This document shows positions 1 to 64,000 of a stretch of DNA of 64,000 nt, one piece after another; the first letter of the stretch is position 1, and each line of letters begins with the position of its first letter. This stretch comes from Patescibacteria group bacterium (lineage in GTDB: Bacteria > Patescibacteriota > Patescibacteriia > Magasanikbacterales > GWA2-37-8). The stretch covers positions 42,572 through 106,571 of the forward strand of contig JBAZKA010000003.1 of the NCBI GenBank assembly GCA_041651015.1, written 5' to 3'. The translations under genes were made by a program, and so were the position numbers. The notes beneath the pieces were generated by a model. The model was not told the DNA's origin. It saw only the letters and a list, made by a program, of their open reading frames with translations, and made no database searches.

Positions 1-48
1 TATTCATTATGTCCGAAATCTGAATATGCCACCACGTCACTTAAGTTA

Positions 49-360
49 TTGGAGGATGAATTATATTATGCAAGTATTACAAATTGGTCTGAGTACATAG
101 AATATTTGAAGGAAATTTCAACCGATGAAATAAATATCGGAATCAATATTAATGATGTTAAAAAGTGGCACAATCTATTAAATTGCTATTTTCAAACAAA
201 GCCAAGCACAAAAAGCATCACCGATTTTATGCATGGCATTTATTTTACCGATGACGTCATACGAGAAATATTTAAAAATCTTGATATTATGAGAACTAAT
301 AAAAAAATCATTGAAATTTTAAAAAATCTATACAAAAATTTTGATACATTAATTACCTAA
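49..360 (+). CDS. hypothetical small protein (103 aa), AT-rich, no recognisable domain
   Basis: Intact ORF from the six-frame track. Lys/Ile/Asn-rich, no motif recognised. Confidence 0.35.
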   Translation: MEDELYYASITNWSEYIEYLKEISTDEINIGININDVKKWHNLLNCYFQTKPSTKSITDFMHGIYFTDDVIREIFKNLDIMRTNKKIIEILKNLYKNFDTLIT

Positions 361-394
361 ACTGGAAGACATATCGTTTAACACGGTGTATCCG

Positions 395-440
395 GTTCGG
401 GAATTTTTCACATTCATCCTGAACTCGGCAATAATATAAC
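395..440. repeat. Degenerate partial copy of the GTCATCCTGAACTCG palindromic repeat family
   Basis: 'cattcatcctgaactcggc' resembles 'gtgtcatcctgaactcgtttcaggatc' at 22362-22430. Lies between the 103-aa ORF and the 3' end of ftsW. Confidence 0.3.
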
Positions 441-491
441 ATCAACAAAAATCCCCCGCACATGCGAGGGATTTGTTTGTTAATTTAGATT

Positions 492-1595
492 TTATTCCCG
501 ACTTACACTCGCCACCACGCCTGCGGCCGCGAGACAAACAAGCATGGACGATCCACCGTGGCTTACGAATGGTAATGTCACTCCGGTTAACGGCAAAAGT
601 CCGACCATGGCCCCGATGTTCATACAAGCCTGCCAAAAAAACCAAATACTGACACCGCAAGCCAGCAAAAATCCGTAACGGTCCGGCGCTTCTTTGGCAA
701 TCTTGAGCCCGCGCCAAGCAATGAGTAAAATCAAACCGATTAAGGCGCACGAAATAACAAAACCCATTTCCTCGGAGATGATGGCAAAAATTGAATCCGC
801 TTCCACTTCGGGTAAGTACTGGTATTTTTGGCGCGAATGTCCGTAGCCTAGCCCGCCCCACCCGCCCGAACCAATGGCCAAATACGCTTGGCTCACATGA
901 TACCCAATGCCTTGCGGGTCAAGCTCGGGATGCAAAAATATTTTTAATCGGTCCGAACGATACGGCGCCGTGATAATGAGAATAATTACTGCGACTACGC
1001 CCGCGGCCGCGAGCGCGGCCAAAATCGGCTTTGATGTGCCGGCCACAAATAAAATTCCCACAACCATGCCTGCAATCACCACCAGTGTGCCGATGTCGGG
1101 CTGAACCGCGATGAGAAGCAAAGCTGGCGCGATCACGCCAAGCACGGGCAAGAGTCCGTTTTTCCAATCATGCAAATTTCTATCCGGGTCAGACAATAAA
1201 TCAGCCATGATAAATATAATCGCGAGTTTGGCCAATTCCGCCGGCTGAAAATGCATGAACCCTAAATTTATCCATGACGCCGCTCCTTTACCAAATGACG
1301 TGCCTATATGCGGAATAAAAACCATCACCAAAAGCGCCAGGCAGGCAATATAAAATACTCTACCGAGTTTACGCCACAAATCTGTATTAAAACGCGCGCA
1401 AATCAAAAACGCCAGCAAGCCCGGCAAGACGCCTTTGAGCAGTTGGGATTTTATAAAATAATATGTATCGCCGTGAACGCTGTAGCCGACCGGAGCGCTG
1501 GCCGAAGTCAAACAAAATAAACCAAAAGCCAACAATATTCCAATGCTGACCATATAAAATCTATCGGCTTTTTTGGCATTACCGGCAAGCGCCAT
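492..1595 (-). CDS. ftsW: SEDS-family peptidoglycan glycosyltransferase (FtsW/RodA/SpoVE)
   Basis: Polytopic membrane protein with the SEDS C-terminal signature '...GGWGGLGYGHSRQKYQYLPEVEADSIFAIISEEMGF'. Sits at the distal end of a dcw-like operon; ftsW rather than rodA is inferred from that context. Confidence 0.8.
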   Translation of the reverse strand: MALAGNAKKADRFYMVSIGILLAFGLFCLTSASAPVGYSVHGDTYYFIKSQLLKGVLPGLLAFLICARFNTDLWRKLGRVFYIACLALLVMVFIPHIGTSFGKGAASWINLGFMHFQPAELAKLAIIFIMADLLSDPDRNLHDWKNGLLPVLGVIAPALLLIAVQPDIGTLVVIAGMVVGILFVAGTSKPILAALAAAGVVAVIILIITAPYRSDRLKIFLHPELDPQGIGYHVSQAYLAIGSGGWGGLGYGHSRQKYQYLPEVEADSIFAIISEEMGFVISCALIGLILLIAWRGLKIAKEAPDRYGFLLACGVSIWFFWQACMNIGAMVGLLPLTGVTLPFVSHGGSSMLVCLAAAGVVASVSRE

Positions 1596-1597
1596 AT

Positions 1598-1951
1598 TTA
1601 CAAATTAATATCCACAATCAAATATACGGCTAAAGCCAAAAATAATTCCAGCACGGCCGTAAAAACCGTGAGGATGCGCGACAAAAGTTTGTCCGAGTTG
1701 AAAGTGTATATACCGGCGATAAAATTTATTATTACGAAAGCTAAGCCGACCACGGGCATAATCAAAATTCTCCACCATTCACCGACATAATCCACGCCAA
1801 AAATAATATTGTAATGCAAAAATAATGTACCGCCTTGCGTTCCCAAATTAAAAAAAATATACGGCCACATAAAAACTTGCGCCAAAGCCGATATGGCAAG
1901 CGGAACAAACACCCACGGGTCCTTAAAAAAAACTTTTAATAGGTAAAACAT
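1598..1951 (-). CDS. small integral membrane protein (117 aa), hypothetical
   Basis: Three or more hydrophobic helices. Tightly packed between ftsW (2-nt gap) and the Clp-like gene (3-nt gap). Confidence 0.45.
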   Translation of the reverse strand: MFYLLKVFFKDPWVFVPLAISALAQVFMWPYIFFNLGTQGGTLFLHYNIIFGVDYVGEWWRILIMPVVGLAFVIINFIAGIYTFNSDKLLSRILTVFTAVLELFLALAVYLIVDINL

Positions 1952-1954
1952 AAT

Positions 1955-4723
1955 TTAAGCGGTTATAATTTTTCCTCCCTCGCCGATAATAATTTTGTCT
2001 CTACGTTTGACCGAACCGGACAAAAGCAATTCGGCCAGTTTATTTTCCACGCGTTCTTGCAAAGCCCGTCGCATCGGACGCGCGCCAAAATCCGGATCAT
2101 AACCCACGTCAGCCAAGAATTCCAAAGCCGCATCTTCAATAATAAGTTCAATGCCTTTGGCCTCCAAATCTTTGGCCGTGCGCGCCAACATAAAGCCCGC
2201 GATTTGTTTGATGTTTTCCCGAGTTAGGGCTCGGAACAGCACAATACCGTCAAAACGATTTAAAAATTCGGGACGGAAATATTGTTTGAGCTCTCCATGC
2301 AACAACCGGTCTTTGATAGCATCAGACGACAAACCGGCGCGCAATTGCTCGGCCACATACGAAGTGCCGGCGTTTGAAGTGGCGATAATAATTATATTGG
2401 TGAAATCCACCACTCGTCCGGTGCTGTCGGTCAATCGCCCGTCATCCATCACTTGCAAAAATAAATTTAAAATATCCGGGTCGGCTTTTTCAATTTCATC
2501 CAACAGTAGAAGCGCGAATGGCTGACGGCGGATGGCTTCGGTCAAAATACCGGTTCCCTTTTCTCCGGGCGCACCAATCAGACGATACACACCGGACTTG
2601 TCCATGTATTCACTCATATCCAAACGGATCATTCGGTTCTCTCCGCCAAAATAAACTTCGGCAATGGTTTTAGCTAATTCTGTTTTGCCCACGCCGGTCG
2701 GGCCGAGAAATAAAAAGTTGGCAATCGGGCGGGTCTTGGAACGAATTTCCACGCGGGCTCGGCGCAAAGCGTTGGCCACCAAATCCACGGCTTCATCCTG
2801 GCCGACCACGCGTTTGTGCATTGCCTCTTCCAACAACATTAATTTACTTGATTCATCGGACGTCACGGTCGTGGCTGGAATGCCGGTTTTGTCTGCCACC
2901 ACCTGCGCCACCTCTTCACCCGAGACAAGGGAATCCGCGCCCTTTTTGTTGCGCGCATGCGAGCCGGCTTCACTGGCAATTTCTATGGCACTGCCCGGCA
3001 AACAATTTTCATGTAAAAATCTTTGCGCCAATTGCACGGATTTTTCCACCGCGTCATAAGCAAAAAATACTTGATTCTTGTGTTCAATCAAAGCGACTTT
3101 GGATTCCAAAACTTGGATGGCTGAGTTCTCGTCCATTTCGTGCACTTCCACTTTAGCAAAAACATTTCCCAACGCCGAATTGGAAATATAACGCGCAAAA
3201 TCTTCATCCGTACTCGTGGCAATGGTCAAAAACCGGCCGCCGCGTAAAAAATCCGCCAGTGTTCCGGCCACATCCAAACTACTACCTTCGCCGGCTGATA
3301 CGCCAATCAACTCGTGGACATTTGGAATATACAAAATCACATTTCGCGCGCGGGAAATTTCATTCATCATGGCAATCAAGCGTTCAATCGCGCCCGAAGC
3401 AGTCGTACCGGAAAGAAGTGAGGATACATTTAATTTAACCAAACGTTTGTCGCTCAAACGGCGAGGAACATCGTCTTCAATCATTTTGTCGGCCAATCCT
3501 TCCACAATACTGCGCTTGCCCACGCCATTAGAACCGGTGAGAAGCACGTTGGCCGCTCCGCCGTCCACCACGCGGAAAATTTCTTCAAATTCTTTTTCGC
3601 GCGCCACGCAATAATCAAATTGATTGAGTTGGGCCAAACGCGTCATGTCATCGCTAAAATTATTCAAATACGGCGTGGCTAAAGCGGTCATGGCTTTGTC
3701 CATGCCATATTTGGAGCGATGCGAACCCGCCCGCGCATGCTTCACATATTCGCGATATAATCTTTCACGGATACGCGCCCATTCCACCACGTTCATTAAT
3801 TTATTTTTTTCAATTTCCATGTCATACAATAATTCTTGCAGGGGCGGAGATTGTTTGATGCAGGCGACCAAAAGTTCGGTGACGCTCACGTATTCTTGAT
3901 GAGCGCTGTAGGCTTCTTCATACGCGCGAAATAAAATTTGCTGTATGTCAGGCGATAGAAGGGGCATGGAATGCGCGTTTTGCACTTGCGACGGCGCGTC
4001 AAAAAGCGAAACAATCCCCTCTTGCAATGATTTGGCCGGCAAACCAAGCCGGATAAAAATATTACCGATGCGATTAAACGAAAGTAAAGTGTAAAATAAA
4101 TGATTGGCTTCCACGTGCGCATAGTTTCTTTTGTCCGCGAAATTATAGGCTTCGGCCAGCACAGCCATGGCCTCATCGGTGAATGTCTTGTCAATTGCTA
4201 ATCGTTTACTGGAAGGAATTTTTTGGATTTGCTTCCAATCGGTTAGCGCCTCGGACTCTTCGGACGCGGACGTATGCTCATAATCAAATTTTTCCACCTC
4301 TAAATTTTTCTTGCGTTCGGTAATTTTGCGATACCAAAAATAAAGCAAAAACAAGGCGCCGAGACAAAATAAAAATTTGGAATAATACGGCAAACCTAGA
4401 ATCGCTGTCAGCCACTGTTCGGGCAGAGAAATAAAAGCCTGATAGGCGCCGGCGCGATAAGCAAAAAATATTGCCCACACCCAGAAGTTGAGCCAGAGGA
4501 CAATAAAAGTAATCCGGCGAATTTTGTTTCCGATTCTTCGGCCATTCACCATGGCGATGTTGTATCGCGTCAGAGGATATGTCCAAGCCAGCCATTTACC
4601 GCGCATCCGCACGCCCATGGAACGCCCACGGCATTCTTTGCAGACGCCAAAACCGCGCAAACCCGTTCCTTTGCACGAAGGGCATGTCGCGACATTCATT
4701 GGCGGTAGTTGCTCAAACAGCAT
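1955..4723 (-). CDS. ClpA/ClpC-like double-AAA+ ATPase with N-terminal C4 zinc ribbon and 2 TM helices; D1 degenerate, D2 intact
   Basis: N-terminus 'CPSCKGTG...CKECRG' (CxxC-x10-CxxC), then hydrophobic helices (about residues 70-130), then Clp_N-like repeats. D1 Walker A is 'GSNGVGKRS' (the Thr after Lys is Arg). D1 Walker B is 'ILYIPNVHE' where Clp has 'ILFIDELH'. D2 is canonical: 'GPTGVGKT', 'LLLDEIEKA', 'ATSN', and arginine finger 'GARPMRR'. Confidence 0.8.
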   Translation of the reverse strand: MLFEQLPPMNVATCPSCKGTGLRGFGVCKECRGRSMGVRMRGKWLAWTYPLTRYNIAMVNGRRIGNKIRRITFIVLWLNFWVWAIFFAYRAGAYQAFISLPEQWLTAILGLPYYSKFLFCLGALFLLYFWYRKITERKKNLEVEKFDYEHTSASEESEALTDWKQIQKIPSSKRLAIDKTFTDEAMAVLAEAYNFADKRNYAHVEANHLFYTLLSFNRIGNIFIRLGLPAKSLQEGIVSLFDAPSQVQNAHSMPLLSPDIQQILFRAYEEAYSAHQEYVSVTELLVACIKQSPPLQELLYDMEIEKNKLMNVVEWARIRERLYREYVKHARAGSHRSKYGMDKAMTALATPYLNNFSDDMTRLAQLNQFDYCVAREKEFEEIFRVVDGGAANVLLTGSNGVGKRSIVEGLADKMIEDDVPRRLSDKRLVKLNVSSLLSGTTASGAIERLIAMMNEISRARNVILYIPNVHELIGVSAGEGSSLDVAGTLADFLRGGRFLTIATSTDEDFARYISNSALGNVFAKVEVHEMDENSAIQVLESKVALIEHKNQVFFAYDAVEKSVQLAQRFLHENCLPGSAIEIASEAGSHARNKKGADSLVSGEEVAQVVADKTGIPATTVTSDESSKLMLLEEAMHKRVVGQDEAVDLVANALRRARVEIRSKTRPIANFLFLGPTGVGKTELAKTIAEVYFGGENRMIRLDMSEYMDKSGVYRLIGAPGEKGTGILTEAIRRQPFALLLLDEIEKADPDILNLFLQVMDDGRLTDSTGRVVDFTNIIIIATSNAGTSYVAEQLRAGLSSDAIKDRLLHGELKQYFRPEFLNRFDGIVLFRALTRENIKQIAGFMLARTAKDLEAKGIELIIEDAALEFLADVGYDPDFGARPMRRALQERVENKLAELLLSGSVKRRDKIIIGEGGKIITA

Positions 4724-4724
4724 A

Positions 4725-5084
4725 TTAAATAATTGTCTTGGAATGAATCATGCAGTACACAACCGCGACCGGTAGAGCCAGCCACACAAAAAACAATGCG
4801 ACGCAAACCAACATCCAGCCAACCAGCGCGATAGTCCGCGCTATCACTTGAATCAAACGCATCAGAAAACTGATAATTCGCCCTTGAATATCATACTGGC
4901 CAAACATGGGCACAAAAATATTCTTAAACCAAAGCCCGGGCGCGAGCGTGGCATTGCCGGACATAAATACTTGCGCGCACCAAACAATGGCGTGTTTGGC
5001 GCCAACCGTGTACCACCAAACCGGAAAATAAAATAAATCAAGAATGGCCAAGCCAAAAATTCTGGTAAATACAGTGATAAACAT
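4725..5084 (-). CDS. small integral membrane protein (119 aa), hypothetical
   Basis: Hydrophobic ORF. Its stop overlaps the start of the Clp-like gene (ATGA-type coupling). Confidence 0.45.
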   Translation of the reverse strand: MFITVFTRIFGLAILDLFYFPVWWYTVGAKHAIVWCAQVFMSGNATLAPGLWFKNIFVPMFGQYDIQGRIISFLMRLIQVIARTIALVGWMLVCVALFFVWLALPVAVVYCMIHSKTII

Positions 5085-5159
5085 ACGGGAGTATTATAAC
5101 ATAAAATGACAGAAAATAAAAAACCCATGGACATAGCCAAGGGTTTTCATATTTCATAA

Positions 5160-5588
5160 TTATTTTTTTGCCACCACTGACCCAACCGCGCTCAAATAGG
5201 TAATATTGTCCGCTCGGGTCAATCCGGCATTGGCAATTCGTTTCTCCAAAACAGGTAAGGAGTTGGCCGCCGCCATCTGCACATCCAAACCGCGAATTTC
5301 TTCATTGAGCGAAGCAACTTTATTTTGCAAATCACGCATTTCATAACCGCTGGTCGCGGCCGCGCTCACTTCGCGCACATACGCAAACACCAACAAGACT
5401 AGTATGCCCAGATAAATTCCGCGCGCCGCGCGCCCTTTTAACCATTCAGGGATGGCGCCACCGCGCGTTATTGTTTCCATATAACGGCGCAGGTAATTCA
5501 TCTGATATTTGATTTTTCGTTTTAGGGTCATAAAAAACGGTTGCAATATATTTGTCCCCTCTTCGCAAAAATTATTAAATTTTCTCAA
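5160..5588 (-). CDS. ftsL: FtsL-like septum formation initiator (single TM + coiled coil); true start probably at the internal Met near 5531
   Basis: Sits immediately downstream of rsmH as in dcw operons. Has a TM helix 'GIYLGILVLLVFAYV' followed by a coiled coil 'RDLQNKVASLNEEIRGLD'. The annotated start overlaps the rsmH 3' end by 14 nt. Confidence 0.5.
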   Translation of the reverse strand: MRKFNNFCEEGTNILQPFFMTLKRKIKYQMNYLRRYMETITRGGAIPEWLKGRAARGIYLGILVLLVFAYVREVSAAATSGYEMRDLQNKVASLNEEIRGLDVQMAAANSLPVLEKRIANAGLTRADNITYLSAVGSVVAKK

Positions 5589-6483
5589 TCACTCGCAATT
5601 TTGCGCTTCGCGAGCGTCGGTTTGCTTCTAATTCCGCCTCACCGGCCGTAATCGGTTTGGCTGTAATCAACTTGGCTTCACCGGACGACAGTGTCTGAAA
5701 ATAATGCTTTACAATTCTGTCCTCCAATGAATGAAAGGTGATCACCGCTAACCGCCCGTTGCCGGCCAAACTCTCGTAGGCTTGAGGCAATGCTTGTTTC
5801 AACACCTCAAGTTCGCGATTGACGGCAATGCGCAGGGCTTGAAAAACTTTGGTCGCCGGATGTATTCCGCCAATCCAAGGAATTTCTTTTTCAGTTTTCA
5901 ATTTACTCCGATAAACTTGTAAAATTATTTCCGCAAGCTCGCGCGTCGTCTTTATCTGATTAACTTTCCTTACAGCATCTATGGCTTCGGCAATTTCTTT
6001 TGATAAATCCTCCTCGCCAAATCGTCTGAAAATCTCCTCCAATTCTTTCACGTTCCATTCGTTTATAATTTTTTCCGCCGTCGTCTCCGAACCATTTACC
6101 GGCGTGTAGCGCATGTCCAAAGGTTCGTCACGTTCAAAACTAAACCCCCTGTTCCGTTCTTCAAATTGCGGAGATGACCAGCCCAAGTCCATTAAAATCG
6201 CGTCAGCCAATCCAAAATTATTGTCAACAATTATTTTTGATAAATTTTCAAAATTGTCGCGCGCGTAAACCACTTGCTCGCCGAATCTATATAAAAATCT
6301 TTTGGCGCGGAGCAATGATTCCGGGTCGGCGTCAATGCCGAGCAGTTTGCCTTTCGGGCCGATCGCTTCCAGAATCGCCTCGGCATGTCCCCCGTCGCCC
6401 AAGGTGCAGTCAATAACGCGACCGCCTTTTCTCAGGTTCATCGCTTCAATCGTTTCATGAATTAGGACCGGTTCGTGTCGCAT
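5575..6483 (-). CDS. rsmH: 16S rRNA (cytosine1402-N4)-methyltransferase RsmH/MraW
   Basis: 'HEPVLIHETIEAMNLRKGGRVIDCTLGDGGHAEAILE' and '...DLGWSSPQFE...' are the MraW signature. Follows mraZ. Confidence 0.9.
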   Translation of the reverse strand: MRHEPVLIHETIEAMNLRKGGRVIDCTLGDGGHAEAILEAIGPKGKLLGIDADPESLLRAKRFLYRFGEQVVYARDNFENLSKIIVDNNFGLADAILMDLGWSSPQFEERNRGFSFERDEPLDMRYTPVNGSETTAEKIINEWNVKELEEIFRRFGEEDLSKEIAEAIDAVRKVNQIKTTRELAEIILQVYRSKLKTEKEIPWIGGIHPATKVFQALRIAVNRELEVLKQALPQAYESLAGNGRLAVITFHSLEDRIVKHYFQTLSSGEAKLITAKPITAGEAELEANRRSRSAKLRVIEKI

Positions 6484-6504
6484 AACTTTATATCAATTTT
6501 CAAT

Positions 6505-6539
6505 ATTTCGTAATTTCGTAAATTTTCGTATTTCGTATC
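6505..6539. repeat. 4 tandem TTTCGTA(A) units in the mraZ-rsmH spacer
   Basis: 'atttcgtaatttcgtaaattttcgtatttcgtatc'. The same hexamer recurs in tandem at 13731-13768 and at 15706-15722. Confidence 0.5.
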
Positions 6540-6542
6540 TTT

Positions 6543-6974
6543 TTAGACTCCCAGCTCGGCCATTCTCTCGGCAATCTCTCCGCTTTCTTTTTCAGTTTTG
6601 GTTTTGAATTCGCCCCATTTGGTTTCATCCCAAATTTCCAAACGGTTATAAAGTCCGGCCACAATCACACTCTTTTTCAATCCGGCGAACTGGCGCAGAT
6701 ATTCAGGCAGGACCGCCCGGCCTTGTTTGTCCATTTCCACATCCATGGCGCCGGCAAGCATCAGGCGCGCGAACGCCCGGCTGTTAGCTTGGCTGATGGG
6801 CAAAGCCGCCAATTTCTCGGCCAGCTTTTCCCATTCTTTTTTGGTGTACAGAAACAAACAATTATCCAAACCTCTCGTCACCACCGCGCCTTTCACGAGT
6901 TCATTGCGAAACTTGACCGGTATGGCTAACCGGCCTTTTTCATCCAAATTGTGAGAGTATTCGCCGATGAACAT
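6543..6974 (-). CDS. mraZ: transcriptional regulator MraZ
   Basis: 'MFIGEYSHNLDEKGRLAIPVKFR' plus a second 'DKQGRAVLPEYLR' repeat (two MraZ/SpoVT-AbrB half-domains). Confidence 0.9.
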   Translation of the reverse strand: MFIGEYSHNLDEKGRLAIPVKFRNELVKGAVVTRGLDNCLFLYTKKEWEKLAEKLAALPISQANSRAFARLMLAGAMDVEMDKQGRAVLPEYLRQFAGLKKSVIVAGLYNRLEIWDETKWGEFKTKTEKESGEIAERMAELGV

Positions 6975-6977
6975 ACC

Positions 6978-7016
6978 GAAGTTAAAAGTTTATAAAGTTC
7001 ATAAAGTTATAAAGTC
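6978..7016. repeat. Tandem 9-mer (CTTTATAAA-like) element immediately 5' of the mraZ start codon; second copy at 55005-55043
   Basis: Minus-strand reading: 'gactttataactttatgaactttataaacttttaacttcggtATG'. It shares 'ctttataactttatgaacttt..aacttcg' with 55005-55043. Likely mraZ promoter/operator DNA. Confidence 0.55.
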
Positions 7017-7236
7017 GCACAGTTTGTGGGGCGTAGCGCAAGCGAAGCCCCACCACTTCTCACCACTACACTCCATTTTATACCACAATCAAACACCCGT
7101 CAACACCATTCTCCATTTTTATTTTGGCTAATGTAAAACAAAAAATCCCGCTGTAAGCGGGATTGTGGATAAGTTTATTGATAAAATCAGGATATGCGCC
7201 TCCTCCATCACAGCAATGGCAGACCTCAACTACTTT

Positions 7237-7572
7237 TTATTGAGTTAACTTGTCCGCTATTTTTGGAATCAAACATGTAACAAATTGGGCTGAAATGAAA
7301 ACAATTATGGCGGCGACAACCCAGATTATTTTATCTTTAATCGACGACCATGCTAAGGATTTAATTTCTGTTTGTAACGGCACCGAATCTTTTATCGCCG
7401 CACATATCTTGTTATCGAAATTTTTGCCTTCAAACTCCTGCTTAAACACAACGAGGGCGTCCACTTTTTGTGTATACTGCTCTTGGTTAAAATCATTGTC
7501 AGGTCTGGGCATAAGAAAAAAATCAGACTTTTTTCTTTTTGATATTCTCCGAAGGAATAAGTGCGTTGCCAT
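7237..7572 (-). CDS. hypothetical C-terminally membrane-anchored protein (111 aa; start possibly the internal Met near 7512)
   Basis: C-terminal TM 'IIWVVAAIIVFISAQFVTCLI'. Follows the 74-aa ORF. Confidence 0.35.
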   Translation of the reverse strand: MATHLFLRRISKRKKSDFFLMPRPDNDFNQEQYTQKVDALVVFKQEFEGKNFDNKICAAIKDSVPLQTEIKSLAWSSIKDKIIWVVAAIIVFISAQFVTCLIPKIADKLTQ

Positions 7573-7747
7573 TTATACTAATAGGACTGCCGTTGGCTTG
7601 AGATATAACAGAGAGTACAAAACCCAACGCATCTTCATTGCCAATAAGATCATAATCTCGAACTATCTTCTCAAGTGCCTGAACATGGCCATTGTCCATT
7701 TCAATGCTCAATTTTCCTTCACCAACATCATTGATCTTTATAGACAT
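7523..7747 (-). CDS. hypothetical small soluble protein (74 aa)
   Basis: ORF only. Upstream partner of the 7237-7572 gene. Confidence 0.35.
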   Translation of the reverse strand: MSIKINDVGEGKLSIEMDNGHVQALEKIVRDYDLIGNEDALGFVLSVISQANGSPISINGNALIPSENIKKKKV

Positions 7748-7840
7748 AATGGTTTATATTAATGATTCATTTTTAGTATAACATAACCCCGCACAAATGA
7801 CAACAATATTATCACGGATTCTTCAATGCCTCCAAACACG

Positions 7841-7908
7841 TCTGGATCCCCGCCTTCGCGGGGATGACACTGCCGAAGGGATTCCTCGGCTTCGCTCGGA
7901 ATGACAGT
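7841..7908. repeat. Composite GC-rich palindromic repeat (module B GGATCCCCGCCTTCGCGGGGATGACAC + module A CCGAAGGGATTCCTCGGCTTCGCTCGGAATGACAG)
   Basis: Module B matches 52024-52050 and 58568-58615. Module A matches 41255-41318. Made of nested short hairpins. Intergenic here. Confidence 0.7.
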
Positions 7909-7910
7909 TT

Positions 7911-9272
7911 TTACACCTCCACCGCCTCCTCCGGATCAGCCACGGAAACTCGCACGCCCAATTCACTCTTAATTTTATCGGCTAAAGGCTGGCTTTGCTC
8001 GGGCTCGCCGTGATTCAAGACCACGCATTTGGGCGTTGAACCGTTGTTTTTAATCCAATTAAAAATTTTAATTCTATCCGCGTGCGCCGAGAGCACATCA
8101 ATAAACTCCACATGGCATTTGACTGCCACGTGTTCATTCAAGACGTCCACATGAGTCGCGCCATCCAAAATCTTCCTGCCCGGCGTGTGCATGGCTTGGA
8201 AACCGGTGAGAAATAAAGTATTGCGATTATCAGACAAATAGCGCAACGCGTGATACTGGATGCGTCCGCCGTTCATCATACCCGAACCGGCAATAATAAT
8301 TTTTTGGCCAATGACCGTATTGATGCGCTTGGAATCATCGCGCGAACGGGTCATTTTCAATCCGCCGAATTGGAACAAATCATCACCGGACCGGATATAC
8401 CTTTCCGCTTCTTCATCAAAATATTGCGTGTAGCGGTTAAACACGCCCGTTGCGTTGATGGCGAGCGGGCTGTCCAAAAAAATCGGAATGTTCGGCGGTA
8501 AAACTTGGTCGCGGTCAATCAAATCATTTAAATCATACAAAATTTCCTGGGTGCGTTCCACGGAAAAAGCCGGCATCATCAAAGTACCGCCCCGCTCAAG
8601 CGCCTCGGCCACAACTTTTTTAATGGCAGACTTGCGGTCAATACTCGTGTCGTGTTCGCGGTCGCCATAAGTGGACTCGCAAATCAGCAAATAAACATCT
8701 TTGGGCAAGGCGTCGGTATCGCGTAAAATCGGGACATTCACATTGCCCAGGTCGCCGGAAAAAACAACTTTTTTGCCGGCTAAATTTATTTCCAAAAATG
8801 CCGAGCCGAAAATATGACCGGCTTCATAAAATTTAAACCTGATGTTTGATGCCGGTAAATCAAAATCATCATAATAATCCACTTGGCGCATCATACCGAT
8901 AACCTTGGCCACATCATCTAAATTATACAGAGCCGGCCGGCCAAATTTCCGGGCGTGATATTCCATGATTTCGCATGCATCCTCCAAAATCAATCTGGCG
9001 ATTTCAATAGTCGGCGGGGTGGCATAAATTTGCCCGCTGAATCCGCGCTTTATGAGCAACGGCAAGCGTCCGACATGGTCCAAATGCGCGTGCGTGACAA
9101 ACACAGCCGTGAGAGCGCTGGCGTCAAAAGCAAATGGGTCGGCATTACGGTCTTCCACAAAGTCCCCTCCCTGAAACATCCCGCAATCAACCAAAATTTT
9201 AATATCTCCCTCTTCCAGCAAACTGCACGAACCGGTGACTTCTCCGGCCGCGCCAAAAAATGATAATTTCAT
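7911..9272 (-). CDS. metallo-beta-lactamase / beta-CASP family ribonuclease (RNase J/CPSF-like, COG1236-type)
   Basis: 'FGAAGEVTGSCSLLEEGDIKILVDCGMFQGG' and 'HAHLDHVGRLP' (the HxHxDH MBL motif). About 450 aa with a beta-CASP C-terminus. Confidence 0.7.
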   Translation of the reverse strand: MKLSFFGAAGEVTGSCSLLEEGDIKILVDCGMFQGGDFVEDRNADPFAFDASALTAVFVTHAHLDHVGRLPLLIKRGFSGQIYATPPTIEIARLILEDACEIMEYHARKFGRPALYNLDDVAKVIGMMRQVDYYDDFDLPASNIRFKFYEAGHIFGSAFLEINLAGKKVVFSGDLGNVNVPILRDTDALPKDVYLLICESTYGDREHDTSIDRKSAIKKVVAEALERGGTLMMPAFSVERTQEILYDLNDLIDRDQVLPPNIPIFLDSPLAINATGVFNRYTQYFDEEAERYIRSGDDLFQFGGLKMTRSRDDSKRINTVIGQKIIIAGSGMMNGGRIQYHALRYLSDNRNTLFLTGFQAMHTPGRKILDGATHVDVLNEHVAVKCHVEFIDVLSAHADRIKIFNWIKNNGSTPKCVVLNHGEPEQSQPLADKIKSELGVRVSVADPEEAVEV

Positions 9273-9280
9273 GATATGAC

Positions 9281-9335
9281 GTTAAATAATCCGCTCTTGG
9301 CGAATCGCCCCCAGGGGGCATTTAACAGGTTAAAT
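9281..9335. repeat. Inverted-repeat element GTTAAAT...CGCCCCCAGGGGGC...ATTTAACAGG (family 2); second copy at 41148-41197
   Basis: 'cgcccccagggggcatttaacaggttaa' here versus 'cgcccccaaggggcgatttaacagggttaa' at 41172. Lies in the divergent promoter region between the RNase gene and the 9396 gene. Confidence 0.55.
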
Positions 9336-9395
9336 TATACCACATTTTACCCCCTACACAAATTCATCTATTTCTGATACAATGTCGCTATCATT

Positions 9396-10139
9396 ATGAA
9401 TCAAGAAGAACTGCTTAAAGACGTGGAAATAGTGGAGCCGCCAATGCAAGAGTTCAGAAAACGCGGACACTGGTTTGCCACTGCTTGCTTGTCCGGCTCA
9501 GGCTGTGTTTTGTTATTTATCGCGTCCATTGTCATTGGAATCAAATTTTATATTGGTGCCGGGCCGGCCACTGTCAAAAATCTGCCGACAAACTTCCCGA
9601 CCGATGTGCCGATTTACGACCAATACAACATTGACAAAATTACTTACATTTCCGGACGATATAAAAGCCGTTCTATGGAGATGGCTACTTTCTTTCCCAA
9701 ACTGGTCCTGTCGCCTGTGATTTCGCGCGAACAAAATGCGCCGTCAACCTCGGCCAAAGAAAACGGAAATATATTCAAAGAAGTCTTCCGCATGATCTTG
9801 AAACCAATCGGCGACTCTCGCGATATGATTCAAGTTGAATGGCGCGACATCACCAGCGATGTAAATACCATGATAACTTATTATAAAAGAAATTTAACGA
9901 CTAACGGTTTTACGATTGAATCAGAAACTCAAGGCAACAACTATCGTCAATTAACTTTCAGCCGGCAAGATAATTTGAGCGGGACAATTTTCGCGGAATT
10001 TTCCGACCAAAAAACCAAAAAAGTAACTTACGCGTTTATCATGGTAAATTTGCCCTATCCGGCCGAAGTCGTGAGCACGAACACCCAAACCCTCACCACT
10101 ACAACATCAACCGAACCTGAATCAAATGATACTCTCTAG
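9396..10139 (+). CDS. hypothetical N-terminally membrane-anchored protein with Thr-rich C-terminus (247 aa)
   Basis: TM 'CVLLFIASIVIGIKFYIG'. C-terminal 'TQTLTTTTSTEPESNDT'. Overlaps the murJ start, so probably cotranscribed. Confidence 0.45.
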   Translation: MNQEELLKDVEIVEPPMQEFRKRGHWFATACLSGSGCVLLFIASIVIGIKFYIGAGPATVKNLPTNFPTDVPIYDQYNIDKITYISGRYKSRSMEMATFFPKLVLSPVISREQNAPSTSAKENGNIFKEVFRMILKPIGDSRDMIQVEWRDITSDVNTMITYYKRNLTTNGFTIESETQGNNYRQLTFSRQDNLSGTIFAEFSDQKTKKVTYAFIMVNLPYPAEVVSTNTQTLTTTTSTEPESNDTL

Positions 10140-11745
10140 CTTAAACAACCAATCCAAAACCGTCACCGGCGCGGCTTTGATTATTGCGACCGCGACTTTG
10201 GCCAGCCGTTTTGTCGGCTTGATTCGCGACCGCATCCTCGCCCATTATTATGGCGCAGGCCCGGTCATGGACGCTTATTACGCGGCTTTCAAAGTTCCCG
10301 ACTTGGTTTATACTCTCTTAATTGTTGGCGCGCTGACAGCCGGATTCATTCCGATTTTTACTAAACTATTTTTTCAAGGCGAAGACAAAACTCCGGCTTG
10401 GCGCTTGGCTAATAATATTTTCAACATCGCCGGCGCGGCTCTGATAATTCTATGTAGCATCGGGATAATCCTATCCAAACACATTGTCCCCATTGTGGCG
10501 CCCGGATTTTCCGGCGATAATCAACATCTGGCGATTGCCTTTACCCGAATAATGTTTTTGTCTCCCCTGCTCCTCGGCCTATCTATGACCTTGGGCGGTG
10601 TCTTGCAATCGCTCCGCCGATTTGTGCTTTATTCCATTGCCCCGATTTTTTATAATTTGGGAATTATTATCGGGGTATCCGTGTTCGCCAAATTTATCGG
10701 CCCGACCGGAGTGGCCTGGGGTGTGGTGTTTGGCGCGGCCATGCACCTCGCGCTCATGGCCATTGGCGCCTACAACTCCGGCTGGAAATGGTCATGGGTT
10801 TTTGATTTAAAAGACGCAGGCACACGCACAGTGGGCAAACTTATGCTACCGCGCACAGTGGGCGTGGCTGTCTCCGAAATAAATATTTTGATTACCACCA
10901 TGCTCGCGTCGCTCCTGCCTATTGGCAGTGTGGCGGTGTACAATTACGCCGCCAACCTACAAGCGGTTCCGACAGGCATTATCGGCATCCCGTTTGCCCT
11001 CGCCGTATTTCCGGTTTTGTCCGCGGCTGCGGCCAGGAATGATATGGCGGACTTTACCAAGAACCTGTCGTCCACCATCGGCAAAATTCTATTTTTGATT
11101 ATTCCCCTTTCCATTATTTTGCTTTTACTCCGCGCGCAAATTGTCCGCGTTATTCTCGGCACCGGGCAATTTGATTGGACCGCCACCACCAATACGGCCA
11201 ACGCGCTCGCGTTTTTTGCTTTTGGACTTTTCGCCCAATCGCTCGTCCCACTGTTTGCCCGCGCATTTTTTTCGCTGTCGGACACCAAGACGCCTCTCGC
11301 CATTGGCGCGTTTTCCGAAATCATCGCCATTGGTTCGGCTTTAATTTTAATGCGTAGTTTGGGTGTGGCGGGATTGGCCTTGGCTTCATCCATTGGCGCG
11401 ATTATCAACGCGTCTTTGCTTGCGGTATTTCTTCGCGTACAAATACCGACATTTAATGGCGCAAAAATCATTGCTTCGCTTTTAAAAATTTCCGCGGCCG
11501 CGATTATCATGGCCGTGGTGGTTCAAATCTTAAAATATCCGTTAAATAAAATTTTTAACTTGGATTATTTCTGGGGCGTCTTTGGCCAAGGCGTAATTGC
11601 CGGAGTTGTCGGCCTCGTAGTTTACGCGGGAATATGCTGGTTGCTCAAAGTGCCGGAGTTAACTGAAATAAAACAATCATTCGCCCGCCGTTGGTTTAGA
11701 GCGCGGAGTGTCGGCGCCACGGATATTATTGATTCAAAGGAATGA
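10126..11745 (+). CDS. murJ: lipid II flippase MurJ (MviN)
   Basis: 'ATATLASRFVGLIRDRILAHYYGAGPVMDAYYAAFKVPDLVYTLLIVGALTAGFIPIF' is the MurJ N-terminal signature. About 14 TM helices. Confidence 0.85.
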   Translation: MILSSLNNQSKTVTGAALIIATATLASRFVGLIRDRILAHYYGAGPVMDAYYAAFKVPDLVYTLLIVGALTAGFIPIFTKLFFQGEDKTPAWRLANNIFNIAGAALIILCSIGIILSKHIVPIVAPGFSGDNQHLAIAFTRIMFLSPLLLGLSMTLGGVLQSLRRFVLYSIAPIFYNLGIIIGVSVFAKFIGPTGVAWGVVFGAAMHLALMAIGAYNSGWKWSWVFDLKDAGTRTVGKLMLPRTVGVAVSEINILITTMLASLLPIGSVAVYNYAANLQAVPTGIIGIPFALAVFPVLSAAAARNDMADFTKNLSSTIGKILFLIIPLSIILLLLRAQIVRVILGTGQFDWTATTNTANALAFFAFGLFAQSLVPLFARAFFSLSDTKTPLAIGAFSEIIAIGSALILMRSLGVAGLALASSIGAIINASLLAVFLRVQIPTFNGAKIIASLLKISAAAIIMAVVVQILKYPLNKIFNLDYFWGVFGQGVIAGVVGLVVYAGICWLLKVPELTEIKQSFARRWFRARSVGATDIIDSKE

Positions 11746-11937
11746 TATGATGTCCCACATGCTTACAAATATACTTTTTCGTTTCATCTTCTTTCTACCA
11801 TACTTCATGCTTGCCGCCTCAGTAATATTATTTCAAAAATATAAAAACCGCTTATTTAGAGTATATTTATTAATAATGACCACTATATTGGTCCCCACAT
11901 ATTGGATTCTATTATCGCTATGGACAGGGACAGTTTA

Positions 11938-13725
11938 ATGAGAAATTTTTGCATCATCGCCCACATTGACCACGGGAAATCCACCCTGGCCGATAGATTT
12001 TTGGAATTGACTGGAACAGTTTCACATAGGGACATGAAAGAACAATTATTAGATTCCATGGATCTGGAACGCGAACGTGGTATCACCATCAAACTCACGC
12101 CGGTCAGAATGAACTACACGGCCAATGACGGCAAAAAATATATTTTAAATTTAATTGATACGCCCGGACACGTGGATTTTAATTACGAGGTGTCCCGCTC
12201 GCTCGCGGCCGTGGAAGGCGCCATACTTCTCGTGGACGCGACTCAAGGCGTGCAAGCGCAAACGATCGGCAATTTGTATTTGGCGCTGGAACAAAATTTG
12301 ACCATCGTGCCGGTTATCAACAAAATTGACACTCCGGCCGCTAATGTTGAAAAAACTAAAGAAGAAATTATCCATTTAATCGGCTGTAAAGATGAAGATA
12401 TTTTGCTCGCTTCGGGCAAAACCGGCCAAGGTGTGCCGGAAATATTAGAACGCATTATCACGGTTGTTCCCCCACCAATGATTACCGCCGATCGTCCGGC
12501 GCGCGCTTTGATTTTTGATTCTTCATACAACGAATACAAAGGCGTGGTTGCTTCGGTCAGAATGATTGACGGCCAAATGAAAAAGGGCGACAAAATATTA
12601 TTAATGACCACCAAAACTCCCGCCGATGTTTTGGAGATCGGCTACTACACGCCAAAATTTAAACCAGCCGATGTTCTCGTAAGCGGTGAAACCGGTTATA
12701 TTGTCACAGGCCTGAAAGAAGTCCGCGAGTGCCGTGTCGGCGACACCATTACATCTATCAGCGAACCGGCGAGCGAAGCCTTGCCCGGTTACAAAGAAGT
12801 TAAGCCTATGGTCTTTGCCGGAATTTTCCCCAAAGAAGGCAACGAATACCAAGAATTGCGCGACGCGATAGATAAATTAAAATTAAGCGACTCCTCGCTT
12901 TATTATGAACCCGAACATTCGCAGGCGCTCGGCTTTGGTTTCCGCTGTGGTTTTCTCGGCATGCTTCATCTGGATATTTTTCAGGAACGTTTGCGCCGTG
13001 AGTTTAATATTGATATTGTCATTACCGTGCCGAGCGTGGCTTACAAAATTATCAAGACTGCCGGCGACGAAATAATTATTCATGGCCCTCAAGAAATGCC
13101 CGACCCGTCGCACATCCGCGAAGTCCACGAGCCATGGATGTCCTTGGACATCATCACGCCCAAAGAATATGTTGGTAACGTGATGGGGCTAATTTCCGAA
13201 CGCAAAGGCCGTTATGTCAACACTGAATATCTCTCGGCCGGAGCCGGACAACGCGCGGCCATTCATTATATTATCCCTCTTGCCTCGCTCATCACGGATT
13301 TTTATGATAAACTAAAAACTGTCACTTCCGGCTACGCTTCCATGAATTATGAGTATCGCGGTTATGAACCGACTAAAGTGGTAAAACTGGATATTTTAAT
13401 CGCCGAGGATCCGGTGGAAGAATTGTCCACATTAGTTTGGGATGATGAAGCTTACAAAACCGGCAAAAAAATTGTGGAATCTCTCAAAGAATCTTTGCCT
13501 CGCCAACAATTTGAAATTAAAATTCAAGCCGCTATTGGTGGAAAGATCGTGGCCTCGGAACGATTGAGCGCCTACCGCAAAGACGTCTTGGCAAAATTAT
13601 ACGGCGGAGACGTCACGCGTAAAATGAAACTTTTGGAAAAACAGAAAAAGGGAAAACGTAAAATGGCTTCGCACGGCAAAGTGGACATTCCCACTGAAGC
13701 ATATTTAAAAGTGCTAAAACGATAA
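11938..13725 (+). CDS. lepA: elongation factor 4 (LepA)
   Basis: 'RNFCIIAHIDHGKSTLADR', 'DTPGHVDF', 'NKID', and the C-terminal LepA domain '...YGGDVTRKMKLLEKQKKGKRKM'. Start set at the conserved MRNF, not the upstream in-frame Met of the track ORF. Confidence 0.92.
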   Translation: MRNFCIIAHIDHGKSTLADRFLELTGTVSHRDMKEQLLDSMDLERERGITIKLTPVRMNYTANDGKKYILNLIDTPGHVDFNYEVSRSLAAVEGAILLVDATQGVQAQTIGNLYLALEQNLTIVPVINKIDTPAANVEKTKEEIIHLIGCKDEDILLASGKTGQGVPEILERIITVVPPPMITADRPARALIFDSSYNEYKGVVASVRMIDGQMKKGDKILLMTTKTPADVLEIGYYTPKFKPADVLVSGETGYIVTGLKEVRECRVGDTITSISEPASEALPGYKEVKPMVFAGIFPKEGNEYQELRDAIDKLKLSDSSLYYEPEHSQALGFGFRCGFLGMLHLDIFQERLRREFNIDIVITVPSVAYKIIKTAGDEIIIHGPQEMPDPSHIREVHEPWMSLDIITPKEYVGNVMGLISERKGRYVNTEYLSAGAGQRAAIHYIIPLASLITDFYDKLKTVTSGYASMNYEYRGYEPTKVVKLDILIAEDPVEELSTLVWDDEAYKTGKKIVESLKESLPRQQFEIKIQAAIGGKIVASERLSAYRKDVLAKLYGGDVTRKMKLLEKQKKGKRKMASHGKVDIPTEAYLKVLKR

Positions 13726-13730
13726 TAATA

Positions 13731-13768
13731 ATTCGTATAATTCGCATGCATTCGTATATTCGCATCGC
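13731..13768. repeat. Tandem TTCGTATA/TTCGCATG units downstream of lepA
   Basis: 'attcgtataattcgcatgcattcgtatattcgcatcgc', related to the 6505-6539 repeats. Confidence 0.4.
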
Positions 13769-13774
13769 AACAAT

Positions 13775-13870
13775 ATGAAACACAAAACACTCAAATCACT
13801 TTGGGCGCTGGTGGCGGTCGTGGGCGTGCTCGCCATGATAATGTTCACTATCCTGCCGTTGTTCCAATAA
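13775..13870 (+). CDS. candidate 31-aa single-TM micropeptide (MKHKTLKSLWALVAVVGVLAMIMFTILPLFQ)
   Basis: ORF below the track cutoff, entirely hydrophobic after a KHK N-terminus. Lies between lepA and recJ. No SD. Confidence 0.3.
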   Translation: MKHKTLKSLWALVAVVGVLAMIMFTILPLFQ

Positions 13871-13874
13871 TTTT

Positions 13875-15653
13875 ATGCTCAAAAAATGGGTCGTCCGGCC
13901 GGAACCGCCGGCTGAATTTATAAATTCTCATCCTGAACTGCCCTTAATCGTGGCGCGTTTGCTTTGGAACCGCGGACTCAAAACCCAAGAGCAAATTGAC
14001 GAATTTCTTAATCCTGATTATCTGGCCGACATCCACGACCCGTTTTTGTTCCGCGATATGGACAAAGCGACAGATATTATTTTTGACGCCATTGCCCAAG
14101 ATAAAAAAATTGTGGTGCATGGAGATTATGACGCGGACGGAGTTTGCGCCACTACCATCCTTACCAAAACATTGAAAAAATTAGGCGCAAAAAATTTATC
14201 CGTATTTTTACCCAGCCGGATTGACGATGGTTATGGTTTGAATTTGAAAACCATTAAATCATTCGTGGAACAAAAAAATGATTTGATCATCACTTGTGAT
14301 TGTGGCATCACCAATGTGGCGGAGGTGAAAGCGGCCAAAGACGCCGGGCTCACCGTAATTATCAGCGACCACCACACTCCGCCGGAAATCATACCGCCGG
14401 CCGATGCCGTTATCCACGCCTTTCAACCCAACGAAACTTATCCGGACAAGGGGTTGGCCGGCGCGGCTGTAGCCTTCAAATTGGCGCAGGGACTATTAAA
14501 AAAACATCAAAAAAATAATTCTATTCTGACTGACGGGCAAACACATGAGGCCTTTGAAAAATGGCTGTTGGACCTGGTGGCCATTGCCACTATCGGCGAC
14601 ATGGTGCCACTCATCGGCGAATCACGTACGCTTGCCCGCTACGGCCTTACAGTTATCAACAAGACGCGCAATATTGGCCTTAAGCAACTACTGGTCGTCG
14701 CATCGCTCGTGGACGAAAACGGTAAACCCAAACGTAATTCTTTTGACTCCGAAACAGTCAGTTTCCAAATTGTGCCGCGCCTCAATGCCGCCGGTCGTAT
14801 GGACCACGCCAACACAGCCTATGCCTTGCTCGCCTCCGAAGATAAGACAGACGCGGAAAAATTAGCCTTAATGCTCAACCAAAATAATATTGACCGCCAA
14901 AAAATGACTGAGGAATTGACGAACCGGGCGATCAAACAGATAAATTCTGTTGATCAAACAAAAAACTTTGTGCTGTTTTTTTCTGACGAAGCTTTGTCCG
15001 TTGGCATTGCCGGACTCATCGCCGGCAAAATCAAAGATACTTACAATAAACCGGCTATTGCTATCGGACTGGGGGGCGAAGAAATTACCGGCTCAGGCCG
15101 AAGTATTCCGGAATTCAATATCATGGAGGCCTTGCATTCTATGCCGGAATTTTTTCTCAAATATGGCGGCCACCCGCAAGCTTGCGGATTCTCGCTCAAA
15201 TCCCGCGACGACTTGGAAAAATTTCAATCAACCATGAATGAATACGCCTCAAAGACTATCAAGGATGTTGACATGACCCCGCAAATTTTGGTGGACGCGG
15301 AAATAAATCTGGAAGATGTTGATTGGAAGCTTTATGATATTTTACAAAAATTTGAACCGTTCGGCGCGCGCAACGAAGAACCGATTTATACCGCGCGCAA
15401 CCTCACCGTGGTGGAAATAAACCCTGTCGGCAACGACGGAAAACATCTTAAATTAATGGTCCGCCACAATTCACACACTGTCCGCAAAACCATTGCCTTT
15501 GGCTTTGGAGATATTAATAAACATCCGCTTGATTGGAAAAAGATTTTACATGCCGGGGATAAAATTGATTTGGTGTTTACGGTTGGCGTGAACGAGTGGA
15601 ACGGCAATCGCGAACTGGAATTGTCGGTCAAGGATATGAAAGTGAGCGAATAG
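13875..15653 (+). CDS. recJ: single-stranded-DNA-specific exonuclease RecJ (DHH/DHHA1)
   Basis: 'VVHGDYDADGVCATTIL', 'IISDHHTPP', and the DHHA1 'GGHPQACG' motif. Confidence 0.85.
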   Translation: MLKKWVVRPEPPAEFINSHPELPLIVARLLWNRGLKTQEQIDEFLNPDYLADIHDPFLFRDMDKATDIIFDAIAQDKKIVVHGDYDADGVCATTILTKTLKKLGAKNLSVFLPSRIDDGYGLNLKTIKSFVEQKNDLIITCDCGITNVAEVKAAKDAGLTVIISDHHTPPEIIPPADAVIHAFQPNETYPDKGLAGAAVAFKLAQGLLKKHQKNNSILTDGQTHEAFEKWLLDLVAIATIGDMVPLIGESRTLARYGLTVINKTRNIGLKQLLVVASLVDENGKPKRNSFDSETVSFQIVPRLNAAGRMDHANTAYALLASEDKTDAEKLALMLNQNNIDRQKMTEELTNRAIKQINSVDQTKNFVLFFSDEALSVGIAGLIAGKIKDTYNKPAIAIGLGGEEITGSGRSIPEFNIMEALHSMPEFFLKYGGHPQACGFSLKSRDDLEKFQSTMNEYASKTIKDVDMTPQILVDAEINLEDVDWKLYDILQKFEPFGARNEEPIYTARNLTVVEINPVGNDGKHLKLMVRHNSHTVRKTIAFGFGDINKHPLDWKKILHAGDKIDLVFTVGVNEWNGNRELELSVKDMKVSE

Positions 15654-15683
15654 TAATTTGTAATTAATAATTTACACAATAAA

Positions 15684-15710
15684 ACACCCCGCATTTGCGG
15701 GGTGTTTTTC
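15684..15710. terminator. bidirectional rho-independent terminator (recJ / YtxH-like gene)
   Basis: 'acaccccgcatttgcggggtgt' followed by 'ttttt', with an A-run upstream. A near-identical hairpin occurs at 62886-62913. Confidence 0.75.
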
Positions 15711-15739
15711 GTTCTTTCGTAAATTTTTGCAGGCGGTAT

Positions 15740-16051
15740 CTATCCGTTTCTGATTTCTTCTTCCAGTCCATCCCATTTTTTTGACAATTCACGCACCAAA
15801 TTATTTTTTACATCTGCGGCTAATTCTTTCTTGGCGGCGTATTCTTCCACCGCGCGCTCCACCAGAGCGTCCCACATTTCTTTGGTCGGGCCCTCCAGCT
15901 TCATAATGCTGGTTTTGAGTTCACAATATAGCGGTTCAAGATGCGCCAAAATTTTAGTGCGATATTCCTTGCCTTTAACTGTGGCATTGAGCCACATCAA
16001 TCCGGCGCCCAAAATCCCACCAACCACCACGCCTTTATTGAACTTACCCAT
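15740..16051 (-). CDS. YtxH-like small membrane-associated protein (103 aa)
   Basis: N-terminal 'GVVVGGILGAGLMWL' glycine-zipper helix, then a charged helical tail. Confidence 0.45.
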   Translation of the reverse strand: MGKFNKGVVVGGILGAGLMWLNATVKGKEYRTKILAHLEPLYCELKTSIMKLEGPTKEMWDALVERAVEEYAAKKELAADVKNNLVRELSKKWDGLEEEIRNG

Positions 16052-16077
16052 AGGATGTTAAATTAGGTATTAATTTT

Positions 16078-16126
16078 TTAGCTAACTCCCTGCGGGAGTT
16101 CCCCCGTAGGGGGACAGCTCAATATT
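16078..16126. repeat. back-to-back GC hairpins (AACTCCCtgcGGGAGTT / CCCCCgtaGGGGG) 3' of the DsbA-like gene
   Basis: Read directly from the sequence. Resembles the CCCCC-N3-GGGGG core of family 2. No T-tract. Confidence 0.4.
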
Positions 16127-16966
16127 CTAACTACAGCTTGCATCGGTGGCCGCGCCGGCAGTATCGCCAAAACTGGCCGAAAAACTTTGCGTACTGAGAG
16201 TCTTGTCGCATTCGCTCGGCGCTTTACTAAATGCGGCGCAGATTGCTTGTTTGACCGCTTCTGGAGTACGGCCGGAATCAATTTGCACTCCATTAATCAC
16301 GAGGGTTGGCGAACCCTGCACGCCATATTTATCGTTTTCAGTTTGATGAACCGTATAAACCGGATAGGTATTTGAAAGCCATGTAGATTTGTCATTATAC
16401 ATTTCGGTAATTTTGAACGTTTTGTCTGTTTTGGCCACACAGGCGTTCATTTTGCTCGTATTCACACCCGCGGTTTTCAAACACGTCGTTGAATCTCCAC
16501 TACCGGTAAAACATTTCAAATAGGAATTAAATTTAGCAACCTGTTCTTTCTGAATACAATACTGCCGAGTATTCTCATCCAGTTCTTTCTTTTCATGCAT
16601 GGCATAAGACACAAACTTCACACTCATGTCGGCTTTTTTACCGAGCAACTCCATAACCGGTAAATAGGCTTTTTCCATTTGCAAACCATACGGGCAATAC
16701 GACATCACAAATAATTCCACCACCGGCTTGTCAGTTTTTGGCGCGACAGCCACCGTCTCCGTTTGATCGGTGGTATCTGAACTAGCGACCGCGGTATTTT
16801 TTACCGTTGAACCGGCCGAACAATTCAGACCATTAGTGGCGGCCATTACCGCCAAAACAATAAAGCCGATAGTACAGACAATCATCAACCCTCCAACAAT
16901 ACCAAGAATCATGGCGCTCTTTGGCTCCAGAATCTCAAACAAATTTTTCTTTGGCTCGTTCTCCAT
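16127..16966 (-). CDS. membrane-anchored DsbA-like thiol:disulfide oxidoreductase (thioredoxin fold)
   Basis: N-terminal TM, then 'VMSYCPYG' (a CxxC motif) and 'GSPTLVING' (DsbA-family cis-Pro loop region). Confidence 0.7.
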   Translation of the reverse strand: MENEPKKNLFEILEPKSAMILGIVGGLMIVCTIGFIVLAVMAATNGLNCSAGSTVKNTAVASSDTTDQTETVAVAPKTDKPVVELFVMSYCPYGLQMEKAYLPVMELLGKKADMSVKFVSYAMHEKKELDENTRQYCIQKEQVAKFNSYLKCFTGSGDSTTCLKTAGVNTSKMNACVAKTDKTFKITEMYNDKSTWLSNTYPVYTVHQTENDKYGVQGSPTLVINGVQIDSGRTPEAVKQAICAAFSKAPSECDKTLSTQSFSASFGDTAGAATDASCS

Positions 16967-16969
16967 AAT

Positions 16970-17500
16970 TTAGCTAATAAACGATGAATAAATAGATACG
17001 CAGGCTTTTGCCTCCATATCCGAATGCAATAATTTTAACTCATCCGCCGTATAAGTCAAGTGGATTTTGTCAATAACCCGGCTACATAATTTAGAAATTT
17101 TCGGCCAATAATAACAATTATATAAATAAACAAATACTGAAAATAAATCGGTAATTTTCATCTCGCGCCAAACAGTCGCGACCAAAATTTTATCCGGATT
17201 AGATTTTTTCCAAGCCAGCAAATTTTTAGCCAAGCCGAAAAATGGACAGTGTAAGTGAACAATATCGTAATTACCCAGATCATTAATTAAATCTCCGCCA
17301 TTAATCAGTCCACTAAAATTTAGACCCGGAGCTTTTTGCGAAATTAAATTTTGTTCACGCCGAGTAGCCGCGCCATACTGCAAAGTGTAGGCCTCCGCGT
17401 CAATCCCCATCTCACGTTCGACGTTTACCAAAGCCATCGCTTTATCGCGGATATCGTTAAAATAATCAAAGGCTGATGGAATCAAATGAATAACTTTCAT
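16970..17500 (-). CDS. stand-alone GT4 glycosyltransferase N-terminal half domain (paralog of the N-domain of the 18313-19428 GT4); possible remnant
   Basis: 'MKVIHLIPSAF...NYDIVHLHCPFFGLAKNLLAWKK' parallels 'MKIANLVSTFP...GFDVVHLHYPFYGALGSLIKAKK' in the neighbouring GT4. No C-terminal catalytic (EX7E) half. The track ORF extends upstream to 17575. Confidence 0.5.
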   Translation of the reverse strand: MKVIHLIPSAFDYFNDIRDKAMALVNVEREMGIDAEAYTLQYGAATRREQNLISQKAPGLNFSGLINGGDLINDLGNYDIVHLHCPFFGLAKNLLAWKKSNPDKILVATVWREMKITDLFSVFVYLYNCYYWPKISKLCSRVIDKIHLTYTADELKLLHSDMEAKACVSIYSSFIS

Positions 17501-18303
17501 AATTTTTTGGCGACAATATGAACATTGGGCGACGGCAGCCAAAATAATAATTTTGATTCCAATGTAATCAAACAATTTACAAATTTCTTAAGCTTAGAAA
17601 ATCCGGCCGATGATTCTTGGGCAAAAAATGTTTCGTTGTTGATTTGCCCGCCCGATTTATTGGCCGCACGCCCCATGGCCTTGAACACGGCCACACCGAG
17701 GATTTGGCCGAGGATATTTTCCGCGTAAGTTTCCGACTTGATGCGAAAACCGGAATTGATAAAAATTTTACGCGCCTCCGCGAGCGAGAAAAAATTTACA
17801 TGTCCGGCAAATCTGTTGGTTAAATTATTTTTCCATCCCAATTTGTCCAGCCAACGCCAGAGCGACGTCTTGTCCCCTTCGCACGGCACGAAACCGTACA
17901 TAATTCCTTTTGTTTTCAGGACGCGTTTGATTTCCGCGACAAAATTCTCCGGTTCACTCACGTGTTCCAAAACATCCATAAATATAACAGCATCAAAATT
18001 ATTATCCTCGTAGGGAAAACGTCCGCCATCAAACGCAGTATAACGCACACCATCAACCGCACCCACTGCTGTATTAATTGCTTCTTGACTCAAATCCACG
18101 CCAAAACATTCCCACTCGGGACGGATTTTTTTTATTGCCCGGATAAACGCGCCCGCACCACAGCCGATTTCCAAAATCTTCGCGCCTTCGGGTAATTTCC
18201 TCAAAGATTTCAAACATCGCCCAAGCCGGATGTTCATCGGATCAGACCATTTGAGCGTGGCCGTCCCCCGCCCCCAAATTGATTGTTCGTAATTAAATGA
18301 CAT
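17497..18303 (-). CDS. class I SAM-dependent methyltransferase
   Basis: 'AKILEIGCGAGAFIRAI' (motif I) and 'DAVIFMDVLEHV' (motif II/post-II). Confidence 0.8.
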   Translation of the reverse strand: MSFNYEQSIWGRGTATLKWSDPMNIRLGRCLKSLRKLPEGAKILEIGCGAGAFIRAIKKIRPEWECFGVDLSQEAINTAVGAVDGVRYTAFDGGRFPYEDNNFDAVIFMDVLEHVSEPENFVAEIKRVLKTKGIMYGFVPCEGDKTSLWRWLDKLGWKNNLTNRFAGHVNFFSLAEARKIFINSGFRIKSETYAENILGQILGVAVFKAMGRAANKSGGQINNETFFAQESSAGFSKLKKFVNCLITLESKLLFWLPSPNVHIVAKKL

Positions 18304-18312
18304 GGAAATATA

Positions 18313-19428
18313 TTATAGCGCTAAATAGACTTCCTTCAACTTCCTCATATGTTCCTCAACGGAATATTTCTTGGCCGACTCGCTCGCTCGCTCGGAAATA
18401 ATTTGCCTTTCCACTTCGGACAAATTTAAAATTTTATTTAGTCCATCTATCCAAATTTGCTCATTATTAACCTTGAGCAAAAATCCATCTTCATTATTTT
18501 TTATTCTACCACGAAGACCGGACACTTCGCTTCCAGCTACAATCGCGCCCCCGGCCATGGCTTCCACGGCCACGAGCGAAAACGATTCTGACAGAGACGG
18601 TATCGCGACTACGTTCGCCACGCGATAATAATCTGAAAGCAGTTCGCGCGAAACATCATTGCCTAAAAATATAATTTTATCTTGTAATTTTTTCTCGTTA
18701 ACCAAATCGCGGATACTCTGCTCTGCATATCCCCCGCCGACAATCGCCAGCCGAGCGTCATTATCTAAATTCGGCAAAATTTTAATTAATAATTGCAAAT
18801 TTTTTACGGGCAAAAGATTTCCCACAAACAAAATTACTTTTTTGCCCGTTAGCTCCTGATGTCCGAGCTCAAGCCATGTTTTGATTGAGGCCGGCTTGAA
18901 CACGGATAAATCCACGCCGTTGGGTAAAACCACGGATTTATCTTTACCGATATAACGTCCAAATTTTGATGCTTTAAAATAATCTTCATCCACCACGATG
19001 ACTCTATCAGCAACACTAAATAATTTTTTGGAATAAATTTTATCGTAAAGATTATTGGCAAAACTCAAACATCCCGCCCGTTGCGCGTCCATATGATACG
19101 TGACCACTAATTTAAAACCGAGCAATTTTTTTGCTTTGATGAGCGAGCCAAGCGCGCCGTAAAAAGGATAATGGAGATGAACGACATCAAATCCTCGTAA
19201 AAGTTCTTCCAAATTACGTAAAATTCCGCCGTCACCAATTTTAATAAACGGCTTGAGACGAAAAATTTTATATGATAAATCTTCATCCTCATATTTGTAA
19301 TTAGGGTATGCCAGCGTAAACACCGCAACTTCATGCTCGGGAGCGAGGCGCACCGCTTCATCCTCGCAAACCAAACCCATACCGCCCTTGTGCGGTGGAA
19401 AAGTGGAAACAAGATTTGCGATTTTCAT
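18313..19428 (-). CDS. GT4-family glycosyltransferase
   Basis: N-terminal 'STFPPHKGGMG'. C-terminal 'VVAIPSLSESFSLVAVEAMAGGAIVAGSEVSGL' (the EX7E region). Confidence 0.8.
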   Translation of the reverse strand: MKIANLVSTFPPHKGGMGLVCEDEAVRLAPEHEVAVFTLAYPNYKYEDEDLSYKIFRLKPFIKIGDGGILRNLEELLRGFDVVHLHYPFYGALGSLIKAKKLLGFKLVVTYHMDAQRAGCLSFANNLYDKIYSKKLFSVADRVIVVDEDYFKASKFGRYIGKDKSVVLPNGVDLSVFKPASIKTWLELGHQELTGKKVILFVGNLLPVKNLQLLIKILPNLDNDARLAIVGGGYAEQSIRDLVNEKKLQDKIIFLGNDVSRELLSDYYRVANVVAIPSLSESFSLVAVEAMAGGAIVAGSEVSGLRGRIKNNEDGFLLKVNNEQIWIDGLNKILNLSEVERQIISERASESAKKYSVEEHMRKLKEVYLAL

Positions 19429-19432
19429 AAAA

Positions 19433-20305
19433 TTATAAAATGCTTCCTTCCCTGTCCTCATCGTCAACTGCAATTGGTAATATATACACATCAGCGTTAT
19501 AACTATCAACCCCGACTAATTCCGCTTCACCGCGCGCAATAATTTCAAACGAACGGCAGTCAGGGCAACCGGCATCGCCATTGGGACACTTGAATCTTTC
19601 AATCTGACGCGCCATCTTAATTTGTCGCGCCACATCCAAAACGCGCGCCCTCCCCTCTTCCAAATCCGGCAAAATTTTGTCAGTCAACACATCGCTGAAA
19701 CCCAGGTACCAATAACCGGCATTAGACACTTTGCGCTTTTGACAATTCTGTACCAATAAATTATATATGGGCAGTTGCAGTGAACCTGCGTCCTCTTCAC
19801 GCTTGCCGGTTTTAAAATCAATAATTTGCACGCTGTCAATTTCCGGAAGGTATTTTAGCCAATCAATCTTGCCACACAAAATAATATTTTCTTCTTCGTC
19901 CAGCCAAAAATATGGCAGATCCATATTTATTTTTACCGAGAGTTCTGTGATTGGTCCGGGGTGATTCATCACACGGCGCATCATTTCCTCGCCGCGCATG
20001 CGATAGCGATATTCCACTTCTTCGTTTGGAAAACCACCCTTTTTACCGCTAACATTTTTCCACGCTTCGTTAAATTTTGTCACCAATGAATCTTGCAAGC
20101 GTTTTTCGCGCGGTAAAACCGATAAAGATTCCAAAACCTCGTGCGCGATTTGCCCGAGCGCGAGCGAGGGTGTCATCAATTTTATCTTGTGATTATTTTT
20201 CGGGTCGCGATAAACATTTTTCAAATAATACGCGCGCGGACAACGCAAAAAATCACTGATGGAAGAATGGGAAACCCATGTAGCTGAATATTTATCAGGA
20301 GGCAT
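19433..20305 (-). CDS. PD-(D/E)xK nuclease, RecB/Cas4-like with Cys4 cluster
   Basis: 'ILCGKIDWL', 'IIDFKTGK' (a D-x-K motif), 'QLPIYNLL' (the QhxxY motif of RecB-family nucleases). Cys22 plus the C-terminal 'CPNGDAGCPDC' (C-x5-C-x2-C). Confidence 0.55.
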   Translation of the reverse strand: MPPDKYSATWVSHSSISDFLRCPRAYYLKNVYRDPKNNHKIKLMTPSLALGQIAHEVLESLSVLPREKRLQDSLVTKFNEAWKNVSGKKGGFPNEEVEYRYRMRGEEMMRRVMNHPGPITELSVKINMDLPYFWLDEEENIILCGKIDWLKYLPEIDSVQIIDFKTGKREEDAGSLQLPIYNLLVQNCQKRKVSNAGYWYLGFSDVLTDKILPDLEEGRARVLDVARQIKMARQIERFKCPNGDAGCPDCRSFEIIARGEAELVGVDSYNADVYILPIAVDDEDREGSIL

Positions 20306-20306
20306 A

Positions 20307-20651
20307 TTATTTGTTTTCTTTTAAAGACAACGTGCGCGTCAATTCGGTAATTTCATGTTTTTGTTTTTCCACTTTTGCGGTCAAACGAAAGACGGAAAAA
20401 AATAATACAACTAAAGCCAGATAGACAACCAAATCAGCGCCTCGGCCAATACCAATTTTATTCGCGATAACAAATGTCGCGTCCGGCCAAACCACAATGC
20501 CGGCGGCCGCCACCCAAAACGCCAGCCAATAAACAAAACCGAGCAAACGAATGTCGCCGGCGCGAAATTGAACAAAAGCTTTAACTACGGCAAAGACGAA
20601 AAAAATCAGGAGCAAAATTTGGATTAGAGTCATATTAAAAAATTTTACCAA
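20307..20651 (-). CDS. DUF2304-like small membrane protein, the usual partner of GT2 DPM1-like transferases
   Basis: 114 aa, 3-4 TM helices, charged C-terminus. Overlaps the end of the GT2 gene (gene pair). Confidence 0.55.
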   Translation of the reverse strand: MVKFFNMTLIQILLLIFFVFAVVKAFVQFRAGDIRLLGFVYWLAFWVAAAGIVVWPDATFVIANKIGIGRGADLVVYLALVVLFFSVFRLTAKVEKQKHEITELTRTLSLKENK

Positions 20652-21291
20652 ATAATAAATCTTTTAAAATCGCCAGGCCGCCCAAAGCGCTTTGGCCGTA
20701 TTCATTGTATCGCACCTCCACCGGACACTCGGAGTATTTGAGTTTGGCCCGACGCGTTTTGGCCACAATTTCTGAATTATGCGCCATTCTATCTTGAGTA
20801 ATCGTAATCGCTTCGTATGCGCGCCGATTCATCAGGCGGAAACCGTTATGGGCGTCGGTCAGGCGCACGCCGGTGATGCAAAAATTTATCAACCGCGCGA
20901 TTGGCAAAACAAAATATTTTTTACTAAAGGGAATTTTGGAACGCGCGTCTAAAAACCGGGAACCAAAAACAATGTCTAAATTATTTTCCCGCAATAATTT
21001 TTCAGCAATGCGGATATCAGCCGGATTGAATTGCCCGTCAGCATCAAAATGCGCCACCAAGTCCGCGCCATGGGCAAAAGCATAATCATTGCCGGTTCTA
21101 AGCGCCGCGCCTTGCCCGCGGTTAATCGCATGGCGCACCACCATTGCTCCGGCGCGGAGCGCTTCATCCGCGGTCTTGTCGGTTGAACCGTCGTCAACCG
21201 CCACCACCTTGGTAAAACCGTTTTCAAAAAGGCCGCGTATGACGCGACCTATTGATTTTTCTTCATTGTAGGCGGCAATGACGACAAACAT
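20635..21291 (-). CDS. GT2-family glycosyltransferase (dolichyl/polyprenyl-phosphate sugar synthase-like)
   Basis: 'MFVVIAAYNEEKSIGRVI...VVAVDDGSTDKT' and 'DADGQ' (the DxD region). Confidence 0.8.
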   Translation of the reverse strand: MFVVIAAYNEEKSIGRVIRGLFENGFTKVVAVDDGSTDKTADEALRAGAMVVRHAINRGQGAALRTGNDYAFAHGADLVAHFDADGQFNPADIRIAEKLLRENNLDIVFGSRFLDARSKIPFSKKYFVLPIARLINFCITGVRLTDAHNGFRLMNRRAYEAITITQDRMAHNSEIVAKTRRAKLKYSECPVEVRYNEYGQSALGGLAILKDLLFGKIF

Positions 21292-21293
21292 AA

Positions 21294-22316
21294 TTAACGT
21301 CTATGATTGAACATGAGGGATTCTTTGTTGGCCACCACATATTCAATGGTTTTCTCTAAACCATCCTCCAAGCGCACCAAAGGCATCCAGCCCAGAGAAT
21401 TTTTGGCAAAGGTCAAATCGGCCGCGCCTTTTTTCGTTAAAAATAATAGCGGTTGCTCAAACACAATTTTGGAATCTGAATTAGTCATCTGAATAATCAT
21501 CTTGGCCACATCGGCAAAACTGACAATTTTATCCTCGCCCAAATTAGTAACTTTGACTTCATTGTCGGAAGACATCAACTTAACTAACCCGCTTACCATA
21601 TCATCAACATAACAAAGCGAGGTGGTAAAATTTTCATCACCGTAAATCACCAAATCCTCGTTGTTGATAGAATTGATGATAAAATCCGGAATTAGCAATC
21701 CTTGGAACAATCGCATGCGCGGACCAAAAGTGGTAAACACGCGCGCGATCTTCGCGTCCAATCCATGTACTTGCGAATAAGTCGCCACGCAGGTTTCGGC
21801 AAATTTTTTGCCTTCATCATAGCAGGCGCGTTCGGATAAATGATTGACCAAACCGATATCGGTCTCTTTAAAAACATTTTTCGCGTCGGTCGCATCACCA
21901 TAAACCACCGAGCTGGACGCAAAAACATATTTGGCTTTGTGCTTGACAGCCAAATCCAACGTATTAAACAAGGCATCGGAATTGGCGTGCAAGGTCTGCA
22001 TCTTCAAACTTTCAAAATCTTTGGGGCTGGTCGGGCAGGCCAAGTGATAAATTTCCTGGATGCCTTGAAATTTTATTTTGAACTTATTTAATTCTTCAAA
22101 TTGGTCCGGATCAAACGGCTGGGAGATATCGTGATTAATAAATTCGAAATCCGGATATTGCAAGAGGTGGCTGATGTTGGACGGGTCGGAATTAGAAAAA
22201 TCATCAATACAAATAACTTTGGCTTCTTTGAGCAAGCGCTCGCAGAGATGCGAGCCGATAAAACCGGCGCCGCCGGTGACGAGTACGTTTTTCTTTTCAA
22301 AAATTGGGGTATCCAT
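21294..22316 (-). CDS. NAD-dependent epimerase/dehydratase, UDP-glucuronate decarboxylase (UXS)-like
   Basis: 'VLVTGGAGFIGSHL', catalytic 'ACYDEGKKFAETC' (the YxxxK motif), and 'IYGDENFTTSLCYVDDMV'. Confidence 0.8.
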   Translation of the reverse strand: MDTPIFEKKNVLVTGGAGFIGSHLCERLLKEAKVICIDDFSNSDPSNISHLLQYPDFEFINHDISQPFDPDQFEELNKFKIKFQGIQEIYHLACPTSPKDFESLKMQTLHANSDALFNTLDLAVKHKAKYVFASSSVVYGDATDAKNVFKETDIGLVNHLSERACYDEGKKFAETCVATYSQVHGLDAKIARVFTTFGPRMRLFQGLLIPDFIINSINNEDLVIYGDENFTTSLCYVDDMVSGLVKLMSSDNEVKVTNLGEDKIVSFADVAKMIIQMTNSDSKIVFEQPLLFLTKKGAADLTFAKNSLGWMPLVRLEDGLEKTIEYVVANKESLMFNHRR

Positions 22317-22361
22317 ATTTGAGTAATTGGTAGTTAGTAATTGGTAATTTGGGAAATTTTA

Positions 22362-22430
22362 GCGTGTCATCCTGAACTCGTTTCAGGATCTATGGCCGAA
22401 AGATGCTGAAACAAGTTCAGCATGACGGTG
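22362..22430. repeat. double-hairpin repeat variant (GTCATCCTGAACtcgTTTCAGGATC ... ATGCTGAACaaGTTCAGCAT-GAC)
   Basis: Read directly. Shares the GTCAT/ATGAC ends with the other repeat family members. Lies between the UXS-like and S8 peptidase genes. Confidence 0.55.
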
Positions 22431-22467
22431 AATTTAGTTTATCAAATAAGCCTATTTTAAGCAAGTA

Positions 22468-24384
22468 TTATAATAATTTTGGCAAGACAACTGTTTTTAA
22501 CACCACCCCCTTGCCGGTGGCGACTTTAAATTCACCTCCGGTCAATTGATAGCGTAAAATATCGTATAAACCGTCGTGATTATAATCATCGGCTGTGAAG
22601 CGCGACGACACCGCTGATTTTGGGTATGCTTCTCGGCTGAAAGACCCGGAATCTAAATCCAAAGTGACAAGCGAACTGCCGGCCGAGTCGCCAATGGCCG
22701 CGACTGCTTGTTCACCGCCTCCCCGCCACACTTTCTTGATTATCAACCGCTCCACACTTTTGGCCGGCGATCCAACGACAGTTTGGAGCTTCAGGCCGGT
22801 AAAATCATACTTGTTTAGTGTGAGTTTGCCCGATGCCACACGAGCGCTCCAAAAATTTCCCAGCGAGTCCAAAGAATAATCCCCTATCGCGCCGGAAAAA
22901 GAAAATGAATTTTTGAGCGCGCCGTGCAAATTATAAATCGCCACGCGAGTGGATTTTTTCACGCCATCATAACCGGAGACGACCGCGCGCCACTCGCCGC
23001 CCAAATAAAATAATTTCAACTTATCATAAGTTTTATCCAATTTCCACGAACCGGACAAAATCCCGTTATCGGCATAAACAAAAATTTTGGAACCATTTTT
23101 TGTTTTGGTCAACGCCATGGTATAATCATCCGCCACCCAGTCTGAATCAACAATCTGTTCGCCCGCATTGGCGAGATAAATATTTTTTTCGCCCTCCGCG
23201 TCATAGCAATACAGCTTGGTTGATTTGTAATAACAAATTCTATTTAAATCGCCGGACGCGTGTTCTTCAGTCGCGGCTCGCGCCACCGCCGAAGCCACAT
23301 TCAACCGGCCATAACCCATTTGACCGGCAAATCCTGAATTTTTGGCGTCCACATCATCGGACGATGAAAGTAAAACAGAAATAATATCACGCGCCGTCCA
23401 TTCTGGACGCACGGATTTAACAAGCGCGGCTGTTCCGGCCACCAGCGGAGCGGAAAATGATGTCCCCTGCCAAGGCCCGCTAAAGACATTGTGTCCATTC
23501 TCATAAGACACTCTTTGGATGCTGTAAATATTTTCTCCGGGTGCCGACAAATCCACACAAGTGCCATAATTGGCAAAATCGCTTAGCCTATCCGCGCTAT
23601 CAACCGACGTCACTCCGATCAGCCAATTTTCGCTATCTTCACGATCAAAACATATGGGGTAATTCGGCGACTCATTTTCATCGCCTTTACCAATCACACG
23701 GTTGTTGCCGGCCGCCACCGTCACCATGATACCGCGATCATAAGCGCGACGCAGAGCATAACTCAAATCCTCATCATTGGCATTGCCGACAAAACTAATG
23801 TTTATGATATCCGCCCCATTATCTACCGCATAATTTATCGCTTTGGTGATGGTTTCATAAACACCGGAACCATAATTATCAATCGCCCGAATAGGCATAA
23901 TTTTAATTTTCCAATTAAGTCCGGCGCCAAACACATTATTATTTCCGATGGCGCCAATCAAACCGGCAATGGCCGTGCCGTGTGATAATGTCTCTTCATC
24001 AACTATATTATTATTTGAATCGATCACTTGCGGGTCATTATTATTCTCAATAAAATTCCACCCGCGCACATCGTCAATATAACCGTTTTGATCATCGTCA
24101 ATGCCGTTGTCCGCTATTTCATCGCTATTGGTCCAGATATTTCCCGCCAAATCCGGATGGTTATAATTTACGCCAATATCAATCACCGCCACAACGGTAT
24201 CAGGTGAGCCGGTCGTAGTCTGCCAGGCCTCTGGCGCGTTAATTTGCGCCCACATGGCCTGCTGATATGAATATCCCTGGTCGTTCAGCGCCGCGGCACT
24301 AACCGGAACCGCCAAAAACAAAAACAAGCCTGCCATCAGGCCAAATATTGATTTTTTTGCCAAAATATAATATGATGAGGTCAT
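22468..24384 (-). CDS. secreted subtilisin-like serine peptidase (S8) with C-terminal extension
   Basis: Signal peptide. 'AVIDIGV' (Asp), 'HGTAIAGLIGA' (His), 'GTSFSAPLVAGTAALV' (Ser). Confidence 0.85.
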   Translation of the reverse strand: MTSSYYILAKKSIFGLMAGLFLFLAVPVSAAALNDQGYSYQQAMWAQINAPEAWQTTTGSPDTVVAVIDIGVNYNHPDLAGNIWTNSDEIADNGIDDDQNGYIDDVRGWNFIENNNDPQVIDSNNNIVDEETLSHGTAIAGLIGAIGNNNVFGAGLNWKIKIMPIRAIDNYGSGVYETITKAINYAVDNGADIINISFVGNANDEDLSYALRRAYDRGIMVTVAAGNNRVIGKGDENESPNYPICFDREDSENWLIGVTSVDSADRLSDFANYGTCVDLSAPGENIYSIQRVSYENGHNVFSGPWQGTSFSAPLVAGTAALVKSVRPEWTARDIISVLLSSSDDVDAKNSGFAGQMGYGRLNVASAVARAATEEHASGDLNRICYYKSTKLYCYDAEGEKNIYLANAGEQIVDSDWVADDYTMALTKTKNGSKIFVYADNGILSGSWKLDKTYDKLKLFYLGGEWRAVVSGYDGVKKSTRVAIYNLHGALKNSFSFSGAIGDYSLDSLGNFWSARVASGKLTLNKYDFTGLKLQTVVGSPAKSVERLIIKKVWRGGGEQAVAAIGDSAGSSLVTLDLDSGSFSREAYPKSAVSSRFTADDYNHDGLYDILRYQLTGGEFKVATGKGVVLKTVVLPKLL

Positions 24385-24430
24385 ACCGTTCCATTATATT
24401 ATACATCATAATACAACCTCCGAACAACCT

Positions 24431-25819
24431 ATGTTTCACCGAATCAAACAAATTACCCTTGTGCTCGGCGACCTGCTGGTGCTAAATCTGTCGCTATGCG
24501 TCGCTTTGTGGCTCAGATATTTCTCATGGCCGGCCGACCAATGGGCGGAACTGTTTTATCCCATGGCCGGATTATTTACCGCCGCCATTATTATTTTTTT
24601 CGTTGTCGGCCTCTACGACATCGGGCAAGCCAAAAATAATCTGAGATTTTTCCAAAAAATCTATATCGGTTTGAGCATCTGGCTGGTGTTTGGTTTAATA
24701 TTTTTTTACTTAAACCATAAAATTACCGCTCAACCAAAAACCATCATCGCACTCTGCGCCCTAGTCGGGGCAGTGTTGATTTCTGTCTGGCGCGCTCTGC
24801 ACAATAAATTTTTATCAAAATCAATTCTCAAGACAAACATTGTATTTGTCGGTCTGTCGCCCGAAGTATTTGAACTGATCGCCAAAATTGAACGCGAACC
24901 CGCGCTCGGTTATGAAATAGTCGGGCTAATTCGCACTCCGCACGACACTTGCCAAGAACAATTGCCCGGATTATCCGGATATATCACGACCGATAATTTG
25001 AACGAGCTGGCGACAAAACAAAATAAGGCCGCGCAAATTTACATTATCGCGCCACAAGCGGCGCAAGACGAAAATTTTTCCAAGGAACTTTACGCGAGAT
25101 TATTTGAACAATCCGGCACTATCTTTCTAGCCAGATTTTATGAAGACATAATGACCCGAATTCCACCGTTTATTTTTTCCGATACATGGTTTCTGGCAAA
25201 TCTGGATGAACAAAGAAAAAAAATTTACGACCGCGCCAGAATTTTTGTGGATTTTATCTTTGCCGGATTTATGGCTGTGACTTTTGCCATTTCATTTCCT
25301 TTTGTCGCCCTGGCGATTAAATTATCTTCGCCCGGGCCCGTATTTTTTATTCAGGAACGAGTCGGCCGGAATGGCAAAACATTTAAAATTATTAAATACC
25401 GCACTATGAAAGTGTTGTCGGCCGACGGCAGCGCCGAGACCGGCGGCGCGCAATATGCGTCAGTTAATGACGCGCGAATTACCTCGGTTGGAAATTTCTT
25501 ACGCAAATCGCGGATTGATGAACTACCTCAATTTATAAATATTTTCCACAATGAAATGGCTTTGGTCGGCCCGCGCCCCGAGCGTCCGGAATTTGTGGCC
25601 GAGCTTTCCACCAAGATGCCCTACTACTCTTTACGCCATTTGATCAAACCCGGACTGACCGGCTGGGCGCAAATCCAAAAATCTTACTACGGCACAATTG
25701 AAGAAAACTTACGCAAGCTTGAATTTGATTTATATTATCTAAAAAATCGCGGCGTCATTTTGGATACCGCGATTATACTTCGGACGTTTAATATCTTGGG
25801 GAGATTGGGGGGGAGATAA
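24431..25819 (+). CDS. polyprenyl-phosphate glycosyl-1-phosphate transferase (WbaP/CpsE-type bacterial sugar transferase)
   Basis: About 5 N-terminal TM helices. C-terminal 'GPRPERPEF...IKPGLTGWAQ' sugar-transferase signature. Confidence 0.85.
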   Translation: MFHRIKQITLVLGDLLVLNLSLCVALWLRYFSWPADQWAELFYPMAGLFTAAIIIFFVVGLYDIGQAKNNLRFFQKIYIGLSIWLVFGLIFFYLNHKITAQPKTIIALCALVGAVLISVWRALHNKFLSKSILKTNIVFVGLSPEVFELIAKIEREPALGYEIVGLIRTPHDTCQEQLPGLSGYITTDNLNELATKQNKAAQIYIIAPQAAQDENFSKELYARLFEQSGTIFLARFYEDIMTRIPPFIFSDTWFLANLDEQRKKIYDRARIFVDFIFAGFMAVTFAISFPFVALAIKLSSPGPVFFIQERVGRNGKTFKIIKYRTMKVLSADGSAETGGAQYASVNDARITSVGNFLRKSRIDELPQFINIFHNEMALVGPRPERPEFVAELSTKMPYYSLRHLIKPGLTGWAQIQKSYYGTIEENLRKLEFDLYYLKNRGVILDTAIILRTFNILGRLGGR

Positions 25820-25889
25820 AAAAGCCGCGCCGGAGGACCGGCGCGGGAAAGAGACTGAAGGGAGAAGGAGCTGCATGGGATTATTATGC

Positions 25890-25964
25890 TTAAGTACTAA
25901 ACGCGAGTGCAAAGGCAATCACAACGGGCCCTAATATCAACACCCAATCAATATTTTTTAACAT
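25890..25964 (-). CDS. candidate 24-aa hydrophobic micropeptide (MLKNIDWVLILGPVVIAFALAFST) with consensus SD
   Basis: GGAGG lies 5 nt upstream of the ATG. Its own TTGACA-17-TATGAT promoter is at 25993-26021. Confidence 0.35.
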   Translation of the reverse strand: MLKNIDWVLILGPVVIAFALAFST

Positions 25965-25992
25965 TTTGTCCTCCTTTTGGTTTCTAAAAATT

Positions 25993-26021
25993 ATCATAAT
26001 ATAAAAAGACAGGCGTGTCAA
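25993..26021 (-). promoter_or_regulatory. sigma70-like promoter TTGACA-17-TATGAT for the micropeptide
   Basis: Minus strand: 'TTGACAcgcctgtctttttatatTATGAT'. The -35 sits inside the terminator hairpin at 26010-26032. Confidence 0.45.
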
Positions 26022-26039
26022 TGGCACACCTGCTTTTTT
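26010..26039. terminator. bidirectional hairpin terminator downstream of pyrG
   Basis: 'caggcgtgtcaatggcacacctg' followed by 'ctttttta', with an A/T run on the other side. Confidence 0.6.
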
Positions 26040-26054
26040 AGTCGGTTCTGAAAA

Positions 26055-26100
26055 CCGTGGGATTGCCACGTCGCCCCTTCGGGGCTCCTCGCAATGACAA
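26055..26100. repeat. GC hairpin element 'GCCCCTTCGGGGC...CGCAATGACAA' immediately 3' of pyrG
   Basis: Ends in an AATGACA motif like the dispersed repeat family. Confidence 0.35.
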
Positions 26101-27729
26101 TTACTTTTTACTCACCGCCGCTTTAATCAAACCCATAAACAACGGATGCGGGGCGAGCGGACGGGATTTTAATTCCGGATGAAATTGCGAACCGACAAAA
26201 AACGGATGGTCTTTGAGTTCAATTATTTCCACCAAATCTGATTCTTTGTTTATACCGACTATTTTCAGGCCGGCCTTATCCAGTTCATCGCGATACTTAT
26301 TATTAAACTCAAAACGATGGCGATGGCGCTCGGAAATTTTATCCGTGCCATATAATTTCTGCACTTTACTCCCCGGTTTCAATTCACAATCATAAGCGCC
26401 CAGGCGCATGGTCCCGCCGTATTTCGCCTCTTGAATATTTTTCGCTTGATTGGGATTGACTTGGATAATAATGTTTGAACTTTTCGGATTGCATTCCACC
26501 GTGTGCGCGTCTCTGTAGCCCAGGACATCGCGCGCGAATTCAATGGCCGCGAGTTGCATGCCATAACACAAGCCAAGATACGGAATTTTATTTTCCCGCG
26601 CGTATTTAATCGCGGATATCACACCTTCCACTCCGCGTGTGCCAAATCCGCCCGGTACGACAATGGCGTCGAACCCGGACAATTCCTTCAATAGTTTGAC
26701 GTCTTTTTCATATTTTTCCGCGTCCACCCAAACCAATTCCGGCGATGCGCCATTATACCAAGAGGCGGTCTTGATGGCTTCAATCACTGAAATATACGAA
26801 TCGGCCAAAGTATAATTGCCGGTGCCAAAATATTTACCAATCACCGCCACTTTAATTTTTTTCTTAGCGGTATTTTTTTTGTTGATAAAGGCCGCCCACT
26901 CTTTGCCGTCTTTTTCTTTCAATTTCAATTTTAATTTCTTGGCGATAACCTTGCTGATATTATATTTTTCAAAATTATCCGGAATATCATAAATGGATTT
27001 CACATCCGGTGCCGGAATAATATCTTCTTTGGATTTAAGCGAACAGAAGAAAGCTAATTTTTCACGGCGCGGTTCATCCAATTCATCCTCTCCGCGAGCA
27101 ATAATAATATCCGCCTGCAAACCGGAATTGTTAAGCGTGCGGGCGGCGAACTGAGTAGGCTTGGTTTTCATCTCGCCCAAATGTCCGGGCACGGGCAAAT
27201 AGCTGACCAAAACAAAAATCACATCATCAGGCGTATCCATCTTCATCATGCGGGCCGCTTCCAGAAATAACACATTTTGATACTCGCCCAATGTACCGCC
27301 GATTTCAATCATCATTACTTGGGCTTTGGTTTTCTTGGCAGCGTTTTTGATCCGACCGATAACTTCCAACGGAATGTGCGGTACCACCTCCACGCAACGG
27401 CCCTTGTAGGCCATGCTTCGTTCCTTTTGGATGACGCTCTGGTAAATGCGTCCGGTGGTCATGTAGTTGATGGAAAAAATATCCGAGTTCAAAAATCTTT
27501 CATAATTTCCAATGTCCTGATCTGTCTCGTCGCCATCATCAGTCACAAATACTTCTCCGTGCTCAATCGGGTTCATGGTGCCGGCATCAACATTTATATA
27601 CGGGTCAATTTTCACGGCCGACGCGTGGATGCCATGATTTTCCAAAATGCGTCCGATTGACGCGACTGTAATCCCCTTGCCCACTCCGCTCATCACCCCC
27701 CCGATCACGAAAATGTATTTCGTCTTCAT
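26101..27729 (-). CDS. pyrG: CTP synthase
   Basis: 'MKTKYIFVIGGVMSGVGKGI', 'GLCYGMQ' (the GATase Cys), and 'HRHRFEFN'. Confidence 0.95.
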   Translation of the reverse strand: MKTKYIFVIGGVMSGVGKGITVASIGRILENHGIHASAVKIDPYINVDAGTMNPIEHGEVFVTDDGDETDQDIGNYERFLNSDIFSINYMTTGRIYQSVIQKERSMAYKGRCVEVVPHIPLEVIGRIKNAAKKTKAQVMMIEIGGTLGEYQNVLFLEAARMMKMDTPDDVIFVLVSYLPVPGHLGEMKTKPTQFAARTLNNSGLQADIIIARGEDELDEPRREKLAFFCSLKSKEDIIPAPDVKSIYDIPDNFEKYNISKVIAKKLKLKLKEKDGKEWAAFINKKNTAKKKIKVAVIGKYFGTGNYTLADSYISVIEAIKTASWYNGASPELVWVDAEKYEKDVKLLKELSGFDAIVVPGGFGTRGVEGVISAIKYARENKIPYLGLCYGMQLAAIEFARDVLGYRDAHTVECNPKSSNIIIQVNPNQAKNIQEAKYGGTMRLGAYDCELKPGSKVQKLYGTDKISERHRHRFEFNNKYRDELDKAGLKIVGINKESDLVEIIELKDHPFFVGSQFHPELKSRPLAPHPLFMGLIKAAVSKK

Positions 27730-27773
27730 AAATTAAATCAGTTTATTGGTTTACTGGTTTATTAGTTTATTTG

Positions 27774-28469
27774 TTAATCAACATATGCCTCAATCTGCGC
27801 GACTTTATTTATTATTTTTAGTTTTTCAGCCAGTTCGGGAAATATCGTTTTTTGTCTTAATCCCATCCATAAATCATCCAATAATGACGACCCCGGGTAT
27901 GGATGCAAATTATAATTTTTGCCTTCAAGACCCAAACCATTAAGAAGAAAGGGCAATTCGTCAATAATGTAGGCGGCTAATCTATCCAATTTATCACGAC
28001 CAAAACCATCCACGCGTTTTTTAAAATTTTCTTTAATTATGTCTAAAATATATTGATGAAATTCAGTATCGTTTTCAAACTCTTCAACAATTACTGAAAT
28101 TGAATCTTTGTAAAATTGCGATTCTTTATAGTCCCGCCATTTTGCTATTTTTATCAAATGTCGTTTTTCTTTCGGCAAACTATTTTTTATTTCATTTATC
28201 ATAACCTCTATCTCCGTGCCTTTTCTTAAGGCCACACTCGCAGCCCTCTCGGCTGAATAACCATCAAACACTTCATAATTAATGGCATGAATTTCATCCG
28301 CAATCAATATCGCCACATCATCTTTGGTTTTGTCTAATGCCCATAAAATATATTTTTCAATATTTTCTTTTGAAAAGTATTTATTCCCCAAACTGATTCC
28401 GACAAAAAAATTGAATTGTCTTGCATCTATTTCGTCTTGCGTGCAGTTAAAATATTTTTCTATCCGCAT
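27774..28469 (-). CDS. tRNA-dependent cyclodipeptide synthase (CDPS) family protein
   Basis: 'FFVGISLGNKYFSKENIEKYILWAL' matches the AlbC-type catalytic-Ser pocket 'IGISAGNSYFSQKN..LLQWA' as recalled from memory. 'EEFENDTEF' resembles 'FEEDAEF'. 'AAYIIDELPF' matches the Y-x3-E catalytic pair in 'NYVLAEAPLF'. Length (231 aa) fits the family. Confidence 0.6.
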   Translation of the reverse strand: MRIEKYFNCTQDEIDARQFNFFVGISLGNKYFSKENIEKYILWALDKTKDDVAILIADEIHAINYEVFDGYSAERAASVALRKGTEIEVMINEIKNSLPKEKRHLIKIAKWRDYKESQFYKDSISVIVEEFENDTEFHQYILDIIKENFKKRVDGFGRDKLDRLAAYIIDELPFLLNGLGLEGKNYNLHPYPGSSLLDDLWMGLRQKTIFPELAEKLKIINKVAQIEAYVD

Positions 28470-28472
28470 ATT

Positions 28473-28925
28473 TCATTTTTTCTCACCAAGTCCGACCACC
28501 ACCAAACTTAATTTTGCTTCCAACCCATGGCGCAATTTGACGCGCGCTTCATATTCACCCGGTTCTTTGATTGGTTTGATAGTAATATTATTTTTGGCTA
28601 CATCAAAACCCATCTTTTTCAAGGCGTCGCTGATTTTCTGAGCGGTGACAGCCGCATACAAAAAACCGGCTTCGTTGGTCTTCTCGGTGATAGTCACCGG
28701 GAGTCCATCTAGCCGGCTGGCAAGCGACTGCTGGGTTCTTAATTCTTCTTCCGAGGCTTTGGCCCGGCGGGCGCGGTCGGTCTTGAGGTCGTTTAACGAC
28801 TTGGGCGACGCGGAAATAGCCAGATGGTTGGGGAACAAAAAATTCGTGGCATAACCATCGGCTACGTTTACTATATCATCAATAGCGCCAAGTCCAGGGA
28901 CTTTGGCGAGGAGGATTACCTGCAT
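28473..28925 (-). CDS. rplI: 50S ribosomal protein L9
   Basis: 'MQVILLAKVPGLG...GYATNFLFP' L9 N-domain. The start is taken at the conserved MQVIL. Confidence 0.85.
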   Translation of the reverse strand: MQVILLAKVPGLGAIDDIVNVADGYATNFLFPNHLAISASPKSLNDLKTDRARRAKASEEELRTQQSLASRLDGLPVTITEKTNEAGFLYAAVTAQKISDALKKMGFDVAKNNITIKPIKEPGEYEARVKLRHGLEAKLSLVVVGLGEKK

Positions 28926-28981
28926 AGACTTGTAATTAGTTCGCACATATTATACAATAAGACCCAAGGAAATTCAAAATA

Positions 28982-29884
28982 ATGTCAACACCCCCTATGA
29001 CTGAAAAAACCACAGAAAACACCGAGGCCAAAAAATGCGGTTTCATTACGCTTATCGGCCGTTCCAATGTGGGCAAATCTACTTTGCTCAATACTTTGGT
29101 TGGCACCAAACTGGCCATCGTCACTCACCGTCCGCAAACCACGCGCAATATTATTCACGGTGTGCTTAACCGTCCCGAAGGGCAAGCGGTTTTTGTGGAC
29201 ACACCCGGTATTTATAAAGAAAAGAAAAATTTCTTGGCCGGCAAATTGACTAAGCGCGCCGAAGAAGCGCTGGATGATATTGATCTGATTATTTATGTGG
29301 TGGACCCGTCCAAAAATATCGGCGCCGAGGAACGCTATATGATGTCCGTGGTGCGCAAAGCCAAAGCCCCGAAAATTTTAGTTATCAACAAATCCGATTT
29401 AATGGAAAAAGAAAAACCATATTTGGATGATTACAAACTTTATGGCCAAGAAGAAGGTTTTGAAGCGGTCTATGAATTATCCGCCTTGGCCGACCGCCAC
29501 GTGGAACCCTTGCGTGAAAAAGTTTTTGAATTTTTACCGGTGGGCGAAGAGGTGTATCCGGACGACCAACTCACCAACACCAGCCCGAATTTTTGGGTGG
29601 CGGAATTAATCCGTGAAAAAATATTTCTAGCTTTGCGCAAAGAAGTCCCCTACACCACGCACGTGGAAGTGACCGAGATGGAAGAAAAACCGGATTTATA
29701 CACCATCAGGGCGACCATCTATACTTACGACAGCCATTACAAAAAAATGATTATCGGCGCCAAGGGCCGGGCCATCAAGGAAATCGGCATTGCCGCACGC
29801 AAAGAATTGGAAACCGCGCTCAATAAAAAAGTTTTTCTGGATTTGGAAGTGGAAACGGACAAACATTGGGAGTTGAGAGCGTAA
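28982..29884 (+). CDS. era: GTPase Era
   Basis: 'ITLIGRSNVGKSTLLN', 'DTPG', 'NKSD', and the C-terminal KH domain 'IIGAKGRAIKEIG'. Confidence 0.9.
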   Translation: MSTPPMTEKTTENTEAKKCGFITLIGRSNVGKSTLLNTLVGTKLAIVTHRPQTTRNIIHGVLNRPEGQAVFVDTPGIYKEKKNFLAGKLTKRAEEALDDIDLIIYVVDPSKNIGAEERYMMSVVRKAKAPKILVINKSDLMEKEKPYLDDYKLYGQEEGFEAVYELSALADRHVEPLREKVFEFLPVGEEVYPDDQLTNTSPNFWVAELIREKIFLALRKEVPYTTHVEVTEMEEKPDLYTIRATIYTYDSHYKKMIIGAKGRAIKEIGIAARKELETALNKKVFLDLEVETDKHWELRA

Positions 29885-29900
29885 AAAATATTACAAAAAA

Positions 29901-29936
29901 ATACCGCCCGGGAAGGACGGTATTTTTAATTTTTTA
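29901..29936. terminator. bidirectional terminator between era and ctpA
   Basis: 'ataccgcccgggaaggacggtat' followed by 'ttttaattttttatt'. Confidence 0.6.
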
Positions 29937-31232
29937 TTTCTGCGTGGTAGTCGCGTCTTTCACCGGAGGCCAGAGCGAAGCCGACAATAAATCCAATGCT
30001 TTGTCTAACATTTTATCTTCGCCGATTTTTTCATTAGTCCAATCCTCCACTAATTTTATGTCAGGTGCGATGCCGTCTTTGTTTATATTTCGTCCATTCG
30101 GCGTATACCACTCGGCCACGGTTAATTTCAAAGCCGAGCCATCGGTAAATGTTTGGAAATCCTGAACCGAACCTTTGCCAAAAGTTTTTTCACCGATGAT
30201 GGTCGCTAACCCGTGGTCTTGCAAAGCGCCGGACACAATTTCCGAAGCCGAGGCCGAACCTCCGTTTACAAGCACGACGGTTTTAATGCCATTCAAAAGA
30301 TGTTTACCCGAAGTCAAATGTTGATTGTCCACCCCATTGTCGGATTTTTCACTCACAATCACGCCGTTATCCACCCACTCACTCGCCATACTCACGGCCG
30401 CATCCAAAAATCCACCCGGATTATTGCGCAAATCAAGCACGATGCCCTTCGCGCCTTCACTGGTTAATTTATTTGTATATTTATCAAACAGGCTTTCCGT
30501 ATCCTCATTAAATTGTAAAATTCTAATGTAAGCAATTTTATCTCCCTTCCAAGAAAATTCCACCGAGGGCACATTGATTTTTTGCCGGGTAATTTTTACG
30601 TCAAACGCATCGCTCAATCCATCACGACTGATCGTTAAAGTGACGACGCTACCGGCCTCACCGCGAATATAATTCACAGCCGTGTTCACATCCAAACCAT
30701 AAGTGCTAGTCGCATCAATCGCCAAAATTTTATCACCGGCATGCAAGCCCGCTTTCTCGGCCGGAGAATCAGCCAGAGGACAAACAATCATCAATTGCTC
30801 GCCTTTGATGCCTATTTCCGCGCCAATGCCTTCAAATTCACCGGATAAATCCTTGGCAAATTCATCAGCCACGGTCGGCACCATATACATTGAATACGGG
30901 TCGCCGAGCGAATACACCAAACCTTGAATTGCGCCGTAAAATAAATCCGCGTCTTTCACGTCTTTATTTACATATTTTGATTTGACGGTATCCCACACTT
31001 CCCAAAATTGATTGAAATCAACCGAATCGGATTTATTTATGGAACGATTCAGATTCAAAACCTTGCTGATAGAAATTTCGCCATTGGCATCGGTCGTTTG
31101 CTTTTTGACAATCAGCATCTGCCCGGTAAGAAGACCGAGGCCGAAAGCCGCCACAAATAAAATTACGGCGAAATAAACGCCGATGTATTTTTTAAAACGC
31201 GCGCGAGACGGCGCGATATTTGTTTCGGGCAT
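29934..31232 (-). CDS. ctpA: carboxyl-terminal processing peptidase (S41, PDZ-containing)
   Basis: N-terminal TM, a PDZ region, and 'GIVLDLRNNPGG...GGSASASEI' (the S41 Ser/Lys motifs). Confidence 0.85.
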   Translation of the reverse strand: MPETNIAPSRARFKKYIGVYFAVILFVAAFGLGLLTGQMLIVKKQTTDANGEISISKVLNLNRSINKSDSVDFNQFWEVWDTVKSKYVNKDVKDADLFYGAIQGLVYSLGDPYSMYMVPTVADEFAKDLSGEFEGIGAEIGIKGEQLMIVCPLADSPAEKAGLHAGDKILAIDATSTYGLDVNTAVNYIRGEAGSVVTLTISRDGLSDAFDVKITRQKINVPSVEFSWKGDKIAYIRILQFNEDTESLFDKYTNKLTSEGAKGIVLDLRNNPGGFLDAAVSMASEWVDNGVIVSEKSDNGVDNQHLTSGKHLLNGIKTVVLVNGGSASASEIVSGALQDHGLATIIGEKTFGKGSVQDFQTFTDGSALKLTVAEWYTPNGRNINKDGIAPDIKLVEDWTNEKIGEDKMLDKALDLLSASLWPPVKDATTTQK

Positions 31233-31236
31233 AATA

Positions 31237-32544
31237 TTATTTGTTGATGATTTTAATATCAGCGCCGGCTTTGTTTAGCACGGCATAAAAATTTTCATAA
31301 CCGCGGTCAATCATATAAGTGTTGCGCAGAATGGATTTACCGCGCGCCGCGAGCATACCAATAAGCATGACGACCGCGCTGCGCAGAATCGGCGGGCAAA
31401 CAGCTTCGTTCGCGGTAAATTCCGTCGGGCCCTCCACCCAAACTCGGTGCGGGTCAAGCAAGGTAATCTTCGCGCCGAGCTTTTGTAATTCCAAATAACT
31501 CACGGCCCGATTTTCATAGGGCCAATCGTGAATCAGCGTCCGGCCTTTGGCCGTCGCGCAAATCGGAACAAATAATGGCAAGTTATCTATATTCAAACCC
31601 GGAAACGGACGGCATTCAATTTTATCCGACAAAGCAATTAATTTTGACGGAATAATTTCAATATCCGCCACTTCAAAATAATTATTTTTTGATCGGCGCG
31701 AATTTTTAATTTTAATTTTTTGTCCCATGTGTTCCAATTTAGTCAACTCCAATTCCAAAAATTCCATGGGGCAATTTTGGACGGTAAGACGCGAGCCGGT
31801 CGCGATACCGGCCGCGATATAAGTCATGGCCGCGATCGGATCAGGCATAATGGAATAATCGGCCACTGATTTTAATTCTTCTGCACCTTCAATTTCCAAA
31901 GTGGTGGAGCCGATGCCGGAAATTTTTGCGCCGGCTTGATTTAAGAAATAACACAAATCCTGCACCATGTAATTGGCCGAAGCCATTTTAATAATAGTTT
32001 TTCCTTTGGCCAGCACCGCGCCCATAATCGCATTCTCGGTGGCAGTGTCGCCGGATTCATACATTACAATTTTCGCGCCATGAAGAACGGGCGAATTTTT
32101 TATAACGTAAAATTTATCTTGCGAAATGACGCTCACACCAAACTTTTCCAAAGCGTACAGATGTGGACGAATGGTTCGCTCGCCGAGTTTGCATCCGCCG
32201 GATTTCGGCAATTTGAACTCACGCACGCGGGATGCCAGGGCGCCAAACAAAAATAAGGACGAGCGGGTTTTCTCCGAAGCCGGCCGGTCAATTTTATTGG
32301 TAATAATTTTACCCGAAGCATCAAGACGATATTTACCATGCCCGATTTTATCAATCTTAATTCCCATGCTCTTCAGGAGTTCAATGATGCGATAAACTTC
32401 TTCAATTTCCGGTACATCAGACAACGTCACAACGCCTTTAATCATGGCCGAAGCGCACAAAATCGCCACCGCCGAATTCTTGGCCGTTTGGTTAATTATC
32501 ACGCCGTGAAGTTTCTTTCCGCCGTTAATTTCCAGATATGACAT
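31237..32544 (-). CDS. murA: UDP-N-acetylglucosamine 1-carboxyvinyltransferase
   Basis: 'LEINGGKKLHGVI...SKNSAVAIL' and 'PGLNIDNLPLF...KGRTLIHDWPYENR' are typical of MurA. The start is set at MSYLEING. Confidence 0.9.
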   Translation of the reverse strand: MSYLEINGGKKLHGVIINQTAKNSAVAILCASAMIKGVVTLSDVPEIEEVYRIIELLKSMGIKIDKIGHGKYRLDASGKIITNKIDRPASEKTRSSLFLFGALASRVREFKLPKSGGCKLGERTIRPHLYALEKFGVSVISQDKFYVIKNSPVLHGAKIVMYESGDTATENAIMGAVLAKGKTIIKMASANYMVQDLCYFLNQAGAKISGIGSTTLEIEGAEELKSVADYSIMPDPIAAMTYIAAGIATGSRLTVQNCPMEFLELELTKLEHMGQKIKIKNSRRSKNNYFEVADIEIIPSKLIALSDKIECRPFPGLNIDNLPLFVPICATAKGRTLIHDWPYENRAVSYLELQKLGAKITLLDPHRVWVEGPTEFTANEAVCPPILRSAVVMLIGMLAARGKSILRNTYMIDRGYENFYAVLNKAGADIKIINK

Positions 32545-32610
32545 AGTTGACTTTGAGCAAAAATACAAGTAATATGATTATACAATAATTGCGAAGCTAA
32601 ATCAAGCCGC

Positions 32611-33966
32611 ATGGAATACCCAAATTCAAAAATCACCAAACCCATTCGCACGATAATTCTCGTGTTTTTTATCGTTTTATTTTTAGTGCTCGCTCCGGGC
32701 ATCATTCTTTACACCAGCGGATATCGTTATGACTGGCAATACGGCCTGCTCCGCGAAACCGGTTCCATTAATGTGGATATTGCTCCGGATACCGCGTCTA
32801 TTTATATTAACGATGTTAGAATTAAATCCGGCATGCCGGTGCGTTTGAATGATCGGGTACCGGGCAAATATAAAATTCTTATTTCTAATGACGGATATTT
32901 TGACTGGCAAAAAGAAGTATTGGTGAAAAACAAACAAACAGTTTACATCAAGGATATTTCCATGCTCAAAACCGGAGCGCCTCAAGCGATCATCTCGGGT
33001 AAGGATATCGCCTCAATACAAATTTCGCGCGACAAAAAATATTTGGCTTATGCGGAACGCGTCAACACGACTTCAGTAGCGCATTTATACAATTTATCAA
33101 CAGCCCAGGACACAACACTGTTCACACTCTCATCCGCGGACGGCGGAATGAAAATTGAATTCGCGCCCAACAATAATTATTTATCAGTGAGCGATGGGTC
33201 CGCGCCTTATGAATCGGTTTTAATTTTCAATGCCGATGAACCGGCCAAAGAAATAAATCTGACCGAACGCATCAAATATCCGATTGATAAATACCAATGG
33301 AAAGAAACAGTTGGGCCGGAATTATATTTCAGCGCCAACAAACGCCTAATGTCCATCGTCGCCACGACTGAGCAACGCTATGTGCTTGGTAAAAATTCTT
33401 GGATTGACTGGCTGATGCAAAACGGCCAGCTTTGGACTTTGCAAACCGCGTCGGGCACAAAACAAATCAAGCTGGTGCGTGATACTTTGGGATTTAGTTC
33501 GGATTACGCCGATGCTAATAGGTTCACCTCGGCGGAACAAGATTTACAATTGGCGGCTGCTTACGCTGATACCATCTTGCTGAAAAAAAATAACAAATCG
33601 GAAATGATTTTATTGAGCAATGGCAACAAATACACGGTCGCCGGAGAAAAATTTTTACTATCAGAATATAATGACTGGCTCATTATTTGGACGCCGTGGG
33701 AAATTTGGACCTATTCCAAAGGCGAAGAGCCGAACTTGTTAAACCGCTCGGGCGAACAGCTTAATGCCGTTCTGCCCCTGGATAAATACAACACGCTCGC
33801 TCTAGTTTGGAACGATAAAACCACGGCCCTATTTCCATATTATCTGGTGACGCATGATTTTATCAACGCTTCCATTAATTCCACGGCCGCGGATACATTG
33901 AACAGAACTATGTATTTCGCGGGCAAGGTTAACAACTCGGAAGGACTTTGGAAATTGAATTATTAA
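32611..33966 (+). CDS. PEGA-domain-containing membrane-anchored hypothetical protein
   Basis: N-terminal TM, then 'INVDIAPDTASIYINDVRIKSGMPVRLNDRVPGKYKILISNDGY' (PEGA-like), then a long beta-rich domain. Confidence 0.5.
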   Translation: MEYPNSKITKPIRTIILVFFIVLFLVLAPGIILYTSGYRYDWQYGLLRETGSINVDIAPDTASIYINDVRIKSGMPVRLNDRVPGKYKILISNDGYFDWQKEVLVKNKQTVYIKDISMLKTGAPQAIISGKDIASIQISRDKKYLAYAERVNTTSVAHLYNLSTAQDTTLFTLSSADGGMKIEFAPNNNYLSVSDGSAPYESVLIFNADEPAKEINLTERIKYPIDKYQWKETVGPELYFSANKRLMSIVATTEQRYVLGKNSWIDWLMQNGQLWTLQTASGTKQIKLVRDTLGFSSDYADANRFTSAEQDLQLAAAYADTILLKKNNKSEMILLSNGNKYTVAGEKFLLSEYNDWLIIWTPWEIWTYSKGEEPNLLNRSGEQLNAVLPLDKYNTLALVWNDKTTALFPYYLVTHDFINASINSTAADTLNRTMYFAGKVNNSEGLWKLNY

Positions 33967-33969
33967 AAT

Positions 33970-34374
33970 ATGAGACTAACCATTTTTACCGACGGCGGAG
34001 CAAGGGGTAACCCGGGACCGTCTGCGACCGGCATCGTCATTAAAAATGATTCCGGAAAAACCATTGATTCATTTGGCGAATACTTAGGCGAGCAAACAAA
34101 TAATTTTGCCGAATACTCGGCGCTTATCGCCGGAATGAAAAAAGCCAAAGCACTGGGCGCGGATGAATTGGAATGTGTTTTGGATTCGGAGCTGGTGGTC
34201 AAACAAATGCAACGCGAATACAAAGTAAAGGAACCGACCTTGCAAAAAAAATTTATTGAGGCCTACAATGCTTCCATGCAATTCAAAAAAATCACTTTCA
34301 GACACACGGCGCGAGAAAATAACAAAGAAGCGGACGCGATTGTGAATCGGATTTTGGATGAAAGAATGAAATAA
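33970..34374 (+). CDS. rnhA: ribonuclease HI (RNase H type 1 domain)
   Basis: 'IFTDGGARGNPGP' (the catalytic Asp), 'EYSALIAG', and 'NKEADAI'. Confidence 0.8.
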   Translation: MRLTIFTDGGARGNPGPSATGIVIKNDSGKTIDSFGEYLGEQTNNFAEYSALIAGMKKAKALGADELECVLDSELVVKQMQREYKVKEPTLQKKFIEAYNASMQFKKITFRHTARENNKEADAIVNRILDERMK

Positions 34375-34379
34375 AAACA

Positions 34380-34600
34380 GCCCACAACCCCTATTGGGAT
34401 CGTGGGCCTCGACGTGAGGAGCGACTCGTTGCTCTACACGTCGGCCATGACGTTCTTCGACGGCGATTGTTGGCTCGGCTGACGGCTGTTGGACACAAAC
34501 GAGGAACCTTTGTTGCGAACCATGAACCACCTCCTTTGAACGCTCTCTGAGCGCCCTTGCAAAAATCCATGCCGGCTCGACATGCCGCGCACAGATTGAA
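34380..34600. other. GC-rich structured intergenic island (candidate ncRNA or acquired fragment) between the convergent rnhA and dnaJ
   Basis: GC is clearly above the flanking sequence. Hairpins 'cgacgtg...cacgtcg' and 'cccacaacccctattgggatcgtggg'. Contains 'ccacctccttt' (34527-34537), which equals the extreme 16S 3' end sequence, i.e. SD-like on the minus strand. Confidence 0.3.
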
Positions 34601-34664
34601 AAAACAATGAACTGATTAAGATGATATCAATTTTTTATCCACAAGTCAAATTAAAAAACGAGCC

Positions 34665-35768
34665 TTACAGCTCATTTTTTAATTCTTCCAAAAGTTGTTT
34701 GGCTTTTTTACTTAATTTTTTCGGCACTAGTATTTTTATTTTAACATAATGGTCTCCCCTGCCCGAACGGCCCAATTGGGTAATACCGTGACCCCGAAGG
34801 CGGATAAGCTGGCCTGATTCCGTGCCCTCGGGCACGACCACGGTCAATTCACCATCCAAGGTCGGCACTTGAATTTTATCACCAAGCGCGGCTTGAGAAA
34901 AATTTATTTCCGATTCAGTGTAAACATCGAAATTTTCCCGATGAAAAACTTTTTGCGGTTTAACATGCGCTCGCACATATAAATCCCCGGACATACCGCC
35001 GTGAGGCGCGGCCTCGCCGTGGCCGGTCAAACGAATCGCTTGGGCGTCATCAATGCCAGCCGGAATCTTGACGTTCAAATCCACAGACTTGGATAAAATT
35101 CCGTCTCCGCCACAATGTTTACATTTGGCCGATGGTTTTTCGCCCCGCCCATGGCAATCCGGACAAGTAGCCACAGTTTGCATCACGCCAAGAAATGTTC
35201 GTTGTTGTTGAACCACTTGACCCTTGCCGTGACAAGTACTGCAGGTATCCATCTTACTGCCCGGTTCGCTACCCGAACCATGACAGACATCACATTTACT
35301 TTGTTTACGCAATGAAATATCTTTTTGTACGCCAAACGCCGCTTCGACAAAAGTAATTTCCACATCAACCTGAATATCAGACCCTCTTCGCCCGCCTCGG
35401 CCCGAGGCCGATCCGCCTCCACCAAAACCAAACACATCGCCAAATATGTCGCCGAAATCGAATCCGCCAAAATTGACATTGCCAAATCCCCCGCCTTGGC
35501 CGCTTCTGGCCGCGCGCATAAATTCTTCCCAGCTCGCTCCGCCAAATCCGCCTTGCTGATCAAAATCAGCGCCAAACTGATCGTACTTGGCGCGTTTCTC
35601 CGCATCGCCGACGACCTGAAAAGCCTCGTTTATTTCCTTAAACTTTTTTTCATCACCACCTGGTCTGTCCGGGTGATGTTGCATGGCCAATTTCTTGAAG
35701 GCCTTTTTTATTTCGTCTTGCGTGGCGGATTTATCCACGCCGAGCATTTTGTAGTAGTCTTTGGACAT
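34665..35768 (-). CDS. dnaJ: chaperone DnaJ
   Basis: J-domain 'YYKMLGV...HPDR', a G/F region, and four 'CxxCxGxG' zinc-finger repeats. Confidence 0.92.
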   Translation of the reverse strand: MSKDYYKMLGVDKSATQDEIKKAFKKLAMQHHPDRPGGDEKKFKEINEAFQVVGDAEKRAKYDQFGADFDQQGGFGGASWEEFMRAARSGQGGGFGNVNFGGFDFGDIFGDVFGFGGGGSASGRGGRRGSDIQVDVEITFVEAAFGVQKDISLRKQSKCDVCHGSGSEPGSKMDTCSTCHGKGQVVQQQRTFLGVMQTVATCPDCHGRGEKPSAKCKHCGGDGILSKSVDLNVKIPAGIDDAQAIRLTGHGEAAPHGGMSGDLYVRAHVKPQKVFHRENFDVYTESEINFSQAALGDKIQVPTLDGELTVVVPEGTESGQLIRLRGHGITQLGRSGRGDHYVKIKILVPKKLSKKAKQLLEELKNEL

Positions 35769-35774
35769 GAAAAA

Positions 35775-37727
35775 TTATTTTACTACTTCGCCCTCTATCG
35801 GACCTTCATCAGTCTTTGGCGGCTCCTGTTGAGTATTTTGTTGGCCTGCCTGCCCGCCCGCCGAGGTGGGTCCGCCTTTGGCGGATTCGGCCTGGTACAT
35901 TTTTGTGCCGACCACTTGCGCGGCTTTAGACAATTCCTCGCCGGCTTTCTTGATCGCTTCCACATCATCTTTATCTTTTACTTCTTTCACTTTGGCGAGC
36001 GCGTCATTCACCGCCTTTTTCTCGTCATCGGTGATTAGTGGGGCTTTTCCGCCCGAGGCGGATCCGCCTTGGGCGGATTTCTCTTCCACGTCTTTCATCA
36101 TTTTTTCCGTGGTGTAAATCATGGTGTCAGCCAAATTGCGCGCCTCAATCAATTCTTGCTTTTTCTTGTCTTCGTCCGCGTGCGCTTCAGCTTCCTTTTT
36201 CATCTTTTCCACTTCATCTTTGGACAAACCGGACGAAGCGGTAATTTTAATTGATTGTTCTTTGCCTGTGGCTTTGTCTTTGGCTTTGACACTCAAAATT
36301 CCGTTCGCGTCAATGTCAAACGACACTTCAATTTGCGGAATACCGCGCGGAGCCGGCGGAATTCCGTCCAACATAAATCGTCCGAGAGTTTTGTTGTCAG
36401 ACGCCATCGGACGTTCGCCTTGGAGCACATGAATCTCCACACCCGGCTGGTTATCGGCCGCGGTGGAAAATACTTGCGTTTTTGATGTTGGAATCGTGGT
36501 GTTGCGTTCAATCAAACGCGTCATCACTTGCCCCATAGTTTCAAGACCGAGCGAAAGTGGCGTCACGTCCAAAAGTAAAATATCTTTAACTTCACCTTTG
36601 AGCACACCGCCTTGCACGCCCGCGCCAATCGCCACTACTTCATCCGGATTCACGGTGATGTTCGGCTTCTTGCCGAAAAACTTTTCCACGGTGGAAAGTA
36701 CGAGTGGCATGCGGGTCATACCACCGACCAACACCACTTCATTTATATCTTTTACATCAAGTTTAGCATCAGTCAAAGCATTGCGCACCGGGCCCAAAGT
36801 TTTTTCTACCAGATCACCAACCAATTCTTCCAGTTTCGCGCGGGTCAATTTCATGACCAAATGTTTCGGTCCGGTCGCGTCAGACGTGATAAACGGCTGA
36901 TTGATCTCGGATTCCATGGCTGTGGATAACTCAATCTTGGCTTTTTCCGCCGCTTCTTTGATGCGTTGCAGAGCCAAATTGTCTTTGCCCAAATCAACAC
37001 CGTTCTCGCGCTTGAATTCATCAATAATCCAATTAATCAAAACCTGGTCAAAATCATCACCGCCCAAATGCGTATCACCGTTGGTGGACAGCACCTGCAC
37101 GTTATCCGGCGCGACTTCCAAAATGGAAATGTCAAAAGTTCCACCGCCCAAATCATAGACCGCGATTTTTTGTTCAGTCTTTTTGTCAAAACCATAAGCC
37201 AAAGCGGCCGCAGTTGGTTCGTTCACAATGCGGAGCACATTGAGGCCGGCAATCACGCCCGCGTCCTTAGTCGCCTGGCGTTGCGAATCATCAAAATACG
37301 CCGGCACGGTAATGACCGCGTCAGTAATTTTCTCGCCGATTCGTTCTTCGGCATCGGCTTTCATTTTTTGCAAAATCATAGCCGAAATTTCTTGCGGAGA
37401 ATATTCGCTTCCTTGCATCGCCACTTTCACGCCCTCGCCCGCTTGCACAATTTTGTACGGCATCAATTTCAAATCACGTTGGACTTCGGCGTCGTTAAAA
37501 TGACGGCCGATGAGGCGTTTGATGGAATACAAAGTGTTTTCCGGATTAGTGACAGCTTGGCGTTTAGCCAGTTGGCCGACCAGGCGTTCACCTGATTTTG
37601 AAATTGCCACGATTGACGGCGTCGTACGCGCCCCCTCTTTGTTTTCCAACACCTTTGGCTGACCGCCTTCAATGATGGCCATGCAGGAGTTGGTTGTACC
37701 CAGATCTATTCCTAATACTTTAGACAT
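35775..37727 (-). CDS. dnaK: chaperone DnaK (Hsp70)
   Basis: 'GIDLGTTNS', 'DLGGGTFD', and '[11 protein letters not shown]'. Confidence 0.95.
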
Positions 37728-37759
37728 ATATAATGTGTTAAATTATTATTTATTTTAAA

Positions 37760-38827
37760 TTAGTTACCCATCGCCTTCCTCAATTCCGGATCTAAATCGT
37801 CTTCCGCATACTGCTTTGCAATTTTGTCAATAACAATGAATGGCTGCGGACCTTCACAATAAGTGGAAATTTCTGACAACGATACTTCCGCCATTTTTGT
37901 GGGGGATGTTTTTCTTAATTTATTCAATAAATCTTCGCTTACATTATCTTCAGTTAAATATGTAAGTAAACCGTTATTGGCAAGCGCGGCTGCATCACCA
38001 GAGGCAAATAGGCGTTGAAAGATTATGGGTAAGTTATCTGTATCAAAATTATAAATATGAAATACATATGGGGCACAATAGGGGTTGTAAGGATTGTTGT
38101 CGGCGTCGCATTTTTCTTCTTCAAACCAGCCACGCACGGTGGTACTGCCGCTATATATTGGCCCAAAACAATCATCCATTGGGTTACCATGAGTCATTTC
38201 CCAATATTTGTTATCGCCGTTCGTGTTCTTGTCGCTATCTATTACGGGAAACTGCCTAATAGAAACGTAAAGACTGTCCCTGCCAGACATGGCCGATTGG
38301 ATATTTAAATTTATCGGATTATCCACGGTAGCCTTTTTTAGCCCCGATAACACGCTCTCTTGAGATATGAACAATGGATCCCAGCGCAATACAACTTTGC
38401 TAACATTTCCGCCATAAACTTTTATCGGCAATTTATCCAAATCAGACTGATCAATGCCTAAGACGTACGCATTGTCGTAACCGTCCCCCAATTCATTAAC
38501 CCATATTACTTTGATTGACGCATTACCAATATATGAAGAATCTCCGATTTTTTTCCATGTTCCGACAGATTGAAAGGCAGTGCTCGCATCATTTTGTTCA
38601 GGCTCTAATATGCCAGCGTCACTATTGCGAGCATCATACATATTGCTCTGATTCTCTTCAATATTTTCGTCAGCAACGTTGGATGAAGACCGATTAATGT
38701 CCTGTGATTTATTTTTGGCCAACAAAAACCCGAAATAAATCACAACTACTATCACCCCAACAAAAACTACCGCCGCGATAATATGCACGGTCAATAATTT
38801 TTTGTTGTTTTTTAGGATTTCGAACAT
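37760..38827 (-). CDS. hypothetical N-terminally anchored exported protein (355 aa), 32 bp upstream of dnaK
   Basis: TM 'LLTVHIIAAVVFVGVIVVVIYFGFLLA'. Cys-containing, Asn/Asp-rich ectodomain. No motif recognised. Confidence 0.45.
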   Translation of the reverse strand: MFEILKNNKKLLTVHIIAAVVFVGVIVVVIYFGFLLAKNKSQDINRSSSNVADENIEENQSNMYDARNSDAGILEPEQNDASTAFQSVGTWKKIGDSSYIGNASIKVIWVNELGDGYDNAYVLGIDQSDLDKLPIKVYGGNVSKVVLRWDPLFISQESVLSGLKKATVDNPINLNIQSAMSGRDSLYVSIRQFPVIDSDKNTNGDNKYWEMTHGNPMDDCFGPIYSGSTTVRGWFEEEKCDADNNPYNPYCAPYVFHIYNFDTDNLPIIFQRLFASGDAAALANNGLLTYLTEDNVSEDLLNKLRKTSPTKMAEVSLSEISTYCEGPQPFIVIDKIAKQYAEDDLDPELRKAMGN

Positions 38828-38831
38828 ATTT

Positions 38832-39044
38832 TCATTTTTTTAACTCCCACGGAGTATTGCAAACAATTTTGTATAAAATTTTCATTTTTTCTACCGACAA
38901 TTCAACCAACTTTTCCATTTCTTTTCTCGCCTGTGCGCTTTTTACCGAATGGCCGATTTGCGAATATTTTTCTTGCAAACGGCCTTCCGCGGCCAAAGCT
39001 TCACAGACATCATGCAACTTCGGTTTATTTTCGTTTTTGGACAT
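38832..39044 (-). CDS. hypothetical small protein (70 aa)
   Basis: ORF only. 4-nt gap to the downstream gene. Confidence 0.35.
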   Translation of the reverse strand: MSKNENKPKLHDVCEALAAEGRLQEKYSQIGHSVKSAQARKEMEKLVELSVEKMKILYKIVCNTPWELKK

Positions 39045-39061
39045 ATGACTAAAATAAATTA

Positions 39062-39532
39062 TTAAATTTTTTTCTTCATTAACATTCTAAAATCTTCAAA
39101 GCCCCACTTTTTATAAATATCGCGGGCAAAATTTGTATGCATGACATTCAAAGAAACATACTTGACGCGGCGCTGTTTGAAATATTTCATTGAACACAAA
39201 AAGAGCGCTTTGGCAATCCCGTTCTTCCGATACTTTTTTTCAACATACAAACTGCGGATAAATCCTTGGCGTGGCATAACTTTCACTCCGTCCTGTTTGC
39301 CGTCATCAATACGAAACTGGACATATCCGGCCAGCACGCCATCCAAAAGGGCGAGATAAAACAAATCCTTTTTATTATTCATCAATTTCTTTAACGCTTT
39401 TTCATCTCTCAACTTTAGAAAATCATAAAAATACTTTTTAACAAAAACTTTTTGACTACTACTAAAATCATTCTCAAAACCGGCGAGTGTCTTCGCGTCT
39501 TTTTTTGTGGCTTTTATGATTTTTACGATCAT
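39062..39532 (-). CDS. GNAT-family N-acetyltransferase
   Basis: 'QFRIDD...IRSLYVEKKYRKNGIAKALF' (the acetyl-CoA-binding motif A). The start is taken at the ATG MIVKIIKA, not the upstream TTG in the track ORF. Confidence 0.75.
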   Translation of the reverse strand: MIVKIIKATKKDAKTLAGFENDFSSSQKVFVKKYFYDFLKLRDEKALKKLMNNKKDLFYLALLDGVLAGYVQFRIDDGKQDGVKVMPRQGFIRSLYVEKKYRKNGIAKALFLCSMKYFKQRRVKYVSLNVMHTNFARDIYKKWGFEDFRMLMKKKI

Positions 39533-39543
39533 ATTATTATCTC

Positions 39544-39572
39544 TTGACAAAACCGACAATCTGTATTATAAT
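39544..39572 (+). promoter_or_regulatory. perfect-consensus sigma70 promoter TTGACA-17-TATAAT (plus strand, orphan)
   Basis: 'TTGACAaaaccgacaatctgtatTATAAT'. Both neighbouring genes are on the minus strand. Confidence 0.6.
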
Positions 39573-39579
39573 TCAATTA

Positions 39580-39640
39580 ATCACGATGAGAGGACTACCA
39601 AAGGGTTTCGTCCCGAGGGAATGCCTCTTTTTTGTTTTAT
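39580..39640 (+). ncRNA. candidate about 55-60 nt sRNA (or 21-aa micro-ORF MRGLPKGFVPRECLFFVLSFF) driven by the 39544 promoter, ending at hairpin + T-run
   Basis: Predicted TSS about 7 nt after the -10. 'gagggaatgcctc' followed by 'ttttttgtttt' at 39615-39640. Confidence 0.35.
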
Positions 39641-40125
39641 CTTTTTTCTAATTTTGTTTTAAATAACTGGATATTTACAATATACTTGCTGAATTTTCGT
39701 AACAACGAGGAATAACGGAAATTTGGCACCACCACTTTTGATAATTTTTCTTTGTCGTTCAGATATTCCAGCAAGCAATGAAAGTCGCCATCGCCACTCA
39801 CAATGAGAGCCTGTTCATAATTCGGAAACTCAATCATCGTATGCAAAACTAATTCCGCATCAACGTTTCCTTTTATCTGAACTTTATTCCCATATTTTAC
39901 CTCCAGTGTTGGCTTGAACACGCAAATATATCCGGCGTCTTGCAGGGATGTATATAATTGCTGGTTACCTGGAACAAAACCAATAAACAGAAACGCTTTG
40001 CTAATGTGATACTTATCTTCAAGAAAAACTCTAAACCTCTTGAAATCCAGCAACCACCCTTGACTTTTTACACCTAAATTAAGATTTTGACTGTCAATGA
40101 ACGCAAAATTATTTGGCCTCGCCAT
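39637..40125 (-). CDS. NYN/LabA-like (DUF88) nuclease-domain protein
   Basis: 'FAFIDSQNL', 'KGNVDAELVLHTM', and 'IVSGDGDFHCLLEYL'. Confidence 0.7.
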   Translation of the reverse strand: MARPNNFAFIDSQNLNLGVKSQGWLLDFKRFRVFLEDKYHISKAFLFIGFVPGNQQLYTSLQDAGYICVFKPTLEVKYGNKVQIKGNVDAELVLHTMIEFPNYEQALIVSGDGDFHCLLEYLNDKEKLSKVVVPNFRYSSLLRKFSKYIVNIQLFKTKLEKR

Positions 40126-40202
40126 ATTTTCCCTCCTTAAAAATTAAATTTTTTCTCCCCGATTCATCCGCGAAATTATTCGCGAATGTGCGGAAAGACA
40201 AA

Positions 40203-40628
40203 TTATTTTTTCACAATTTTAACATCCACTTTATTCGTCTTTGATTGCGTCGCTTTCGGACAAGTAATTCTCAAAATACCATCTTTAAATTCAGCCGCGG
40301 TTTTGTCGTCCAAAACCGGCGCGGGCAAAGCAATCTCGCGATAAAACGTGCCACTGCGAACTTCTTTACGGTAATAATTTTTTTCTTCAACTTCGTGTTC
40401 TTTTTTGGTTTCACCGCGAAGCGTGAGCACGCCTTTTTCCACACTCACTTGCACATCCTCAGGGCGCATACCGGCGAGCGGGGCTTCCACCACCACGGCA
40501 TTGTCTGTCTCATAAATATCCACTGCCGGCACAAAGGCCTTGAGCGAAGGATTGACGGCCGGCAAACGCATTGACTCATCCAATTCCGCGAACGGATCCC
40601 ACATCGGAGACCAACGGATTAAACTCAT
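40203..40628 (-). CDS. Hsp20/alpha-crystallin small heat-shock protein
   Basis: 'AVDIYETDNAVVVEAPLAGMRPEDVQVSVEKGVLTLRGE' alpha-crystallin domain. SD 'aaaaaggag' lies 8 nt before the ATG at 40628. The track ORF begins upstream at 40721. Confidence 0.8.
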   Translation of the reverse strand: MSLIRWSPMWDPFAELDESMRLPAVNPSLKAFVPAVDIYETDNAVVVEAPLAGMRPEDVQVSVEKGVLTLRGETKKEHEVEEKNYYRKEVRSGTFYREIALPAPVLDDKTAAEFKDGILRITCPKATQSKTNKVDVKIVKK

Positions 40629-40722
40629 ATTAAACTCCTTTTTCCCATTTATTACCGCGAGGTAAAAAATGAATATTAATATATTATTGGAAATTTGGCA
40701 TTTGGCATTTGACATTAACAAA

Positions 40723-41340
40723 CTATTTCGCGAGCATAACCCTTGCGGCCTTAATCACTCTGTCCCCCATCTTAAAACCACCGGAAATTTCTTTGACGAT
40801 TTCGTCTTCGCCCGCGCCTTCAATCGTTTCATGCCCGACCGCCTCATGATATTTCGGGTCAAACTTTTCACCAACAGTTTTTATTTCTTCAACGCCGTGC
40901 GCTTTCATAATATCAGCAAATTGTTTGAGCACGTGATTCACGCCGTCAAGCCAAGGATTATTTTCACCCGCGACTCCGCTCGTGGACATTTTCAAATGCT
41001 CGTAAACCGGAATAAATTCTTCCAATATCTGCTGTTCACTCATTTGCGCCCATTCGGCCCGGCGGGCCAAAGTTTCTTTTTGTAAATTTTGATAATCCGC
41101 CAGAGCTCTCTGCCAGCCAATTTTATATTCTTCAGCTTCGGCTTTTACCCTGTTAAATTCAGCTTCGCTGACGCCCCCAAGGGGCGATTTAACAGGGTTA
41201 ACTTTTTCACAATTCTTGCAGGTCTTGTGAAAAAATGATTTTTTTTCCGCTACTGCATCACCCCGAAGGGATTCCTCCGCTTCATTCGCTTCGCTCGCTC
41301 CGGTCGGAATGACAGGTGGAATATTTTGTTCGTCAGACAT
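40723..41340 (-). CDS. grpE: nucleotide exchange factor GrpE (N-terminal about 65 codons composed of repeat elements; true start uncertain)
   Basis: C-terminal GrpE core 'WQRALADYQNLQKE...KMSTSGVAGENNPWLDGVNHVLKQF...GHETIEGAGEDEIVKEI..GFKMGDRVIKAARV'. Confidence 0.8.
   Translation of the reverse strand: MSDEQNIPPVIPTGASEANEAEESLRGDAVAEKKSFFHKTCKNCEKVNPVKSPLGGVSEAEFNRVKAEAEEYKIGWQRALADYQNLQKETLARRAEWAQMSEQQILEEFIPVYEHLKMSTSGVAGENNPWLDGVNHVLKQFADIMKAHGVEEIKTVGEKFDPKYHEAVGHETIEGAGEDEIVKEISGGFKMGDRVIKAARVMLAK
41148..41197. repeat. family-2 inverted-repeat element (CCCTGTTAAAT...CGCCCCCAAGGGGCG...ATTTAACAGGG) inside the grpE 5' coding region
   Basis: Matches 9281-9335. Would be translated as NPVKSPLGGVSEAEF. 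Confidence 0.55.
41255..41318. repeat. module-A palindromic repeat (CCCGAAGGGATTCCTCCGCTTC...CGGAATGACAGG) inside the grpE 5' coding region
   Basis: Matches 7871-7908. Would be translated as PTGASEANEAEESLRGDAV. Confidence 0.6.
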
Positions 41341-41344
41341 AATT

Positions 41345-42040
41345 TTACAATGAATTTTTTATTTTATTCAAAATCGCCAAATTCTTTTTGTAATCCATAC
41401 GTACCGGACCCAAAATCACAAACATGCCTTCTTTGGTATCGGCCAACCGCGCCGCCACCACGCTCAAATATCCGCCAAACGGATGCTCATTGCCAATATA
41501 AATTTTCGGCTCGGCGGTAATCTTTGATTCAAAACGGCCAAGGCATTCCTCGCACTGGTCAAACATGCGCGAAGTGTTGACAACCATTTCCGCGTTTATA
41601 AATTCCGGCTTTTCAAACAAATTGGAAAATCCCGTGTAATAAATTCTGTCCAGTGTAAAAGCGACAATCACCGCGTCGCGCGATATGGCCGAGGCTTCTT
41701 TAGCCGTGGATTTGCAAATTGATTCACGTTCATCGGCCAACGACATTGTTCGTTCCATTCTCTCGCTATCTTTGGCAGATAATTTGATTTTGGAATCATC
41801 TATGGAATCCACGTAAAACCGATAACCAAGCTCAGTCGGAATTCGGCCCGCGGAAGTGTGCGGATGAGTCAAGTATCCGGCTTCTTCCAACGCCCGCAAA
41901 TCATTTCTGATAGTCGCTTCGCTCCAACCAATTTTTTCCTCGTATGCCAAAAATTTGGACCCGACCGGTTCGGCCGAATGGATAAAACTCTCAATTACGA
42001 GAATCAGTAATTCTTCTTGTCTCGGGTCTAATTCCGGCAT
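41345..42040 (-). CDS. hrcA: heat-inducible transcription repressor HrcA
   Basis: 'ELLILVIESFIHSAEPVGSKFL' winged HTH. Length about 230 aa. CIRCE operator immediately upstream. Confidence 0.85.
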   Translation of the reverse strand: MPELDPRQEELLILVIESFIHSAEPVGSKFLAYEEKIGWSEATIRNDLRALEEAGYLTHPHTSAGRIPTELGYRFYVDSIDDSKIKLSAKDSERMERTMSLADERESICKSTAKEASAISRDAVIVAFTLDRIYYTGFSNLFEKPEFINAEMVVNTSRMFDQCEECLGRFESKITAEPKIYIGNEHPFGGYLSVVAARLADTKEGMFVILGPVRMDYKKNLAILNKIKNSL

Positions 42041-42049
42041 ATTGGTAAT

Positions 42050-42076
42050 TTATCACTCATACGTCTTGAGTGATAA
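42050..42076. promoter_or_regulatory. CIRCE operator (TTATCACTC-N9-GAGTGATAA) upstream of hrcA
   Basis: A perfect 9-9-9 inverted repeat matching the CIRCE consensus TTAGCACTC-N9-GAGTGCTAA at 16 of 18 positions. Lies between the -10 and the hrcA ATG. Confidence 0.75.
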
Positions 42077-42102
42077 TACACCAAACACGTCCACAGTGTC
42101 AA
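42073..42102 (-). promoter_or_regulatory. hrcA promoter TTGACA-18-TATTAT overlapping CIRCE
   Basis: Minus strand: 'TTGACActgtggacgtgtttggtgTATTAT'. Confidence 0.55.
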
Positions 42103-42285
42103 GAGACCAGTTTTGTAGCTAAAATAGCACAATAGCGAGGCGAAACAAATATATGTTTATGACAACTGCGGAGCGGGTTTAACACCCGCGAGCATTAGGG
42201 CGACGAACCGATTATCTGACATATGAGCCATCATATTTAGAGGAGACCCGTGTCAGAAACATATATTTGTAGAGCTGAGCGTCTG

Positions 42286-42323
42286 CAAACAAAAAAATCC
42301 CTCAGCGCAAGGCTGAAGGATTT
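42286..42323 (-). terminator. rho-independent terminator of the SPFH gene
   Basis: Minus strand: hairpin 'aaatccttcagccttgcgctgagggattt' followed by 'tttttttgtttg'. Confidence 0.6.
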
Positions 42324-42336
42324 TTAACGTTATTTT

Positions 42337-42906
42337 TTAGTTTATTGTCTGTATCTCACTCAAGAGCACATTTTCCACATAAATACCGCGGGTGTAAAAG
42401 ATGCTTTCCAATTCTTGTTTCAACATCTCCTCCACCTCATCACGCCGTCCCCCGACAATATCCTGATAATTAAACCTGGAATAAACCATACGTATACGCG
42501 AACGGATAGTCGGACGGACAATCTTTTCCACGAAATCCTCACCAATCGTTTGCCAAATAAGCGGTACCTGATGCACATCCAGACGAAGTAAAATCGTACC
42601 TTCGGTGCTGACGCGTTTGCCGTCCATGGTAATGGCGGCAATCGGAATATCCCCCAAAGATCGCGGCATATCTGCGTTGAATTGGCGCGAGATGCTATAT
42701 TCCAAAGTTTGTGTGTTGAACAATTTAGCTTTTTGCCAAAACGGAATTTTTAGGTGCAAACCCGGAGTCAAAACCTTTTTCAAAACTCCCCGTCCCAAAT
42801 CATAAACGCAAGCCACATATCCCGGCGGGACATGAATAAAAAAGCCCTTCAAAACATCCTCCACCACGAACGAATACATCAGCTTATCCAAGGAATCTCC
42901 GGACAT
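42337..42906 (-). CDS. SPFH/band-7 (prohibitin-like) domain protein
   Basis: 'VSTEGTILLRLDVHQVPLIWQTIGEDFVEKIVRPTIRSRIRMVYSRFNYQDIV' is a typical SPFH core. Confidence 0.65.
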   Translation of the reverse strand: MSGDSLDKLMYSFVVEDVLKGFFIHVPPGYVACVYDLGRGVLKKVLTPGLHLKIPFWQKAKLFNTQTLEYSISRQFNADMPRSLGDIPIAAITMDGKRVSTEGTILLRLDVHQVPLIWQTIGEDFVEKIVRPTIRSRIRMVYSRFNYQDIVGGRRDEVEEMLKQELESIFYTRGIYVENVLLSEIQTIN

Positions 42907-42916
42907 AGTATTAAAA

Positions 42917-43630
42917 TTATTTTTTTGCCGTTTCGGCAGCGGGTTTCGCAGCCGGCACGAGCAAATGACGCAATAAAGACAATATATCAGAAAATACCAT
43001 TGTGGTCAAGATAAAGAGGGATTTGGCCATGGGTAGCATCCAAAGTAAAACAAACGTAAAGATTGGAAATAACACCAAAAAAACCGCTTCCGACTTCTGC
43101 CAATTCTTGTCCGTAATTTTTTGAAACAAATTCATCACGAACAAATACAACCCGCAAATGCCCGCCCAAAGCACGTCATGGACTTCACCGACATTATGAC
43201 CATAAAAATTATTATTAATCAGTCCCGGAAAACTTACAGACGGATACAACAGTTGTATTAATTTTTCCCCAAAAATTCCTCCGACAAAAACATAATACAA
43301 AAGCAAAAATACTAAAAATTGAAGCAAAAGCACGATTGATTTCGCCCAAGGCGAAACCCGATTTTTCTTCATCATTTTTCTGTATTCTTCTTTTTCCGCT
43401 TCCGGATCGTTTTTGAACGAAGCGGCCACGCGCCGCGCTTCTTCTTCAACTTTCTTTTGACGGTCCGAATCACGCCCGGAAATTATGGACAGAGGTAATA
43501 GAACCACGCGTAAACATACGGTCAAAATAATTACAGCCCAGCCCATATTCTGATGGGCCAAAGTGTTATAAATCCAAACCAAGGCGTTTAATAGTGGCTG
43601 AAACAAACAAACAGACCAAATAAATCCCAT
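42917..43630 (-). CDS. yidC: membrane protein insertase YidC (short form)
   Basis: 'LNALVWIYNTLAHQNMGWAVIILTVCLRVVLLPLSI' is the conserved YidC TM2/3 region. 5 TM helices and a charged loop. Confidence 0.7.
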   Translation of the reverse strand: MGFIWSVCLFQPLLNALVWIYNTLAHQNMGWAVIILTVCLRVVLLPLSIISGRDSDRQKKVEEEARRVAASFKNDPEAEKEEYRKMMKKNRVSPWAKSIVLLLQFLVFLLLYYVFVGGIFGEKLIQLLYPSVSFPGLINNNFYGHNVGEVHDVLWAGICGLYLFVMNLFQKITDKNWQKSEAVFLVLFPIFTFVLLWMLPMAKSLFILTTMVFSDILSLLRHLLVPAAKPAAETAKK

Positions 43631-43631
43631 A

Positions 43632-44327
43632 TTATAATTTCAATAAATCAATAATGTAATCTCTAAATCTTAATTGTTCGGACAGAGGATTTTCCACTTC
43701 AATCGCGGCAATTGATGGAAACATTTCGCGCGGATAATTCTTTAGATAATTAAATCGTTCATTTGATTCGGCGTGATGATAATCTAATCTACCAACCGTC
43801 TGTTTTAATCCGTGCCAAATTTTTTCCACCGGTTTTAAATAAATTGCCGCAATGTGCGCGCAACCGACTTTACCTTTCTCGATCGTGGCCACGACTTGTT
43901 TGTAATTTTCTTCATTCGTCAATCTGGCATTCTCCAAATGCGAAAAGTCTAAACAAATACCGGCAAAACCGCTCAAATCATTTTCTTTTAAATCCCAAAT
44001 ATTTTCCACATAAATTTGATCGCGATATTTAGACAAGGATTCATTGCGCCCCTCTCCCCGGTCGGGATGAATATTAAATATTTCCGCGCCCCATCTTTCA
44101 ACGAAATACTTTATCTCATTTTCATCCATGTCCTCTTCGCGTAAATGCACGAACGGTATTTTTTGCAAATCAGTCTTTTCCAATAATTTGTAAAGTTCTT
44201 GGCGTTCATCGTGTTCAATCGCGGTTGGAAATAATGCAATTTCTTTCAGACCGAGCGCGTCAATTTCATTTATCTTATTCCTCCATTCATCTTTAACAAG
44301 CGTAGTCAGAGTCGGCAATAATTTCAT
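43632..44327 (-). CDS. hypothetical protein (231 aa)
   Basis: ORF only. 1-nt gap to yidC, and overlaps the pgsA-like end. Confidence 0.45.
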   Translation of the reverse strand: MKLLPTLTTLVKDEWRNKINEIDALGLKEIALFPTAIEHDERQELYKLLEKTDLQKIPFVHLREEDMDENEIKYFVERWGAEIFNIHPDRGEGRNESLSKYRDQIYVENIWDLKENDLSGFAGICLDFSHLENARLTNEENYKQVVATIEKGKVGCAHIAAIYLKPVEKIWHGLKQTVGRLDYHHAESNERFNYLKNYPREMFPSIAAIEVENPLSEQLRFRDYIIDLLKL

Positions 44328-44911
44328 ATGCTATAAGTAAATAAGGATATTATGGCGAAAGCAATGGCCATGTAAAATGACCCGCGCGACACTGGAATCA
44401 AGGCATCAAAATTAAACGCGAGCGATAGGAGCAAAAAAACCACACCAACCACCTGCAAAATCATCTTGATTTTTCCCCAAAAATTTGACTGGACGTCCAC
44501 ACCATCGCGCCTCTTAACCAAGGCCGCTACAATAATTATGCTCTCCAGAATAATTATCACCCAAGCGGTAAAAAAGTCAACATATTTAAGCACCAGAACA
44601 AATACGACTGTGCAGATTAAAAACTTATCAGCCAGGGGGTCAAATAACTTCCCCCAGGCGGTAATTTGGTTGCGCGTTCTGGCCAAAGCGCCATCCAAGG
44701 CGTCGGTCAGGGCGGCGGCCAGAAACAAAATCAAACCAACCCAATAATTTCCCATCCAGATAAATAACGCCACCCACGGCACCATTATCAGGCGCACGGC
44801 GGTCAAATAATTCGGCCTGACTTTGTGAGGGATAAGCCTAAGCAATGTCCGGCTGAAAATCTTATCAGTCAAATAAATTTTTATCGGCTGTCCTCCCCCT
44901 TCGTTGGTCAT
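44324..44911 (-). CDS. CDP-alcohol phosphatidyltransferase (PgsA-like)
   Basis: 'DALDGALARTRNQITAWGKLFDPLADK' (D-G-x2-A-R-x8-G-x3-D-x3-D). Confidence 0.8.
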   Translation of the reverse strand: MTNEGGGQPIKIYLTDKIFSRTLLRLIPHKVRPNYLTAVRLIMVPWVALFIWMGNYWVGLILFLAAALTDALDGALARTRNQITAWGKLFDPLADKFLICTVVFVLVLKYVDFFTAWVIIILESIIIVAALVKRRDGVDVQSNFWGKIKMILQVVGVVFLLLSLAFNFDALIPVSRGSFYMAIAFAIISLFTYSI

Positions 44912-44912
44912 A

Positions 44913-45764
44913 TTACTTTTCTATGATATCAACACTGGTTATTTTTATGGGATTTAGCGGAACGGATTTTTCCGTACCATAATCATTCATCCGAACCGGC
45001 GCCTCGGCGATTTCATCCACCGCTTCCATGCCGGAGACAACGTGCCCGAAAATTACATAATCTTTTTGCAAGCCAACATCCGCGTGCATGATAAAAAATT
45101 GACTGCCGTTGGTATTGGCGCCCGAGTTGGCCATGGCCACGGTACCGCGCGTATACTCACCTTCAAAATATTCATCCGCGAATTTATAGCCCGGCCCACC
45201 CGTACCATCTCCCTTGGGGTCGCCACCCTGAATCATAAATCCTTTAATAGCGCGGTGAAAAACCGTGTTGTTATAAAATCCTTCTTTGGACAGATAAACA
45301 AAATTATTGACCGTAATCGGGGTCATCTTGGTGTCCAAAACAATTTCAATATCACCCGCCTCGGTATGAAGCACGGCAATATAATTTTTTGATTGATCAA
45401 CTGTCATCGGCGGCGTATCCATATTATTTGATTGTTGGGTTTGCGTTGGCTGGCCCGATGATGAAGATTCTTCCGCGGAAGACGTACTCGCGGCTACACC
45501 CGGTTGGGATTTACCGGAGGCAATATCATCAAGCCGGCTATCCAGCATTTTATCAGCGTTTTCAAAGGTTGCCGTTTCATCTTCGGATGGCAACGATCTG
45601 GGCGTTTGATAACTGCCGGAAAATACCACGCATCCCGAACAAGTTAAAATAAATAAAATTAAATAAATTGAAAAAAATTTCGCACGGAACATAAGTATAT
45701 TCATTTTACCCCAAAAACACGGATAAGAAAAGACCCCGAAGAACATCTCCCTTGATTCAGCCAA
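44913..45764 (-). CDS. exported cyclophilin-type peptidyl-prolyl cis-trans isomerase
   Basis: 'FHRAIKGFMIQGGDP' and 'GTVAMANSG...NGSQFFI'. N-terminal signal or lipobox 'ILTCSGC'. Ser/Thr/Gln-rich linker. Confidence 0.85.
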   Translation of the reverse strand: MAESREMFFGVFSYPCFWGKMNILMFRAKFFSIYLILFILTCSGCVVFSGSYQTPRSLPSEDETATFENADKMLDSRLDDIASGKSQPGVAASTSSAEESSSSGQPTQTQQSNNMDTPPMTVDQSKNYIAVLHTEAGDIEIVLDTKMTPITVNNFVYLSKEGFYNNTVFHRAIKGFMIQGGDPKGDGTGGPGYKFADEYFEGEYTRGTVAMANSGANTNGSQFFIMHADVGLQKDYVIFGHVVSGMEAVDEIAEAPVRMNDYGTEKSVPLNPIKITSVDIIEK

Positions 45765-45833
45765 AAATGTGTTATTGGCCGAACCTTGTTTGACGTCTGC
45801 GAGGCCGCCGAAAACGCCGAGCGTTTTACAGCA

Positions 45834-46247
45834 CTAACTCGGAACTCCCTCAAAAACCGATACGCCATCATTCGGTGCTCCGTTGGTGTTGCCAAAGTCA
45901 ACGCGTGAGCGCGCGACTCGGGCGCGTTTGGGTATCGGCAAATGCCGACCCATTTGGTTGAGATGCGAAAGAACGAGGCGTACTTCATCGGGAACCAGTG
46001 TACGCCCCGAAACCATGAAGTACATTACGTCTTCCCACCGCTTGCCAATGCTATCGCGCGGATCCGATTGCCTGTCGCACGACCCCCGCCTTTTGGCTGT
46101 GGCCAAAAGCGCGGTCAACGTTTTATGCACCTCGCTTTCTTTCATCTCTCCGGATGAAACCTTTTGCCTCGTCCGCACCCATTCGGCGCGGACCGAGAGC
46201 GTCCCCAATTCATGCGACGTCACGCTGATAGAACTCATTGTCGCCAT
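45834..46247 (-). CDS. GC-rich ORFan (137 aa, Arg-rich) with perfect Shine-Dalgarno; possible horizontally acquired gene
   Basis: 'aaaaaaGGAGGtgcgctATG'. GC is visibly about 55-58% against about 44% in the flanks. No motif recognised. Confidence 0.45.
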   Translation of the reverse strand: MATMSSISVTSHELGTLSVRAEWVRTRQKVSSGEMKESEVHKTLTALLATAKRRGSCDRQSDPRDSIGKRWEDVMYFMVSGRTLVPDEVRLVLSHLNQMGRHLPIPKRARVARSRVDFGNTNGAPNDGVSVFEGVPS

Positions 46248-46342
46248 AGCGCACCTCCTTTTTTGGCGAACAGCTAAACTTTTACGCGCACCATTGCGCG
46301 AAGAAGTTCCGTTTTGAAAGGACGATACCTGTCATTTGTAGT

Positions 46343-46372
46343 ATAACACAAAGCCGGGCATAGTCACCCGGC
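46343..46372 (-). terminator. rho-independent terminator of the ZIP transporter gene
   Basis: Minus strand: 'gccgggtgactatgcccggc' followed by 'tttgtgtt'. Confidence 0.6.
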
Positions 46373-46402
46373 GTTGTCAAGATTTCACACGATTACAGGG
46401 TA

Positions 46403-47164
46403 TTAATTACCGTGGTTGCATTTAAACACAAACATCAACGCGACGCCGCCAAAAAAACAAATAAAAGCAACCAAAGATTTTATGAATTTTGACTCCTTGT
46501 GCAATTCCGGAATCAAATCCGAAGCGGAAATGTAAATAAAACCGCCGGCCGTCAAAGCTGTGAGCAAAGGAATTATTCCTTGGATGGTATTAACCAGAGC
46601 AAAACCGCACAACGCTCCAATAACGGCAAAAATTCCAGAGAGGAAATTAAATAAAAGGGCCTTAAATTTTGTAAAGCCTCCATAAATAAGAACGCCAAAA
46701 TCGGAAATCTCTTGCGGTATCTCGTGTAATATTACTCCGACGGTCGTGGCCACGCCCAATTCAAAACTTAAGGAAAAAGAGGCGACAATTACCACGCCGT
46801 CAATAAAATTATGGAACACGTCGCCAAACAGATTTAGATATGTAAAAGGATGAACCTCGCAATCCCCGCCATGTTTGTGACAATGATGCCAGTGCAAAAT
46901 TCGTTCTAAAATAAAAAATAACGCAAAACCGACAAGCACGGCGATAAATATATTTTGAATGTCGCCGGCGCCTTTCGCGCTTTCCAACGCTTCCGGTAAT
47001 AGATTCAGGAAAGCGCCACCCATGAGCGAACCGGCCGAAACCGCCACCAGATAAAAAACAATTTTATTTAAAATTTTGTCTTTTAAAAATAAAGTCAAAA
47101 TACCGGCAAACGAGATGGCGCTCACCGCAAACGTGGCGACAACGGAATAAAATAACACATCCAT
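46403..47164 (-). CDS. zupT: ZIP-family zinc transporter (ZupT-like)
   Basis: 8 TM helices, His-rich loop 'HWHHCHKHGGDCEVH', and 'HEIPQEISDFGVL'. Confidence 0.8.
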   Translation of the reverse strand: MDVLFYSVVATFAVSAISFAGILTLFLKDKILNKIVFYLVAVSAGSLMGGAFLNLLPEALESAKGAGDIQNIFIAVLVGFALFFILERILHWHHCHKHGGDCEVHPFTYLNLFGDVFHNFIDGVVIVASFSLSFELGVATTVGVILHEIPQEISDFGVLIYGGFTKFKALLFNFLSGIFAVIGALCGFALVNTIQGIIPLLTALTAGGFIYISASDLIPELHKESKFIKSLVAFICFFGGVALMFVFKCNHGN

Positions 47165-47180
47165 AAAATTACAAATTACT

Positions 47181-47555
47181 TCAGGCGCATTTATTGCACA
47201 CGCCGGTTAAGGTTAAATGATGAAAAACATCCTTGAAATTTTTGAATCTTCCGAAATCATGGTGGCATTTTATCGCTTCCATATAACCGCATTTCTTGCA
47301 AATAATATGGTGATGCGGTTCATCGGCCAAGCAATAAATTTTTTCTTTACCTATGATTTCAACATTCACCAGATGTAATTCTTCAAATAAATTTAATGTT
47401 CTATAAATTGATGCTTGGTCGCAATGTTTGATATGTTTGTGAATATCTCTGGCCGATCCGGCCGCGTGATGACCGGACAAATATTCTAAAACAGCCAAAC
47501 GCGATTTGGTTAATTTATATCCGTCACCCGCCAGTTTTTGTTTAAGTTTCTCCAT
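47181..47555 (-). CDS. zur: Fur-family metalloregulator, probably Zur
   Basis: 'SRLAVLEYL...SARDIHKHIKHCDQASIYRTLNLFEE', 'HHHIICKKCG', and a C-terminal 'C..C'. 16 bp upstream of zupT. Confidence 0.8.
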   Translation of the reverse strand: MEKLKQKLAGDGYKLTKSRLAVLEYLSGHHAAGSARDIHKHIKHCDQASIYRTLNLFEELHLVNVEIIGKEKIYCLADEPHHHIICKKCGYMEAIKCHHDFGRFKNFKDVFHHLTLTGVCNKCA

Positions 47556-47577
47556 AGCGGGATAAGCTTAACACAAA

Positions 47578-47592
47578 TGCGAACGGTTCGCA
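47578..47592. promoter_or_regulatory. 15-bp perfect palindrome TGCGAACgGTTCGCA in the zur promoter region (candidate Zur/Fur box)
   Basis: 7-1-7 palindrome located 23 to 37 bp upstream of the zur start codon. Confidence 0.45.
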
Positions 47593-47629
47593 AGTGGATA
47601 ACTCCCCCGCCATGCTTTTTAATTTTACT

Positions 47630-49567
47630 CTATTGAAGAGGCTGAATCTGAATATCGGATTCTTCAGCCGTGGATGACGCAATATCATCTTCAGACGAAA
47701 AGATCTCGCCGGTTTCCTCATAAACGGCCGAGGTAATTTCCACTCTCCCATTTTGAAATTCTTGACGCTTTAAATTTTTCGGTTCTTGCAAATAGATTAT
47801 TTCCGCGTTATCACCGGCTTTGGCATCCAATAAAAACAAAGAATTAATTTCCACCGAGCTTCTGTCTTCGGATTCAACCACTGCTTCCTCGGTTTTTAGA
47901 TCAAAGGCGGATACTTCGGCGTAGCCGGATGTTTTAATTTGTAATTTGCGCACCGTACCACCAAGCGTGACGCTGGAAAATACACCGGCGTCAATTTCTA
48001 TTGTCTCGGAGTTTAATTCCTGGGCTATTAATCGTCCATTTCCTTCCAGCACGGCTTTTAAAATTTTCGGACTCCCCACCACTTCCAAACTACCATTTGT
48101 TCCGGCAATGTAGCTCGTCATTGTGGTACTGCTGGAAAAAACTTTAACATCCGCCGATTCACCAACATTAACTTTTATGTCTTTGCCAAAATCCGCTACC
48201 TCGGCATTTACTCTATCAAAAGCAATGAATGAATCCAATGCCGAAGCAGTTATCACAATTTTCGCTCTTTTTTCAAAACAAAATATACAGAAAGTTTTGT
48301 CTTTGCGCGACTGGGTAATTTTAAGTTCGCCGTCCACAGTCTCATATTTATATTCTTTCAGAGCATCCTTGTCGCCTGTGACAGTGACGGTAAACTTATC
48401 ACCCGGCACCACTTTAACATCAGTCAAACCGCCCACGCGAATTTTGTTTACGTTATCAAATGAATAATTTTCACTAACGGTATTTTGCGCGATTCGTTGA
48501 TCATATTTATCCTTGGCCAACGGCACAATTTGCAGGGTTGACACTGTGACCGCCACCAACGACACTATCCACAAAATAATCAATAGAATAGTGCTTTTCA
48601 AGCGAAACAAATTTTTGCGGTTCATCAAACTAACACTGACAATTAGTAAAAATATCAGCGGGATTGACGCGGTCAAATATGCGCCCGCCAAACCCGCGTA
48701 ATAATATGCCGTGCCGGTAATCTCCCGAAGCGGAATATCCGATATCAAATACGGCGAATTGATGTTGAAGAGCAAGATTCCAATCACCATGGTCAAGCCA
48801 ATAACCGCGCCGGCCGCGCCTAAACACAAACCCACGCCAATCAGAATGCTAATTATCGGCAGAATTATTTTTAAAGTTTTTTTTAGAAACATTACAACAT
48901 GACGAATAACGTCAATCGGAAAAGAAAGAATTTTATTAATCCACTTACGATTATTCTGCCAGGCATTTTTCCCTTCATGCGCCATTTGCGTGGTTTTTTC
49001 TTTAACCACTTGTTCCAATTTTTGTAAATTCACCGGCCGTCCGCGCATTTCTAATTTTTGCGAATTTGTTTCCGCTGTCGGCATCACCAGCCACAAAACT
49101 AAATAGGCCAGCAAACCAATGCCGTTAGCAAACAGCAAAACAATAAAAATGATACGAACATAAACCGGATCAATGCCAAAATACGCCGCCAATCCCGAAC
49201 AGACGCCGGCGATAATCATATCATCGGGATTGCGATACAGCCGGCGAGACGATTTGCCCTCCCGCGAATCCGACTTTGACGACACTCCCGCCTCCGCCCC
49301 CGTATTCTCCTGAGCGAACTCTTCCACTGTTCCCATTATTTTTATTGCCTCTTCAACATCGGCCAAAGTAATTGTTTGTTTGGCCACACTGAGCCGCGCA
49401 GAAAATTTTTCCGCTAAATTTGATTCAATATCGGTTAAGATTTCCCGACTGTCATCCGAACTATAATGATTCTTGATGGAATCAAGATAATTATTCAACT
49501 CGGCAAAAGCATCTTCTTCAATATTGAATACCATGCCGCTCAAACTGATATTAAAATATTTCTTCAT
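47630..49567 (-). CDS. PspC-domain membrane protein with long C-terminal beta-rich (DUF4097/toastrack-like) domain
   Basis: 'RLYRNPDDMIIAGVCSGLAAYFGIDPVYVRIIFIVLLF' is the PspC motif. Multiple TM helices. Confidence 0.8.
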   Translation of the reverse strand: MKKYFNISLSGMVFNIEEDAFAELNNYLDSIKNHYSSDDSREILTDIESNLAEKFSARLSVAKQTITLADVEEAIKIMGTVEEFAQENTGAEAGVSSKSDSREGKSSRRLYRNPDDMIIAGVCSGLAAYFGIDPVYVRIIFIVLLFANGIGLLAYLVLWLVMPTAETNSQKLEMRGRPVNLQKLEQVVKEKTTQMAHEGKNAWQNNRKWINKILSFPIDVIRHVVMFLKKTLKIILPIISILIGVGLCLGAAGAVIGLTMVIGILLFNINSPYLISDIPLREITGTAYYYAGLAGAYLTASIPLIFLLIVSVSLMNRKNLFRLKSTILLIILWIVSLVAVTVSTLQIVPLAKDKYDQRIAQNTVSENYSFDNVNKIRVGGLTDVKVVPGDKFTVTVTGDKDALKEYKYETVDGELKITQSRKDKTFCIFCFEKRAKIVITASALDSFIAFDRVNAEVADFGKDIKVNVGESADVKVFSSSTTMTSYIAGTNGSLEVVGSPKILKAVLEGNGRLIAQELNSETIEIDAGVFSSVTLGGTVRKLQIKTSGYAEVSAFDLKTEEAVVESEDRSSVEINSLFLLDAKAGDNAEIIYLQEPKNLKRQEFQNGRVEITSAVYEETGEIFSSEDDIASSTAEESDIQIQPLQ

Positions 49568-49580
49568 ACGTTAAAATTAT

Positions 49581-49937
49581 TTATTTATATTTTTTAAGAA
49601 GAGAATTTAAAGATTTATCCAAAGATTGCCAAGTCTTGGATAATTGTTTCAAAACCGCGCCGCCTTCAGGCGTCAAAGTATAATACTTGCGCGGCGGTCC
49701 GCTCTTGCTCTCCTCCCAATCATAGGCCAAGAGACCGGAATTTTTTAACCGAGCGAGCAAAGGATAAACCGTACCTTCCACCACAAGCAAATCCGCCTTC
49801 TTCAATTCTTTCAAAATATCCGAAGCGTAAATTTTTTCTTGGGAGATGACGAGCAAAACACAAAACTCCAAAATGCCCTTGCGCATTTGGGCTTTGGTAT
49901 TTTCCACGTTAAATTCTAATTTTTGTTCCGTGTCCAT
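49581..49937 (-). CDS. PadR-family transcriptional regulator
   Basis: 'ILEFCVLLVISQEKIYASDILKEL...GTVYPLLARLKNSGLL...PRKYYTLT'. Confidence 0.85.
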   Translation of the reverse strand: MDTEQKLEFNVENTKAQMRKGILEFCVLLVISQEKIYASDILKELKKADLLVVEGTVYPLLARLKNSGLLAYDWEESKSGPPRKYYTLTPEGGAVLKQLSKTWQSLDKSLNSLLKKYK

Positions 49938-50082
49938 AAGATGACAATTAATTCTATTTACAGTATACCACTAACTACCGTGTAATGCAAGGTAGCAGGT
50001 TATCCACAGGGTATGAATATAAAAAAAGCCCGACAATAAACCGGGTAACCTCCCTACTCCAATACTATATAGTCATTGTGGT

Positions 50083-50331
50083 TTATTTGTCTTTATCACC
50101 CCAACGCCAACCGGGCTTTTCGCCCGTCTTGTAACAAATGTAAATCAATAAACCGGACAAAACGAAAACCGAGAGAATATAAATGACCAAATATTTTTCA
50201 ATATCTGATTCAAAAATGTAAATTAACGAAACAAGAATGGCGGTATATAACAATAACACCAGCCACCCTTGCCATGTGGCGGGATACCAGCCAAAACCGT
50301 ATTTCTTAGCTTTGAACCAGAGAGTTTTCAT
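50083..50331 (-). CDS. small 2-TM membrane protein (82 aa), hypothetical
   Basis: ORF with two hydrophobic helices. Confidence 0.4.
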   Translation of the reverse strand: MKTLWFKAKKYGFGWYPATWQGWLVLLLYTAILVSLIYIFESDIEKYLVIYILSVFVLSGLLIYICYKTGEKPGWRWGDKDK

Positions 50332-50471
50332 AATGTATTAACAATACCATAAATATACGATTCCGTGAATATGAAATTTTGCTCTATTGTAAACAAAAAA
50401 CGGAACCTATTGAAGTGAGGTTCCGTAAAAAAAATAATTTGCAGCAAAAGAACTAAATCTAAATCCAAAAA

Positions 50472-51125
50472 CTATTTTGAAAGTGATTGCAAGACAACCC
50501 ATTTAACATCATCCGCGGCTTCAATCTCTCTATGTGAGGGGGTTTCAAACGTAAATACCTCTTCATCTTTGGGAATATAACGTCTTACCCCACGAAATTT
50601 TGTTTTACCGATGAATTTATCAAGAGAAGTTTCCATCACTCCTGGCATCCGGTTGCAGCTGGTAGCGTGAACAATCGTTCCGTCGCCAGAAGCGATACCG
50701 ACATGCCCGACGCCGCACGCAGGGTCGTCGCGATAATAATTAATCCATCCGGAAACGAACACAACATCACCCGCGATAATGTCATTAATGCCGATTGTCT
50801 CGCCGAATTCATATTGCTGAATTGACCGTCGTGGCAGCCAGATACCGCGCTGAGCGTAAAGCCACTTGATGAAACTGGAACAATCGACGATCGCCGGAGC
50901 CTCAACTAACCGGGCACCTCGACGGTATTTAGAAATGCCGATGCACTGCCGAGCGAGCGTGACAATGTCCACTTCCACCAATGAAAAACCTTTTTGACTT
51001 AATATAATCAAAGCTTCCTCGCGCGAAATCGGCAGATGCAGAGAACTAAGGGAGACCGCGCAACGATTGGCAACAGCTCGATAATCCATCTTTTCCTCCT
51101 CAGTGGTATTTTGATTAAAGGACAA
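50472..51125 (-). CDS. NlpC/P60 (C40) family cell-wall peptidase
   Basis: 'AIVDCSSFIKWLY' (Cys), 'GHVGIASGDGTIVHATS' (His...His). Confidence 0.7.
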   Translation of the reverse strand: MSFNQNTTEEEKMDYRAVANRCAVSLSSLHLPISREEALIILSQKGFSLVEVDIVTLARQCIGISKYRRGARLVEAPAIVDCSSFIKWLYAQRGIWLPRRSIQQYEFGETIGINDIIAGDVVFVSGWINYYRDDPACGVGHVGIASGDGTIVHATSCNRMPGVMETSLDKFIGKTKFRGVRRYIPKDEEVFTFETPSHREIEAADDVKWVVLQSLSK

Positions 51126-51276
51126 TAAAAAAACCCGCCCCAGTCGGGCAGATTTTGAGACTTAGAATATTCAAAGTCTACCCACTAGGTCAGGAGGATA
51201 AAAGATACGCCAACAAAGCTAGACCAGGTTTTTATTTGATGATTGTGCATCATAAACACACCATTATTTCTGCCGC

Positions 51277-51360
51277 GGAAGGAGAGGGATTCGAACCCTC
51301 GATACCTTTCGGTATACATGCTTTCCAAGCATGCGCCATCGACCACTAGGCGACCCTTCC
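51277..51360 (-). tRNA. tRNA-Ser (anticodon GGA), type II with long variable arm
   Basis: Minus strand: 'GGAAGGGtcGCCtagtggtcgatGGCgCATGCttGGAaaGCATGtataccgaaaggtatcGAGGGttcgaatCCCTCtccttccG'. Folds as a cloverleaf with a 7-bp acceptor stem, T-loop TTCGAAT, and discriminator G. Confidence 0.85.
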
Positions 51361-51364
51361 AATT

Positions 51365-52183
51365 TTATTTTTGTTGTTTGATTCTACCCCAAACACGCCA
51401 TAAAGTCAAGATGATAAAAAACCCAACAATCCCCCACTGCGCCGGAGTTAAATGCCAATACCGCGCATCGGCGCCAATAACGTCATCGGCCCGAAGAAAA
51501 TCCAAAAAAAATCTGCCGAACGCGTAAAGCATAAACCCGAATACGGGTGAACCGACTTTTTTTATCACCCGAACACGGCGCGTGAATAATAAAATGAAAA
51601 AAATAATCAATGCCAGAATGGAATCCATCAGCCCCAAATCATAACGCGCGCCATAAGGAAAATTCACGGACAAGAAAAAATTCGTCAGACGTCCGACGTG
51701 GTCGTGAATCAAAAAACATCCGATGCGTCCAATCGCCCAGCCCAACCAAAAATATATGCCGATAATTTCCGCGTATGGTCTGAAATCCGTCCATTTTATT
51801 TTTTTATTTTTTAGAAATATCCAAAGACCGGCCAGCGCTCCCGCAAATCCACCAAGAGAAGACGCCCCGCCGTGCCAAATTTTTAGAATTTCCGCGGGAT
51901 TTTCCCAATAATAAATTGGTTCGTAAAAAATAATGTGAAAAATTCTGGCGCCGATGAAACCGCCGAAAATCAGCCAAAAGAATACGCTCCACATGGTCTC
52001 GGGATTCAAGATGACGCCCTCCTGGATTCCCGCCTTCGCGGGAATGACACGAACGGACGCTTTCATAATTTCCCGCAAACAAAAAAATAAAGCAATGAGC
52101 GCGCCCAGCGCCACGCAAATCCCCCAGACCTGCAGGGTAATCGGTCCGAGCGAAATTGTTTGCCAAGAAAAATACGGGATCAT
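51365..52183 (-). CDS. lgt: prolipoprotein diacylglyceryl transferase Lgt, carrying an in-frame repeat-element insertion in the TM1-TM2 loop
   Basis: 'ISLGPITLQVWGICVALGALIALFF', 'FFWLIFGGFIGARIFHIIFYEP', 'HGGASSLGGFAGA'. Loop residues 45-55 'RVIPAKAGIQE' are encoded by repeat 52024-52050. Confidence 0.85.
   Translation of the reverse strand: MIPYFSWQTISLGPITLQVWGICVALGALIALFFCLREIMKASVRVIPAKAGIQEGVILNPETMWSVFFWLIFGGFIGARIFHIIFYEPIYYWENPAEILKIWHGGASSLGGFAGALAGLWIFLKNKKIKWTDFRPYAEIIGIYFWLGWAIGRIGCFLIHDHVGRLTNFFLSVNFPYGARYDLGLMDSILALIIFFILLFTRRVRVIKKVGSPVFGFMLYAFGRFFLDFLRADDVIGADARYWHLTPAQWGIVGFFIILTLWRVWGRIKQQK
52024..52050. repeat. module-B palindromic repeat GGATTCCCGCCTTCGCGGGAATGACAC inside the lgt coding sequence (in frame)
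   Basis: Identical core at 7845-7870 and 58568-58615. The ATTCCC-N8-GGGAAT hairpin is encoded as VIPAKAGIQ. Confidence 0.7.
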
Positions 52184-53538
52184 TTTTGTCTAACGAGATT
52201 CAACAGCTCATTAATATCATCAGTGACACGGCAAAGTTCACGATCGCCGTGGCTGATCGTTTTGAAATCCGTATACATTACATTGATAAAATCCAAAAGC
52301 GGTTGCCAAAACTCACGGCCGTAAAGCACGAGCGGCATGGGTTCAACTTTTTTTGTTTCCACTAAGGTCAAAAGTTCAAATAATTGGTGAAGAGTACCAT
52401 ACCCGCCCGGAAAAAACGCAAAACCATGCGATGGCGCGGTGATAATTAATTTGCGCACGAATGGAAAAGTAAAACCAATAGTCCGTGACAAATAATTATT
52501 CCGGCGTTCCACTCCGCGCACACGCATATTAATACCAACACTCTCGCCGCCGGATTCATAAGCGCCACGGCTGACCGCTTCCATGATACCCGGACCGCCG
52601 CCGGTAATAGTCATATAGCCGTTCAACGCGAGTTCCCGGCCAAGATTGCGCGCATCTTCATAATATTTTGTGCCCGGCATGATGCTTTTGGTACCAAGCA
52701 CGGTGACATCATTTTTTACTTTATTCAAAAATTCAAAACCCTCCACCAATTCGGCCATAATCCGAAATATTCTCCACTCCACCTCGCGTTTATCCGCGCC
52801 GTGCAAATCAAAATCATTGGGTCGGTCGGTCGTATTTTTTATTAAATTAAAAGCATCCTCCGCGGTATCCACTACATGCCAATTTTTCAAATCCGCTTCC
52901 ACAATCGCGTTTGCGATTTGGCCGGATTTTTCCCGCAAAAATTTTAAAATTGGATTCCAAAAATCCGAACCGACCAGCACTACCGGCACGTCCGGCATAT
53001 AGCCCTGTTCAATCAAATCCACCACTTCAAAAAATTCATCCAAAGTGCCAAATCCTCCCGGGAAAAACACGAAGGCGTTGGCCGGCGAAGTGAGCATTAC
53101 TTTGCGAGTGAAGAAATAATAAAACGCGGCCGATTCTTTGACATACGGGTTGATACGCTGTTCAAACGGCAGTTGAATGTTGAGGCCGATTGATTCACCG
53201 CCGGCTTCAAAAGCGCCGCGGTTGGCCGCTTCCATGATACCCGGACCGCCGCCGGTAATGGTGGTAAAATTATTTTTGGCCAACAAACGCCCAAGTTCAA
53301 CCGCTATTTTATAATATTTGGAATTTGGCGTAATGCGCGCCGAGCCCAAAATCGTCACTTCATTTTTCAATTTGCCCAAAAATTCAAAACCTTCCACGAA
53401 CTCAGACATAATTTTAAAAATCCGCCATGATTCGCGGTAATCAACAGCCGCGCCGGCAGTGGCGATTTTTTGTTCCTCGGTAAAATCATGGACCTCGGGC
53501 AAATTTTTTAGTTCTTCTACGGCAATTTTCTGGGACAT
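52180..53538 (-). CDS. tandem double LOG-family (TIGR00730 / lysine-decarboxylase-like) protein
   Basis: Two full repeats: 'TITGGGPGIMEAANRGAFEAGGESIGLNIQLPFEQ...' and 'MTITGGGPGIMEAVSRGAYESGGESVGINMRV...', each with 'FFPGG(F/Y)GTL(D/H)E(F/L)FE' C-terminal motifs. Confidence 0.75.
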   Translation of the reverse strand: MSQKIAVEELKNLPEVHDFTEEQKIATAGAAVDYRESWRIFKIMSEFVEGFEFLGKLKNEVTILGSARITPNSKYYKIAVELGRLLAKNNFTTITGGGPGIMEAANRGAFEAGGESIGLNIQLPFEQRINPYVKESAAFYYFFTRKVMLTSPANAFVFFPGGFGTLDEFFEVVDLIEQGYMPDVPVVLVGSDFWNPILKFLREKSGQIANAIVEADLKNWHVVDTAEDAFNLIKNTTDRPNDFDLHGADKREVEWRIFRIMAELVEGFEFLNKVKNDVTVLGTKSIMPGTKYYEDARNLGRELALNGYMTITGGGPGIMEAVSRGAYESGGESVGINMRVRGVERRNNYLSRTIGFTFPFVRKLIITAPSHGFAFFPGGYGTLHQLFELLTLVETKKVEPMPLVLYGREFWQPLLDFINVMYTDFKTISHGDRELCRVTDDINELLNLVRQK

Positions 53539-53544
53539 ATTTTT

Positions 53545-55002
53545 TTAATTATTTTTTTCCAAAAAATTTCCCACGCGCAAAATCGTTGATTCATCCAAAC
53601 GAGCGCCGATAATTTGCGCGCCAATCGGCAAACCGGATTTAGTCTTGCCAACCGGCACGGACAATGCCGGCATGCCGGCTACAGCCGCGGGCGAGACCAT
53701 CACATCAGCCAAATAAAGCGATAATGGGTCATTTAGCTTCTCGCCCAAACCGAATGCCGGACTCGGCGTGGTCGGGGTAATCAAGGCATCAACTTTTTTA
53801 AATACTTTATCAAAATCATTTTTGATGAGCGTTCTCACCTTCTGCGCTTTTTTGTAATAGGCATCATAATATCCGGCTGAAAGCGCGTAAGTGCCGATTA
53901 AAATTCTGCGTTTGACTTCCTCGGGAAAACCTTGGGCGCGCGATTCAGCATACAAATCAAATAAATTTTTGGCTTCGACGCGTGAACCATAACGCACACC
54001 ATCCAACCGCGCCAGATTGGAACTATCCTCGCTCGGCACCAGAATATAATAAACCGCCATGGCATATTTAGTATAAGGCAAGCTCACATCAACAATTTTA
54101 CAACCGAGTGATTTTAATTTCGCGATTTGATTTTGAACGGCGCGCAATACTTCGTCATCAATACTAATCTCCCCGCCCGAGGCGGGTCCGCCTAGGGCGG
54201 AATAGTATTCTTTGGGCACACCAATAGTCATTCCCTTGATATCTTTACTAATTTCTTTGGAATATTTCGGCACCTCGTCTGACACAGTCGTTGCATCTTT
54301 CACGTCGGCTCCGGCCATAATTTCCATAAGCATGGCAATATCCTCAACGGTTTTCGCGATCGGCCCGACCGTGTCCAGAGACGAAGCCATGGGCATAATG
54401 CCAAAACGCGAATTACGGCCATAACTCGGGCGCAAGCCAACCACTCCGCAAAACGCCGCCGGCTGGCGGATTGAACCACCCGTGTCCTCGGCAACAGAAA
54501 AAATACATTCATGGTCAGCCACGGCCGCGGCCGAACCGCCGGATGAACCGCCGGCTACTTTGGTCGTATCATGCGGATTTTTTACCGGGCCATACATGCT
54601 GTTTTCATTGCTCGCGCCGTGGCCAAAAGCATCACAATTATTTTTTCCAATTACGACGCCGCCCGCGGCGCGCAATTTTTTTATCACTGTCGCTTCATAC
54701 GGCGGAATATATTTATCCAAAATTTTGGCCGCACCCGTGGAACGAATTCCCTCGGTCACAATTGCATCCTTCACGCTGAACGGCACACCGGTGAGAGCGC
54801 CTGCCTTCTTTTCTGAAATTAAAACATCGGCGGTCTTGGCGTCAGTTAACGCCTCTTCTTCATTCACAGTGATAAACGCGTTCAATTCTTTATTGCGCTT
54901 TTTGATTTGCGACAAACACGCCTCGGTTAATTCCATGGCGCTAAATTTCTTTTTCTTCAATCCTTCAACAGATTCTTTGATTGTCAGTTCGTTTAATTCC
55001 AC
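53545..55002 (-). CDS. gatA: Glu-tRNA(Gln)/Asp-tRNA(Asn) amidotransferase subunit A
   Basis: Amidase signature 'GGSSGGSAAAVA'. Follows gatC. Apparent GTG start. Confidence 0.92.
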   Translation of the reverse strand: MELNELTIKESVEGLKKKKFSAMELTEACLSQIKKRNKELNAFITVNEEEALTDAKTADVLISEKKAGALTGVPFSVKDAIVTEGIRSTGAAKILDKYIPPYEATVIKKLRAAGGVVIGKNNCDAFGHGASNENSMYGPVKNPHDTTKVAGGSSGGSAAAVADHECIFSVAEDTGGSIRQPAAFCGVVGLRPSYGRNSRFGIMPMASSLDTVGPIAKTVEDIAMLMEIMAGADVKDATTVSDEVPKYSKEISKDIKGMTIGVPKEYYSALGGPASGGEISIDDEVLRAVQNQIAKLKSLGCKIVDVSLPYTKYAMAVYYILVPSEDSSNLARLDGVRYGSRVEAKNLFDLYAESRAQGFPEEVKRRILIGTYALSAGYYDAYYKKAQKVRTLIKNDFDKVFKKVDALITPTTPSPAFGLGEKLNDPLSLYLADVMVSPAAVAGMPALSVPVGKTKSGLPIGAQIIGARLDESTILRVGNFLEKNN

Positions 55003-55004
55003 AA

Positions 55005-55043
55005 TACTTTATAAACTTTATAACTTTATGAACTTTCAACTTC
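55005..55043. repeat. tandem 9-mer element ACTTTATAA-ACTTTATAA-CTTTATGAA-CTTTCAA at the gatC/gatA junction (copy of 6978-7016)
   Basis: Plus strand: 'actttataaactttataactttatgaactttcaacttc'. Overlaps the gatC stop and the gatA RBS region. Confidence 0.55.
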
Positions 55044-55328
55044 GCTAAACACCGCCGGTACTTTTAATTCTCCGGCGTAAACATCGGGCATACAATCCAT
55101 CAATTCTTTTTTATTCGTAGATATCACAGCTTCGTCCTCCCGATAAACGTTGCTTAGGCCCGTCACTTGGGACGTTGGTTCAACGCCGTCAGTCGGCACT
55201 TCATTCAAAATTTTCATATAATCCAAAACCGCCGAAATGGTTTCGGCGTGGCGTTTTTCTTCGTCCGGAGTTAGCTTAATCCGAGCCAACAAGGCGATCT
55301 TCTTTATTTCTTCAAGGCTAATCGGCAT
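55026..55328 (-). CDS. gatC: Glu-tRNA(Gln) amidotransferase subunit C
   Basis: 'MPISLEEIKKIALLARIKLTPDEEKRHAETISAVLDYMKIL' is a typical GatC. The start is taken at the internal Met. Confidence 0.85.
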   Translation of the reverse strand: MPISLEEIKKIALLARIKLTPDEEKRHAETISAVLDYMKILNEVPTDGVEPTSQVTGLSNVYREDEAVISTNKKELMDCMPDVYAGELKVPAVFSEVESS

Positions 55329-55382
55329 ACGGGTTAAATATAACAAAATAACGGCTGTCGTGCAACCCCTCACGACGAAATA

Positions 55383-55973
55383 TTATTTAATATTTACAGT
55401 AATTTCCGTGTCCCCCGCCATATAACCAACCAGACGCTTGATTTCCTCTTTGGCCTTGTTATTCGCGGTCGCCATCATTTCCGTGGAGGTGGCTGCGCTC
55501 TCCGCTTGTTTGATCAGTTCAGCCATCGCCTGATTATAGCCGTCGTCATTTTCTAAAAATCTTTTTAATATGCCTTGAGTGTTTTCCACGCTAATATCCC
55601 CCACCAAACGCGAATTAAAAATTTCCGCACCCGGAATTTCCACGATAATTTTTTTGCCGGAAACCTTAATGTCTGCGGCGGACAATTTTTCTAAATCCAC
55701 ACCCAAATTAACTTCGGCCACGGCTGAGGCGTTAATCTCCTGACCCCAAAATAATTTTTTCCATAGACTGGCCTGATCGGTTTTGATGTTGGTCGCCACC
55801 GTAGAAACAATAGTCTCCGTCACCAAAAATCCGCGCTCGCGCAATGCCGTCAGGATAGTTTGATCAGTAATGGTTTTATCTACGGCTTGACCGCGCCCCC
55901 ACATCCAACCGATAAAAATTCCAAAAATCATGATACCGACTACCAACAAAATCGCTTTGACAAATTTATTCAT
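55383..55973 (-). CDS. DUF4230-like membrane-anchored protein
   Basis: N-terminal TM 'ILLVVGIMIFGIFIGWMW'. Follows corA. The start is taken at MNKFVKA. Confidence 0.5.
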   Translation of the reverse strand: MNKFVKAILLVVGIMIFGIFIGWMWGRGQAVDKTITDQTILTALRERGFLVTETIVSTVATNIKTDQASLWKKLFWGQEINASAVAEVNLGVDLEKLSAADIKVSGKKIIVEIPGAEIFNSRLVGDISVENTQGILKRFLENDDGYNQAMAELIKQAESAATSTEMMATANNKAKEEIKRLVGYMAGDTEITVNIK

Positions 55974-55974
55974 A

Positions 55975-56889
55975 TTAAACTTTTTTACTGCGAATAAGCA
56001 TGACGACCAACAACATGGTAAAAAGCGCCACGCCGATAAATAACGCAAAAACTTTTATCGGTTCGTCCACAAACGGCACATTTATGTTCATACCGTAAAT
56101 GCCGGAAAGTAAAGTGAGAGGCATGAGCGAAGCGGAAATAACGGTAAGTGTGGTAATGACACGGTTGGTGTGCTGAGAAATAAGGGACTCATTGGTGCGG
56201 TGCAAGCCGTCCACCATATCGCGATGGCTCTCCACTTCCACCCAAGTTTTTTCAATATAGTCATGGATGTTGTCAAAATAATTCGCCATCTCGGCCGGAA
56301 TAAATTCACGATCCAAATTGACCAGCACGTTGATGGTGAAGCGCTGCGGGTCAAGCAAACGGCGCAAGGTAAAAGTTGAACGCCTGATGAGCGCGAGGTC
56401 GCGGGCCACGCTCTTCAACTCGTTATCATAGACATCATCCTCCACTTCGGCAATTTGCCGGCCGACAATGTCAAACGCCTGATGCGACTCGCGGAATAAT
56501 TTTTCCAAAATCTTGTATAGTAAAAAACTAACGCCTTTTTCCACCCATAATTTTTTTAATTTACGACTGACGTTCACTCGTTCAAAAATATGATCCAAAA
56601 AAGGATTGGGGTTTTTGGCAACTGTGATAAGCGTATCACGATTTAAAAATATGTCCACCTCGCGTCCGCGGACTTTGAATTTTTCCTTGTCGTAATACGG
56701 AAAAACCGCGATTAAAAAAAGATAATATTTGTAAATATCAATTTTCGGCCGCTGGCTATCGGACATGACGTCCTCAATATCCAAAGCGTGAAATTTGAAG
56801 TTGTCTCTCAAATATGTTCCGGTGGATTCATCAATATCCGACAAATGTATCCAACGGCATTTTTTGCCTTTGATTTCTTTAACATCCAT
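55975..56889 (-). CDS. corA: CorA-family Mg2+/Co2+ transporter
   Basis: C-terminal 'LTLLSGIYGMNINVPF' (the GMN motif) plus 2 C-terminal TM helices. Confidence 0.75.
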   Translation of the reverse strand: MDVKEIKGKKCRWIHLSDIDESTGTYLRDNFKFHALDIEDVMSDSQRPKIDIYKYYLFLIAVFPYYDKEKFKVRGREVDIFLNRDTLITVAKNPNPFLDHIFERVNVSRKLKKLWVEKGVSFLLYKILEKLFRESHQAFDIVGRQIAEVEDDVYDNELKSVARDLALIRRSTFTLRRLLDPQRFTINVLVNLDREFIPAEMANYFDNIHDYIEKTWVEVESHRDMVDGLHRTNESLISQHTNRVITTLTVISASLMPLTLLSGIYGMNINVPFVDEPIKVFALFIGVALFTMLLVVMLIRSKKV

Positions 56890-56950
56890 ATTTTCCCAAA
56901 ATTTATTTTGTGAAATAATTATTTATATTATAGCACATCTAACGCGTGAC

Positions 56951-56989
56951 GGAAAATAAAACCGTCCCGGATAATTTATTCGGGGCGGT
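56951..56989 (-). terminator. terminator downstream of the ABC-2 permease
   Basis: Minus strand: hairpin 'accgccccgaataaattatccgggacggt' followed by 'tttattttcc'. Confidence 0.45.
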
Positions 56990-57013
56990 GTTTGAGAAGA
57001 TGGTGAGATAAAA

Positions 57014-57760
57014 CTAAATCTGTATCTTCCTAAAGAAATAACTACCCAGCGACCAGAACAATACAGTCACTGCGCCGAGGACGATAAAATCCATGGTCAA
57101 GCCGTAATGTCCGGCGCCGATAAGCAAAGCGCGAAGAGCGTCAATGCCGTAAGATAGCGGATCAATCTGCGCGATAATGGCGAGCGCGGCCGGCAGGCCG
57201 TCCAGCGGGAAAAGCGCGCCCGAGAGAAAAAATAACGGCATGACCAAAAAATTCATAATGAGTTGGAAGCCTTGCATATCGTCAAGCAAAGACGCGATCA
57301 TAGTGCCGAGCGAAGTAAAAAGAAGCGAAACCAAAAACATGATAAGAATAGCCGGAATAATCATGAGCCAACTTACCGGATGAAAACCAAACAGCATGGC
57401 GATAAACATCACGATCACGCCTTGCAAAGTCGCGACAGTCGCCCCACCCAAAGTCCGGCCGATCATAATGCTTAGGCGCGACATGGGCGCGACCAAAGTT
57501 TCTTTGAGAAAACCAAACTGCCGGTCCCAGATTACTTCCATACCGGAAAAAACCGAAGTGAACAAAATACTCATCCCGATAATTCCGGGCGCGAGAAAAT
57601 TTAAATAATTTCCCTCGCCGGCTTTTTGGTACACTGAACCAAAACCATAACCCATGGCCAATAAAAATAATAACGGTTGCGCAAGCGAACCGACAATGCG
57701 CGATTTGGAACGCAGATAACGCTTGATTTGTCTGAGCCAAAGAATGTATATTTTTTTCAT
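57014..57760 (-). CDS. ABC-2 type transporter permease
   Basis: 6 TM helices. 4-nt gap to the upstream ATPase gene. Confidence 0.8.
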   Translation of the reverse strand: MKKIYILWLRQIKRYLRSKSRIVGSLAQPLLFLLAMGYGFGSVYQKAGEGNYLNFLAPGIIGMSILFTSVFSGMEVIWDRQFGFLKETLVAPMSRLSIMIGRTLGGATVATLQGVIVMFIAMLFGFHPVSWLMIIPAILIMFLVSLLFTSLGTMIASLLDDMQGFQLIMNFLVMPLFFLSGALFPLDGLPAALAIIAQIDPLSYGIDALRALLIGAGHYGLTMDFIVLGAVTVLFWSLGSYFFRKIQI

Positions 57761-57765
57761 AATAG

Positions 57766-58572
57766 TTAGCGTTTGTTATTGGTATGCATGCGGTGCATGG
57801 CGCGGAAATGATCCATGGAACCGACCGTCTCCTCGCGAATACTCTTGCCGGTCAAAGCGAGAAACGCGTCTTCCAGCGAATTGGTATTGGTTTGCTTTTT
57901 CAAATCATCGGCCGTACCTGAGGCAATAATTTTCCCATGGTCAATCACGGCAATCCGATCGGCGATGCGCTCAGCTTCTTCCATGTAATGCGTGGAAAAA
58001 AATATTGTAGTCTTTTCGTTTTTATTTAGCTCGCGCAGATGCGCCCACAAAGCATTTCTGGTTTGCGGGTCCAATCCGAGAGTCGGCTCGTCAAGAAAAA
58101 ATATTTTCGGATGATGCAAAAGTCCGCGGGCGATTTCCAACCGGCGCTTCATTCCGCCGGAAAATTCTTTGACCAAATTATCTCGGCGTTCCCACAGTTC
58201 CACGAACTTGAGCAAATATTCAATTCTCTCTTTGCGTAATTTATCCGGCACATCATACAACACGCCGTGAAATTCCATATTTTCATAAGCGGTCAGATCA
58301 TCATCCAAACTCGGATCTTGGAACACAATACCAAATGACCGGCGGGCTTCATCGGATTCACGCACCGGGTCATGCCCGTTCAAATCCATTTCGCCCGAAG
58401 TCGGCTTGAGCAAAGTGGTCAGCATTTTAATGGTGGTGGATTTACCCGCGCCATTCGGACCGAGAAAAGCAAAAATTTCTCCTTCTTTAACTTCAAAGGA
58501 AATGTTGTCCACGGCCGTAAAGCCGTCAAATTTTTTCGTCAGATTTTTGACTGATATCATATTTTTTGTCAT
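57766..58572 (-). CDS. ABC transporter ATP-binding protein
   Basis: 'LGPNGAGKSTTIKML', 'LSGGMKRRLEIARGL', and 'IFFLDEPTLGLD'. Confidence 0.9.
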   Translation of the reverse strand: MTKNMISVKNLTKKFDGFTAVDNISFEVKEGEIFAFLGPNGAGKSTTIKMLTTLLKPTSGEMDLNGHDPVRESDEARRSFGIVFQDPSLDDDLTAYENMEFHGVLYDVPDKLRKERIEYLLKFVELWERRDNLVKEFSGGMKRRLEIARGLLHHPKIFFLDEPTLGLDPQTRNALWAHLRELNKNEKTTIFFSTHYMEEAERIADRIAVIDHGKIIASGTADDLKKQTNTNSLEDAFLALTGKSIREETVGSMDHFRAMHRMHTNNKR

Positions 58573-58615
58573 TCCCGCACCCGCTTCGCGAGTATAAACT
58601 CCGGCGGGAATCCAG
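58568..58615. repeat. module-B-like palindromic repeat GTCATTCCCGC...GCGGGAATCCAG overlapping the annotated ABC ATPase start codon
   Basis: The GTCAT end of the repeat is the reverse complement of the ATGAC at the annotated start. A second Met follows 4 codons later. Confidence 0.6.
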
Positions 58616-58739
58616 ATTTATATAGATAATTTACAAATTAAGCGTGAACATTATTGTATCATTTACTAGTGCAATAATCAATCCGCACTTTGTGGCAAAT
58701 AAAAAAGCCGGCGGGACAACCCCCGACGGCTCAATAGTC

Positions 58740-59138
58740 TCACACGCCGGCCAAAATCCTACACGAGGAAATATACTGATGTAATCTCCCGTATAACTGA
58801 GCGATCAAACGTGGATCACCGACTTGGGCAGCAAGTGTTGCAGGCTCGGAGATTTGTTCCGAAATAAAATTCAAATTCAAAACTTGCGGCATCAAATAAT
58901 CGTAAACATCGACTTCTTCCGGCAAACCGCACCGAGTCAATCCTTGAAACAACACTTCACCGCATTTGCTGCTGATGTCGCCCTGTTTCAACAAATGATC
59001 GACGAACGCACGACCAATGGTTTGCGAAAAGAACGGGCTAGAACAGTCAACTCCCTCGTGATAGATAAAGGCGGAATTTCTATTGAAAAAGGACTTATCC
59101 AACACAACCAGATGCACGGCATTAGCTTTTTTAGACAT
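58740..59138 (-). CDS. hypothetical protein (132 aa) with own promoter and SD
   Basis: 'gaggagggGCCATG'. Promoter TTGACA-17-TAGTAT at 59177-59205 (minus strand). Confidence 0.45.
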   Translation of the reverse strand: MSKKANAVHLVVLDKSFFNRNSAFIYHEGVDCSSPFFSQTIGRAFVDHLLKQGDISSKCGEVLFQGLTRCGLPEEVDVYDYLMPQVLNLNFISEQISEPATLAAQVGDPRLIAQLYGRLHQYISSCRILAGV

Positions 59139-59176
59139 GGCCCCTCCTCATGTGAAAATGTTGGAAAATTCAAAAT

Positions 59177-59205
59177 ATACTAACATATTTTTGTATATTT
59201 GTCAA
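59177..59205 (-). promoter_or_regulatory. sigma70-like promoter TTGACA-17-TAGTAT
   Basis: Minus strand: 'TTGACAaatatacaaaaatatgtTAGTAT'. Confidence 0.5.
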
Positions 59206-59231
59206 TAATAAAATCACCGCGCAAAGGCGGT
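59204..59231 (-). terminator. terminator downstream of arfB
   Basis: Minus strand: 'accgcctttgcgcggt' followed by 'gattttattatt'. Confidence 0.5.
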
Positions 59232-59265
59232 AAAATATCTCCGAATTATTTCAAAAAATATAACG

Positions 59266-59691
59266 TTAATCATCCGCGCCACGCCGCGCAATTTTAATTT
59301 TTGACCGATGAATTTTTGCTTCCAACCTCCGAATTTTTGACGCTTTGGTCGGACGGGTCGGCCGGCGTTTCTTGGGAATGACTAAGGCGCGCGATACCAG
59401 CGCCTGCAATCGCGCAATAGCCAAATCACGATTTTGCGCCTGCGTTCGTTCTTGTTCGGACACCACCACTAATTCATCACTCCAATTTATTTTGTTGGAT
59501 AATTTTTCCCGCACCCGCGCTTTTTGTTCCAAAGACAAAACCCGCGAACACCCAATCGGCCAATGCACGGTGGCTTTGGTGGAAGTCTTATTCACATTTT
59601 GTCCGCCCGCGCCGCTTGACCTTGCAAAGGTGATGCGGAGTTCGGATGATGGGATATACATATTTACGTCCTCGGATTTGATTTTTTCCAC
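59266..59691 (-). CDS. arfB: peptidyl-tRNA hydrolase ArfB (YaeJ-like, RF-1 domain with GGQ)
   Basis: 'ITFARSSGAGGQNVNKTSTKA' and a basic C-terminal tail 'KKRRPTRPTKASKIRRLEAKIHRSKIK'. Confidence 0.75.
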   Translation of the reverse strand: MEKIKSEDVNMYIPSSELRITFARSSGAGGQNVNKTSTKATVHWPIGCSRVLSLEQKARVREKLSNKINWSDELVVVSEQERTQAQNRDLAIARLQALVSRALVIPKKRRPTRPTKASKIRRLEAKIHRSKIKIARRGADD

Positions 59692-60305
59692 TCAATTATC
59701 CGGCCGGCGCAACGTTCCATTTTATCCGCCGGACGGAGGAATTTTTTATTTTTCGCGGGATAAATTCGTTTGTGCGGTGCCTCATCAATCGCTTCGGCAA
59801 TGGGATACAAATCCTCTTCGGTGGTAATCCATTTACTACCCAGACGGCGCAAGTCAAAAGGTTTGGCCGAATAACTCACCAAAACTTTTTTACCATTGCT
59901 GTTCAAAAAATATTCATGAAAATATGACAAGGCCAACTCGCGGAAAGTTTTGTGCACCGGGTCGCGGAAACGCAAAACCGCGTGATTAGTCTTGCTGATC
60001 GCGCCCCAGTATCCGTTTCGGCGGTATAGCGTCACCACATGGTCGTCATCCCCGTCGCATTTCAAATCAAAAAGCAGCGGTTTTTCCCCGCGAAGCCACA
60101 AGGCCGTAGCCGCGACCAGAGCGCCTTCCAAACAATGCATCTTGCGCCTTTTTAACGACAGGCGCGGAGACAAATATGTTTCTCCGTTCTTTTCATGATT
60201 CATCGGCATCTTATCCAAAAAATCCTGAATTTTTATCGGAGTGGAAAGTTTTTTTAAAATTTTTATTTCGGTTTTTGTGAGGCCGAACATAACCGGAATT
60301 ATCAT
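59664..60305 (-). CDS. hypothetical protein, possible papain-like/transglutaminase-like Cys-His fold
   Basis: 'HCLEGALVAATALW...DGDDDHVVTLYRRNGYWGAISKTNH'. The assignment is weak. Confidence 0.35.
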   Translation of the reverse strand: MIIPVMFGLTKTEIKILKKLSTPIKIQDFLDKMPMNHEKNGETYLSPRLSLKRRKMHCLEGALVAATALWLRGEKPLLFDLKCDGDDDHVVTLYRRNGYWGAISKTNHAVLRFRDPVHKTFRELALSYFHEYFLNSNGKKVLVSYSAKPFDLRRLGSKWITTEEDLYPIAEAIDEAPHKRIYPAKNKKFLRPADKMERCAGRIIEWKKSNPRT

Positions 60306-61048
60306 TTGGAATTCTCTTTATACTTATTTAAGATATTATAAATAATTTCAATTTTTTCATAATTCAATACATTTTGCGGAAAAGAATCTGCAATTAATTT
60401 TTCTAGCCAATCATAACCAATTACATATACTCCCCTCTTTTTATTCAACCCAAAATGGACAATAGCATTCGGATTTTCAAATACTATCACCGGCCAAACA
60501 TGCAATGTTAATTGCAACTCACTGAGAAGAGTTTCTTCAATTATTTTTTTCTGCGCCCATGCCTGGCGTAAAAAATTCTTTTCCTGGAACCTGCAGCCGT
60601 TACGAGTAAGCTCCTCGTCGTCATAACCAATATTTCCCTCATGGCTCTTAACTTCAATAGACCAAACTCCCGACGGACCAATAACCACAATATCAATATT
60701 TCCTCTGTCACCTATTACTAAATTATCAAGAATTTTATAGCTTCCGGACAGGCCTTTCAGAAGTTGCTTTTTAACATTATCCTCTGATTGCTTGCCAAAT
60801 ATTCTATTACCAATTTGGTATCCGAACTTACTGAACAATAATGCCAGTATGGCAAAACCACCCATCCATGCCAAGGACGACCACCAAAATTTTAGATATT
60901 TATAAAACGGATATTTATAATAGAAATATCCGACGACTATCACTAAAACAAAACATATAATACTCCGTGATAACGATTTCTGATAATACGATAATTTCAT
61001 AGTCAATATTTTACCCCCTCGCCTCAAAATCCTCCAACAAATCACCAA
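60302..61048 (-). CDS. NERD (nuclease-related domain) protein, N-terminally membrane-anchored
   Basis: 'YKILDNLVIGDRGNIDIVVIGPSGVWSIEVKSHEG'. 2 N-terminal TM helices. Confidence 0.65.
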   Translation of the reverse strand: MVICWRILRRGGKILTMKLSYYQKSLSRSIICFVLVIVVGYFYYKYPFYKYLKFWWSSLAWMGGFAILALLFSKFGYQIGNRIFGKQSEDNVKKQLLKGLSGSYKILDNLVIGDRGNIDIVVIGPSGVWSIEVKSHEGNIGYDDEELTRNGCRFQEKNFLRQAWAQKKIIEETLLSELQLTLHVWPVIVFENPNAIVHFGLNKKRGVYVIGYDWLEKLIADSFPQNVLNYEKIEIIYNILNKYKENSK

Positions 61049-61925
61049 ACGTCTCCAATTTATTCCTCACCGCAGGCGAGACATCAGTCCCGTCCAAAAT
61101 TTGTTTTTGTTCTTTGAGCGAAGCCGTGAGTTTAGCAAACACTACGCGTTCAACATCGGTCGGCGCGCTGTCCGGATCAAAATCCATTTTCCCCAACAAG
61201 TTTTCCAACTCAATGCTTTTTAATCCCAAATAAAATACCGGCAAGGTCGTCATTTCCGCGCGTTTTAATTTTCCTTTTTCCAGTTTCATGCCATAGCGCA
61301 CTCTGGCCCCGCCTTTCTTCGCCACCTTTTTTATTTTATCAATCTTCTCGCCGGTGCGTTCGCCAGCTCCGCCTTCGTGCACTTCATCAAAGGCGCAAAT
61401 CGCTTCGCCGGTGCGCTTGTTCAAAATAATATTATCCACGCCGTTGTTGTAATCATCAAACGCCGAAGCGCGGACAACCAAAAAATCATCTTTTAAAATT
61501 TTATGCAGGAGTCCGGTGACCGCCATTTCCATCTGACCATTTTTATTTATTATTTTTTCCTTGCGCCAGCGCTCCACAATCTCATCCGGAGTATTGGCGC
61601 CGTATTTCTCACGATAATATTCCTTAACTTGAGGCACGCCGGCACGGCTGAAATGCAGTTCTGATTCGCGCACGCGGTCATTGTCATCGGCGATATCTTC
61701 GGCCGAATACAAATCATCAGCATAACTATCCATATTTAACGAACCGTCTGCATGCAAAAAATCAGCCAAGCCATATTGCTCCGACACTTCACTATTTACA
61801 TGCTCGGATATTTTTTGCATCATTACCGCCAGTTTGCCCGCAAAGAATTCCGGACTTTTCTTCTTTTCCAACGAACGGCGCTCCACTAAATTTCGCGGGT
61901 CAACAAACTGATCAGGTCTAAACAT
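61011..61925 (-). CDS. hypothetical acidic protein (304 aa)
   Basis: ORF only. Overlaps the NERD gene start by 38 nt. Confidence 0.4.
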   Translation of the reverse strand: MFRPDQFVDPRNLVERRSLEKKKSPEFFAGKLAVMMQKISEHVNSEVSEQYGLADFLHADGSLNMDSYADDLYSAEDIADDNDRVRESELHFSRAGVPQVKEYYREKYGANTPDEIVERWRKEKIINKNGQMEMAVTGLLHKILKDDFLVVRASAFDDYNNGVDNIILNKRTGEAICAFDEVHEGGAGERTGEKIDKIKKVAKKGGARVRYGMKLEKGKLKRAEMTTLPVFYLGLKSIELENLLGKMDFDPDSAPTDVERVVFAKLTASLKEQKQILDGTDVSPAVRNKLETFGDLLEDFEARG

Positions 61926-61948
61926 AAGATATTTTTAATCTGTTAATC

Positions 61949-62347
61949 TCACCAATTCAAAAATGTCACCGTAAGCTGTAGAACCGTGGCAAAGGAAACC
62001 CAAAGCAAATATGGAATATTTATAAAAGTCACCCAACGAGCGCGCGGGTAAATGGCAATCATCGCCCAAATGAGCGTGCCAAGCACCAGCAAAATATCCA
62101 GGGCAGCCAATAAATTATTTTGCAGACCAAACTGTATCGGAGTAAAAATCAAATTAAAAACCAAATTCAAGGCAAACGGCAAACCAACCATGGCCGGAAT
62201 TTTCTTCTTGATAATTGCCCACAGCACCCAGCCAAAAGAAATGGCGATGAGAATGTATAAAACCGTCCAAACCGGGCCAAACAGCCAAGCCGGTGGCGCC
62301 CAGGACGGCCTGACGAGCGTCTGATACCATCCGTAAGCTAAGTTCAT
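61949..62347 (-). CDS. tspO: TspO/MBR (tryptophan-rich sensory protein) family
   Basis: 'WYQTLVRPSWAPPAWLFGPVWTVLYILIAISFGWV'. 5 TM helices, Trp-rich. Confidence 0.75.
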   Translation of the reverse strand: MNLAYGWYQTLVRPSWAPPAWLFGPVWTVLYILIAISFGWVLWAIIKKKIPAMVGLPFALNLVFNLIFTPIQFGLQNNLLAALDILLVLGTLIWAMIAIYPRARWVTFINIPYLLWVSFATVLQLTVTFLNW

Positions 62348-62445
62348 ACAATAAAATTAATAATTTAACAGCCATTTAATCAATTATACTCTATATAGCG
62401 CTTTAGCGTCAAAACAACAGAATATAGCCAATTTGCCCAGGAATC

Positions 62446-62548
62446 TGACCCCTCACTCAGAGACCATAAAAACGGAATAATCAAATTTCTATTAAATCAA
62501 TCATAGAAATTGTATGCGTCAAATCACGTTGGTCTCTGGGTGAGGGGC
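62446..62548. repeat. 18-19 bp inverted repeat pair (TGACCCCTCACTCAGAGACCA / TGGTCTCTGGGTGAGGGGC) about 65 bp apart, abutting the cspA -35
   Basis: The arms are reverse-complementary with a single C/T difference. Confidence 0.6.
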
Positions 62549-62577
62549 TTGACAAAACTCCCAAAATGTGCTATACT
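62549..62577 (+). promoter_or_regulatory. cspA promoter TTGACA-17-(TG)TATACT with about 85-nt 5' UTR
   Basis: 'TTGACAaaactcccaaaatgtgcTATACT'. Extended -10 TG. Confidence 0.65.
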
Positions 62578-62666
62578 GATAATACTAAAAAGTTTGCTTC
62601 CACGTAGAAACTAGTCGAATTTCTGCAGAGGCCTTCTTTGCAGCTTAGTTCACTATATACAACACT

Positions 62667-62870
62667 ATGACCGGAAAAATCGCAAGATTGACGGACAAGG
62701 GTTTCGGCTTTATTACTCCTGATGGAGAAGCCGGCGGAAAGGATATTTTCTTCCATTCCACAGCCCTCGTCGGTGTGACCTTCAACGAATTGCGCGAAGG
62801 TGATGCCGTGTCCTTTGAAACCGAGCAATCGGACAAAGGCCCGCGCGCTATCAACGTGCAACGCGTCTAA
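62667..62870 (+). CDS. cspA: cold-shock protein (CspA family)
   Basis: 'GKIARLTDKGFGFITPDGEAGGKDIFFHSTAL' RNP1/RNP2 motifs. 67 aa. Confidence 0.92.
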   Translation: MTGKIARLTDKGFGFITPDGEAGGKDIFFHSTALVGVTFNELREGDAVSFETEQSDKGPRAINVQRV

Positions 62871-62885
62871 TAATATAGACATTAA

Positions 62886-62913
62886 AACACTCCGCATTTG
62901 CGGGGTGTTTTTT
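62886..62913 (+). terminator. rho-independent terminator of cspA (near-identical to 15684-15710)
   Basis: 'acactccgcatttgcggggtgt' followed by 'tttttt'. Confidence 0.75.
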
Positions 62914-62922
62914 GTTTAAAAT

Positions 62923-64000
62923 TTATCCTCTCAAAAATTCCGTCACCAGCGGGTCGGAAATAATGTGGCGCGGAGCAATGGGTTGAATCAAGACAATCCC
63001 CTCCAGCGAGGTGCAACGCGATAAAGCCACATATAATTGCCCCGAAGCAAACATCCCCCGCCCGATATCCAAAACCACACGGTCAAAAGTTTTGCCTTGG
63101 GCTTTGTGGATGGTCACGGCCCAAGCGAGCTTGATTGGCAATTGCGTGAACGCGCCGGTTTCCTCGGCTTCCACTGAATTGCCGGCGGTGTTGAAAAAAT
63201 ATCTATAAGACTTCCAAGTGTGCGGGCAGACTTCCACAATCTCGCCCTCAGGCAATTCCACATGTACAATCGGCAAATTATAATTGTCTTTGGAAAATTT
63301 CTTGACCACGCCAATCGTGCCATTGACCCAACGTCCGGCCGTGTCGTTGTTGATAAGCATCACTTGAGCACCAATTTTTAATTTTAATTTTTCATCGGTC
63401 GGCTGAACGCGGTCGTCAAACCGGCCGTATTGATCCGCGGTAAAAGTCTCGGCCTTGCCACTCAGACGATTGAGGCGGGAATTATTTATTTCGGCCGCGA
63501 GATAATTGGTGGCCGTGAGATAAATATAATAATCTTCATCCAAAACAAAATTAGGATTATGCCGGCAATTGAGCTCGGCCAAATCCTCGGCCGTGGCTTC
63601 GTTATCGCGAATGCGATTGAGCAAGCGAATAAAGTTCTGGTCTTTCTGCCGATGAATTTCCAATAATTCAAATTTAATAAAATCAAAACCGCCGAGCAAC
63701 TGATGATCGGTAAAAACTTTGGATGAGAAAAAATACGGCGTGCGGTAAATGGAATAAAACGCCTCGCGTTCCATATCAGTGACGACCGGCGGTAGTTGGT
63801 GCAAATCTCCAAACACAATTAAACGTGCTCCGCCAAACGGCCGGCCTCGTTCACGTCCATTGAGCCGCATAAATTTATCCACGCAATCCAACAAATCCGC
63901 GCGCACCATGGAGACCTCATCAATCACAATCGCGTCCAGCTTGCCATACATTGTTTCGGCGCCATCCTTCTTCCCCATCTTGCGGATGTCGCTTACCGAC
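62923..64000 (-). CDS. PIF1/RecD-like superfamily-1 helicase, 5'-truncated by the window edge
   Basis: 'LDAIVIDEVSMV', 'IVFGDLHQLPPV', 'AVTIHKAQGKTFDRVVL', and 'QLYVALSRCTS'. Confidence 0.75.
   Translation of the reverse strand, partial: SVSDIRKMGKKDGAETMYGKLDAIVIDEVSMVRADLLDCVDKFMRLNGRERGRPFGGARLIVFGDLHQLPPVVTDMEREAFYSIYRTPYFFSSKVFTDHQLLGGFDFIKFELLEIHRQKDQNFIRLLNRIRDNEATAEDLAELNCRHNPNFVLDEDYYIYLTATNYLAAEINNSRLNRLSGKAETFTADQYGRFDDRVQPTDEKLKLKIGAQVMLINNDTAGRWVNGTIGVVKKFSKDNYNLPIVHVELPEGEIVEVCPHTWKSYRYFFNTAGNSVEAEETGAFTQLPIKLAWAVTIHKAQGKTFDRVVLDIGRGMFASGQLYVALSRCTSLEGIVLIQPIAPRHIISDPLVTEFLRG

What the first reader, a model, noticed from the sequence alone, without database searches (positions are those of the whole stretch)
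1598..5588. Divisome operon with a membrane-anchored Clp-like AAA+ protein where ftsI/mur genes normally sit
The canonical dcw order is mraZ-rsmH-ftsL-ftsI-murE-murF-mraY-murD-ftsW. Here ftsL is followed by a 119-aa membrane protein, a 922-aa membrane-anchored double-AAA+ Clp-like protein, a 117-aa membrane protein and then ftsW. Neighbouring genes overlap or are separated by only 2-3 nt, so they are likely translationally coupled. No PBP or Mur ligase lies between ftsL and ftsW. A protein unfoldase/remodeller embedded in a divisome operon is not a described arrangement that I know of.
Basis: partly seen in the sequence, partly recalled or inferred. Interest (0 to 1): 0.72.

Follow-up and report, generated by a model that had tools for sequence, protein, structure and literature searches.

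The report
Membrane-anchored Clp-like ATPase with small partner
Next to the cell-division genes of a tiny uncultured bacterium (Magasanikbacteria) sits a conserved gene pair, a small membrane protein plus a membrane-anchored relative of the Clp/Hsp100 protein-unfolding machines that has lost most hallmarks of unfolding, and it is probably transcribed from its own promoter rather than as part of the division operon.

Summary
The gene order is real: mraZ, rsmH, an FtsL-like gene, a 119-aa membrane protein (TM119), a 922-aa Clp/Hsp100-like protein, a 117-aa membrane protein (TM117) and ftsW, all on the minus strand, with no PBP or Mur ligase between.

It is not a one-off. In 79 species-level relatives, nearly all Magasanikbacteria, TM119 lies directly upstream of the Clp gene in 76/76 loci. 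mraZ-rsmH lie upstream in 62/66.

- A terminator-like hairpin and a conserved extended -10 promoter lie between ftsL and TM119. The hairpin occurs in 61/78 relatives and the promoter in 66/78, against about 0-1 of 61-64 upstream of rsmH or ftsL. TM119-Clp-TM117-ftsW is therefore probably its own transcription unit.
- In distant relatives the TM119+Clp pair persists (7/7), usually followed by a WecA/MraY-family transferase (6/8). mraZ-rsmH is present in only 1 of 8.
- The ATPase is not a canonical unfoldase. Ring 1 lacks all catalytic motifs. Ring 2 is catalytically intact. Neither ring has the pore-loop tyrosine, and there is no M-domain.

The best reading is a new membrane-bound Hsp100 variant, with an obligate partner, acting on cell-envelope membrane enzymes. 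The mechanism is inferred, not shown.

The parts
7144..7164 (-). Terminator-like hairpin (9-bp stem plus T-run) ending the upstream unit, just before the mraZ promoter region
7075..7103 (-). Sigma-70-like promoter candidate (TTGACG-17-TAAAAT) upstream of mraZ
   Evidence: a consensus match only
6543..6974 (-). mraZ (143 aa)
   Evidence: PF02381 and TIGR00242, above cut-off
5575..6483 (-). rsmH/mraW 16S rRNA methyltransferase (302 aa)
   Evidence: PF01795 and TIGR00006, above cut-off
5160..5501 (-). FtsL-like bitopic protein. It is 113 aa from the ATG at 5501; the open frame extends to the TTG at 5588. One TM segment is followed by a coiled-coil-like region
   Evidence: FtsL_Actino, E 1.6e-5, below cut-off; single TM; gene caller start; its position after rsmH is conserved in 61 loci
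5111..5148 (-). Hairpin (dG about -12.5 kcal/mol) plus T-run, an intrinsic-terminator-like element after ftsL
   Evidence: A comparable element lies in the 150 nt upstream of TM119 in 61 of 78 loci, against 0/61 upstream of ftsL and 1/64 upstream of rsmH
5093..5101 (-). Extended -10 promoter TGTTATAAT, 8 nt before the TM119 ATG (leaderless-type geometry)
   Evidence: the motif occurs 9 times in the window against 3.5 expected, and by my reading of the site coordinates against the ORF starts, about 6 of the 9 lie just upstream of a same-strand gene start; present within 90 nt upstream of TM119 in 66 of 78 loci, against 0-1 of 61-64 for the rsmH and ftsL controls
4725..5084 (-). TM119: small membrane protein and obligate partner of the Clp-like ATPase. 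It forms a long helical hairpin (helices 2-47 and 66-114) with an invariant tip loop (W52, F57, P59, M60, G62, Q63, D65, G68, R69)
   Evidence: 172 homologues, no Pfam family; AlphaFold pLDDT 93.9; directly upstream of Clp in 76/76 loci; also in 7/7 distant loci, E 1e-24 to 1e-43
1955..4723 (-). Membrane-anchored Clp/Hsp100-like ATPase (922 aa)
4631..4684 (-). N-terminal C4 zinc ribbon (C14, C17, C28, C31) of the Clp-like protein
   Evidence: the Cys residues are present in 111-112 of 121 members, and the rest are N-terminally truncated; beta strands in the model
4325..4516 (-). Transmembrane helical hairpin (about aa 70-133) with basic residues on both cytoplasmic flanks
   Evidence: The topology follows from the positive-inside rule and is an inference
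2939..3676 (-). D1 ring, a degenerate pseudo-ATPase. Walker A is GSNGVGKRS, Walker B is ILYIPN (not DE), the pore loop is SGTTASGAIE (no Tyr), and the Arg-finger motif ERRF is replaced by NVFAK
1958..2926 (-). D2 ring, with intact catalytic motifs (GPTGVGKT, LLLLDEIEKA, N784, R823, GARPMRR). Its pore loop is shortened to GAPGEKGTG in place of GAPPGYVGYEEGG. The C-terminal ClpB_D2-small domain is present
1598..1951 (-). TM117: a three-TM small protein specific to this subclade, always paired with the downstream ftsW
   Evidence: (only 11 clusters); unrelated to TM119
492..1595 (-). ftsW (SEDS family, 367 aa)
   Evidence: TIGR02614 347.6 bits, above the 337.5 cut-off; the RodA model scores below its cut-off
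449..474 (-). Strong terminator-like hairpin (11-bp stem plus T-run) ending the TM119-Clp-TM117-ftsW unit
   Evidence: one search shows that the next genes lie on the opposite strand

Best explanation
The region holds two adjacent transcription units.

Unit 1 is mraZ-rsmH-ftsL-like. It ends at a hairpin plus T-run.

Unit 2 starts at a conserved extended -10 promoter 8 nt before the TM119 start codon. It runs TM119 -> Clp-like ATPase -> TM117 -> ftsW with gaps of 1-3 nt and ends at a strong terminator.

The core of unit 2 is a two-gene module found in many Patescibacteria. It consists of a small membrane protein (the TM119 family) and an Hsp100/Clp-family ATPase. The ATPase is tethered to the membrane by an N-terminal zinc ribbon plus a transmembrane hairpin.

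Shown from sequence and models:
- The first AAA+ ring has lost its Walker A Thr, its Walker B Asp-Glu, its arginine fingers and its pore tyrosine.
- The second ring keeps every catalytic motif, but its pore loop is short and has no aromatic residue.
- There is no M-domain and no protease domain.

Inferred:
- The protein forms a hexamer on the cytoplasmic face of the membrane, driven by ring 2 only.
- The conserved cytoplasmic tip of the TM119 helical hairpin docks on it, as an adaptor or regulator.
- Its clients are the polytopic enzymes of lipid-linked cell-envelope synthesis encoded just downstream. Here that is FtsW. In most relatives it is a WecA/MraY-family phosphotransferase.
- It would assemble, activate or extract these enzymes by ATP-driven remodelling rather than by classical tyrosine-mediated threading.

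Its position after mraZ-rsmH-ftsL in Magasanikbacteria suggests coordination with division. That is a lineage-level feature, not the core of the system.
For: Gene identities.

Family and architecture:
- More than 120 full-length homologues with 100% coverage.
- Residue-level alignment to ClpC.
- Motif statistics over 121 members and over 32 distant members.
- AlphaFold model with pLDDT 81, showing the zinc ribbon, the TM hairpin, Clp_N, a linker helix, D1 and D2, and no M-domain.
- Foldseek top hits are ClpC, ClpB and ClpA.

Module conservation:
- TM119 is directly upstream of Clp in 76/76 species loci, mostly with gaps of -11 to +12 nt.
- It is also directly upstream in 7/7 distant loci.

Neighbours:
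- mraZ-rsmH lie upstream in 62/66 loci.
- A GT4 transferase follows within 200 nt in 57 of 66 loci that have one downstream, and in 6/8 distant loci.
- TM117-ftsW follow only in this subclade.

Separate transcription:
- Hairpin plus T-run and TGTTATAAT lie in the 75-nt gap.
- The same pair occurs in order in 52/78 loci, with controls near zero.
- Unrelated genes are inserted at this junction in 16/65 loci.
- Bracketing terminators lie at 7164..7144 and 474..449.
Against: - No experiment or expression data were available. The promoter and terminator calls are sequence predictions, and read-through from ftsL is possible.
- The client assignment rests only on gene neighbourhood. Two of the eight distant loci (L087, L094) have no GT4 or ftsW next to the module.
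- Most of the synteny comes from one order-level lineage, so part of it may reflect shared descent rather than selection.
- Without aromatic pore loops it is unclear how any substrate would be gripped.
- The TM119-Clp contact has not been modelled.
- A 600-aa class of relatives lacks D2 altogether. That is hard to reconcile with a purely ATP-driven function.
Confidence: 0.45

Rival explanations
1. A single mraZ->ftsW divisome operon contains a membrane-anchored Clp unfoldase that is an integral divisome component, taking the place of ftsI and the mur genes and translationally coupled to its neighbours.
For: - The order mraZ-rsmH-ftsL-TM119-Clp holds in 62/66 loci.
- Gaps of 1-3 nt join TM119, Clp, TM117 and ftsW.
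- No strong internal terminator was reported by the generic scan.
Against: - A hairpin plus T-run and a conserved extended -10 promoter lie exactly at the ftsL/TM119 junction, in the window and in most relatives.
- Unrelated genes, some on the opposite strand, are inserted there in 16/65 loci.
- mraZ-rsmH are absent upstream in 7 of 8 distant loci, although the TM119-Clp pair remains in the 7 that have upstream sequence.
- ftsW follows only in a narrow subclade.
- The hallmarks of an unfoldase are missing.
Confidence: 0.2
2. A general membrane-proximal proteostasis factor, working like a tethered ClpB or like FtsH without the protease. It would have no specific tie to the envelope or to division, and its genomic position would be historical accident.
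For: - It belongs to the Hsp100 family and has a Clp_N domain.
- It is widely conserved in genome-reduced Patescibacteria: 189 species by pattern scan and 151 clusters at 50% identity carrying the N-terminal module.
- Two distant loci have unrelated neighbours.
Against: - It has no M-domain for DnaK coupling, no pore tyrosines and a dead D1.
- It has an obligate dedicated partner, TM119.
- It is repeatedly adjacent to GT4 or ftsW in lineages whose upstream context differs.
- It is not part of the HrcA-GrpE-DnaK-DnaJ cluster in the same window.
Confidence: 0.22
3. The ATPase subunit of a ClpP protease (ClpA/ClpC/ClpE type), as public records annotate it.
For: - Source names read 'ATP-dependent Clp protease ATP-binding subunit (ClpC)'.
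- The best sequence and fold matches are ClpC.
- At the ClpP-loop position the Magasanikbacteria proteins have A-G-[LVI]. This is one substitution away from the IGL of ClpA (recalled from memory) and from the AGF seen in the S. aureus ClpC alignment.
Against: - Scores are far below the ClpA, ClpB and ClpC equivalog cut-offs.
- The tripeptide is not conserved in distant members, which have EGE, IGN, RGT, KGT or KHV at that position.
- There are no pore tyrosines to feed a protease.
- No clpP gene was found in the window or in the sampled neighbourhoods.
Confidence: 0.07
4. A motor for a non-protein substrate at the membrane, for example a lipid-linked glycan, teichoic-acid-like polymer or nucleic acid. 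Its remodelled, Lys/Glu-containing pore loops would contact the substrate in place of aromatic residues.
For: - Aromatic pore residues are lost in both rings while the D2 ATPase site is invariant.
- The D2 pore loop is hypervariable across the family.
- The module is persistently linked to a polyprenyl-phosphate sugar-phosphate transferase.
Against: - No Hsp100 is known to do this (my own knowledge).
- A hypervariable pore loop argues against a conserved substrate-contact role.
- The Clp_N domain is typical of protein and adaptor recognition.
Confidence: 0.05

Closest known systems
ClpC / ClpA / ClpE (class I Clp/Hsp100 ATPases that partner with ClpP)
   Same: - The domain order is Clp_N, D1, D2, D2-small.
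- These are the best sequence matches (E about 1e-127) and the best fold matches.
- Like ClpA, it has no long M-domain.
- Like ClpE and ClpX (from memory), it starts with a C4 zinc-binding module.
   Different: - It is membrane-anchored by a TM hairpin.
- D1 is catalytically dead.
- Neither ring has a pore-loop tyrosine.
- The ClpP-docking tripeptide is not conserved across the family.
- It scores far below the NCBIfam cut-offs (ClpA 518 against 993).
- It has a dedicated small membrane partner.
ClpB / Hsp104 disaggregases
   Same: - The D2 module is highly similar: TIGR03346 scores 558.7 bits overall, with the D2 region (residues 599-917) as the best-matching stretch.
- The ClpB_D2-small domain is present.
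- There is no protease partner loop of the classical kind.
   Different: - There is no coiled-coil M-domain, because the region matching ClpC residues 405-461 is absent.
- The pore loops have no tyrosine.
- D1 is inactive.
- It is membrane-tethered.
FtsH (with its membrane adaptors such as LapB/YciM that control envelope-synthesis enzymes)
   Same: This is a functional analogy only. Both are hexameric AAA+ proteins held at the cytoplasmic face by N-terminal TM helices. Both work with small membrane partners near committed steps of envelope biogenesis (from my own knowledge of the E. coli system).
   Different: - It belongs to a different AAA+ clade.
- It has no M41 peptidase domain.
- It has two rings, not one.
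- It has no aromatic pore loop.
Torsins (eukaryotic Clp-D2-like, membrane-associated AAA+ proteins with LAP1/LULL1 partners)
   Same: - Both are related to Clp/Hsp100 D2 and are membrane-associated.
- Both lack aromatic pore-loop residues.
- Both depend on a membrane partner (PMC5425593 and PMC4358337, surfaced).
   Different: - Here the arginine finger and all other D2 catalytic residues are retained.
- The partner TM119 is a helical hairpin, not an AAA-like fold.
- The protein is bacterial, has two rings and faces the cytoplasm.
Canonical dcw cluster (mraZ-rsmH-ftsL-ftsI-murE-murF-mraY-murD-ftsW...)
   Same: The 5' end (mraZ, rsmH, an FtsL-like gene) and ftsW are present in the same orientation.
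   Different: - ftsI, the mur ligases and a bona fide mraY are absent from the locus.
- A predicted terminator and promoter split it.
- In most relatives the gene after Clp is a WecA-like GT4, followed by DUF192 and L21, not by dcw genes.

Membership tests
Clp/Hsp100 class I AAA+ (two-ring) | Two tandem AAA+ modules with a C-terminal D2-small domain | tested here: met
   - AAA_2 E 5.7e-53, ClpB_D2-small E 9.4e-25 and AAA_lid_9.
- Alignment to ClpC over D1 and D2.
- The model and Foldseek hits.
Clp/Hsp100 class I AAA+ (two-ring) | N-terminal Clp_N repeat domain | tested here: met
   - PF02861 is precomputed for the identical protein and for homologues.
- Residues 180-330 align to the ClpC N-domain.
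- Pfam did not list it at E<0.01 for the window protein itself.
Clp/Hsp100 class I AAA+ (two-ring) | Catalytically competent D1 (Walker A GK[ST], Walker B hhhhDE, arginine fingers) | tested here: not met
   - Walker A is GK[RK][ST].
- Walker B is [HNQP]-N.
- ERRF is replaced by NVF[TA]K.
- This holds in more than 110 of 121 members. Among the 32 distant members no Walker B is Asp-Glu, though about 5 keep a Walker A GK[ST].
Clp/Hsp100 class I AAA+ (two-ring) | Aromatic pore-loop residue (KYRG in D1, GYVG in D2) for substrate threading | tested here: not met
   - The D1 loop is AGTTPAGAVE.
- The D2 loop is GAPGEKGTG, 4 aa shorter, in 110 or more of 121 members.
- The D2 loop is hypervariable in distant members. 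Only P0394 keeps a Tyr at the canonical position (PPGYG) and P0370 has Phe there (PPGFEG).
ClpB/Hsp104 | Coiled-coil M-domain inserted in D1; score above the ClpB equivalog cut-off | tested here: not met
   - There is no counterpart of ClpC residues 405-461.
- The model goes from the D1 lid straight into D2.
- TIGR03346 scores 558.7 bits against a cut-off of 1232.
ClpA/ClpC/ClpE (ClpP partners) | ClpP-docking loop with a [LIV]-G-[FL] tripeptide in D2 | tested here: inconclusive
   - The window protein has R-A-G-L-S-S.
- The clade consensus is [AN]-G-[LVI], close to the AGF of S. aureus ClpC.
- The tripeptide is not conserved in distant members.
- Presence of clpP in the genome could not be tested.
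ClpA/ClpC/ClpE (ClpP partners) | Equivalog-level sequence score | tested here: not met
   TIGR02639 (ClpA) scores 518.2 bits against a cut-off of 993. ClpK and ClpG score about 430 against 1900.
FtsH | N-terminal TM helices, a single AAA module and an M41 zinc-peptidase domain | tested here: not met
   A TM hairpin is present, but there is no Peptidase_M41 hit and there are two Hsp100-type rings.
dcw operon member | Lies within the conserved mraZ...ftsW gene order | tested here: met
   The window order recurs, with mraZ-rsmH upstream, in 62/66 Magasanikbacteria loci. Only 1 of 8 distant loci has it.
dcw operon member | Co-transcribed with mraZ-rsmH-ftsL | tested here: inconclusive
   Sequence predicts a terminator at 5148..5111 and a promoter at 5101..5093 between ftsL and TM119. 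Both are conserved in relatives. No transcript data were available.
FtsW (SEDS) | Score above the FtsW equivalog cut-off | tested here: met
   TIGR02614 scores 347.6 bits against 337.5. The RodA model scores 292.9 against 336.7.
FtsL | Bitopic protein with a periplasmic coiled coil, encoded after rsmH; family model hit | tested here: inconclusive
   - One TM segment at residues 53-71 of the ORF.
- Its position is conserved.
- NF053549 scores only 24.7 bits against a cut-off of 55.
- No Pfam hit and no PDB sequence hit.
MraY (for the gene that follows Clp in most relatives) | Score above the MraY equivalog cut-off | tested here: not met
   TIGR00445 scores 43-85 bits against a cut-off of 192. 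The WecA model scores higher (87-121 bits), also below its own cut-off. Only Pfam Glycos_transf_4 is met.

The most novel reading that the evidence does not exclude
TM119 and the tethered Hsp100 form a previously unrecognised class of membrane AAA+ machine specific to Patescibacteria. It has one live ring, no aromatic pore loops and a dedicated helical-hairpin adaptor. It would control the assembly or turnover of the lipid-carrier-dependent cell-wall enzymes (FtsW and a WecA/MraY-like transferase), and in Magasanikbacteria it would link this control to division. That would make it a new regulatory layer of envelope growth in ultra-small bacteria, working by a non-threading mechanism.
Probability: 0.25. 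Interest if true: 0.8.

Novelty: new variant of a known kind. Interest (0 to 1): 0.6.

Why it matters
Hsp100/Clp proteins are textbook soluble threading machines. This family differs in being permanently membrane-anchored, running on one ring, lacking pore tyrosines and always being encoded with a small membrane partner. If it is active, it would extend what this fold can do. It would also offer a bacterial counterpart to the poorly understood Torsin type of AAA+ protein.

For the biology of Patescibacteria, the family marks a conserved lineage-specific module next to division and cell-envelope genes. These organisms have minimal genomes and a largely unknown division machinery. The public annotation, 'Clp protease ATP-binding subunit', is likely to be misleading.

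The analysis also corrects the operon picture. The module seems to have its own leaderless-type promoter. Its deepest-conserved neighbour is a polyprenyl-phosphate sugar-phosphate transferase, not the divisome.

Tried and rejected
- One-off rearrangement: rejected by synteny in 62/66 species loci.
- ftsI or mur genes hidden in the gaps: the ORFs inserted between ftsL and TM119 in relatives are TMEM43-like, an ABC-2 permease, an SLH protein or unknowns, never PBPs. Forty ORFs in the rest of the window, including most of the larger ones, gave no PBP, Mur ligase or ClpP; several mid-sized and all short ORFs were not scanned.
- TM117 as a paralogue of TM119: rejected (BLASTP E 0.71; hmmsearch E 9).
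- The afdb50 fold library was unavailable.
- Calling the downstream GT4 'MraY': rejected, because it scores better against WecA and below both cut-offs.
- DnaJ-type CxxCxGxG finger: the window sequence fits, but the family consensus does not keep the Gly residues. I therefore treat it as a generic C4 zinc ribbon.
- Literature: six searches found no description of a membrane-anchored Hsp100 or of a Clp gene in a dcw cluster of CPR bacteria. One search failed on syntax.
- The whole-genome question of where ftsI, murC-F, mraY and clpP lie could not be answered.

Full report
**1. Observation**

The minus strand of window 492..6974 carries seven genes in this order:
- mraZ (6974..6543)
- rsmH (6483..5575)
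- an FtsL-like ORF (5588 or 5501..5160)
- a 119-aa membrane protein, TM119 (5084..4725)
- a 922-aa Clp-like protein (4723..1955)
- a 117-aa membrane protein, TM117 (1951..1598)
- ftsW (1595..492)

Family scans gave the following:
- MraZ, RsmH and FtsW score above curated cut-offs. FtsW scores 347.6 bits against TIGR02614 (cut-off 337.5).
- The Clp-like protein hits AAA_2, ClpB_D2-small and AAA_lid_9, but it falls far below every Clp equivalog cut-off.
- The FtsL-like ORF gets only a weak FtsL_Actino hit.
- The two small proteins have no family.

The gaps are 1, 3 and 2 nt for TM119/Clp/TM117/ftsW. They are 75 nt for ftsL/TM119 and 59 nt for mraZ/rsmH. The rsmH/ftsL overlap depends on a TTG start. 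Gene callers use the ATG at 5501. No PBP or Mur ligase lies in the locus or among the 40 ORFs scanned in the rest of the window, which include most of the larger ones but not all.

**2. Source and conservation**

The closest full-length homologues (57-93% identity, 100% coverage, 915-935 aa) come from Candidatus Magasanikbacteria / Patescibacteria MAGs. They are annotated 'ATP-dependent Clp protease ATP-binding subunit' or 'AAA family ATPase'. TM117 is 100% identical to NCBI 'hypothetical protein WC457_02895 [Patescibacteria group bacterium]'. The source contig is 186 kb.

I built a profile of the family-specific N-terminal 600 residues and scanned one genome per GTDB species. This found 189 species, of which the best 80 loci were fetched. 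tblastn with the seven window proteins gave these counts:
- TM119 lies directly upstream of Clp in 76 of 76 loci with upstream sequence, mostly with gaps of -11 to +12 nt.
- mraZ and rsmH lie upstream on the same strand in 62 of 66 loci.
- The FtsL-like gene is detectable in 61 loci.
- TM117-ftsW follow Clp only in the window's own subclade (5 species loci, plus L001 and L084).

TM117 has only 11 clusters in 5.8 billion proteins. In 57 loci the next gene, within 200 nt, is a Glycos_transf_4 protein, usually followed by DUF192 and L21. That GT4 scores better against WecA (87-121 bits) than against MraY (43-85 bits), and both scores are below cut-off. I call it a WecA/MraY-family transferase, not MraY.

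**3. Probably two transcription units**

The 75-nt ftsL/TM119 gap contains:
- a hairpin (AAAACCCTTGG...CCATGGGTTTT, dG -12.5) followed by a T-run;
- TGTTATAAT, ending 8 nt before the TM119 ATG.

TGNTATAMT occurs 9 times in the window against 3.5 expected. By my reading of the site coordinates against the ORF starts, about six of the nine lie just upstream of a same-strand gene start. It is therefore plausibly this organism's -10 element.

| Region tested | Extended -10 within 90 nt | Terminator-like element |
|---|---|---|
| Upstream of TM119 | 66/78 | 61/78 |
| Upstream of rsmH (control) | 0/64 | 1/64 |
| Upstream of ftsL (control) | 1/61 | 0/61 |

Both elements occur in the right order upstream of TM119 in 52/78 loci. 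The TG mostly sits at -17 or -28 from the ATG, which implies a leaderless or very short leader.

In 16 of 65 loci the junction has expanded by 0.45-3.5 kb. The inserted ORFs are unrelated (TMEM43-like, ABC-2 permease, SLH protein), and some are on the opposite strand. Strong terminator-like hairpins bracket the whole region at 7164..7144 and 474..449. After ftsW, the genes switch strand.

I conclude that mraZ-rsmH-ftsL and TM119-Clp-TM117-ftsW are most likely separate but adjacent units. This remains a sequence-based prediction.

**4. Anatomy of the ATPase**

Alignment to ClpC, statistics over 121 family members and the AlphaFold model (pLDDT 81) show the following, from N to C terminus:
- **Zinc ribbon:** a 4-Cys ribbon (C14, C17, C28, C31), invariant wherever the N-terminus is complete.
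- **TM hairpin:** two long helices (53-90 and 113-138) form a transmembrane hairpin with basic flanks.
- **N-domain and linker:** a Clp_N domain (about 177-301), then a family-specific conserved 30-residue helix and the motif GMDKAMTA.
- **D1:** it has lost every functional signature. Walker A is GxxGVGK[RK][ST], Walker B is hhhh[HNQP]N, the pore loop is AGTTPAGAVE in place of AGxKYRGEFE, and ERRF is replaced by NVF[TA]K.
- **M-domain:** absent.
- **D2:** Walker A, Walker B, sensor 1, the arginine finger and sensor 2 are invariant. The pore loop GAPPGYVGYEEGG is replaced by GAPGEKGTG. That loop is four residues shorter, has no aromatic residue and is conserved in 110 or more of 121 members.
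- **ClpP-loop position:** it reads [AN]-G-[LVI]. This resembles but does not match [LIV]-G-[FL].

Foldseek finds ClpC, ClpB and ClpA as the nearest structures. The protein is therefore a genuine Hsp100 derivative, but it is not a canonical unfoldase.

**5. The partner**

TM119 has 172 detectable homologues, all 'hypothetical'. Invariant residues cluster in YFPxWWY and in W52...F57-x-P-M-x-G-Q-x-D-x-x-G-R69. AlphaFold predicts, at pLDDT 93.9, a hairpin of two helices of about 47 residues each. The hydrophobic ends (about 2-24 and 91-112) can span the membrane. The conserved, net-basic tip would project about 25 residues out of it. I infer that the tip is cytoplasmic, from the positive-inside rule. 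Neither sequence nor fold searches identify a known family.

**6. The wider family changes the interpretation**

A profile of the zinc-ribbon-plus-TM module finds 151 cluster representatives at 50% identity. These include about 35 distant full-length proteins (888-963 aa). They also include a 583-631-aa class that stops at the D1/D2 junction and so lacks D2.

I retrieved neighbourhoods for eight distant members:
- A TM119 homologue lies directly upstream in 7 of 7 loci with upstream sequence (E 1e-24 to 1e-43).
- A GT4 gene lies directly or nearly directly downstream in 6 of 8. It is followed by DUF192 in three and by YceG/MltG in one.
- mraZ-rsmH-ftsL lies upstream in only one (L088).
- L089 has the ATP synthase operon upstream instead.

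In these distant proteins D1 is likewise degenerate. The D2 pore loop is hypervariable, and only P0394 keeps the canonical Tyr.

The deeply conserved unit is therefore TM119 + tethered Hsp100, usually followed by GT4. Its placement behind mraZ-rsmH-ftsL is a feature of Magasanikbacteria. The ftsW linkage is specific to this subclade.

**7. Mechanism**

Shown:
- The protein is membrane-tethered.
- One ring is catalytically intact.
- There are no aromatic pore loops, no M-domain and no protease domain.
- A membrane partner is always encoded next to it.
- It is recurrently adjacent to polytopic enzymes that use polyprenyl-phosphate-linked substrates.

Inferred:
- A hexamer sits on the inner face of the membrane and uses D2 hydrolysis to remodel its clients. 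That could mean assembling, activating or extracting them.
- The clients are envelope-synthesis membrane proteins: FtsW here and GT4 elsewhere.
- TM119 acts as adaptor or regulator.

Closest comparisons:
- FtsH with its membrane adaptors is a functional analogy.
- Torsin with LAP1 is a structural analogy: Clp-D2-like, membrane-bound and lacking an aromatic pore (PMC5425593, PMC4358337).
- The protein is a member of neither family.

I put about 0.45 on this overall reading. The descriptive part is secure and the client and mode of action are weak.

Rivals:
- an integral divisome unfoldase in a single operon (0.2);
- a general membrane proteostasis factor (0.22);
- a ClpP partner, as annotated (0.07);
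- a motor for a non-protein substrate (0.05).

**8. Novelty and limits**

Six full-text searches found no description of this family or arrangement. The library is incomplete, so prior description elsewhere cannot be excluded. I rate the finding as a new variant of a known kind (Hsp100/Clp).

The main gaps are:
- there are no transcript or protein data;
- whole genomes could not be scanned for ftsI, the mur genes, mraY or clpP;
- no complex was modelled;
- most of the synteny evidence comes from a single order-level lineage.

Noticed in passing
P0286, P0289-P0291, P0293, P0304, P0310, P0313; locus L090 401-2221: A 583-631-aa class of relatives keeps the zinc ribbon, TM hairpin, Clp_N and degenerate D1, but ends at the D1/D2 junction. 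It therefore lacks the only catalytically intact ring. In L090 it is still followed by the GT4 gene.
   Followed up: partly
window 5093..5101 (-) and the equivalent sites in L004-L083: The extended -10 TGnTATAAT sits 8 nt before the TM119 ATG. In many relatives the spacing is the same (TG at -17), with a second mode at -28. This implies leaderless or near-leaderless mRNAs. There is no Shine-Dalgarno sequence before TM119 in the window.
   Followed up: partly
window 34665..42040 (-): A heat-shock gene cluster: HrcA (42040..41345), GrpE (41340..40723), DnaK (37727..35775) and DnaJ (35768..34665). Several small unannotated ORFs (39062..40721) and a 355-aa ORF with no family hit (38827..37760) lie between GrpE and DnaK.
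   Followed up: no
window 7911..11745, and L001, L003, L084: A conserved neighbour set lies upstream of mraZ: MurJ, a protein of about 247 aa with no or only weak family hits, and a beta-CASP/RMMBL metallo-beta-lactamase RNase (RNase J-like). It is kept in Magasanikbacteria relatives.
   Followed up: no
record titles of L004, L007, L009, L013 and others, and L019: Many GTDB-representative MAGs carrying this Magasanikbacteria-type locus are titled 'uncultured Gammaproteobacteria bacterium' (TPA assemblies). One is titled 'Candidatus Udaeobacter sp.'. Those titles are probably wrong or the contigs are mis-binned.
   Followed up: no
L003 6291-7157: An IS1595-family DDE transposase is inserted just upstream of mraZ in Parcubacteria group bacterium Gr01-1014_13.
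   Followed up: no
L084 11592-13801 (beyond window position 1): Directly after ftsW, on the opposite strand, lie a 205-aa unknown, a SET-domain protein, a Maf-family protein and a 140-aa unknown. A block of sugar epimerase, GT2 glycosyltransferase and related genes follows. A similar GT2-rich block follows ftsW in L001, L004 and L043.
   Followed up: no
L091 5138-7226: In one distant relative the GT4 that follows the Clp-like gene overlaps a YceG/MltG (peptidoglycan terminase) gene. This hints that the GT4 may act in peptidoglycan synthesis there.
   Followed up: no
window 42337..45764 (-): A membrane-biogenesis neighbourhood: a Band 7/SPFH protein, a YidC-family insertase (60KD_IMP), a 231-aa unknown, a CDP-alcohol phosphatidyltransferase and a cyclophilin-type PPIase.
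   Followed up: no

What the first reader, a model, noticed from the sequence alone, without database searches (positions are those of the whole stretch)
3311..3535. Degenerate (likely ATPase-dead) D1 module in the Clp-like protein
D1 Walker A reads GSNGVGKRS: the Mg-coordinating Thr/Ser after the Lys is replaced by Arg. D1 Walker B reads ILYIPNVHE where Clp proteins have hhhhDE, so the catalytic Asp-Glu is replaced by Pro-Asn. D2 keeps GPTGVGKT, LLLDEIEK, the sensor ATSN and an arginine finger. This suggests a pseudo-ATPase D1 used as a scaffold or regulator, which is unusual for ClpA/C/B-class proteins.
Basis: seen in the sequence. Interest (0 to 1): 0.55.

Follow-up and report, generated by a model that had tools for sequence, protein, structure and literature searches.

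The report
Membrane-anchored Clp with dead D1
This gene encodes an uncharacterised, membrane-anchored relative of the Clp/Hsp100 protein-unfolding machines, found across Patescibacteria (candidate phyla radiation), in which the first of the two ATPase rings has lost its catalytic residues but is still conserved, so it is probably a structural ring and the second ring does the work.

Summary
Window 3311-3535 (- strand) lies inside a 922-aa ORF (1955-4723). It encodes a D1 module whose Walker A reads GVGKRS (Thr->Arg) and whose Walker B reads ILYIPN (Asp-Glu->Pro-Asn). D1 has also lost both arginine fingers (RR->NV) and the pore-loop tyrosine (KYRG->TASG).

These losses hold across the family. 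Relatives occur in 216 species-level genomes (mostly Candidatus Magasanikbacteria) and in about 139 of the top 150 50%-identity clusters. The catalytic Glu is almost never present, while the P-loop glycines and Lys/Arg are kept. D1 is under purifying selection (dN/dS about 0.07-0.11).

So D1 is a conserved pseudo-ATPase ring that probably still binds nucleotide. D2 keeps every ATPase motif.

- an N-terminal CxxCxGxG zinc ribbon and a two-helix membrane anchor;
- no M-domain and no ClpP-docking loop;
- a D2 pore loop without an aromatic residue (GYVG->GEKG);
- an invariably adjacent 119-aa membrane protein;
- a fixed place in the mraZ-rsmH-ftsL...mraY/ftsW division cluster.

No curated family or paper covers it. 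Automatic pipelines label it "ClpC/ClpA". It is a new variant of a known kind. What it does in the cell is inferred, not shown.

The parts
1955..4723 (-). 922-aa Clp/Hsp100-type double-AAA+ protein: Zn ribbon, membrane hairpin, Clp_N, degenerate D1, active D2
   Evidence: ORF. Pfam AAA_2 5.7e-53, ClpB_D2-small 9.4e-25, AAA_lid_9. NCBIfam ClpB 558.7 bits and ClpA 518.2 bits, both far below the cut-offs of 1232 and 993. AF2 pLDDT 81.6. Foldseek best matches are ClpC, ClpB and ClpC1.
4631..4684 (-). N-terminal zinc ribbon CPSCKGTG...CKECRG (aa 14-31)
   Evidence: C14, C17, C28 and C31 are invariant in 106 sequences. Weak DnaJ_CXXCXGXG match, E=0.017. Beta hairpins in the AF2 model.
4331..4516 (-). 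Predicted two-helix membrane hairpin (aa ~70-89 and ~113-131)
   Evidence: Kyte-Doolittle segment 70-89, score 1.9. The flanks are basic (14 K/R against 2 D/E in aa 1-70; RKITERKK after helix 2). AF2 helices 53-90 and 113-136. 107 of 114 full-length family representatives have a hydrophobic segment in the first 260 aa. The topology (both ends cytoplasmic) is inferred.
3719..4189 (-). Clp_N-type N-domain (aa ~179-335)
   Evidence: Aligns to the ClpC N-domain. PF02861 is precomputed for all relatives. The match in a single-sequence scan is weak.
2930..3667 (-). D1 AAA+ module (aa ~353-598), degenerate; no M-domain insertion
   Evidence: Alignment to ClpC D1 skips ClpC residues 405-461, which form the M-domain. 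AAA fold in the AF2 model. dN/dS 0.07-0.11.
3509..3535 (-). D1 Walker A GSNGVGKRS (aa 397-405): Lys kept, Mg-binding Thr replaced by Arg
   Evidence: Family columns: K403 113/121; position 404 R60/K43/S7/T6.
3389..3409 (-). D1 pore-loop-1 GTTASGA (aa 439-445): tyrosine lost
   Evidence: Aligned to GTKYRGE of ClpC. Family: position 442 is P106/A15, with no aromatic residue.
3311..3337 (-). D1 'Walker B' ILYIPNVHE (aa 463-471): Asp-Glu replaced by Pro-Asn
   Evidence: Family: position 467 H72/N31/Q7/S5/P4/D2; position 468 N117/D2/G1/K1.
3161..3169 (-). D1 arginine-finger positions G-N-V (aa 519-521) in place of E-R-R
   Evidence: Aligned AALERRFQ / SALGNVFA. Family columns.
1979..2851 (-). D2 AAA+ module (aa ~625-915) with a complete ATPase site
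   Evidence: GPTGVGKT, LLLDEIEK, ATSN, FLNRFD and GARPMRR. K680, T681, D742, E743, N784, R823 and R882 are invariant. 83% mean identity.
2546..2575 (-). D2 pore-loop-1 GAPGEKGTGI (aa 717-726): 4 aa shorter than the canonical GAPPGYVGYEEGGQ and without an aromatic residue
   Evidence: Gapped alignment to ClpC. Family columns E88/Q15 and K108/Q9. Loop between H711-716 and H726-733 in the AF2 model.
2309..2368 (-). Site where ClpA/C/X carry the ClpP-docking IGF/IGL loop: here a short ClpB-type helix-turn-helix (GTSYVAEQLRAGLSSDAIKD)
   Evidence: Gap-free alignment to T. thermophilus ClpB D2, whereas ClpC needs extra residues. AF2 helices 787-795 and 800-809.
4725..5084 (-). orf119: conserved 119-aa membrane protein. 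Its stop codon lies 1 nt before the Clp start codon. Obligate gene partner
   Evidence: Directly upstream in all loci with upstream DNA and in distant members, E 1e-26 to 1e-54 against profile A5. No Pfam, NCBIfam or PADLOC match. All relatives are named 'hypothetical protein'. AF2 pLDDT 94.5, two long helices, no PDB match. Spacer.
1598..1951 (-). orf117: small membrane protein between the Clp gene and ftsW (3-nt and 2-nt spacers); present only in the window's own subclade
   Evidence: cluster 13.
492..1595 (-). ftsW
   Evidence: TIGR02614 347.6 bits, cut-off 337.5.
5160..6974 (-). Upstream division-cluster genes: ftsL-like (5160-5501), rsmH (5575-6483), mraZ (6543-6974)
   Evidence: PF02381 MraZ and PF01795. 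FtsL_Actino E=9.7e-6, below cut-off. The order is conserved in the loci.

Best explanation
The ORF encodes a member of an undescribed Patescibacteria-wide branch of the class-I Clp/Hsp100 AAA+ family. Its layout is a cytoplasmic CxxCxGxG zinc ribbon, a two-helix membrane hairpin, a Clp_N domain, D1 and D2. It has no M-domain and no ClpP-docking loop.

Shown by sequence and comparison: D1 has lost the Mg-coordinating Thr, the Walker B Asp-Glu, both trans-acting arginine fingers and the pore-loop Tyr. It keeps the AAA+ fold and the GxxGxGK P-loop, and it is under purifying selection. D2 keeps every residue needed for ATP hydrolysis.

Inferred: D1 is a non-hydrolysing ring. It probably still binds nucleotide and serves as an assembly or spacer platform between the membrane-proximal N-domain and D2. 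The basic residue at position 404 and Asn468 may take the place of Mg2+ and the acidic pair. D2 is then the only motor.

Inferred from the missing loop: the protein works without ClpP, as a remodelling or extraction machine at the inner face of the membrane.

Inferred from gene linkage: it acts together with the 119-aa membrane protein encoded 1 nt upstream. In the Magasanikbacteria-type lineages it acts on the division and peptidoglycan-precursor machinery, because it sits in the order mraZ-rsmH-ftsL-orf119-clp-mraY/ftsW.

The D2 pore loop also lacks an aromatic residue (GEKG). Substrate handling is therefore likely to differ from canonical Tyr-mediated threading. Grip may come from the aliphatic I726, or the motor may drive a conformational change in a bound partner rather than processive translocation.
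For: - Register and substitutions.
- Family-wide conservation of the D1 losses in 121 close relatives.
- The same in 139 family-like 50%-identity cluster representatives: catalytic-Glu column E in 6/139, RR in 13/139, aromatic pore loop in 5/139, while G397/G400/G402 are 137-139/139 and K/R403 135/139.
- Purifying selection on D1: dN/dS 0.113, 0.068 and 0.082; 63% mean identity against 31% for the linker.
- D2 ATPase residues invariant.
- No M-domain: ClpC 405-461 is skipped, and the match to the ClpA model is a single stretch.
- No ClpP loop: gap-free alignment to ClpB D2 and a helix-turn-helix in the model.
- Zinc ribbon: four invariant Cys.
- Membrane anchor.
- The orf119 partner is always adjacent: with a 1-nt spacer.
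- Division-cluster synteny: mraZ-rsmH-ftsL-orf119-clp in nearly all of about 70 informative loci, with MraY next in 59/70.
- 216 species-level genomes carry a relative.
- Established knowledge, not tested here: the Walker A Thr/Ser and Walker B Asp hold Mg2+; the Walker B Glu activates water; Arg fingers act in trans; pore-loop-1 Tyr grips substrate; IGF/IGL loops dock ClpP; nucleotide binding to ClpA D1 supports hexamer assembly.
Against: - No biochemistry exists. Loss of hydrolysis and retention of nucleotide binding are motif-based inferences.
- Some family branches keep GK[TS], an acidic pair (ED or DD) and RRF (P0218, P0222, P0224, P0231, P0245, P0248). Degeneracy is therefore graded, and D1 may be weakly active in some lineages.
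- In the window's clade S/T405 and E471 are conserved and could in principle substitute.
- The link to the division cluster is not universal. P0176 sits after yidC, and P0183 has no division-cluster neighbours.
- The non-aromatic D2 pore loop weakens any simple 'D2 is a normal threading motor' statement.
- Whether these genomes have ClpP could not be checked. It is absent only from 1.5 Mb of flanking DNA.
Confidence: 0.7

Rival explanations
1. D1 is still a working ATPase that uses non-canonical residues, for example Ser/Thr405 as the Mg ligand and Glu471 or another acidic residue as the catalytic base.
For: The P-loop Lys is kept (113/121). Position 405 is always S/T in the close clade, whereas canonical Clp proteins have Ala there. 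H470 and E471 are about 93% conserved. Some branches keep acidic pairs (ED, DD) and RRF.
Against: E471 and S/T405 are not conserved across the wider family. There is no significant compensatory link between loss of T/S at 404 and gain at 405 (Fisher p=0.087, not corrected for phylogeny). Both Arg fingers are absent in about 90% of the family. The Walker B Asp position is Pro in the window protein, which cannot coordinate Mg2+.
Confidence: 0.1
2. D1 has lost nucleotide binding altogether and is a purely structural spacer, not a nucleotide-bound assembly ring.
For: The Mg ligands are gone. A bulky Arg or Lys at 404 could occlude the site. A few family members have also lost the P-loop Lys (GVGVST, GIGMSA, GVGTSA, GVGARA).
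Against: The P-loop glycines are 98-100% conserved and Lys/Arg403 97% across 139 diverged clusters. The motif before the P-loop (canonical PVIGR, here CVAR, R375 invariant) is kept. Such conservation is hard to explain if the pocket is unused.
Confidence: 0.2
3. It is an ordinary ClpC/ClpA-type unfoldase that feeds ClpP, as the automatic annotations say, with 'AGL' (aa 796-798) acting as the IGL/IGF tripeptide.
For: Source names are 'ATP-dependent Clp protease ATP-binding subunit ClpC/ClpA'. A G-L dipeptide sits at roughly the right place. The best PDB sequence and fold matches include ClpC.
Against: Scores are far below every curated equivalog cut-off. The segment aligns gap-free to ClpB, which does not bind ClpP, and is 8 residues shorter than in ClpC. 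It is modelled as a tight turn between two helices. The first tripeptide position is Ala or Asn, not hydrophobic. No ClpP gene lies in any of 90 held loci (weak evidence). Neither ring has the pore-loop Tyr.
Confidence: 0.08
4. The degenerate motifs are an artefact: a misaligned register, an assembly error, or a decaying pseudogene.
For: None found.
Against: The reading frame is intact. The identical protein occurs on 2 contigs. The same substitutions are present in hundreds of independent assemblies. dN/dS is about 0.06 overall. The register is confirmed three ways.
Confidence: 0.01

Closest known systems
ClpA (E. coli type; NCBIfam TIGR02639)
   Same: Same linear layout from the N-domain onward: Clp_N, D1, D2, D2-small, without a coiled-coil M-domain. 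A single end-to-end match to the model.
   Different: Score 518 against a cut-off of 993. D1 is catalytically degenerate. No IGL ClpP-docking loop. No pore-loop Tyr in either ring. An extra zinc ribbon and membrane hairpin.
ClpB / Hsp104 disaggregases (TIGR03346)
   Same: D2 is closest to ClpB, including the short helix-turn-helix where ClpP-binding Clp proteins carry the IGF loop. Presumably independent of ClpP.
   Different: No M-domain, which is the DnaK-coupling coiled coil. D1 is dead. The D2 GYVG is replaced by GEKG. Membrane-anchored. Score 559 against a cut-off of 1232.
ClpC / ClpE (Firmicutes)
   Same: Best overall PDB sequence and fold matches. ClpE also starts with a Cys4 zinc-binding N-terminus (own knowledge).
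   Different: ClpC and ClpE have an active D1, a short M-domain and a VGF/IGF ClpP loop, and they are soluble.
Plasmodium apicoplast-encoded ClpM
   Same: A Clp/Hsp100 with non-canonical D1 Walker motifs, a functional D2 and no ClpP-binding motif (bioRxiv 10.64898/2026.05.20.726455). This is the nearest precedent for a 'dead D1'.
   Different: Plastid-encoded eukaryotic lineage. No zinc ribbon, membrane hairpin or orf119 partner is reported. Presumably an independent origin (not tested).
NSF, PEX1/PEX6 and other type-II AAA+ proteins with one inactive ring (own knowledge; PEX1/6 review PMC9265785 listed)
   Same: The same principle: one ring hydrolyses ATP and the other is a nucleotide-binding or structural assembly ring.
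   Different: A different AAA+ clade (classic AAA, not Hsp100/Clp). In NSF the dead ring is D2.
Skd3 / human CLPB
   Same: An Hsp100 relative in which only a D2-type ring provides the motor and D1 is functionally dispensed with. PDB hits 7ttr and 8zr0 to D2 only.
   Different: Skd3 replaced D1 by ankyrin repeats. Here the D1 fold is retained.
FtsH
   Same: A membrane-anchored AAA+ ring at the cytoplasmic face of the membrane (own knowledge).
   Different: Single AAA ring fused to a protease, with an aromatic pore loop. No sequence relationship beyond the AAA+ fold.

Membership tests
Class-I Clp/Hsp100 (two AAA+ modules) | Clp_N, D1 (AAA, AAA_lid_9), D2 (AAA_2) and D2-small domain order | tested here: met
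   Pfam AAA_2 5.7e-53, ClpB_D2-small 9.4e-25, AAA_lid_9 1.6e-7. Full-length alignments to ClpC, ClpB and ClpA. Foldseek E=1e-59 to 1e-43.
Class-I Clp/Hsp100 (two AAA+ modules) | Both modules carry canonical Walker A GxxxxGK[TS] and Walker B hhhhDE | tested here: not met
   D1 reads GVGKR and ILYIPN. D2 is canonical.
Class-I Clp/Hsp100 (two AAA+ modules) | Aromatic pore-loop-1 residue (KYRG in D1, GYVG in D2) | tested here: not met
   D1 TASG. D2 GEKG.
ClpA (TIGR02639 / PRK11034) | Score at or above the curated equivalog cut-off | tested here: not met
   518.2 against 993.15, and 388.4 against 1350.
ClpA / ClpC / ClpE / ClpX (ClpP partners) | Extended surface loop with a hydrophobic IGF/IGL/VGF tripeptide for ClpP docking | tested here: not met
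   ClpB-length segment aligned without gaps to ClpB. Tight turn in the model. The tripeptide position reads A/N-G-L/V.
ClpA / ClpC / ClpE / ClpX (ClpP partners) | Physical and functional interaction with ClpP | not testable with these tools
   Known only that no ClpP gene lies within about 10 kb in 90 loci.
ClpB (TIGR03346) | Score at or above the curated cut-off | tested here: not met
   558.7 against 1232.1, matched in two stretches.
ClpB / ClpC | Coiled-coil M-domain inserted in the D1 small subdomain | tested here: not met
   Alignment jumps from ClpC 405 to 461 with no query residues. No long coiled coil between helices 532-594 in the model.
ClpV/TssH, ClpG, ClpK | Score at or above the curated cut-off | tested here: not met
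   438.7 against 884.95, 436 against 1900, and 431.8 against 1900.
Known anti-phage defence systems (PADLOC) | Full-length match of the ATPase and of a partner protein to system models | tested here: not met
   Only partial D2 matches (PDC-M37B, DolB). orf119 and orf117 have no match.
Pseudo-ATPase ring of a tandem AAA+ protein (functional class, not a sequence family) | Catalytic residues lost while the fold is retained and under purifying selection | tested here: met
Pseudo-ATPase ring of a tandem AAA+ protein (functional class, not a sequence family) | No ATP hydrolysis by that ring, measured | not testable with these tools
   Requires ATPase assays on ring-specific mutants.

The most novel reading that the evidence does not exclude
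Together with its obligate 119-aa membrane partner, the protein forms a Patescibacteria-specific, ClpP-independent membrane machine that does not thread polypeptides in the canonical Tyr-pore-loop way. Instead a single active ring, mounted on a dead nucleotide-locked ring, remodels or extracts a component of the division or lipid-II machinery (FtsL, FtsW or MraY neighbourhood). In these reduced genomes it would be a previously unrecognised core divisome or cell-envelope factor. In the window, no ftsI-type gene lies between ftsL and the next cell-wall gene; orf119-clp sit there.
Probability: 0.2. Interest if true: 0.8.

Novelty: new variant of a known kind. Interest (0 to 1): 0.6.

Why it matters
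Patescibacteria are a very large, almost uncultured part of bacterial diversity with minimal genomes, so genes they keep universally are likely to be important. This family is present in hundreds of species-level genomes and is currently mislabelled 'ClpC/ClpA protease subunit'.

It is a natural experiment on Hsp100 machines: D1 catalytically erased, no aromatic pore loop in either ring, no M-domain, no ClpP loop. Yet there is strong purifying selection, a membrane anchor and a dedicated partner. Working out what it does would address three questions:
- what a dead AAA+ ring contributes to a tandem machine;
- whether an Hsp100 motor can work without pore-loop tyrosines;
- how division and envelope assembly are organised in CPR bacteria.

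At the least, annotation pipelines should stop inferring Clp proteolysis from this protein.

Tried and rejected
- Compensatory shift of the Mg-binding hydroxyl from position 404 to 405: only a non-significant trend (p=0.087). The association of a basic 404 with a non-acidic 467 gave p=0.055. Neither is corrected for phylogeny.
- Identity of orf119: no match in Pfam, NCBIfam or PADLOC. All 172 relatives are named 'hypothetical'. A confident AF2 helical hairpin had no PDB fold match, best E=1.9. The afdb50 library was unavailable.
- An ftsI gene hidden in the larger ftsL-orf119 gaps of some loci: in the two loci checked (L018, L060) the gaps hold opposite-strand ORFs, not an in-line PBP. These ORFs were not characterised further.
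- Defence-system reading: only generic D2 hits.
- ClpP linkage: no ClpP-like ORF in 1.5 Mb of held DNA.
- Literature: eight full-text searches and two targeted reads found no description of this Patescibacterial family. Only the ClpM precedent turned up.
- Measuring pocket geometry in the AF2 model: coordinates are not exposed to the scripting sandbox.


Full report
**1. What is at the coordinates**

Window 3311-3535 on the minus strand translates to GSNGVGKRS...NVILYIPNVHE. This is residues 397-471 of a 922-aa ORF at 1955-4723. Pfam finds a strong D2 module (AAA_2 5.7e-53, ClpB_D2-small 9.4e-25), an AAA_lid_9 and only weak generic P-loop matches over D1.

NCBIfam places the protein nearest ClpB (558.7 bits) and ClpA (518.2 bits, one end-to-end stretch, aa 184-913 to model 4-732). 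Every score is far below its curated cut-off: 1232, 993, 885 for ClpV and 1900 for ClpG/ClpK. The protein is a class-I Clp/Hsp100 relative that belongs to none of the curated subfamilies.

**2. Is the register right?**

Yes. phmmer against PDB chains aligns D1 to B. subtilis and S. aureus ClpC without gaps through both motifs:

| Element | ClpC | Window protein | Change |
|---|---|---|---|
| Walker A | GEPGVGKTAIAEGLA | GSNGVGKRSIVEGLA | Thr->Arg |
| Walker B | ILFIDELHTLVG | ILYIPNVHELIG | Asp-Glu->Pro-Asn |
| Pore loop | GTKYRGEFE | GTTASGAIE | Tyr lost |
| Arg fingers | AALERRFQ | SALGNVFA | both Arg lost |

The AlphaFold2 model (pLDDT 81.6) has an AAA+ fold for D1. The P-loop lies between strand 392-397 and helix 403-415, and ILYI lies in strand 462-466. 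Foldseek returns ClpC, ClpB and ClpC1 hexamer subunits.

**3. Do orthologues keep the substitutions?**

A search with aa 1-595 gave 1169 proteins at E<=1e-10. The top 120 are about 920-930 aa long, 50-90% identical, cover the whole N-terminal region, and are named from Candidatus Magasanikbacteria, Patescibacteria or Parcubacteria where a name exists. Counts in the 121-sequence alignment:

| Element | Counts |
|---|---|
| P-loop G397 / G400 / G402 | 120 / 121 / 121 |
| K403 | 113 (R in 7) |
| Position 404 (canonical Thr) | R60, K43, S7, T6 |
| Walker B Asp column (467) | H72, N31, Q7, S5, P4, D2 |
| Catalytic Glu column (468) | N117, never E |
| D1 pore loop (442) | P106, A15 |
| Arg-finger columns | G/S/K followed by N/D/G/T |

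An exhaustive profile search with the D1 region against 1.84 billion cluster representatives gave 4249 hits at E<=1e-30. Of the top 150, 139 are family-like, meaning they lack the canonical Walker B Asp-Glu plus aromatic D1 pore loop; most also have a long N-extension. Among these 139:
- the catalytic Glu is present in 6;
- RR fingers are present in 13;
- an aromatic D1 pore loop is present in 5;
- the P-loop glycines are kept in 136-139, and Lys/Arg403 in 135.

Degeneracy is graded. One branch (P0218, P0222, P0224, P0231, P0245, P0248) keeps GK[TS], an Glu-Asp or Asp-Asp pair and RRF. P0176, which has the zinc ribbon, still reads IDEIH. The window's clade is at the degenerate end.

**4. Is D1 decaying?**

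No. Mean identity to the query by region:

| Region | Mean identity |
|---|---|
| D1 large domain | 0.63 |
| Clp_N | 0.56 |
| Linker | 0.31 |
| D2 large domain | 0.83 |

Nei-Gojobori dN/dS between the window gene and its two closest relatives (L088, L089), and between those two relatives, is 0.113, 0.068 and 0.082 for the D1 large domain. The whole gene gives about 0.06-0.08.

The pattern is: catalytic, trans-activating and substrate-gripping residues gone; fold and phosphate-binding loop preserved; purifying selection. This is what is expected for a pseudo-ATPase ring that still binds nucleotide or at least needs the pocket architecture.

Two ideas remain my inference. One is that the basic residue at 404 (R/K in 103/121) and Asn468 replace Mg2+ and the acidic pair to give a locked, non-hydrolysable site. 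The other is a compensatory shift of the hydroxyl to position 405, which is not statistically supported (p=0.087).

**5. What else is in the protein**

- **Zinc ribbon.** The N-terminus has CPSCKGTG...CKECRG. C14, C17, C28 and C31 are invariant in 106 sequences. There is a weak DnaJ CXXCXGXG match.
- **Membrane anchor.** Two hydrophobic helices follow (aa ~70-89 and ~113-131). They are flanked by basic residues and modelled as long helices. Because the AAA+ part must be cytoplasmic, a hairpin anchor with both ends inside is inferred. 107 of 114 full-length representatives have such a segment.
- **No M-domain.** The alignment skips ClpC residues 405-461.
- **No ClpP loop.** The segment where ClpA, ClpC and ClpX carry the ClpP-docking IGF/IGL loop aligns gap-free to T. 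thermophilus ClpB: SNAGTSYVAEQLRAGLSSDAIKD against SNLGSPLILEGLQKGWPYERIRD. It is modelled as helix-turn-helix. The automatic name 'Clp protease ATP-binding subunit' is therefore probably wrong.
- **Active D2.** D2 has every ATPase element, all invariant: K680, T681, D742, E743, N784, R823, R882.
- **Non-canonical D2 pore loop.** Pore-loop-1 of D2 reads RLIGAPGEKGTGILTE against the canonical RL(I/V)GAPPGYVGYEEGGQLTE. It is four residues shorter and has no aromatic residue. In the close family the loop is conserved as G-(E/Q)-(K/Q)-G-(T/S)-G-(I/V/L/M). In the wider family it is hypervariable, and a Tyr often sits next to the LTE helix. Neither ring of the window protein has the tyrosine that Hsp100 proteins use to grip polypeptides. 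This is unexplained.

**6. Genomic context**

The window contig is a 186-kb ENA metagenome contig. The local gene order on the minus strand is mraZ, rsmH, ftsL-like, orf119, clp-like, orf117, ftsW. The spacers around the Clp gene and orf117 are 1, 3 and 2 nt.

A scan of one genome per GTDB species found 216 genomes with a relative, and 80 loci were fetched. In them:
- mraZ-rsmH-ftsL-orf119-clp is conserved in nearly every locus that has upstream DNA;
- the gene immediately downstream is MraY in 59 of 70 loci, and orf117-ftsW in the window's own subclade.

More distant members vary:
- P0125 has the same mraZ...mraY arrangement.
- P0127 sits between the ATP synthase operon and mraY.
- P0176 follows rnpA-yidD-yidC.
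- P0183 has no division-cluster neighbours.

In every case a small ORF directly upstream is a member of the orf119 family, with E from 1e-26 to 1e-54 against the family profile.

orf119 has no match in Pfam, NCBIfam or PADLOC, and all 172 relatives are 'hypothetical'. AF2 models it confidently (pLDDT 94.5) as two long antiparallel helices joined by the invariant loop N-x-F-x-P-M-[FY]-G-Q-x-D, and it has no PDB fold match.

So the conserved unit is the orf119-clp gene pair. The link to the division and cell-wall cluster is strong in the Magasanikbacteria-type lineages but not universal.

**7. Most likely mechanism**

Shown:
- The protein is a membrane-tethered double-AAA+ protein.
- D1 cannot use the canonical hydrolysis chemistry.
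- D2 has a complete ATPase site.
- There is no M-domain and no ClpP loop.
- An obligate small membrane partner gene is adjacent.

Inferred:
- D1 forms a static ring, probably nucleotide-bound. It supports hexamer assembly and positions the N-domains near the membrane. Established work on ClpA D1, NSF D2 and PEX1/6 D1 gives precedent (my own knowledge; PMC9265785 listed).
- D2 is the only motor.
- The machine acts at the inner face of the membrane together with orf119, on division or lipid-II-pathway membrane proteins in the lineages where it is embedded in that cluster.
- Without pore-loop tyrosines it may grip through I726 and K722, or it may remodel a bound partner rather than thread processively.

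Confidence is about 0.85 that D1 is hydrolysis-dead, about 0.6 that it still binds nucleotide, about 0.8 that the protein is ClpP-independent, and about 0.4 for a division or envelope role.

**8. Comparison with known systems**

It works like tandem AAA+ proteins with one inactive ring. Its closest precedent inside the Hsp100 family is the Plasmodium apicoplast-encoded ClpM, whose D1 lacks canonical Walker motifs and which lacks the ClpP motif. It shares its layout with ClpA, its D2 surface with ClpB, and an N-terminal Cys4 element with ClpE and ClpX (own knowledge). It fails the curated membership tests for all of these, and it fails the defining motif tests for a canonical class-I Hsp100. 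Eight literature searches and two targeted reads found no description of this Patescibacterial family.

**9. Verdict**

The finding is more interesting than stated, because the dead D1 is one feature of a large, conserved, unannotated family with several other departures from Hsp100 norms. It is a new variant of a known kind. Biological function remains inferred.

Noticed in passing
window 2546-2575 (-), aa 717-726 of the Clp-like protein: The pore-loop-1 of D2 is GAPGEKGTGI instead of GAPPGYVGYEEGGQ. It is four residues shorter and has no tyrosine. It is conserved as G-E/Q-K/Q-G in 121 relatives and hypervariable in the wider family. Neither ring has an aromatic pore loop.
   Followed up: partly
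window 4725-5084 (-): orf119 is a 119-aa membrane protein with no known family. It is always encoded immediately upstream of this Clp family (1-nt spacer here). AF2 gives a very confident two-helix hairpin with an invariant loop NxFxPM[FY]GQxD and a YFPxWWY motif.
   Followed up: partly
window 4631-4684 (-) and 4331-4516 (-): The Clp-like protein starts with a CxxCxGxG...CxxCxG zinc ribbon (four invariant Cys) followed by a predicted two-helix membrane hairpin. This N-terminal module is unusual for an Hsp100.
   Followed up: partly
window 492-6974 (-): The division cluster here runs mraZ-rsmH-ftsL-like-orf119-clp-orf117-ftsW. No ftsI or PBP gene and no mur genes lie between ftsL and ftsW. No transpeptidase domain was seen anywhere in the Pfam-annotated parts of the window.
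   Followed up: partly
window 27774-28469 (-): A 231-aa ORF matches the cyclodipeptide synthase family (PF16715 CDPS) in the precomputed Pfam hits. This is an unexpected secondary-metabolite-type enzyme for a reduced Patescibacterial genome.
   Followed up: no
window 34665-42040 (-): A heat-shock locus: hrcA, grpE, an Hsp20, then dnaK (35775-37727) and dnaJ (34665-35768). DnaK and DnaJ are present, but no canonical ClpB with an M-domain was seen in the window.
   Followed up: no
window 47630-49567 (-): A 645-aa protein combining PspC, LiaI-LiaF-TM and DUF2807 domains, preceded by a PadR regulator. This is a candidate envelope-stress module.
   Followed up: no
window 7911-9272 (-): A 453-aa metallo-beta-lactamase/beta-CASP/RMMBL protein (RNase J-like) with a weak Anti-Pycsar Apyc1 Pfam hit.
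   Followed up: no
window 52180-53538 (-): A 452-aa protein with two tandem Lysine_decarbox/LOG-type (PF03641, LDcluster4) modules.
   Followed up: no
L089 815-1171: In the Logan contig that carries the 88%-identical orthologue, the gene caller placed a 118-aa gene on the wrong strand. The + strand there encodes a clear orf119 homologue (FYFPVWWYTVGAKH...).
   Followed up: yes
loci L003-L082 record titles: Many species-representative MAGs that carry this Patescibacteria-type locus are titled 'uncultured Gammaproteobacteria bacterium', and one 'Candidatus Udaeobacter sp.'. These look like placeholder or wrong taxonomic labels in bulk MAG submissions.
   Followed up: no
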